Shown one piece after another: positions 1 through 27,194 of a stretch of 27,194 nt of DNA (its first letter is position 1; each line of letters begins with the position of its first letter). This DNA is from a virus (Duplodnaviria > Caudoviricetes): the IMG/VR virus record IMGVR_UViG_3300046115_000084, positions 1 through 27,194 of that record; one strand, given 5' to 3'. The position numbers and the translations under genes are program-made. Under the pieces are notes generated by a model. It was not told the DNA's origin, ran no database searches, and was given only the letters and a program-made list of their open reading frames with translations.

Positions 1-2
1 CC

Positions 3-388
<386 letters not shown>

Positions 389-392
<4 letters not shown>

Positions 393-916
393 GCCAAGCC
401 GCGCGCATTCTTGAGCCCGACGTCATCGACCGGCGTCGTCCGGACCGGACGGCCGAGCCGGTGGTAGTGAACCCGGAGGCGATGGAGGCTGCGCAGGCGA
501 TCGCCCAGCAGACCTTCATGGCGACACGGGACCTGAGCCAGGCGGTGACGGTGGGCGTGCTGCGCGCGCTGCAGGTGCTCGCGGAGGCTGCGCGCCGCGG
601 GGCCCGCTACGCCACCTCGACGGGCCGGGCGATCGAGGGCGTGCATCCAGGTGATGTGCCGGTGGGGCTCGAGAAGTTCCTCTTCCACTCCGGGATCGAG
701 CTCGAGGGGATCGGCAGCCTCCGCGCCGAGGAGGCCTTCGCGCGCGCTCTCGAGGCGGTGAATGCGGCCCGCGAGCGGCGCGTGCTGCTGCGAGTGAAAG
801 AGCACCGCGGGCCTGATTCGCACGCAGCGGAACTCGCGGCCGAGATCGCGAACGAAGTGGGGCAGCGCATCGCTGCTCGCCGGCAGGGCAAGCCGAGCCC
901 GGAGCGCGAACAGTGA
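389..916 (+). CDS. Hypothetical protein (MSQAARILEPD...)
   Basis: ATG 389 has AAGGAGG SD and ATGA coupling; preferred over track start 350. Confidence 0.75.
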
Positions 917-1077
917 AGGCCCGCGTCCTGACTCGCGCCGAAGTAACTGAGCAGTCGGAGAAGCCCGGCGGCCTGCTCGCCGCCCTCGTCTACGGCCTCC
1001 TGCTCGAGCTCGTGGGCCTGGCGATCTGCACCGGCATCGTCGTGCTGGTGCTCCGCGCATGGAGCGCGCTGCGGTGA
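913..1077 (+). CDS. Small single-TM membrane protein, 54 aa (MKARVLTRAEVTEQSEKPGGLLAALVYGLLLELVGLAICTGIVVLVLRAWSALR)
   Basis: GTGA overlaps at both ends; long hydrophobic stretch; below ORF-track cutoff. Confidence 0.7.
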   Translation: MKARVLTRAEVTEQSEKPGGLLAALVYGLLLELVGLAICTGIVVLVLRAWSALR

Positions 1078-1178
1078 AGGCCGAGACCTTCGACCGCCTG
1101 ATACTCGGCGTAGCCATCCTGCTCTCGGTCGTCCTGTTCGTCACCGTGCTGGTGTTCGGCGAGTTCGGCGGCCGCTGA
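1074..1178 (+). CDS. Small single-TM peptide, 34 aa (MKAETFDRLILGVAILLSVVLFVTVLVFGEFGGR)
   Basis: GTGA start overlap, TGATG end overlap; ~20-residue hydrophobic helix. Confidence 0.65.
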   Translation: MKAETFDRLILGVAILLSVVLFVTVLVFGEFGGR

Positions 1179-1357
1179 TGGGGCGCTACCGCGTGCGCGT
1201 CACCTACGCCGACGGGCGCGAGGCTTTCATCTGCAAGGACGTGAGCGACGAGCCGGCCGAGTACCGCACCCTCGCCGAGGCCACAGACGCCGCCACGTTC
1301 TTCCGCATGGGCTTCGACGAGGGCGAGGTCCAAGCCGTCACGGTGGTGCGGAAGTGA
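1178..1357 (+). CDS. Hypothetical protein, 59 aa (MGRYRVRVTYADGREAFICKD...VTVVRK)
   Basis: Coupled at both ends (TGATG, GTGA); GC3-rich codons. Confidence 0.7.
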   Translation: MGRYRVRVTYADGREAFICKDVSDEPAEYRTLAEATDAATFFRMGFDEGEVQAVTVVRK

Positions 1358-1668
1358 GCCCAGCTCGCCTGCCGCGCGGCCCGAAGCCGGAGATCAAGGT
1401 CGGCGCGGAAGCCTGGGCCTACTGCCGGCACTACTGGCGCCGCGTGCGCGTCCTCGAGCTGCGCGGCCGCGCCGCGTCGCGCGTCGTCGTGGGCTACCGG
1501 CTCAACCTGAGCGGCCGGCTCGTGCGCCAGGAGCTGTCGGCCTGGAACCTGAAGGCCGATCGGCCGAGCGAGAAGTACTGGCGCTTGGTGCTCGCGAACG
1601 TGCCGGCGCCGGCGGTCGAGGATCTCGGCGCTGTCTCGGATCTCGCGGCGCTGCCGGCGCAGGAGTAG
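1354..1668 (+). CDS. Hypothetical protein
   Basis: ORF track; GTGA coupling; codon bias. Confidence 0.7.
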   Translation: MSPARLPRGPKPEIKVGAEAWAYCRHYWRRVRVLELRGRAASRVVVGYRLNLSGRLVRQELSAWNLKADRPSEKYWRLVLANVPAPAVEDLGAVSDLAALPAQE

Positions 1669-1671
1669 CGG

Positions 1672-1998
1672 GTGAGCGCACGCCCCGAGCAAGGCCTGCT
1701 GTTCCTGTCCCGCGTCGAGGCGGAGTTCGAGGACTGGATCCAAACGCCGGCAGGTAGGCAGGTCGAGGCCGAGGTGGTGCGCCGCGCGCGGCTCCTGCAG
1801 GAGCGCGGCTGCTCGCACTACGGCATCGCCGCTCTGGTGGAAGCGATCCGGTATGACGCCAGCGTCAGCGTCGCGGGCGATCGCGGCTTCAAGATCAACA
1901 ACGATCGCCGCTCGCTCCTGGCTCGGCGAGTGATGGAGCGCAATCCCGACCTCCGCGGGTTCTTCTCGACCCGCGAGCTCTTCGGGAGGGCGAGCTGA
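1672..1998 (+). CDS. Conserved phage hypothetical protein (HYGIAALVEAIRYD...FKINNDRRSLLARRVM...GFFSTR)
   Basis: Motif resembles a widespread uncharacterised phage family (recollection); SD CAGGAG upstream. Confidence 0.75.
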   Translation: MSARPEQGLLFLSRVEAEFEDWIQTPAGRQVEAEVVRRARLLQERGCSHYGIAALVEAIRYDASVSVAGDRGFKINNDRRSLLARRVMERNPDLRGFFSTRELFGRAS

Positions 1999-2030
1999 TG
2001 CCCGCCCAGGCGCGCATGAAGGGAGCAGCC

Positions 2031-2258
2031 ATGAGCACCCAGCCACTCGAGCGGTACGTGCGCATCTGCCCTGACCACCGGGTCGAGGTGATGCCGCGCG
2101 GCGAGACGTTCGTCTGCCCGCGTGATCGCCGCGAGGTGGATCGGTGGCTGGTGGTGGACCGGCAGACGCGGAGGGTGATCCAGGAGGGCTACGCCTCGAC
2201 GAAGGGCGAGAAGAAGCCCGCCGCGGCCGGCCGCGCCAAGACGGCGAAGAAGCGGTAG
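2031..2258 (+). CDS. Small basic protein with CPDH...CP putative zinc site
   Basis: ATG 2031 preceded by AAGGGAG; alternative start 1998. Confidence 0.65.
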   Translation: MSTQPLERYVRICPDHRVEVMPRGETFVCPRDRREVDRWLVVDRQTRRVIQEGYASTKGEKKPAAAGRAKTAKKR

Positions 2259-2267
2259 GGCCAGGGC

Positions 2268-2474
2268 GTGGAAGAGCCGAACGCTCCCGAGCCCACGGTT
2301 CCGCGGTTCTGCCCGCGTGGGCACCGGATCGTCTTCAGCACCGGCAGGTGCTCGACGATCGTCGAGCTCGGCGGCCGCTACCGCTACTTCGACGGCGACT
2401 GCGACAAGGTCGTGAAGCTCATCGCCATCGCCGAGTCGCTCTGCCACGCCAAGGCCTCACCGGTGTTCCCGTGA
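2268..2474 (+). CDS. Small zinc-ribbon-like protein (CPRGH...C...CDK...C)
   Basis: ORF track; GTGA coupling to next gene. Confidence 0.6.
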   Translation: MEEPNAPEPTVPRFCPRGHRIVFSTGRCSTIVELGGRYRYFDGDCDKVVKLIAIAESLCHAKASPVFP

Positions 2475-3454
2475 CCGCAACCTCGATTCAGTGGACCGAC
2501 GCCACCTGGAACCCCGTGCGCGGCTGCTCGCGCGTCTCTGAGGGCTGCCGAAACTGCTACGCCGAGCGCCAGGCCGTGCGCTTTCCATGGGGCAAGCCCT
2601 ACGCGCGCTCGACTGCGGCTAGCCCTCGCTGGACGGGGGTCGTGAAGCTGGTGCCGTCGAAGCTCGACGACCCGCTCCACTGGCGCAAACCGCGCCGCGT
2701 CTTCGTCAACAGCATGTCCGACCTGTTTCACGAGGCGCTCACGAACGCCCACATCAACGAAGTCTTCGCGGCGATGGCGCGGGCACCGCAGCACACCTTC
2801 CAGGTCCTCACGAAGCGACCGGGGCGGATGCTCGACTACTTCCGCTGGGCGCGCGTCGCGAACGCAGCCTGCGCCCTGTGGCCGCTGCCGCACGTCTGGC
2901 TCGGCGTGAGCGTCGAGGACCAGGCGACGGCCGACGAGCGCATCCCTCTGCTGCTCCAGACGCCCGCGGCCAAGCGTTTCGTCAGCTACGAACCCGCCAT
3001 TGGCCCGGTGGACTTCGCGCGCGTCTGCCCTTCGGTCGTCGCGCATGGCGACGTGACGAACCCGGAGCGTCGGGCCGCGCTGCAGGAGCTCGCGCGTGCC
3101 GCTTATAAGCACGTCGGTTGGCAGACTCTCGACTGGGTGATTGTCGGCGGTGAGAGCGGGCCCGGCGCGCGGCCATTCGACGTCGAGTGGGCGCGCTCCA
3201 CGATCCGGCAGTGCAACGCCGCCGGCGTCGCGTCCTTCATGAAACAGATGGGCGCGAACGTGCGCGACCGGAACGACGCCGGGTTCGAGGGCGACACGGA
3301 GAGCTCCTGGCCGATGGACACCCACCACGAGGATGTCGACGGTGACGTCATCCGCTTCCAGGGTGATCGCGTACGGGTGCGGCTCAAAGACCCCAAGGGT
3401 GGCGACCCGGCCGAGTGGCCTGACGACCTCCGCGTCCGGGAGTTTCCCGCGTGA
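2471..3454 (+). CDS. Phage Gp37/Gp68 (DUF5131) family protein, radical-SAM-related
   Basis: IQWTDATWNPVRGCSRVSEGCRNCYA, VFVNSMSDLFH, HTFQVLTKR, VWLGVSVEDQ, LDWVIVGGESG, FMKQMG; true start GTG 2471 rather than 2144. Confidence 0.95.
   Translation: MTATSIQWTDATWNPVRGCSRVSEGCRNCYAERQAVRFPWGKPYARSTAASPRWTGVVKLVPSKLDDPLHWRKPRRVFVNSMSDLFHEALTNAHINEVFAAMARAPQHTFQVLTKRPGRMLDYFRWARVANAACALWPLPHVWLGVSVEDQATADERIPLLLQTPAAKRFVSYEPAIGPVDFARVCPSVVAHGDVTNPERRAALQELARAAYKHVGWQTLDWVIVGGESGPGARPFDVEWARSTIRQCNAAGVASFMKQMGANVRDRNDAGFEGDTESSWPMDTHHEDVDGDVIRFQGDRVRVRLKDPKGGDPAEWPDDLRVREFPA
3120..3149 (+). repeat. Copy 1 of exact 30-bp direct repeat GGCAGACTCTCGACTGGGTGATTGTCGGCG
   Basis: Identical to 6854-6883. 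Confidence 0.95.
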
Positions 3455-4191
3455 CCGAGCGGCCGATCCTGTTCTCGGCACCGATGGTGCGCGCGATCCT
3501 CTTGGGCAAGAAGACACAGACCAGGCGCGTCGTCGACCTGTCGGGCAGGCGCGTCTCCCACCGATGCGCGACAGACTGCAGCGGAGTGCTGCCAGAGGCC
3601 GTCTTCCCGGACCGAGGCTTCAGTGCCAGCGGGTGGGAGTACCTACACCTTCCCTGCAAGGACGGCGCAGCGCAGCGCGTGCGCTGTCCACAGGGCCCGC
3701 CAGGCGAGTGCCTCTGGGTCCGCGAGACGTTCCAGCTCGAATCGAACTTCAACATCGATGGCCCCGAGGTGTATCCGCCGCCCTTCTCTGACGGTCGCCC
3801 GATCAAGTGGGAGGACACAGGAGACCTGGCCGGGCGTGTGTGGTGGCAGCCCCACTATCGAGCCACCGATCCCGATCCCGAGCTGTCGTGCGAGCGAGAC
3901 GACTGCTCGAATGACGGCCCGCACGGCCATTGGTCCCCGTCGATCTATATGCCGCGCTGGGCCTCGCGTATCACGCTCGAGGTGACGGCGGTCCGCGTCC
4001 AGCGGCTTCAGGAGATCACCGAGGACGACGCGCGCGCTGAGGGAGTGCCCGTGCGGAGCTACGAGGACGGGCGGGGCGTCGAGACGTCGCGCGAAGGCTT
4101 CCGGGCGTTCTGGGACTCGATCAACGGGAAGCGCGCGCCCTGGTCCAGCAATCCCTGGGTCTGGGCCATCTCCTTCCGAAGGGTGATCTGA
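3451..4191 (+). CDS. ASCH/PUA-like phage protein
   Basis: N-term ERPILFSAPMVRAILLGKKTQTRR, LWVRETF, WSPSIYMPRWASRITLEVTAVRVQRLQEITEDDARAEG, NPWVWAISF. Confidence 0.9.
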   Translation: MTERPILFSAPMVRAILLGKKTQTRRVVDLSGRRVSHRCATDCSGVLPEAVFPDRGFSASGWEYLHLPCKDGAAQRVRCPQGPPGECLWVRETFQLESNFNIDGPEVYPPPFSDGRPIKWEDTGDLAGRVWWQPHYRATDPDPELSCERDDCSNDGPHGHWSPSIYMPRWASRITLEVTAVRVQRLQEITEDDARAEGVPVRSYEDGRGVETSREGFRAFWDSINGKRAPWSSNPWVWAISFRRVI

Positions 4192-4422
4192 ATGGCATTC
4201 GAGGAGTACTTCGACACGCAGATCCTGGGCCTCGAGCTCGAGGCGCTCGCCACGCGCCGCGAGGCCTACGACGACGACGCGCCGCGCCAGGTCCAGCCGG
4301 CTCGTCAGCGGCATTTCCACCGGTACATCGCGAGGTCGCCAAAGCAGCCGCGGCTTCGCTTCGCCGGCGTGGCGTGCGCGTGCCTGACGGCCGAGGAGCA
4401 CCTCTCCGGGTGCGGAGGGTAA
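4192..4422 (+). CDS. Hypothetical protein
   Basis: ATG directly after previous stop; GC3-rich codons. Confidence 0.65.
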   Translation: MAFEEYFDTQILGLELEALATRREAYDDDAPRQVQPARQRHFHRYIARSPKQPRLRFAGVACACLTAEEHLSGCGG

Positions 4423-4437
4423 GGCGGTGGCACGAGC

Positions 4438-5016
4438 GTGAACGGTTTCACCAAGCTCGACGCTGGGATCTTGCAGTCGAGCGTGATGGCGGCTCCGCCC
4501 GTCACGTTCAAGGTCTGGATCGCTCTCCTGGCAGCCTGCCGGTCGGATGGCGTTGCCCGCGTGTCGCCCACATACCTAGGGGCGGTGTGCCGGCTGTCGC
4601 TTTCTGACGTTGGGCGGGCGCTCGAGGAGCTGGCGTCCCCGGACCCTCACAGTCGTACCCTGATGGAGGAGGGCCGGCGCATCACCCGCGTCGACGGGGG
4701 CTTCCGGCTCATCAACTACAGGAAATACCGCGAGCAGGGCATCCGAGAGGCCGAGACGGCCGGTCGGGTAGAGCGTCGTCGTCGGAAAGGCGAACCGGAA
4801 CGACTGTCCGGACAAGGTCCGGACAGTTCTGCTTCTGCTTCTTCTTCTGCATCTGCTGGGGAGAGGGGTGCGGGGGGAGGGGTGTCGTTCTACCGCCCAT
4901 CGCGGATCGATCGCCGGCGCCGGCTCTGCGAGGAGCACCCGCGACAGGCGGGGGAGTCGCTCGAGGACCACCGTGCGCGGATAGACCGCCTGCTCGAGGC
5001 GGGAGTCGAACGGTGA
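4438..5016 (+). CDS. Phage replication initiator / replisome-organiser-like wHTH protein
   Basis: FTKLDAGILQSSV...FKVWIALLAAC..DG...LASPDPHSRT..EGRRI.RVDGGFRLINY.KYR N-terminal pattern; internal palindrome and SA-repeat linker. Confidence 0.75.
   Translation: MNGFTKLDAGILQSSVMAAPPVTFKVWIALLAACRSDGVARVSPTYLGAVCRLSLSDVGRALEELASPDPHSRTLMEEGRRITRVDGGFRLINYRKYREQGIREAETAGRVERRRRKGEPERLSGQGPDSSASASSSASAGERGAGGGVSFYRPSRIDRRRRLCEEHPRQAGESLEDHRARIDRLLEAGVER
4803..4857. promoter_or_regulatory. Candidate replication origin inside the initiator gene
   Basis: Perfect 11-bp inverted repeat ACTGTCCGGAC-AAG-GTCCGGACAGT (4803-4827) followed by pyrimidine-skewed TCTGCT/TCT tract (4828-4857). Confidence 0.5.
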
Positions 5017-5186
5017 GCGGCGACCTGGCGCGCTACTACGAGGCCCTGGTGGCCTCGCCGCGCCAAGAGGGCGAGGACATCATCGCCTGGCTCGAGCGCG
5101 TCTGCGCGGCCGCGATCCCACAGTCAGATCGCCAGCTGCCGCCCGGCGACCGCGATGCCGCCAGGGACCCAGGCCAGGAGGGTTGA
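5013..5186 (+). CDS. Hypothetical protein, 57 aa (MSGDLARYYEALVASPRQEGEDIIAWLERVC...)
   Basis: GTGA coupling, GGGAG upstream; below ORF-track cutoff. Confidence 0.65.
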   Translation: MSGDLARYYEALVASPRQEGEDIIAWLERVCAAAIPQSDRQLPPGDRDAARDPGQEG

Positions 5187-5386
5187 CGGTGACGACGCGG
5201 CTCGCTACGCCCGCGGAAGCCTTCCGCATGATCATCCACGAGGCCTGGTGCCCGAAGCACAGCAGCGCCGCTGACGTGGCGCGGGACGCCCTCTTCGGCC
5301 AGCTCCTGATCGACGTGCGTGAGGACCCGGACGAGAGCCCCTCGTGGCTGGGGGCGCACCACTGCGCGCAGTGCCAGGGAAACTGA
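5183..5386 (+). CDS. Small Cys/His protein (HEAWCPKH...HHCAQC)
   Basis: ORF track; AGGAGG upstream; start may be GTG 5189. Confidence 0.65.
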   Translation: MTVTTRLATPAEAFRMIIHEAWCPKHSSAADVARDALFGQLLIDVREDPDESPSWLGAHHCAQCQGN

Positions 5387-5781
5387 TGGCTCGTGAGCTG
5401 TCGCCGGGAGAGCTGTGGGCCAAGGAAGCGGCCAAGGCCCGCCGCGAGTCGCTCGAGGCGCGGCTCGCGCAGCAGATCCACGCGATGAAGCTGCCGCACC
5501 CTAAGCGCCAGCACCGCTTCCACCCGGAGCGGAAATGGTCCGCCGACTTCGCCTGGCCAGAATTCATGGTGCTGGCCGAGGTGGAGGGCATCACGCACGA
5601 CGGCGGCCGCCACCAGCGGATCGCCGGATTCGAGAGGGACGCCGAGAAGTACGCGGCCGCCCAGGCGCTCGGGTGGACGGTGCTGCGCATCTCGCCCGGC
5701 ATGGTCCGCAACGGCCGCGGCGTCCGCCTGATCGACGACGTGCTGCGCAAGGTCTCGAAGGCAAAGGGATGGCTGCCATGA
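5386..5781 (+). CDS. DUF559/Vsr-like PD-(D/E)xK endonuclease-family protein
   Basis: HRFHPERKWSADFAWPEFMVLAEVEG...GGRH...FERDAEKY.AAQALGWTVLR; TGATG-coupled ATG 5386. Confidence 0.85.
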   Translation: MARELSPGELWAKEAAKARRESLEARLAQQIHAMKLPHPKRQHRFHPERKWSADFAWPEFMVLAEVEGITHDGGRHQRIAGFERDAEKYAAAQALGWTVLRISPGMVRNGRGVRLIDDVLRKVSKAKGWLP

Positions 5782-5996
5782 GCCTCACCGGCCTCGGGCT
5801 TCTGCTCCGCGACATGGACCTGGCTGAGGATCTCGAGGCCTGCATCGAGCTCGTGCTCCGGAAGCAGCCGAGCGGGCTGTCGCTCAAGCTCACCCATGTC
5901 CAGGGTGGGCTGCGGCTCCGGATCCAGGGGATGGAGGGCCTGAGCCCCCGAGAGATAGTGCGTGTTGACAGATCGGGTACTATAGGCGGGACGTAA
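5778..5996 (+). CDS. Hypothetical protein (MSLTGLGLLLRDMD...)
   Basis: ATGA-coupled start 5778 within track ORF 5535..5996. Confidence 0.55.
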   Translation: MSLTGLGLLLRDMDLAEDLEACIELVLRKQPSGLSLKLTHVQGGLRLRIQGMEGLSPREIVRVDRSGTIGGT

Positions 5997-6010
5997 GACG
6001 TAGAACCGCA

Positions 6011-6113
6011 CGCCCTTCCAGCCCGGGGTCGGACAACCCGGGGGGCGCCCCGCCAAGCGATTGATAAGCCCGGGGACCTGATGAGCCGCCACCTGGCGGG
6101 AGGGTCCTAGGGC
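6011..6113 (+). promoter_or_regulatory. Structured leader of the late/lysis operon: two GC-rich hairpins, the second sequestering the endolysin SD
   Basis: Hairpin 1 6011-6047 (CGCCC/GGGCG, CCCGGG/CCCGGG); hairpin 2 6068-6113 (GCCC/GGGC, GGACC/GGTCC, CCGCC/GGCGG) covering GGGAGG 6098-6103. Confidence 0.5.
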
Positions 6114-6115
6114 CT

Positions 6116-6598
6116 GTGTCCGACATCGCGCTCGCGCTGCTGAAGTTCTTCGAAGGCTTCCGCGCGAAGCCCTACCTCGACGTCGCCGGCCACGGCACCG
6201 TGGGCTACGGGCACCTGATCCTGCCGAACGAGCGGGACCACTACGTCGGCCGCGAGCTCACGAAGCGCGACGCCGAGATCCTGCTGCTGAACGACTGGGC
6301 GAAGCACGCGAGCGAGGTCGCCACGATGACGTCCGGCCTCGGGCTGCTCGAGCACGAGCGCGAGGCCCTGACGTCCTTCGCTTTCAACCTCGGGCCCAAG
6401 CGCCTCCAGGAGTCGACGCTCTTCGTGCACGTGAAGCGGGGCGAGCGGCAGCAAGCGGCGGCCGAGTTCCTGCTGTGGCGTCGCGCCGGCGGCACGGTTC
6501 AGCCCGGCCTGGCAGTGCGCCGCCACGTCGAGAGCGTCTGGTACCTCGGCGCGGCGCCCGGGACGCTGCTGTGGATGCTCGACGGGGCGGCGGCGTGA
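6116..6598 (+). CDS. Endolysin, GH24 phage lysozyme (muramidase)
   Basis: Catalytic E-x8-D-x5-T (EGFRAKPYLDVAGHGT), GYGH, ALTSFAFNLG, STL, AAEFLLW, PGLAVRR. Confidence 0.95.
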   Translation: MSDIALALLKFFEGFRAKPYLDVAGHGTVGYGHLILPNERDHYVGRELTKRDAEILLLNDWAKHASEVATMTSGLGLLEHEREALTSFAFNLGPKRLQESTLFVHVKRGERQQAAAEFLLWRRAGGTVQPGLAVRRHVESVWYLGAAPGTLLWMLDGAAA

Positions 6599-6599
6599 G

Positions 6600-6815
6600 G
6601 TGGGAGCGCGCAGCTACGGGGCCCCGCGGTACGGCCGCGGCTGGCGCTTCGCTCTCTTCGACGAGGCGGGCGTGATGGTCTACCGCAGCGGCGAGGTCTA
6701 CCAGAGCGCGGAAGCAGCCGAGGCGGCCGGCGTCCACATGGTCGGTGATGGCGAGACCGTGATGGCCGTCCGCAACATCCCCGAGCTCGGGGGCTACCGG
6801 CACGGCACTCGATGA
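6600..6815 (+). CDS. Hypothetical protein
   Basis: ORF track; fills the gap after the endolysin. Confidence 0.6.
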   Translation: MGARSYGAPRYGRGWRFALFDEAGVMVYRSGEVYQSAEAAEAAGVHMVGDGETVMAVRNIPELGGYRHGTR

Positions 6816-6831
6816 TCCGGAGGTATTGCTG

Positions 6832-8073
6832 ATGAAGCCTCGCCTTTTCGGCCGGCAGACTCTCGACTGGGTGATTGTCGGCGTCGCCCTGGCCACTGTG
6901 GCCGTCGTGCTGTTCCTGCTGGCGGCGAGTTGCGCGGTCGCGCGGTTCCCCCAGCCCCCGCCGTCGGGTCCCGCCGCGCCGCCCGCGCAGGCCGACCCGC
7001 AGCCGCAGTGCGGGCCTGGCCAGTCGCATTCTTGCTGGAATATGCCACCAGGCTACCCCTGGCTCTTCGCCTGCGCGATCTACGACGCGGCTGGAAACGT
7101 GGTCGTGGTAGAGAACCGCGTCGGCCCGGAGCAGTGCCCTCGCCCGATCTCCCCGCCAGCGCCCGCGCCAACCGAGACGGACTGCGACGGGCCCGTGGGC
7201 GCGCAGCTCGGCGTGCAGACCAGCCTGGGCGACGCCGTAAACGCCGCGATCCTGCGCGCGTATGGCTGCGACGGTGGCCGCTGCGTCGTGAACGAGACCC
7301 GCTTCAAGGTGCAGCGCACGATCATCAACGAGCTGCGCAAGGCGGGCCTCTGCGCGGGCCAGCACAACCCGGGCGTCTCCGACGCCGAGTACGGCACCGA
7401 CGAGATCGCCGTCTCGACGTCGCGATCGGCCGCACGCGAGAGCTACCACGTGGCAGTCGGCCTGAAGGAAGGCCCGGTCACGCTGCTGCTATCGCCTCAG
7501 GGCGCGAGAGAGGCCTACCTCCCGGTCGCCGCCCCGCCTCCGGCCGGCCCGACGCCCGCGCCTCCGGCACCACCGGCGCCGCCAACGCCGACGCCGGCCC
7601 CGCCTGCGCCCCCGCCTGCGCCCCCGGCCGGAGGCTGCAACGCCCCGCCCTGCCCGCGCATCGTCTGGACGCCCGAGACGCTGCCTCCCGGATGGGACTC
7701 GAACCTGATCGGCAAGCCGGCGTGGCACTTCAACTCCGCCGACTACCCGAAGGGCATCGGGTGGGCGCGCGACTTCACTCCGATCCAGGAGCGCAACCCT
7801 GACTTCTGCGTCGCAGTCGGCTTCGACAACCCGCCGCGCCTCGATTGCCCGCTCGGCAAGGACGGCGACCCCAAGCGTCCGGATCGCGAGCGGTACCTCC
7901 TCGGCGGCGGCTTCGTGCGTGAGGGGAAGGACGGGGCCGACTGCCGGCCGCTCAACGAGACGCGCGACGGGATCTCGGCGCCATCGATGATCGCGAACGG
8001 CACGGGGCGGTGTCGGATGTGCTCGGCGCATCCAGTGGGCGATCCGCTGCGCGTCTGCTCCGAGTACTTCTGA
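6832..8073 (+). CDS. Exported/membrane-anchored Cys- and Pro-rich protein, possible lipoprotein
   Basis: GGAGG SD before ATG 6832 (TTG 6826 alternative); hydrophobic N-term ending LLAAS-C; 17 Cys; Pro/Ala linkers. Confidence 0.8.
   Translation: MKPRLFGRQTLDWVIVGVALATVAVVLFLLAASCAVARFPQPPPSGPAAPPAQADPQPQCGPGQSHSCWNMPPGYPWLFACAIYDAAGNVVVVENRVGPEQCPRPISPPAPAPTETDCDGPVGAQLGVQTSLGDAVNAAILRAYGCDGGRCVVNETRFKVQRTIINELRKAGLCAGQHNPGVSDAEYGTDEIAVSTSRSAARESYHVAVGLKEGPVTLLLSPQGAREAYLPVAAPPPAGPTPAPPAPPAPPTPTPAPPAPPPAPPAGGCNAPPCPRIVWTPETLPPGWDSNLIGKPAWHFNSADYPKGIGWARDFTPIQERNPDFCVAVGFDNPPRLDCPLGKDGDPKRPDRERYLLGGGFVREGKDGADCRPLNETRDGISAPSMIANGTGRCRMCSAHPVGDPLRVCSEYF
6854..6883 (+). repeat. Copy 2 of exact 30-bp direct repeat
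   Basis: Identical to 3120-3149; both read QTLDWVIVG in frame. Confidence 0.95.
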
Positions 8074-8201
8074 TGCGCCGGCTCCGCTATCGCGGCGGGC
8101 TGTGGTGGCTCGGGCGCAGCACTCTTGAGCGGGTGTGCATCGTCGGCTACCTCCTCTGGCTCGCTGGCGTCCTGGCCCCGGCCCTGGCGCGCGCCCGATG
8201 A
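8073..8201 (+). CDS. 42-aa membrane/signal-peptide-like peptide (MRRLRYRGGLWWLGRSTLERVCIVGYLLWLAGVLAPALARAR)
   Basis: TGATG-coupled start and ATGA-coupled stop. Confidence 0.6.
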   Translation: MRRLRYRGGLWWLGRSTLERVCIVGYLLWLAGVLAPALARAR

Positions 8202-8710
8202 GCACCCCGCTCCCGCCTCCCTACTACGGGCCCGGCGCGACGTTGAGCGCGGGCACCGTGACGGTGCCGTTCGATGTGGCAGGCGCCAGCGCCGCCCTCG
8301 ACCGCGCGACCGCGACTCTGAAGCCGGGCCAGCACGGCGCGCTGACGGTGCAGATGACGAAGTCGACCGGCTTCGGCGCCGGCCTGGTCCTCCGCGGGCC
8401 GTTCAACATGGAGGCGCTCGGCACGCTCTCACGCCCGCCGGCGGGCGGCTGGGGCTGGTCCGTGGGCGGCCGCATCAGCTTCCTCAAGAGCCTGCCTGAC
8501 GACGCCGTCAAGCCGATCGTCCTCGAGCCGCCGCCCCCGCCCCTGATCCGCATATGGAACGCGGCCATGGGCGCGGCGGTCGTGCAGCACGCGGCGCCGA
8601 CGTGGAGCGAGCTCTACGGGCTGTTCCGAAAGCAGGGGCACGGCAAGGTCAAGGCCGCGATCAAGGCGTCCCGCCTCGCGACCGGAGCCGAAGTCACGGT
8701 GAAGGTGTAG
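8198..8710 (+). CDS. Hypothetical protein with YadA-anchor-like beta-strand segment
   Basis: ATGA-coupled ATG 8198; AGASAAL...PGQ...four Gly-rich strands ending WGWSVGGRISF. Confidence 0.65.
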   Translation: MSTPLPPPYYGPGATLSAGTVTVPFDVAGASAALDRATATLKPGQHGALTVQMTKSTGFGAGLVLRGPFNMEALGTLSRPPAGGWGWSVGGRISFLKSLPDDAVKPIVLEPPPPPLIRIWNAAMGAAVVQHAAPTWSELYGLFRKQGHGKVKAAIKASRLATGAEVTVKV

Positions 8711-8787
8711 CGGGCGTGGGAGTGCTCACGAAGATCAAGGCGGGGCTGCAGCTTTCACGAGCGGCCGATCGCCTCAAGGAGGCAAGC

Positions 8788-9144
8788 ATGAAGGGCAAGC
8801 TCATCTCGTCGCTCTACGGCCTTGGCACGTTCGTCGTCGCAGGCGTCGTCTCACAGGTCCGGTCGACGTGCCCGGGGCTGATCGAGAACCTCTGGCCCCT
8901 CGCGGGCGGCGCGATCGTCGCAGGCATTGCGCTCTTCGTGCAGGCGCCGTCGAAGGGGCGCGGGCTGAAGGCGACGCTGCTGTTCGCCGGAACGTGCCTC
9001 GGCACGGCAGCAGCATCGAGGCTCACCACGGTGTGCCCCGCGGTGCTCGCCGAGGGCTGGTCCATCGTTACGGTCGGCGCCGCCGCTGGCCTCGGCCTCT
9101 ACCTCCGCAGCCCGAAGGAGACGGCCGCCGCACCGGCCAAGTAG
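8788..9144 (+). CDS. Multi-TM membrane protein with internal duplication; holin candidate
   Basis: AAGGAGG SD before ATG 8788 (GTG 8716 alternative); about four hydrophobic segments; in lysis cluster. Confidence 0.65.
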   Translation: MKGKLISSLYGLGTFVVAGVVSQVRSTCPGLIENLWPLAGGAIVAGIALFVQAPSKGRGLKATLLFAGTCLGTAAASRLTTVCPAVLAEGWSIVTVGAAAGLGLYLRSPKETAAAPAK

Positions 9145-9154
9145 GAGCCCACCG

Positions 9155-9757
9155 CTGCCACTGTTCCTGCTGCTCCCCGACCCGGCGACGATCGCGACAT
9201 TCGATGCGTGGTCCCTGGTCCGCGAGTGGGGAGGCCTCGCCCTGGTGCCCATCGCGGGCTGGGGAGCGCGCCTGGCCCGCGGCTGGTGGAAGCGCCTGGA
9301 AAAGCGCGCCGAGCTCCTAGAGGCCCTGGCCGAGGGCATGACCCTGATGCACGACAGGGCGCGCTTCGAGAGCGAGTACATGGTCGGCCACGCCGGCGAC
9401 GTCTATCGCTGGCTCGAGGGCCCGGCCCGGCACAAGTGGCTCAGCCGCGGCGCGGAAGGCCTCTCCCCGCGCGACCAGTACGACGAGCTGCGCGTCCGTC
9501 TCCGCGAATCCCGAAAGCGCACCTGGCGCGCGCGGGGCTTCCCCGAGCTCGAGGCCGACCTCGATCACGAGGTGACCGAACAGGAGCGCGAGGCGCACGC
9601 CGAATATGTGCGAACGCTGCGCGAGTTCCGGCAGACGAAGCGATGGCAAGTCGCCGAGGCGCCGCCGCCGAAGCCACCGAACGGCGATGGGCGGAAAGCA
9701 GCCGAGCCCCCCGAGGACGAGCGCGCACCAGGTGGGAAGGCCGGAGGCGATGAATGA
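9155..9757 (+). CDS. Hypothetical protein with N-terminal hydrophobic/amphipathic segment and helical body; probable CTG start
   Basis: Track start GTG 9245; frame open upstream to CTG 9155, 7 nt after AGGAG. Confidence 0.6.
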   Translation: MPLFLLLPDPATIATFDAWSLVREWGGLALVPIAGWGARLARGWWKRLEKRAELLEALAEGMTLMHDRARFESEYMVGHAGDVYRWLEGPARHKWLSRGAEGLSPRDQYDELRVRLRESRKRTWRARGFPELEADLDHEVTEQEREAHAEYVRTLREFRQTKRWQVAEAPPPKPPNGDGRKAAEPPEDERAPGGKAGGDE

Positions 9758-10134
9758 ACGACTCGACACGGCGCCGCCATCCCCCGACGCCGTCGGCGCT
9801 CGCGCGCTCGATCGCTGCTCTCAGACATGGGATGCGCGACCTTCGCCGCGAGCAGCGCGCCATGAAGCGCGAGCAGCAGAAACAGGGAGTGAAGCTCAAT
9901 CGTCTGTCGCGCGACCGGGATATCGGGGTCAGGGCCCTGGCCATGATCAGCGAGGTGCGGATGCACATTGCTGAGGTAAGGACTATCAAGCTCGCGCTGA
10001 TAAAGCACACGAACGAGCACTTCGACAAGCTCCGCCACGACCTCAATCTCCCGCCCAGCTACGTCGAGACGGTCCCGGGCAAGACGGTACCCGCCACGCA
10101 CGACGCGGCGAGTTTCAGGAGGAAAGTCCGATGA
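9754..10134 (+). CDS. Basic coiled-coil hypothetical protein
   Basis: GGAGG SD, ATGA coupling at both ends. Confidence 0.65.
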   Translation: MNDSTRRRHPPTPSALARSIAALRHGMRDLRREQRAMKREQQKQGVKLNRLSRDRDIGVRALAMISEVRMHIAEVRTIKLALIKHTNEHFDKLRHDLNLPPSYVETVPGKTVPATHDAASFRRKVR

Positions 10135-11255
10135 AGAGAGGCGCCCTCACCCTTGTGCTGCTGTTGGCGCTCTTCGCGCCCGCCGGCGCTCTCGCCCAGT
10201 CCGTGGGCGAGAGCTTCATCCGGTACATCCCGCCAGTCTCGGTCTCGGCCGCAGCCTTCCCGCTCCTCGCGCCCAGCGGCACGGCTGCCGCGCCGTCTTA
10301 CAGCTTCACCGCTTCGCCCGGAACCGGGATGTTCTGGGAGACGGGTCAGTCGCTCCTCGGATTCGCCCACGGCGGCACGGCTCGAGCCTTCATGGCCGCC
10401 GAAGGTATCAGGATGCCCAATGGCAACCACGTCGGGTTCTGTACAGGCGCCGACTGCTCGGCGACAGACGCCAGCATCGCGAGGGGTCCGATCTCTGGAT
10501 CGCTGAAGATCGCGAACGGGGGCGCCGGAGACGGCATCCTGACAATCGGGAATGGCACGGCAGCGTCTCCAAGCGTGCAGTTCACCGCCGACGCTGACGG
10601 CTCGGGCACGGGCATCTACCGCAGCGGTGCGAACACGCTCGACATCGCGAATAACGGCACGCAGACATACTCCTTCGGCGTGTCGGGCATGAGCACCGCC
10701 AACAGCGCGTCGATCACCGTGACGGGCTCGGGCACCTTCGCCGCTCCTGACGGGACGGCGGCGCTGCCGTCCTATCGCTTCAACTCGAGCGGTAGCACCG
10801 GATTTTCTTACAACACGACGGCGAACGATGCCCTCGTCACATCGAAGGGGGGTGTCGCACGCACGGTCGTCACGGGCGACCGAACCCTCACCGACGCGAC
10901 GGCGACCACGATTTTCCAGATAGCGATCGCGAACGCCGAGGTGACGAACCTCCAGGTGCACTACTCGGTCACGGCGGTCAATGGGACGCCGGACTACCAG
11001 GGCATCACCGGGACGTTCTACGTCTCGATCGTGAATAAGAGCGCGACTGAAACGTGCTCCACGATCACCGAGGCGGGCGAGACCTCGGCCGTCAGCGCCG
11101 GGACGATCACCTTCACGGCCACGTGCGACACGTCGCCCGCGAACGCCGTGAACATCCAGGTCAACAGCGATTCCTCGCTGACGACCCCCACGATCGTCGG
11201 TCAGTTCATCATCCACCGCAGTGGCATCGGCACCGGCGCAATCACGATCAGCTAG
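10131..11255 (+). CDS. Signal-peptide-bearing fibre-like protein with three GTAAxPSxxF repeats and a C-terminal beta domain
   Basis: AGGAGG SD; MKRGALTLVLLLALFAPAGALA|Q; Thr/Gly/Ser-rich; 4 mature Cys. Confidence 0.85.
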   Translation: MKRGALTLVLLLALFAPAGALAQSVGESFIRYIPPVSVSAAAFPLLAPSGTAAAPSYSFTASPGTGMFWETGQSLLGFAHGGTARAFMAAEGIRMPNGNHVGFCTGADCSATDASIARGPISGSLKIANGGAGDGILTIGNGTAASPSVQFTADADGSGTGIYRSGANTLDIANNGTQTYSFGVSGMSTANSASITVTGSGTFAAPDGTAALPSYRFNSSGSTGFSYNTTANDALVTSKGGVARTVVTGDRTLTDATATTIFQIAIANAEVTNLQVHYSVTAVNGTPDYQGITGTFYVSIVNKSATETCSTITEAGETSAVSAGTITFTATCDTSPANAVNIQVNSDSSLTTPTIVGQFIIHRSGIGTGAITIS

Positions 11256-11270
11256 AAGGGGAGGCAGACC

Positions 11271-11672
11271 ATGAAGAAGCGAACGATCCGGGCGCTGTTG
11301 CTGGTGGCGATCCTCGCCCTCGCAGTCAGCGCGTGGGCCATGACACTAAGTTACAGCTCGGGCGCAACGGGCATTTCTGTCAGCCAGACGAACACGAACA
11401 TCCCCTTCACCAATAACCACAGTGGAGGAGACAGCGCGACGTTCCAGGCGAAACACGTCCTGATTCGATCACGCAGCGCCAGCGCGAACACCTGCCACTT
11501 CGACCTGGGCGACGGAGTAGCCACGACGGCCGATCCTACTCTTGCTCCAGGCGCATCGATCGCCGTGGACTGGGACCAGAGATCAGGGGGCGTCGGTGGT
11601 GGCTGGTCGGCGATCGGGGTCATCTGTACGACAGCCCAGACCGCAACGTGGGACATCGACGCTTGGCGCTGA
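11271..11672 (+). CDS. Signal-peptide-bearing small beta-sandwich protein (decoration/spike-like)
   Basis: GGGGAGG SD; MKKRTIRALLLVAILALAVSAWA|M; 2 mature Cys. Confidence 0.8.
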   Translation: MKKRTIRALLLVAILALAVSAWAMTLSYSSGATGISVSQTNTNIPFTNNHSGGDSATFQAKHVLIRSRSASANTCHFDLGDGVATTADPTLAPGASIAVDWDQRSGGVGGGWSAIGVICTTAQTATWDIDAWR

Positions 11673-11712
11673 ACGTGCGCTGCGCGTACTGCGATCGAGG
11701 CCGGGGCGGCTT

Positions 11713-11757
11713 GGGTCCTTCCACCGGATCGCCCGATCGCGGGTCAAACGGGCGCGA
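11713..11757 (+). other. Candidate cos packaging site (cosQ + cosN)
   Basis: GGGTCCT (lambda cosQ heptamer) at 11713-11719; 17 nt later dyad TCGCG-GGTCAAACGGG-CGCGA (11737-11757); directly upstream of terS. Confidence 0.7.
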
Positions 11758-11797
11758 AAACCCCGCAGGCAACAGGAGCCATTAGGGCTTACGCCTT

Positions 11798-12307
11798 ATG
11801 ACCACCGCCAGGAAACGCCGCGGGCTGCTGAAGCGCGCAGAGCTCGCCAAGCGGCTCGGCAAGCACCCGCAGACGATCAGCGACTGGACGGCCGCGGGCT
11901 GCCCTGTGGCGCGGCGGGGACGCACCGGCAGCCCGATCCTGTACTCGGAGCGCGACGTGCGCGCCTGGCTGGCGGCGCGCGAGGAAGAGGCCCGGGCGCC
12001 GGATGGTCCGCTCGATCCGATCCAGGAGAAGGCCGCGCGCGATCACTGGCAGGCCGAGCTCGCGCGGCAGACCCACGAGATCCGGCACAAGACGCTGCTG
12101 CCCGCGGCCGACGTCGAGCGGGCCTGGGCGGCGGAGGTGGCGGCGGTCCGGGCGAAGCTGCTCGCGCTGCCCACGACGTACTCTGACCGGATCTACCGCG
12201 CGTCGACACTGGATGGCCTGGCCGGCGTGGAGAAGACGGTTCAAGCGGCGGTCTATGACGTCCTGCGGCAGCTCGCAGGGGCCTTGCCCAAGGAGGGGGC
12301 CGCTTGA
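11798..12307 (+). CDS. terS: Terminase small subunit, lambda Nu1-like
   Basis: N-terminal wHTH (RAELAKRLGKHPQTISDWTAAGCP...Y..RDVRAWL), coiled coil (EKAARDHWQAELA), LLPAADVE...LLALP. Confidence 0.9.
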   Translation: MTTARKRRGLLKRAELAKRLGKHPQTISDWTAAGCPVARRGRTGSPILYSERDVRAWLAAREEEARAPDGPLDPIQEKAARDHWQAELARQTHEIRHKTLLPAADVERAWAAEVAAVRAKLLALPTTYSDRIYRASTLDGLAGVEKTVQAAVYDVLRQLAGALPKEGAA

Positions 12308-14223
12308 GTGCCTGCGCCCCCGCGGTCGACACGGTCCTCGCTCGGGTCAGGTCCGGGTGGGCACCGCCGCCGCTTCTCAGGGTTTCGGAGTTCTGCGACC
12401 GGGAGCTGGTGGTGACGACTGGACCCCTGGCCGGCACGCACTGGCAGACGGAGTTCGCGCCCTACCAGCGGGGCATACTGGACGCGCTGCACGAGCCCGG
12501 GGTGGAGTACGTCGCGGTGCGGGGGTCCTCGCAGTTCGGGAAGACATCGATCGCCGTCGCGGTGGTGGCCTATCACATCGGGCACGACCCATGCCCGATC
12601 CTGATCGTGGAGCCCACGGTCGACCCGATGGCTCGAGACTTCGCGAAGAATCGGCTGGACCCCGTGATCGCAGCCAGCCCCCGGCTGCGCGAGAGCGTCT
12701 CGAAGAGGCGGGCAAAGGACTCGAGCAACACGATCCTCGCGAAGACGTTCCGGGGCGGCAGCCTGTCCATCGGGGGGGCGAATTCAGCCGCCTCCCTCGC
12801 GGCCAGGTCGATCAGGGTCCTGATTCTTGACGAGGTCGACCGATACCCGGCGGAGCTGCCCGGGGAGGGCTCCACGATCCAGATCGCCCTGAAGCGCACG
12901 GCCGCCTATCGGGGGCGCCGGCGGATCATGCTGCTGTCGACCCCGACGGTGAAGGACGGCGCGATCGACTCCTGGTTCAAACGCGGGGACCAGAGGCGCT
13001 TTTACGTGCCCTGCCCGCAGTGCCAGCAGATGCACGCCTTCGAATGGCGCAACGTGCGGTGGGAGGACGGGGACCCCGACACCGCGCGGCTCCACTGCCC
13101 AGCGTGCGACTACGCGATCGACGACGCGCAGCGGATCTCGATCCTGAGCCGCGGGGAGTGGCGGCCGGAGAATCCGCAGCGGAAGGACCGCTCCATCGTG
13201 TCGTTCCACATCTGGGAGGCCTACAGCCCCTTCAGCTCGCTCCGGGAGATCGTGGGCGCCTTCCTGCGCGCGCGGGAGGCTCAGAAGGCCGGCGACAAGG
13301 CCGAGATGCACACCTGGCAGAACACGACGCTCGGGGAGCCCGTGGAGCCCGAGCGCGGGCAGGGGGTGGAGCCTCACGCGCTGCTGTCCCGCGTCGAGGC
13401 ATACGAGGCCCAGGTGCCGGCCGGAGCCTGCTTCCTGACGATGGGGGTGGACACCCAGGACGACCGCCTCGAGGCGCTCGTCGTCGGATGGGGGCCAGGG
13501 GAGGAATCCTGGCTCGTAGACCGCCATCGGCTCGATGGAGACACCACGCAGCCCGGGCCGTGGGCCGAGCTCGACCAGCTGCTCGCCCGGCAATACCTCC
13601 ACGCCACCGGAGTCCGCCTCGGCATCGCGGCGACCTGCCTGGACACCGCTGGCCACCGCACGACCCAGGCCTACGACTACGTGCTGAAGCACCGCCAGGC
13701 GGCGCTGCGCCGAGTGTACGCAACGATCGGGCGCGACGGCCAGCGTCCGATCGTCTCATCTCCCTCCCCGCGCACCTGGGGGAAGGGCGGCCGCCCCGTG
13801 GATCTCTACACGATCGGCGTCGACGCGGCGAAGTCCCTGCTGCAGGAGCGGCTCGCGCTCATCGAGGAGGCGACCGAGAAGGACGCTCCGATCCTCACGG
13901 GCAGCGGTCCTGGTCGGATCCACCTGCCGACCGAGGAATGGGCGGACGACGAGCTGGCGTCGCAGCTCACCAGCGAGCGGCTGGTGACGAAGTACACGAA
14001 GGGAATCGCGGTCCAGATCTGGAAGCAGATCCGGGCCCGGAACGAGATGCTCGACTGCGCGGTGCTGGCGCTTGCCGCGCTCCGCTTGGCTCGCGTGGAT
14101 CTCACGCTCCTCGCGGATCGGATGGCACGGCCGCAGCCGGTCCCGCCGCCCCAGCCGCCGAAGCCGGCCAAGGCGCCGTGGATCAACCGTCGTGGTGGTG
14201 GCTGGATGAAAGGAGGCCGTTAA
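12304..14223 (+). CDS. terL: Terminase large subunit, lambda gpA family
   Basis: PYQRGIL, SSQFGKT (Walker A), LILDEVDRY (Walker B), STPT, GDQRRFYVPCPQC, NTTLGEP, GVDTQDDRLE, RNEMLDC. Confidence 0.97.
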   Translation: MSACAPAVDTVLARVRSGWAPPPLLRVSEFCDRELVVTTGPLAGTHWQTEFAPYQRGILDALHEPGVEYVAVRGSSQFGKTSIAVAVVAYHIGHDPCPILIVEPTVDPMARDFAKNRLDPVIAASPRLRESVSKRRAKDSSNTILAKTFRGGSLSIGGANSAASLAARSIRVLILDEVDRYPAELPGEGSTIQIALKRTAAYRGRRRIMLLSTPTVKDGAIDSWFKRGDQRRFYVPCPQCQQMHAFEWRNVRWEDGDPDTARLHCPACDYAIDDAQRISILSRGEWRPENPQRKDRSIVSFHIWEAYSPFSSLREIVGAFLRAREAQKAGDKAEMHTWQNTTLGEPVEPERGQGVEPHALLSRVEAYEAQVPAGACFLTMGVDTQDDRLEALVVGWGPGEESWLVDRHRLDGDTTQPGPWAELDQLLARQYLHATGVRLGIAATCLDTAGHRTTQAYDYVLKHRQAALRRVYATIGRDGQRPIVSSPSPRTWGKGGRPVDLYTIGVDAAKSLLQERLALIEEATEKDAPILTGSGPGRIHLPTEEWADDELASQLTSERLVTKYTKGIAVQIWKQIRARNEMLDCAVLALAALRLARVDLTLLADRMARPQPVPPPQPPKPAKAPWINRRGGGWMKGGR

Positions 14224-14471
14224 TGGCGAAGCGGAAAGAGGGCGACGAAACCGACGGAACGCCGAAAACGTCCGTGCCCGCTGGGCTCGTTCTTCAGGTG
14301 GGCGAGAGGCTTACGGTGCACGCCGCCCTGGGCGATCGTCTCACCGCCTATGTGATCGAAGCGCGGGAGGGCGGTTTGCTGCGGATGTATCCGGCACCCG
14401 AGCCGGCGCCGCCCGTACAGACGCCGGAACCAGCGGCCGGTGGCAACCAGACGAAGAAGTTCGAGGCGTAG
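14223..14471 (+). CDS. Hypothetical protein, 82 aa (MAKRKEGDETD...)
   Basis: AAGGAGG SD and TAATG coupling; 3' end of track ORF 13020..14471. Confidence 0.7.
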   Translation: MAKRKEGDETDGTPKTSVPAGLVLQVGERLTVHAALGDRLTAYVIEAREGGLLRMYPAPEPAPPVQTPEPAAGGNQTKKFEA

Positions 14472-14495
14472 GTCGGCCCTTCAGGAGTTACTTCG

Positions 14496-14702
14496 ATGGC
14501 CTGGACTCAAGCTGACGTAGACGCACTCGAGCGGGCGATCGCGGACGGCCGCGGCGCGCGATCGATCACCTTCGCTGACCAGAGCGTAACGTTTAACTCC
14601 CTCGCGGAGATGTTGGCGCTCCTGGCCACGATGAAGCAGTCGATCGCGGCCGCGGCCGGAGGATCGTCGACGCGCTACGCCGCGTTCAGCAAGGGAGTCT
14701 GA
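14496..14702 (+). CDS. Head-tail joining protein, gpW-like
   Basis: MAWTQADVDALERAIADG..SITFADQSVTFNSLAEM; located between terL and portal; AGGAG SD. Confidence 0.9.
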   Translation: MAWTQADVDALERAIADGRGARSITFADQSVTFNSLAEMLALLATMKQSIAAAAGGSSTRYAAFSKGV

Positions 14703-14703
14703 C

Positions 14704-16245
14704 ATGCCGAAGGCCAACTGGATCGATCGCACGGTGGGCTACTTCAACCCGCAGGCTGGGCTTCAGCGCATCCGGGCGCGGGCCGCGGCCGAGGTCATCC
14801 TCCGCCACTACGAGGCGGCCGCGAGCGGTCGGCGCACCCAAGGGCACAACAGGAGCATCAGCGACGCGAACGCCGCCATGTTTCCGGCCCTCTCGATTCT
14901 CCGGGCTACCGCGCGAGACCTGGTGCGCAACAACGGGCATGCCGAGAGCGCACTGACCACTATCTGTGACCACGTCATCGGGTGGGGCATCGTCGCGAAG
15001 CCGAAACCGAAGAACACGCGGGCCATGAAGGCGTGGGAGTCCTGGGCCGGGACGACGGCGTGTGACGCCGATGGCCGGCAGGACTTCGCCGGGCTCCAGC
15101 ACCTGGTGATGCGCACAGTCGTCGAGTCCGGCGAGGCGCTGGTCCGGCGCCGGTTGCGACGCCCCGAAGACGACCTACCGATCCCGCTTCAGATCCAGGT
15201 GCTCGAGCCTGACTATCTCGACACGTCGAGGACGTCGATCACAGGAGGCGGCCGGATCATCAACGGCATCGAGCTCGACGCGCTCGGCAAGCGCGCGGCC
15301 TACTGGCTGTTCCGCGAACATCCTGGCGCCGCCTCCCTGAGCTCGTTGGCATCCGTTCGGGTGCCGGCGGAGAGCGTGCTGCACGTCTATCGCCAGGACC
15401 GCGCGAGCCAGATGCGCGGGGCGTCTTGGTTTGCGCCGGTGCTGCTCAAGTTCAAGGACTTCGACGACTTCGACGACGCGACGCTCATGAAGCAGAAGGT
15501 CGCGGCGTGCCTCTCAGTGATCACGACCGACACCGATGGGACCGCGGCTCCGCTCGGCACCGTCGATCCGGAGTCGCCGACGATCGACTCTCTCGAGCCG
15601 GGCGGCATCCTGAACCTAGCGCCGGGCCGTGAGGTCCAGGTCGTGCAGCCGCCATCGGTCCGCGAGTACCCGGATTACGTGAGGACGACGTTGCGCGCCA
15701 TCGCGACGGGGCTGGGCGTGTCCTATGAGGACCTGACCGGCGACTACAGCGACGTCAACTTCAGCTCCGCACGGATGTCTCGGATGCGGCACTGGGCGCG
15801 GGTCGAAGACTGGCGGTGGCGGATGCTGATCCCGCAACTCTGCGACCCCGTCTGGGCGTGGGCGATGCAGGCGGCGGCGATCATGGGCGCCGGCGAGGTG
15901 CCCGTCGCCAGGTGGACGGCACCGCCGCTGCCGATGATCGACCCCTCGAACGAGGGCCTCGCCTACCAGCGGAACATTCGGACTGGCATCCTGACGCTCA
16001 GCGAGGCGATCCGGGAGCGCGGCTACGATCCCGACGAGTTCCTGGCCGAGTACGCCGCTGACAACGCGCGGCTCGACAAGCTGGGCATCGTGCTCGACAG
16101 CGACGCGCGGGCTACTACCCAGGCCGGCAACCCACGGACGCAGGGCGCGGAAGCCGCACCCGAGCCCGCGGCGGCGGGTGGCACACCGCCATCTAGGCCG
16201 CAGGCCGTACCAGACCCAGACCCAGACGAGGAGGACGCGGCATGA
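14704..16245 (+). CDS. Portal protein, lambda family
   Basis: LRATARDLVRNNG, GEALVR, LQIQVLEPDYLD, GIELD..G...AYW, QMRG.SWFAP, GVSYEDLTGDYSDVNFSSAR, MIDP. Confidence 0.97.
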   Translation: MPKANWIDRTVGYFNPQAGLQRIRARAAAEVILRHYEAAASGRRTQGHNRSISDANAAMFPALSILRATARDLVRNNGHAESALTTICDHVIGWGIVAKPKPKNTRAMKAWESWAGTTACDADGRQDFAGLQHLVMRTVVESGEALVRRRLRRPEDDLPIPLQIQVLEPDYLDTSRTSITGGGRIINGIELDALGKRAAYWLFREHPGAASLSSLASVRVPAESVLHVYRQDRASQMRGASWFAPVLLKFKDFDDFDDATLMKQKVAACLSVITTDTDGTAAPLGTVDPESPTIDSLEPGGILNLAPGREVQVVQPPSVREYPDYVRTTLRAIATGLGVSYEDLTGDYSDVNFSSARMSRMRHWARVEDWRWRMLIPQLCDPVWAWAMQAAAIMGAGEVPVARWTAPPLPMIDPSNEGLAYQRNIRTGILTLSEAIRERGYDPDEFLAEYAADNARLDKLGIVLDSDARATTQAGNPRTQGAEAAPEPAAAGGTPPSRPQAVPDPDPDEEDAA

Positions 16246-16595
16246 GCAGGAGAGGGCGAGCCGTGACGCCTGAGAGCCTCGAGAACCCGGAGAACGGCAT
16301 CGAGCTGGAGACCCGTGAGCCGGACGAGGCGACCGACGAGCCCGGGTCCGAGGAAAGGCTACGCACACGCATCGTCGCGCTGCGCGCGGCCCCACCGGAC
16401 CATTCCGGAGCCTACTGCAGGGCCTGCTTCCGGCGAGGGGTGATGACGCTGCTGGGGGTGATCGACGTCGAGCGGCACGACGTGCACGACCAGGTCGCGG
16501 CGCTCCAGGGCATCTACCCCCCAGACCCGGACCCCCACTCGGCACACTCCTACCGCGGTGGCGTCGAGGCGGCCCTGCGGGCGCTCGCGGACTAG
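16242..16595 (+). CDS. Hypothetical protein with CxxC (CRAC)
   Basis: GAGGAGG SD, ATGA coupling. Confidence 0.65.
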   Translation: MSRRGRAVTPESLENPENGIELETREPDEATDEPGSEERLRTRIVALRAAPPDHSGAYCRACFRRGVMTLLGVIDVERHDVHDQVAALQGIYPPDPDPHSAHSYRGGVEAALRALAD

Positions 16596-16599
16596 GGCC

Positions 16600-16845
16600 A
16601 TGGACACCCAGGACCGGGAGGGAGCGGAGGAGCTGAGCGTCCAGCCCTTGGCGGACGGGCAGCGACGCGTGCTGCGGATTATCCAGCAGTACATCGACTT
16701 CAGAGGCAAGGCGCCCACGACTGCCTACGTCGCAGAATGCCTGCAGCTCAACCACAAGACGGTCCGCGAGCACCTCCGGGCCTGCCACCGGAAGGGCTGG
16801 CTGCGGACGCCGACCCCTGGCGGGTTCTGGTGTCGCATCGGCTGA
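16600..16845 (+). CDS. Stand-alone LexA-type winged-HTH DNA-binding protein (no peptidase domain)
   Basis: LADGQRRVLRIIQQYIDFRGKAPTTAYVAECLQLNHKTVREHLRACHRKGWL matches the LexA N-domain pattern (LT.RQ..VL.FI......G.PPT..EIA...G......V..HL.AL..KG.I). Confidence 0.8.
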   Translation: MDTQDREGAEELSVQPLADGQRRVLRIIQQYIDFRGKAPTTAYVAECLQLNHKTVREHLRACHRKGWLRTPTPGGFWCRIG

Positions 16846-16910
16846 CCCCCCAAAAAATGGGGGGTGCCGAAGAGGGTCCGAAACTGAGTACCCCCCAACC
16901 TTTAGGGCTT
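16845..16910. promoter_or_regulatory. Paired palindromic operator-like sites upstream of the capsid gene
   Basis: ACCCCCCA-AAAAA-TGGGGGGT (16845-16865) and degenerate copy ACCCCCCAACCTTTAGGGCTT (16890-16910). Confidence 0.55.
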
Positions 16911-16948
16911 TCGTGTCAGCGGCGTTTCGCTGCACCGTGGAGGTCGAG

Positions 16949-19030
16949 ATGCGTCCTGTCCCGGCGGCACAGCCACAGGTCGGTCCCAGGTCGGTCCAGA
17001 TGGTCCCGCTTTCGATCCGGGCGGCGCTGGAGAGTGTCAACGAGGAGACCCGGACGGTCGACCTCGTGTTCTCGACCGGCGCCGCCGTCGAGCGCATGGA
17101 CTTCTGGACCGGGAAACGCTACATCGAGACCCTGTCACTCGAGCCCGCGCACGTCCGCCTCGAGCGGCTGAACGACGGCGGGCCCCTTCTGGACGCACAC
17201 GGGGCCTGGTCGGTTTCGGATCAGCTCGGAGCCGTCGTTCCCGGCAGCGTCAGCCTGATGAAGAAGGAAGCGCGCGCGCGTGTGCAGTTCTCGAAGCGCG
17301 CGGCCGTCGAGGAAATCTGGCAGGACGTCCGGGACGGCCTGATCCGGAGCGTCTCCGTCGGCTACAGGGTCTACAAGGTCGAGGAGACCGAGGGCAAGGG
17401 CAACGCGCTCCCGGTGCGCCGCGCGATCGACTGGGAGCCGTTCGAGATCTCGATGGTTCCGATCCCGGCCGACGCTGGCGCGAAGGTGCGCGACGGGAAA
17501 TCCGACGAAGCGAACGTGTGCGAGATCGTGCCGCCGGGATATGTCGCCCGCGCGGCAGGTCCGGTGCCAGCTGCGGCGCCGGCGAAGACTCCGGTCGCAG
17601 CAGCGACCACGACGAAGGAGACGCTCATGGAAGACCGGTCCGAGACCATCATGGATCCCGGGGATACGCCTCTGGCTCCGGCGAAGCCGGCGAAGCCAGC
17701 CGAGCCGGCCGAGCCCAACGAACGCGACGCCGGCGTCACGGCGGAGCGGGTCCGTGTGGAGGGCATCCGGAACGCCTGCCTCGCGGCCAGGCTCCCGCGG
17801 TCCTTCGAGGACAAGCTGATCAAGGAAGGCACCCCGCTCGTGGACGCTCAGGGTCGGGTCTTCGACGAGCTGCGCAAGCGCACCGATCCGAACGGTGCCC
17901 CCAGTCCCGCCGGCGCCAGCGGCATCACCGTCGGCGACGATCCGATGGAGCACAAGCGCAAGGCCATCGAAGGTGCCCTGCTGCATCGCCTGGCACCCGA
18001 CATGTTCAAGCTGGATCCCGAGGCTCGCCAGTACCGCGGCATGGGCCTCCTGGACATCGGGGACGTGTTTCTCCGCGCCCAGGGCGTGCGCATCATGGGG
18101 ATGACCAAGATGGAGCGCGCGGGAGCGGTCCTCGGGCTGGCCACGCGCGTCGGGATGCACACGATCACCGACTTCCCGCTGCTGCTCGCGGACGTCGCGA
18201 ACAAGGTGTTGCGTGCGGCCTACGAGGCTGCACCCCAGACCTGGCTGCCGCTCGCGAAGGCTGTGCCCCTCTCCGACTTCAAGGCCAGCAACCAGCTCCA
18301 GGTGGGCACCGCCCCCGCACTGCTCGAGGTCCTCGAGCACGGCGAATTCACGCGGGGAACGATCGCCGAGGCCAAGGAGGCCATCCAGCTCAAGACCTAC
18401 GGGCGCGTCTTCGCGATCACCCGCCAGGCGCTGATCAACGACGACACCGGCGCCTTCGCGGAGGTGCCGGCATCGTTCGGTCGTTCGGCTCGGAACAAGG
18501 AGAGCGACCTCGCCTGGGCTCAGATCACCAGCAACCCGGCGATGGGCGACGGCGTCGTCCTCTTCCACGCCACGCACGGCAACCTCGCCGGCGCCGCGGC
18601 CGCCATCTCCATCGACGCAATCGGGATCGGCCGCGCCGCGCTGCGCAAGATGAAGGACATCGACGCCGCGACGATCTTGAATCTGAGCCCGAACTTCCTG
18701 CTCGTGCCCGCGGCCAAGGAGACGATCGCCGACCAGTTTGTGAGCACGAACCTCATGGCATCGGGCTCCAGCGCCGTGAACCCCTTCGCCGGTCGGCTGC
18801 AGGTCATCAGCGAGCCGCGCCTCGACGTGGCCAGCGCGACGGCCTGGTATCTCGCGACGAACGTCGCGCAGTGCCCGGTGCTGCTCTACGGGACGCTCGA
18901 CGGGCAGCCCGGTCCGCAGATTGATCAGCAGCTCGGCTTCGACGTGGACGGCCTGCAGATCAAGTGCCGGCTGGACGTGGCCTTCAAGGCTGCGGACTGG
19001 CACGGGATCTTCCGGAACGACGGCGCGTAA
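16949..19030 (+). CDS. Prohead serine protease - scaffold - major capsid protein fusion (HK97 fold, Mu gpT-like capsid)
   Basis: PLLDAH, SVSVGY, WEPFEISMVPIPAD protease motifs; HTITDFPLLL.DVANK.L...Y, TYGRVFAITRQALINDD capsid motifs; GGAGG SD before ATG 16949. Confidence 0.95.
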   Translation: MRPVPAAQPQVGPRSVQMVPLSIRAALESVNEETRTVDLVFSTGAAVERMDFWTGKRYIETLSLEPAHVRLERLNDGGPLLDAHGAWSVSDQLGAVVPGSVSLMKKEARARVQFSKRAAVEEIWQDVRDGLIRSVSVGYRVYKVEETEGKGNALPVRRAIDWEPFEISMVPIPADAGAKVRDGKSDEANVCEIVPPGYVARAAGPVPAAAPAKTPVAAATTTKETLMEDRSETIMDPGDTPLAPAKPAKPAEPAEPNERDAGVTAERVRVEGIRNACLAARLPRSFEDKLIKEGTPLVDAQGRVFDELRKRTDPNGAPSPAGASGITVGDDPMEHKRKAIEGALLHRLAPDMFKLDPEARQYRGMGLLDIGDVFLRAQGVRIMGMTKMERAGAVLGLATRVGMHTITDFPLLLADVANKVLRAAYEAAPQTWLPLAKAVPLSDFKASNQLQVGTAPALLEVLEHGEFTRGTIAEAKEAIQLKTYGRVFAITRQALINDDTGAFAEVPASFGRSARNKESDLAWAQITSNPAMGDGVVLFHATHGNLAGAAAAISIDAIGIGRAALRKMKDIDAATILNLSPNFLLVPAAKETIADQFVSTNLMASGSSAVNPFAGRLQVISEPRLDVASATAWYLATNVAQCPVLLYGTLDGQPGPQIDQQLGFDVDGLQIKCRLDVAFKAADWHGIFRNDGA

Positions 19031-19074
19031 GGCTGCGGGCTCAAGCGAGGCTCTAGTAAGAAGAGAGAGGAATC

Positions 19075-19425
19075 ATGAAGACCTTCAGCCAGCCGGGAGA
19101 CGCGGTCACGTTCACTGCCCCCACCGGCGGGGTAGTCGCGGGGACCGGGGTGAAGATCGGGGATCTCCTGGTCATCCCGGACATCAGCGCCGCCCAGACC
19201 CTGCCGTTCACCGGAGTCGCGAACGGCGTCGTGGAGCACGCCAAGCTCAGCGCGCAGGCGTGGACCGAGGGGCAGCAGGTCAACTGGGACGACACGAACA
19301 AGCGGTTCACCACCGTGACCACCGGCAACTTCCGGGCGGGTGTGGCCTATGCGGTGGCCGCGAACCCGAGTGCGACCGGCCTCGTCAAGCTGGCCGGCGT
19401 CAACCTGGGGGCGGCGCTCGCCTAG
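19075..19425 (+). CDS. DUF2190 capsid cement/decoration protein
   Basis: MKTFSQPGDAVTFTAP.GGVVAG..VKIGDL...GQQVNWDDTNKRFT; follows capsid gene. Confidence 0.92.
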   Translation: MKTFSQPGDAVTFTAPTGGVVAGTGVKIGDLLVIPDISAAQTLPFTGVANGVVEHAKLSAQAWTEGQQVNWDDTNKRFTTVTTGNFRAGVAYAVAANPSATGLVKLAGVNLGAALA

Positions 19426-19446
19426 AGCGGCGGCTCCGATAGTGAG

Positions 19447-19779
19447 GTGGACCTGGGGGCACTGCGGGAGCTAGTCCGGGACGTCAACTTCGCCACTCAT
19501 GGCGTCCCGGCGACCGTCACGCCTCCAGGTGCCCCCGCCGTCACCACCCGCGTCATCTGGCTCACCCCGCTCTCCGTGCAGAGCCCGGTCGGCGCGAGCT
19601 TCACCAGGACCGAAGCCCAGCGCATCGTGGCCATCCCGCGCGACGACGTGCCCGAGGTTCCGCGTGGGACGCTCCTCGCCGTCACCGAGCCCTTCCAGTC
19701 GGCGCCTGTGGCGTGGAAGGTGGACGGGATCGACGAGGTCCGCGCTGACCACTACCGCGCCGTGGTGATCCCCGCATGA
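19447..19779 (+). CDS. Head-tail joining/closure protein (gpFII-like)
   Basis: Size, synteny and pattern FATHGVPATVTP...PRG.L......W.VD. Confidence 0.75.
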   Translation: MDLGALRELVRDVNFATHGVPATVTPPGAPAVTTRVIWLTPLSVQSPVGASFTRTEAQRIVAIPRDDVPEVPRGTLLAVTEPFQSAPVAWKVDGIDEVRADHYRAVVIPA

Positions 19780-20276
19780 GCACCGAGCCTCCCCGCAGCC
19801 GGCGGATGGCCGCGCTCGAGGACCTCCTCGCGCGCCTGGCCTACATCCAGACCGCGAAGGGCTACAACACGAACGCCGGCGCGCAGATTTTCCAGGGGGA
19901 GGCCCCCCGGTTCGGCAGCCCGGAAGACGAGCCCGCCGCGCTCGCGGTCTTCGTGGGCGACGACTCGCCCGAGATGCAGGGCGGAACGGTGCGCACCCGT
20001 GTGCCGTTCGAAATCTGGGCCTGCGTGCACGTCGGACTCGCCTCGCCGCTTCTGCTGGTTGAGGCCGTCATCGCCGACATCCGCACGGCGGTGGAGATCG
20101 AGAAGGACGGAGCCACGGATAGGTCGCTCGGGATCTTCGATGGCGTCCCGGCGACGATGCCGACCGGCTTAGATCGCGGGCCGACGCGCGCCCTCCGGCG
20201 CGAGCAGGGCAGCGAGTTTGTGGGGGCGTCGGTCGAGTACGTCGCGCGCTTCGAAACGCGCTGGGGGCAGGCGTGA
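19776..20276 (+). CDS. Tail terminator/completion protein (gpU-like)
   Basis: RLAYIQTAKGYNTNAG motif typical of this position; synteny. Confidence 0.7.
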   Translation: MSTEPPRSRRMAALEDLLARLAYIQTAKGYNTNAGAQIFQGEAPRFGSPEDEPAALAVFVGDDSPEMQGGTVRTRVPFEIWACVHVGLASPLLLVEAVIADIRTAVEIEKDGATDRSLGIFDGVPATMPTGLDRGPTRALRREQGSEFVGASVEYVARFETRWGQA

Positions 20277-20839
20277 GCATCGTGCAATTCGCCCGGGATC
20301 TCGGCGAGCTCCGGCGCGACCTGGAGGCCCTCGGAGCCCAGGGCCCGATCGTAGCCGCCCGGGCCGTGAACCGGGCAGCCACCAGCGGCCGCGCCGCCAT
20401 GGCGCAGGCGATCAGGGCGGATGCGGGGCTCGGAGGCCAGGCCGTGAAAGACGCGATCCGGATCGAGAAGGCGACGAAGTCGCGGCCCAAGGCGGTCGTG
20501 GAGGTGGCTGGCAGGCGCATTCCGCTGATCGCCTTCCAGGCGCGGGGGCCCGAGCCGTCGCGTGGCCGGGGCAGGGGGGTGTCGTACCGGCTGCCGGGCG
20601 GCCGCGGCCGCGTGCCCAACGCCTTCATCGCCCCGATGCGCAGCGGGCACCGGGGCGTGTTCAAGCGGCGCCCGGGGGCGAAGCGGCTGCCGGTCACCGA
20701 GCTGCATGGCCCGTCGATTCCGCACGTCTTCGAGAAGCGGTTCGCGGTGTTCCTGGAGGCCGCCGACAAGGCGCTCGTGAAGAACCTCGCGAGCGAGATC
20801 AGTTTCGCGCAGAGCAAAGCGCAATCGGAGCCGGAATGA
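20273..20839 (+). CDS. Minor tail/tail completion protein, lambda gpZ family
   Basis: ARAVNRAA, IPLIAFQAR, AFIAPMRSGHRGVFKR, RLPV.ELHGPSIP. Confidence 0.9.
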   Translation: MSIVQFARDLGELRRDLEALGAQGPIVAARAVNRAATSGRAAMAQAIRADAGLGGQAVKDAIRIEKATKSRPKAVVEVAGRRIPLIAFQARGPEPSRGRGRGVSYRLPGGRGRVPNAFIAPMRSGHRGVFKRRPGAKRLPVTELHGPSIPHVFEKRFAVFLEAADKALVKNLASEISFAQSKAQSEPE

Positions 20840-20850
20840 AGGAGAGGATC

Positions 20851-21420
20851 ATGAAGAAGAAGATGCTGGCCGCGGTGGCGGCCTTCTGCGCCCTCGTGCT
20901 CGCGCTCGCGATCCAGGGAGACGCCGCGACGACCCTCGCCGCCACGGTGCGGATCCAGGTCACCGGCGGCTTCGACAACGCCCTGGACCTGACCAACGTC
21001 CAGTCGCCACTGAGCTACGCCAACGCGATCGCTTTCAGCAACGGAACCGGCGCGAACCAGGCCGACGTCATCTTCACCGACACGCGGGCGGTGGCCGCGG
21101 CCGAGGACCTGGACGTATCGGCTGGCGCTTTGCAGACCGCATTCGGTGCGACGTTCACGATCGCCGAGCTGAAGCTCCTCGTCGTCTGCGCCTCGACCGC
21201 GAACACGGGCAATGTGGTGCTCGGGGGTGATGCCGCCTCCGTCCTGTTCTTGAGCGTGGCGACCACCACCACGTCGATCAAGCCCGGCGGGTGCTTCGTC
21301 TACGCAGACCCGAGCGCCACAGGCACGGCGGTCACGAACTCGACCGCGGACGTCATCCAGGTGGCGCCGTCAGCGGGCACGCAGACCTACTCGATCATCA
21401 TCATGGGCTCCTCGAGCTAG
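20851..21420 (+). CDS. Signal-peptide-bearing beta-rich virion-like protein within the tail module
   Basis: SD GGAGAGG before ATG 20851 (coupled in-frame ATG 20836); MKKKMLAAVAAFCALVLALAIQGDA|A; NGTGANQADVIFTDTR...EDLD...AFGATFT. Confidence 0.85.
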   Translation: MKKKMLAAVAAFCALVLALAIQGDAATTLAATVRIQVTGGFDNALDLTNVQSPLSYANAIAFSNGTGANQADVIFTDTRAVAAAEDLDVSAGALQTAFGATFTIAELKLLVVCASTANTGNVVLGGDAASVLFLSVATTTTSIKPGGCFVYADPSATGTAVTNSTADVIQVAPSAGTQTYSIIIMGSSS

Positions 21421-21453
21421 GCCTGCGCTCGAGCTGAAGAAGGAGAAGGAATC

Positions 21454-21885
21454 ATGGCGGAACACGCAACGCAGGCAGTCCTCGGGCACGGGACGCAGAT
21501 CCAACGCGGGGGCCTGCTCCTGGCCGACCCCTTCACGAACGTGATGGAGGTGATCGCGTTCGAGTCGCCCGACGAACAGGGCGACGACATCGAGGTGAGC
21601 CACTTCGAGAGCCCGGGCAAGATCAAGGAGTTCATCCGCGGCATGATCGACGCCGGCGAGGCCTCGATCTCCGTCAACTGGAACCCCACGGTCTACGCCT
21701 CCCACGCCTCGCTGCGCTCCGACAAGGAGGACGGGCTGCTGAGGTACTACCGCTTCATCCTGCCCGGCGCGATGGAGACGATCACCTTCCGCGCCTACGT
21801 CAAGGGCCTGAAGCGCAACGCGGACCCGAACGGCGCCGTCACGGCCGACGTCAGCTTCAAGGTGTCCACGATCACGGCCGTCTAG
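21454..21885 (+). CDS. Major tail tube protein (lambda gpV N-domain-like)
   Basis: LGHGTQIQRG, DDIEVSHFESPGKIKEFIRGMIDAGEASISVNWNP, ITFRAYV. Confidence 0.92.
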   Translation: MAEHATQAVLGHGTQIQRGGLLLADPFTNVMEVIAFESPDEQGDDIEVSHFESPGKIKEFIRGMIDAGEASISVNWNPTVYASHASLRSDKEDGLLRYYRFILPGAMETITFRAYVKGLKRNADPNGAVTADVSFKVSTITAV

Positions 21886-21893
21886 AGGACAGC

Positions 21894-22283
21894 ATGGCAA
21901 ATCGACTGAAGGGCGAGGTCGCTGTCGAGCTCGGCGTGGGCGACGCCAAGAGGATCGTGGTCTTCCGCCTCGGGATCAACGAGCTGATCGAGCTGCAGAA
22001 GGAATACGGGCTCGAGACGGATGACGAGGGATTCCTGACGGCCCTCGACAACCGGAAGAGCCTGCGGCGTCGGCGTGCTCTCGTGCGCGCGGCGATGCTG
22101 TTCAAACAGCCCGAGACGACGGAGGAAGAGGCGGGCGAGGTGATCACCGAGCTCGGGATCAAACGAATGGATGAAGTGATCGAGGAAACCCTGCAGTGGG
22201 CGTTGCCTGACAAGTCTCAGGCTCCGCAAGGCCCCACCAAGGGAAAAGCCGTCGCCGCTTCTCCTGGGACGCTGCCCTCGTAG
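21894..22283 (+). CDS. Tail assembly chaperone (gpG-like)
   Basis: MANRLKGEV...FRLGINELIELQ; located between tube and tape measure; slippery site near 3' end. Confidence 0.88.
   Translation: MANRLKGEVAVELGVGDAKRIVVFRLGINELIELQKEYGLETDDEGFLTALDNRKSLRRRRALVRAAMLFKQPETTEEEAGEVITELGIKRMDEVIEETLQWALPDKSQAPQGPTKGKAVAASPGTLPS
22241..22247 (+). promoter_or_regulatory. -1 programmed ribosomal frameshift site G GGA AAA
   Basis: X XXY YYZ heptamer in the correct phase of the G ORF; -1 frame open to 22600. Confidence 0.9.
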
Positions 22284-22600
22284 AAGCCGCCCGGGCCGGG
22301 ATCTCCCCGGACGAGTTTCATCGCTCGACGCTGAGGGAGATCGCGGTTCAGATCGCGGGTCGCCAGTGGCAACAGGAGCAGCGGGCCCGCGTCGCCGTCA
22401 TGGGGGCCTCGCTCTCCGCGAAGCTAGCTAGGCTTCCGGCGAAGCAGTTCCGCTCAGCGATTCGCTCCATTGAACGGATGCTCCAGAAAGACCCTGGCGC
22501 GACCGAACGCCAGACACCCGAACAGACGCGCGTGCTGATCCTCGACTGGGCGGCACAAGCCGGCCTGAAGGTGGAGCGTCACGAGAGGCCGGTGATCTAG
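22241..22600 (+). CDS. gpT-like extension of the G-T chaperone fusion (GKSRRRFSWDAALVEAARAGISPDEFHRSTLREI...ERPVI)
   Basis: GISPDEF...TLREI motif typical of gpT; no own start before 22400; ends flush with tape-measure ATG. Confidence 0.88.
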   Translation, partial: GKSRRRFSWDAALVEAARAGISPDEFHRSTLREIAVQIAGRQWQQEQRARVAVMGASLSAKLARLPAKQFRSAIRSIERMLQKDPGATERQTPEQTRVLILDWAAQAGLKVERHERPVI

Positions 22601-25018
22601 ATGGCCGATAGCATCCGCCGCCTCCGCGTCGAGCTCGAGGCGGGCTCGACATCCTTCGCCAAGGGCTTTAAGGACGCGGCGACATCTGTCGACGGCCTTG
22701 GAAAGAGCATCAAGAGCCTCAACATCGACAGACTCCATGCCGAAGCCCTAAGGATGAATAATGCCTTCGACGAAAGTCGAGGGCGCGCGGGCAGGCTCGC
22801 CGATAGCATCGGACGCGTCAGCACGACGCTCGCGCGTTCGGCTGCTGCCTTCGGACTCCCGACGCAGGCGCTGCGCACCCTCGACGATGTGGCCGACGTC
22901 GCGGAGCTTGGGTTCAACAATCTAACGAAGGCCGCCGTTGGCTTCAACGCCGCCTCGATCGGTGTGGCCGGCGCCGGACTTGCGATCGGAGTGGGGCTTG
23001 GGAACATTTTGAACGGGTTCCAAGCGGTACGTACGGCCGCGGACAACGCGACGCGCGGGCTATTCGACTTCCTCGCCGCGAACAAGCTCTTTGGCGAGTC
23101 CACGCGCGACGCCGGCGCCGGCCAGGAGGCGGGCATCAGCCAGTTCTCGATGGCGATGGCGGCGAAGCACGCCGAAGCCCTCGAGAAGCAAGTCGCTTCC
23201 ATGAAGGCGCAGGGCGCCTCGGTCAAGGACATCGCGAAGTTCTACGATGGATCCCTCACCCCGGCGCTCGAGAAGAAGCTCGGTCTGACGAAGGAGGACG
23301 TGAAGGCCGAAGAGCAGCACGCTGCTGCCGCGAAGAAATCGGCCGAGGCCTTCCGCGGCATGGTCGACGAGCTCTCTGGCGCCACAGCCCAGAAGCGAGC
23401 GGACGAGCTCGCCAGGGCCTTTCATGTGCTCGGCTCCAAGGGCGTGGCCGACCTCGACGCTCTGCGTCGCCAGTTGGAGCAGCTCGAGAAGCAGGGCGCC
23501 AAGATCTCGGACAAGGGCCTGTTGGGCGTTCTCCGTGGGGGCGACGTCGACGACCTCTCGTCCTTCAATCTGGGAGACCTCGGAGAGGATAGCGTCGTCA
23601 ACTTGGTCGAACGGGTCGCCAAGACTGGGGTCCAAGCCCAGCGCAGCTTCGACGCGATGGCCGCATCGTTCGCTGCAGCGAAGGTCCCGGCCGAGGACAT
23701 CGCCGACGCCCTCGATCTCGCGGGCGCCTCCGCTGAGCAGGCGCAGCGTGCGATCGCGCGGATTCCGACACTGGGCGTGGGCGCCTCGCTGAAGGCGGGC
23801 CTGGTGTCCGGCCTGAAGGGGCTTCCCCAGGTGATCCTCGGCGCGCTGCAGGGCGGCGGCGACGTCGGCAAGTCGATCGGCGCGCATCTCGGCGGTTCGA
23901 TCGGGGAGGGCATCGCCGGCCAGCTCACGAAGAAGCTCAGCGACGTCTTGGGCAAGACCCTGGGCGGCGCGCTCGGCTCCATCATCCCGGGGCTGGGCTC
24001 TCTGCTCGGGTCGCAGTTGGGGTCGCTCATCAGCAAGGGGCTCGGCAAGCTCGGAAGCCTCTTCGGCATCGGCGGCAACAAGCAGATCCAGGAGGTCAAC
24101 CGGCTCCGTGACGCCTTTCTCCAAGCGCAGGGCGGTTTCGTCGAGCTTCAGAAGAAGCTGCAGGGCCTGACGAACCAGGACCTCGTCAAGAAGATTTTCA
24201 ACGCGAAGACGGTCGAGGAGTTCAACGCCGCGGTCTCCGAGGTGACGGGGCTCCTCGGGAACCAGGAAGCGGCAACCCAGGCGCTGAAGGAAGCGACCGA
24301 CCGCTACGGCTTCAGCATCGAGGAGCTCGGGCCGACATTCCAGCGCCAGGAGCTCGACGCTCAGGCCGGCCAACTCCTAAAGGACTTCAGCCTGCTCACG
24401 GCCTCCGGCATCGACGTTGCGACCGTCATCGCGAAGATGGGTCCGAACCTGCTCGAGTTCGTGAACACGTCACGCTCGGCGGGCCAGGCGATCCCCGAAG
24501 CGATGCGCCCGATGATCGACCAGCTCCTCGCCTCGGGGCAGCTCGTCGATGAGAACGGCAAGGCCTTCGCGACTGCCGAGGAAGCCGGCATCACGTTCGC
24601 TCAGTCGCTAACGGAGGGGATGGCGGCCGTCGTCGATGAGATCCGGAATCTCGTGGCGGCGCTCACCGGGATTCCGCGCGACGTCACCACGACCGTCCAT
24701 GTCAACACCGAGCACACCAGCACCGGCGGCAGCGACATCCCGCTGCCCGAAGACGTTCAGAGCTTCGCGGACGGCGGCATCGGCAACTTCGGCTCCGGCA
24801 CGCTCGCGATGCTGCACGGCTGGGAGGCCATCGTCCCGCTCGACAGGGGAGGCGGCGCCCGCCCGGGGGGCACGCAGGTATCGATCACCCAGAACATCAA
24901 GGAAGATCCTTACCAGTCCTCCGAGGGTCGCCTCGCGCTCCGCCGGCGCACGCTCCAGATCGCGCAGCGCGAGCAGGACAAGCACCTCTCCGCCCAGATC
25001 CAAGCCGGGAAGGCGTGA
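22601..25018 (+). CDS. Tape measure protein, 805 aa (about 115-120 nm tail at ~0.15 nm/residue)
   Basis: Long Ala/Gly-rich helical protein after chaperones; C-terminal FADGG...AMLHG.EAIVPL motif. Confidence 0.93.
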   Translation: MADSIRRLRVELEAGSTSFAKGFKDAATSVDGLGKSIKSLNIDRLHAEALRMNNAFDESRGRAGRLADSIGRVSTTLARSAAAFGLPTQALRTLDDVADVAELGFNNLTKAAVGFNAASIGVAGAGLAIGVGLGNILNGFQAVRTAADNATRGLFDFLAANKLFGESTRDAGAGQEAGISQFSMAMAAKHAEALEKQVASMKAQGASVKDIAKFYDGSLTPALEKKLGLTKEDVKAEEQHAAAAKKSAEAFRGMVDELSGATAQKRADELARAFHVLGSKGVADLDALRRQLEQLEKQGAKISDKGLLGVLRGGDVDDLSSFNLGDLGEDSVVNLVERVAKTGVQAQRSFDAMAASFAAAKVPAEDIADALDLAGASAEQAQRAIARIPTLGVGASLKAGLVSGLKGLPQVILGALQGGGDVGKSIGAHLGGSIGEGIAGQLTKKLSDVLGKTLGGALGSIIPGLGSLLGSQLGSLISKGLGKLGSLFGIGGNKQIQEVNRLRDAFLQAQGGFVELQKKLQGLTNQDLVKKIFNAKTVEEFNAAVSEVTGLLGNQEAATQALKEATDRYGFSIEELGPTFQRQELDAQAGQLLKDFSLLTASGIDVATVIAKMGPNLLEFVNTSRSAGQAIPEAMRPMIDQLLASGQLVDENGKAFATAEEAGITFAQSLTEGMAAVVDEIRNLVAALTGIPRDVTTTVHVNTEHTSTGGSDIPLPEDVQSFADGGIGNFGSGTLAMLHGWEAIVPLDRGGGARPGGTQVSITQNIKEDPYQSSEGRLALRRRTLQIAQREQDKHLSAQIQAGKA

Positions 25019-26400
25019 TGCTGCTGACGCCTGCCATGCTCGACGCGCGCCGGCGCGGGGCCCAGCCCTTCCCCGCGCTCCGCGTCGCGTGGGAGGCGCG
25101 GGGCCAGGCGCTCGGTAGCGACGTCATCGCCGCGAAGTTCGCCAAGCTCGACGGCGGCGGGACGACCCTCGTCACCGAGCTCGGCGGCTGGGAGCCGATC
25201 GAGTACGGCTCCGGCATTGAGACGCCCGAGCTCGTGGCGGTTGAGACGAAGGTCGGGGTGATCGACATCGAAGGCGTCCTCCTCGAGATGCTCGAGACCT
25301 ACGACCCGCGCGGCAGCGTCGCCGAGATGGACTGGGTGCTTCCCGAGCTCGTGGCGGCCGACTGGACGCCGCTCTTCCGCGGCCTCGTCGCCGATTGGGA
25401 GCGCGACGGGCCGATCACCCGGCTGATCCTGAAGACGGACGACACCCTGCTCCGCTCGCCGATCCCGGCCGAGACGTTCCTCCGGGCGGAGGCCGGAGCG
25501 GCGGACGAGGCCTCGATCTTCGGGACGTCGAAGCAGCTCCTGCTCGGCGTCTTCGACGCGATGCAGGTCACCGCCCGCGGGATGGTCGCGGCGATGAACA
25601 TCCGCTACGACGAGATCCAGGGCTATTGGTACCTCGCGAGCGTCGGGCAGCTCGTCGACGTGCGCCGGATCTACTACGACGGGCACCCGCAGGGCGACAC
25701 CGGCTGGACGGTCGAGAACCTCGTCCAGGGCGCGACGCGCGCGACCATCATCGTCGTCCAGGCGGGCTTCCAGCCCTCGAAGGGCGTCGTCGTCTCGTTC
25801 GACTGCGAGGGCCCCGACGAGGACGGCCTCACCGCCGGCGACTCGCTCACGGGCGCGCCGGACCAGCTGCGGGTCGCTATCAACGAGTACGGCTACAGGA
25901 CCTCGCCGCTCAACGGCTACCGCGGCGACGTGGCGGTCATCGACGCGACGACCTGGGACGCTGGGTCTGCCTTCTTCGCGCTGCACCTCATCGAGTCCGC
26001 GCGCCGCTTCGGGGGAGAGCAGGAGCCCGAGCCGCTCGCCGAGGTCATCGACTCGTTCCCGCAGGTCTACCTCTGGAGCCGGATCCGCTGGACGCGCCTC
26101 GGAACGCTCGCGCTCGACGTGTTCGACCCGGACGACGTCGACCCGGACGCCGCCGCGGCGTTCGACATCGAGCGGCACCACGAGGGCGGGAGAGGGGCGC
26201 TCCAGCCGGGCGACCGGCGCGAGGTCTACAGCCACCTTCGGATGCCGTTCATGTGGAGCCCGGCCGAGCAGAAGTTCCTCACGTCCTACGAGGCGCACGA
26301 CGTTGCGGCGCTGCCCCGGAAGAACGTGCTGCCTGTCGAGAACATCTGGTCGCAGTGCCGGCTCACGCGCGACACCCCGCTCAACCCGGCGGCACCATGA
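25015..26400 (+). CDS. Tail tip/hub-like structural protein
   Basis: GTGA-coupled to tape measure; acidic, beta-rich; PLFRGLVADW and LLLGVFD hub-like motifs. Confidence 0.65.
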   Translation: MMLLTPAMLDARRRGAQPFPALRVAWEARGQALGSDVIAAKFAKLDGGGTTLVTELGGWEPIEYGSGIETPELVAVETKVGVIDIEGVLLEMLETYDPRGSVAEMDWVLPELVAADWTPLFRGLVADWERDGPITRLILKTDDTLLRSPIPAETFLRAEAGAADEASIFGTSKQLLLGVFDAMQVTARGMVAAMNIRYDEIQGYWYLASVGQLVDVRRIYYDGHPQGDTGWTVENLVQGATRATIIVVQAGFQPSKGVVVSFDCEGPDEDGLTAGDSLTGAPDQLRVAINEYGYRTSPLNGYRGDVAVIDATTWDAGSAFFALHLIESARRFGGEQEPEPLAEVIDSFPQVYLWSRIRWTRLGTLALDVFDPDDVDPDAAAAFDIERHHEGGRGALQPGDRREVYSHLRMPFMWSPAEQKFLTSYEAHDVAALPRKNVLPVENIWSQCRLTRDTPLNPAAP

Positions 26401-27194
26401 AGCGCACGATCCAGCTCCTCGCGAACGCCATCGCCCTCGACGGCGGCAGCGGCGCCATCGTGCCCGGGACGTCGCCCTACCCGGGCTCGAGCACCCCCTC
26501 GATGACGCCGATGGACATCTGGAACACGGGCCCGATCGCGCAGCAGTACGTCTACTTCCACAACGTGGCGATCCCGTCGTGGGCGCTCGACTTCGAGCCC
26601 GGGCCCACGCTGGCGCGCTTCACCCGCGTGACGATCACGGCCGGCTTCGACTATGCGCAGGCCGGCTCGAACAACTGGTACTTCCCGCCCGAAAACGCCT
26701 TCGGCCCGCGAGCGGGGCTGCTCTTCCGGAAACGCGATGGGACTTGGCTCAACGGCACGGGCGCGGCCGCCTACGAGATCCTCGGCCCGCCGGGCGACGA
26801 CCACAACGTGAACATGAACACCAACCCCACGCTGTACAAGCTGAAGACGCTGACGTGGGATATGACCTCGCACCCGGACGGCGGGCCCTTCACGCTGACG
26901 GACATCAACAACCTCGCTGCCGGCATCTCGCACGACACCTCGAACGGCCCGAGCGGGAAGCCCTACGACCCCGCGGGCCACGCCTTCTTCCGCATCCGCG
27001 TGCCCTACCTGCGGGTCGACCTCGAGATCGAGGACCTGGGCGGCGACGTCGAAAACATGCGCTTCGCCAGCTCGCTGATCCTCCGGCTGATGCGGCGGGC
27101 GCGGAACACGGTGAAGCTCGTGACCCTGGCCGATCACGCGATCGGGGACGTCGGCTCGCGGATCTACCTCCAGGAGCGGCGCGGGCCAGCAGTG
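26397..27194 (+). CDS. 3'-truncated tail protein (MKRTIQLLANAIALDGGSG...HPDGGPFTLTDINNLAAG...LRLMRRARNTVKLVTLADHAIGDVGSRIYLQE)
   Basis: ATGA-coupled; open to window end (266 codons); absent from ORF track because no stop in window. Confidence 0.8.
   Translation, partial: MKRTIQLLANAIALDGGSGAIVPGTSPYPGSSTPSMTPMDIWNTGPIAQQYVYFHNVAIPSWALDFEPGPTLARFTRVTITAGFDYAQAGSNNWYFPPENAFGPRAGLLFRKRDGTWLNGTGAAAYEILGPPGDDHNVNMNTNPTLYKLKTLTWDMTSHPDGGPFTLTDINNLAAGISHDTSNGPSGKPYDPAGHAFFRIRVPYLRVDLEIEDLGGDVENMRFASSLILRLMRRARNTVKLVTLADHAIGDVGSRIYLQERRGPAV

Follow-up and report, generated by a model that had tools for sequence, protein, structure and literature searches.

Filamentous phages have virion proteins, pIII and pVIII, that pass through host membrane machinery, and pIII gains its disulphides in the periplasm. 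These proteins are membrane-anchored and are extruded without lysis, and their particles have no HK97-type head or tail. The decoration proteins lambda gpD, T4 Soc and Hoc, and phage L Dec are cytoplasmic and leaderless, and bind finished capsids, also in vitro; late addition of a virion part is thus feasible. The head spike of RcGTA (Rcc01079/Rcc01080) consists of a jelly-roll pentamer base and a fibre docked by its N-terminal peptide (PMC7296036).

An unrelated cultured analogue is Cellulophaga phage phi18:3 (KC821620; Pachyviridae), in which gp085-087 carry leaders and are listed in GenBank as structural by MS/MS. In the phi18:3 stretches that we fetched, three of the 12 MS/MS-annotated structural proteins have a leader and the other nine do not. 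Phage phi46:3 has leaders on gp079-083 too; four of these owe their structural label only to similarity, and the fifth, gp083, is annotated as hypothetical. gp085-gp087 resemble the proteins described here in being encoded by consecutive leader-bearing genes, which in phi18:3 stand shortly before the glycosyl-hydrolase gene. They differ in having Q-type leaders of Bacteroidota and Cys counts of 0, 1 and 3, and the record is silent on export. The phi18:3 proteins are not homologues of ours, and tblastn found no Cellulophaga match for the three leader-bearing proteins. A literature search found no description of leader-bearing appendage proteins of the kind reported below.

The window, by which we mean the whole 27,194-nucleotide stretch of DNA, from an uncultured long-tailed phage, that was analysed, contains 42 called genes, and the late-region genes are all on the + strand. 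The lysis region (6116..9144) encodes a phage lysozyme (6116-6598, PF00959) and, called from sequence features and without a family match, a lipoprotein with 17 Cys (6832-8073), a beta-rich protein (8198-8710) and a multi-hydrophobic holin candidate (8788-9144), all on the + strand; Pfam and PHROG searches of the window gave no holin by family match. A lambda-like core without leaders follows on the same strand (11798..25018: TerS, TerL, portal, protease-capsid, cement, adaptor, gpZ, tail tube, chaperone and a tape-measure-sized gene). Promoter and terminator scans gave chance-level signals only. A host search among genome contigs returned one weak partial match, in an Acetobacteraceae MAG, and none in 14 control genomes; cluster members supplied no names.

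Predicted Sec leaders on three late genes

The original prediction placed strong SD motifs and Sec-type leaders on three genes, at 10131, 11271 and 20851, and this was confirmed by the open reading frames, the SD motifs and a home-made leader rule. The product of the first, P0002, has a predicted Sec/SPI leader of 22 residues (10131..10196, + strand), MKRGALTLVLLLALFAPAGALA, with the cut between ALA and QSVG; its AGGAGG motif (10117-10122) lies 8 nt upstream of the start. The predicted Sec/SPI leader of P0003 (11271..11339, + strand) ends in AVSAWA before MTLS, and GGAGG (11260-11264) lies 6 nt upstream. That of P0001 (20851..20925, + strand) ends in LAIQGDA before ATTL, with AAGGAG (20839-20844) 6 nt upstream. 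All three combine a basic n-region (two to three basic residues), a hydrophobic h-region (best 12-residue hydropathy 2.9-3.3) and small residues at -3 and -1. An in-frame ATG stands five codons upstream of the P0001 start, and P0004 was called from it; the leader is kept with that start. A frame or start artefact is ruled out for the three genes by the SD motifs and by conservation.

The home-made leader rule was written after these three leaders had been seen. It fires on five of the 42 called window genes (the three above, the lipoprotein and the holin candidate) and on 66 of 67 leader-bearing versus 2 of 51 leaderless P0001 homologues, but it picks out not one of the 318 core morphogenesis proteins from related loci. 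Two leader calls in locus L060 were false positives of the rule.

Leaders that stay uncleaved, or that act as signal-arrest-release anchors, would hold the subunits in the inner membrane until depolarisation freed them, perhaps still to end on the particle; we think this very unlikely. The leaders are Ala/Gly-rich, the GDA site is not a textbook AxA, and the rule places its cuts earlier than the sites originally proposed, all of which would suit an anchor. Against this, position -1 is almost always Ala in the P0003 alignment. The proposed P0001 site is backed by alignment to leaderless homologues, which begin where the leader joins the chain, and the leader has drifted in sequence (average identity to the query 35%, versus 64% for the mature chain) with its character conserved.

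We also considered an internal start giving a cytoplasmic isoform that decorates particles, the exported form being secondary. An ATG does fall exactly at the mature N-terminus of P0003 and is present in many close homologues. However, it is replaced in distant ones, and it lacks an SD (match of 0 in six of eight loci and 3 nt in two, compared with 4-6 nt at the true start). The mature N-terminus has no ATG in P0001 and only a GTG without SD in P0002, and this reading is most improbable. Export is well supported: as the three accessory proteins carry Sec-type leaders, they are likely exported.

Leaderless relatives and gained cysteines

Homologues without a leader, which the original prediction had proposed to look for in other hosts, were found in all three families. 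P0001 (20851..21420, + strand), a predicted exported protein of 189 residues encoded between gpZ and the tail tube, matches phrog_22694 (E 2.2e-32; profile positions 3-169 of 170, residues 27-188). Among the 80 related loci retained from 242, 23 have the leader and 57 are leaderless, starting at the predicted cleavage site. The leaderless homologues begin 2-4 residues before a conserved Leu, and the predicted mature chain of P0001 has three residues there. The tail-tube gene is at most two genes away in 58 of 81 loci; it lies further off in 10, where the family gene is mostly between capsid and head-closure genes, and was not recognised in 13. Two cultured phages, Streptomyces phage Hiyaa (gp9) and Bradyrhizobium phage ppBeUSDA76-1 (WAX24350), have a homologue among their head/neck genes in the head/neck/tail module, with 33-43% identity to mature P0001; unlike P0001, neither has a leader or the Cys pair.

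For the other two genes we found no Pfam or PHROG family and no match in cultured phages. P0003 (11271..11672, + strand; 133 residues) is predicted to be an exported small single jelly roll. From 173 matches, 21 were dropped (longer than 200 residues or domain score below 30), plus one unclear sequence. The sample is biased to leader-bearing forms because the profile contained the leader, and the 12 leaderless members have no DNA for a start check. P0002 (10131..11255, + strand; 374 residues) is a predicted exported fibre-like protein with three G-T-A-A-x-P-S-x-x-F repeats. The repeats are common to leaderless proteins, of which P0084, P0088 and P0091 carry the S74 fibre chaperone (PF13884). 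Pfam finds no C-terminal S74 chaperone in P0002; instead it ends in a different beta domain of about 130 residues with a Cys pair (10863..11252, + strand), which occurs in 15 of 30 homologues and is common to variable leader-bearing fibres.

The mature chains of P0002, P0003 and P0001 contain 4, 2 and 2 Cys (a third Cys of P0001 sits in the leader) and are rich in Thr, Ser and Gly (fractions of 0.38, 0.36 and 0.32), while the cement protein (PF09956, formerly DUF2190) and the tail tube have neither Cys nor leader. The Cys counts and the Thr/Ser/Gly richness agree with the original description. We discarded the even Cys count as evidence, since even numbers also occur in portal (4), protease-capsid (4) and terminase (8). 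The P0001 pair (mature Cys88/Cys123) is present in 60 of the 67 homologues with a leader and in none of the 55 without one (three of 58 protein matches were dropped as fragments or for a bad N-terminus). The first P0003 pair (mature Cys52/Cys96) is found in 59 of 139 leader-bearing and 1 of 12 leaderless homologues, Cys96 being kept in 10 of those 12; for the pair in the C-terminal domain of P0002 the figures are 11 of 15 and 0 of 2. A second P0003-family pair, within the same strand/PG-x-C motif, is complete in 16 of 152 members, all of them leader-bearing; two members have one of its Cys and 134 have neither. In all three families the pairs were gained jointly and are nearly restricted to forms with a leader, with few independent origins for P0001.

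For P0001 the link between leader and Cys pair lacks phylogenetic independence and could go back to just one or two events. Tree tests do not reject a common origin for the two Cys-pair groups (p-AU 0.26 and 0.35), and they reject strict monophyly of all leader-bearing forms only weakly (p-AU 0.023, p-SH 0.071, from short tree searches). Rejection of Cys-pair monophyly (p-AU 0.003) was not taken as proof of several gains, as losses inside the main clade could cause it, and a Fisher p of 2e-9 for leader versus Cys pair was discarded as a measure of independent evidence.

The original prediction held that export serves oxidative folding. The joint gain of Cys pairs supports disulphides, but oxidative folding cannot be the sole purpose of the leaders, given the seven of 67 leader-bearing P0001 homologues without the pair, the odd Cys count in 60 of 139 leader-bearing P0003 homologues, and the Cys counts in phi18:3. 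Judged from sequence, disulphides look like a by-product of export, not a requirement.

Predicted folds and a candidate head spike

The AF2 models of P0001 (pLDDT 94.6; an N-terminal beta-hairpin plus jelly roll) and P0003 (pLDDT 93.4) are single jelly rolls with virion vertex and cement proteins among their top matches, at middling scores: the best Z is 8.7 for P0001 (rmsd 2.8, 94 aligned) and 7.8 for P0003 (rmsd 2.9, 87 aligned). Cement, penton and turret proteins share the fold at Z 7.2-7.8 and 9-15% identity (KHP40 cement, 7DOU; PR772, 6Q5U chain O; SH1, 6QT9 chain Y; STIV A223). 6Q5U chain O and 6QT9 chain Y are pentons, and these proteins of KHP40, PR772, SH1 and STIV are not known to be made with leaders. 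In the originally suggested comparison of mature folds with virion proteins, cupins, GOLD domains and Bacillus Ena pili reach the same Z range of 7-8.7 as the virion proteins do. Foldseek on the PDB gave no P0001 match at E 0.001 or better, and sequence searches of PDB chains returned nothing significant for the P0001 profile or P0002. Profile-profile comparison of the P0001 and P0003 families (P 29%, E 6e-4) is suggestive only, and we do not claim kinship. An Atlas lead, PRD1_P5_spike_N, scored 0.81 and fell below our bar.

The Ena scores raise the idea that the jelly rolls polymerise extracellularly as disulphide-linked fibres like Bacillus endospore appendages, without any particle. P0001 matches best to Ena1C (Z 8.7) and Ena1B (Z 8.0, rmsd 3.3 over 95 aligned), and both stand near the top for P0003 (7.6 and 7.5). 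We regard such fibres as very improbable: identity is 10-18%, Z values of this size are usual for a common fold, most of the P0001 family lacks the Cys pair, and its members are carried by phages and tied to morphogenesis genes. In the structural alignment with P0001 identity is 10-14%, and a search of PDB chains with P0001 profile A2, run to an E limit of 10, returned no Ena chain.

P0003 is a candidate spike base or vertex decoration, judging from its model. Together with P0002 it may form a base-plus-fibre pair resembling a head spike. As in RcGTA, a small jelly-roll gene adjoins a fibre gene, and the fibres are of similar length (RcGTA, 325 residues). A leader-bearing gene also lies upstream of the P0003 homologue in L082, L087 and other loci, and in P0126 the P0002 C-terminal domain follows a P0003-type domain in one fused chain (39% over 109 residues, E 9e-17). 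The RcGTA fibre differs in that its residues 2-10 bind the base (PMC7296036), so it has no cleaved leader, whereas the leader of the window fibre is predicted to be cleaved. Pfam and PHROG searches gave no link from P0002 or P0003 to Rcc01079 and Rcc01080, which are also absent among the fold matches listed for P0003.

Proposed addition to the virion at lysis

The original prediction was that exported subunits bind particles only after the inner membrane is breached. Export and virion-type ancestry stood up, and leaderless relatives occupy the same gene slot. Relatives likewise carry these genes within a late or morphogenesis module. From gene position, ancestry and the phi18:3 analogue, we lean slightly towards the three proteins joining the virion at lysis. 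Head and tail would be made from leaderless proteins; the fibre, the small jelly-roll base and the neck/tail jelly roll, with their Sec-type leaders, would be exported, presumably cleaved by signal peptidase I, and disulphide-folded in the periplasm of a probably diderm host. Once lysis opens the inner membrane, the exported parts would probably dock on finished particles, P0001 perhaps on the neck or tail tube. Speculatively, the benefit could be to keep sticky, surface-binding parts off assembling particles, or to have them fold in the compartment that faces their ligands.

Alternatively, the exported proteins may work away from the virion. They could serve in the periplasm or after release, blocking receptors or acting as decoys or adhesins, and so alter the surface of the host or cells nearby. 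Proteins of this type are usually recognised by their export, and signal-peptide genes of Porphyromonas gingivalis phages have been read in this way (PMC10367356). The variable passenger domains adjoining P0003 homologues suit ligand binding on either reading. However, the mature chains have no lipobox, transmembrane segment or barrel anchor, the genes all point the same way within the late region, and P0001 keeps the ancestral slot and the invariant residues of its leaderless relatives within the neck/tail module. We consider an off-virion role unlikely.

Addition at lysis could be one case of two-compartment assembly, in which accessory spikes, fibres and neck/tail decorations pass through Sec, mature in the periplasm and are added during lysis. 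On this view, cytoplasmic virion families of long standing have repeatedly acquired or lost leaders, which are common to unrelated phage architectures. We are evenly divided on this generalisation, which would make lysis itself the last morphogenetic step. If it is true, the cytoplasm is not where tailed-phage particles are completed, and the rule of wholly cytoplasmic assembly would be broken. A signal peptide on a phage gene would no longer mean a non-virion host modifier, contrary to annotation practice, and there would be a route to the display of disulphide-bonded proteins on lytic tailed phages. The phrog_22694 family is a natural experiment: cultured phages have its leaderless form, other members combine a leader with an acquired Cys pair, and its existence in both forms makes the question directly testable.

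Late region and leader-bearing genes

The window, a linear record (27,194 nt, ~54% complete, GC ~0.69), encodes by profile matches the late region of a lambda-like siphophage, with phage lysozyme (start 6116), TerS (11798), GpA-type TerL (12304), lambda-family portal (14704), protease-capsid (16913), cement protein (19075), adaptor (19447), gpZ (20273), tail tube (21454), tail chaperone (21894) and a tape-measure-sized gene of 805 aa (22601). The plus-strand genes 10131 (fibre-like) and 11271 (predicted small jelly roll) occupy the interval from the lysis region to TerS; 20851 follows gpZ and precedes the tail tube gene. All three have the Shine-Dalgarno sequence, leader (signal peptide) and cysteine count given in the original prediction, which proposed that Sec-exported virion parts fold with disulphides in the periplasm and join the particle at lysis. 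Our leader rule, devised after seeing these leaders, is positive for 5 of 42 window genes and for none of 318 core morphogenesis proteins drawn from related loci; among 20851 homologues it recognises 66/67 leader-bearing and 2/51 leaderless proteins. The even cysteine counts noted there are present, but parity alone is no argument, because portal, capsid and terminase also have even counts. Leaderless homologues, which the original prediction proposed to look for, occur in all three families.

Directly after the lysozyme, 6832-8073 encodes a Pro-rich predicted lipoprotein (413 aa, 17 Cys), possibly a spanin substitute. Cys-rich genes also follow the endolysin in the related loci L096 (6346-7746, 15 Cys) and L084; BLAST found no link from the window lipoprotein to either. 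A leaderless β-rich protein (8198-8710) and a holin candidate with multiple hydrophobic segments (8788-9144) have no Pfam or PHROG match. Two small genes in the gap from portal to protease-capsid (16263-16845), the second helix-turn-helix-like by eye, are kept in relatives L001-L015. The window has one cement-family gene; close relatives L001-L008 have two in tandem (~206-211 aa and 111-113 aa; L002:3022-4005 region). The leaderless tail-tip genes 3' of the tape-measure-sized gene (25015-27194) have homologues in L004, L009 and L012, and no Pfam or PHROG match.

The 20851 family

The mature part of 20851 matches phrog_22694 in a profile search, and a protein search gave 58 matches. The family is present in eight cultured-phage records; the two members examined, Hiyaa gp9 and ppBeUSDA76-1 WAX24350, both lack a leader, are annotated as hypothetical and lie amid head and neck genes. 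In the 80 loci kept out of 242 confirmed by viral scan, 23 have the leader and 57 lack it. Leader-bearing copies co-occur with lambda-type and with HK97-type heads, the core genes there being leaderless. The gene lies at most two genes from the tail tube in 58 of 81 loci and further away in 10, mostly in the capsid to head-closure interval; no tube gene was recognised in 13. At L060:9998-11060 it is doubled in tandem ahead of the tail tube, both copies leaderless.

Leaderless members start 2-4 residues ahead of a conserved Leu (53/55), and the predicted mature chain of the window protein starts 3 residues ahead of it; the N-terminus of leaderless P0057, M-ATTL, falls exactly at the predicted cut. 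That the leaders of the three window proteins are instead retained, or are SAR-like anchors, has little probability in our estimate. In 122 non-identical sequences (3 fragments removed), both cysteines are present in 60/67 leader-bearing and 0/55 leaderless members, and the first is never seen alone. On a tree of 59 representatives the leader forms make up two clades plus L055: the main clade has support 88.5/86, and the other, at 97.4/100, also includes leaderless L076. Topology tests weakly reject placing every leader form in one clade (p-AU 0.023, p-SH 0.071) but do not reject a single origin for the two Cys-pair groups (p-AU 0.26, 0.35); the association of leader and cysteines therefore rests on few events.

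The confident AlphaFold2 model (pLDDT 94.6) is all-β and combines a jelly roll with a long hairpin at the N-terminus. The best solved-structure match is Ena1C (Z 8.7, r.m.s. deviation 2.8, 94 aligned), followed by Ena1B (8.0, 3.3, 95), a cupin-bearing regulator (Z 7.7), KHP40 cement (7.5, 3.4, 98) and PR772 chain O (7.2, 8.8, 104); Atlas neighbours are mostly viral clusters of 167-170 aa. As modelled, the fold is common and says nothing of function, and free Ena-like fibres, which the top matches might suggest, are a very improbable product.

The 11271 and 10131 families

For 11271 a single jelly roll is predicted (pLDDT 93.4). No solved structure reached Z 8 in the fold search, the matches being SH1 chain Y (Z 7.8, r.m.s. 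deviation 2.9, 87 aligned), Ena1B (Z 7.6) and STIV turret A223 (Z 7.5); small uncharacterised Caudovirales proteins also match. The leader is kept in 24/24 close homologues. A profile search gave 180 matches, 150 of which were listed, a sample biased because the leader formed part of the profile; 152 relatives were scored (21/173 dropped), 139 with leader, 12 without and 1 unclear. The leaderless ones are scattered over a tree of poor support. An ATG does stand at the mature N-terminus, without a Shine-Dalgarno sequence in the window and in most relatives; an internal start is scarcely credible.

Among the relatives scored, the Cys52/Cys96 pair is present in 59/139 leader-bearing versus 1/12 leaderless relatives. 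A second pair, in the same strand and PG-x-C motif as that of 20851, is complete in 16, half present in 2 and absent in 134 of the 152, and always accompanies a leader. Odd cysteine counts in 60/139 leader-bearing relatives and retention of Cys96 in 10/12 leaderless ones, again among those scored, counter a strict disulphide logic. The proposed disulphide folding is supported in so far as paired cysteines go mostly with leaders in all three families, but not as a rule for every 11271 relative.

Annotations read by eye place 11271 homologues in phage context in eight further loci; in several the gene follows lysis-type genes, and variable, often leader-bearing, fibre- or β-helix-like genes lie upstream. 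In P0175, P0182 and P0255 the jelly roll stands behind a holin-like multi-transmembrane N-terminal part, joined via an internal signal-peptide-like segment, possibly linking lysis to release of the exported domain. P0126, P0127, P0131, P0149 and P0224 combine a leader, an 11271-type domain and differing C-terminal passenger domains, a layout resembling that of a spike whose base domain is N-terminal.

Homologues of 10131 divide into 16 with and 14 without leader (n=30), three leaderless ones carrying an S74 fibre chaperone. Its C-terminal domain recurs in 15 homologues, 13 of them leader-bearing, and the Cys pair of this domain is present in 11/15 leader-bearing versus 0/2 leaderless proteins examined. 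P0126 fuses leader, 11271-type domain and 10131 C-domain, and so links both genes to a single structure. Leader-bearing fibres carrying this domain are also present in L092 and L093, where the gene order looks podovirus-like by eye, and in L094-L096, adjoining an 11271-like gene. Extra small leader-bearing genes of unassigned fold are found in the fibre cassette (L092:10410-10796; L096:10391-10789 and 11273-11623).

Probable export and possible addition to the virion

The three accessory proteins are very probably exported. In a diderm host they would pass through Sec, be cleaved by SPase I and be oxidised, and would dock on particles once lysis joins the compartments; in vitro, decoration proteins are able to attach to capsids that are already complete. 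By analogy with the RcGTA head spikes (PMC7296036), 10131 and 11271 may form a base-and-fibre spike. Gene 20851 may encode a neck/tail accessory. We slightly favour addition of the exported proteins to the virion.

A cultured analogue is Cellulophaga phage phi18:3, in which gp085-087 are structural by MS/MS according to GenBank notes. All three have leaders, ending ahead of Gln, and their Cys counts are 0, 1 and 3; the nine other MS/MS-marked proteins in the 24,000-71,443 stretch have no leader. Phage phi46:3 adds no independent MS evidence. By tblastn, the phi18:3 proteins are not homologues of the window's three. Our full-text literature search, with subscription journals mostly outside its coverage, found no description of tailed phages whose virion parts are exported by Sec. 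Five signal-peptide genes of P. gingivalis phages are interpreted as host-membrane modifiers (PMC10367356), and lyase proteins of two flavophages bear signal peptides (PMC8776804). An off-virion surface role for the window's exported proteins is unlikely, if conceivable. We conclude that known kinds of accessory virion protein are rerouted via the secretion pathway, a real and unusual feature, and that their presence on the particle is putative.
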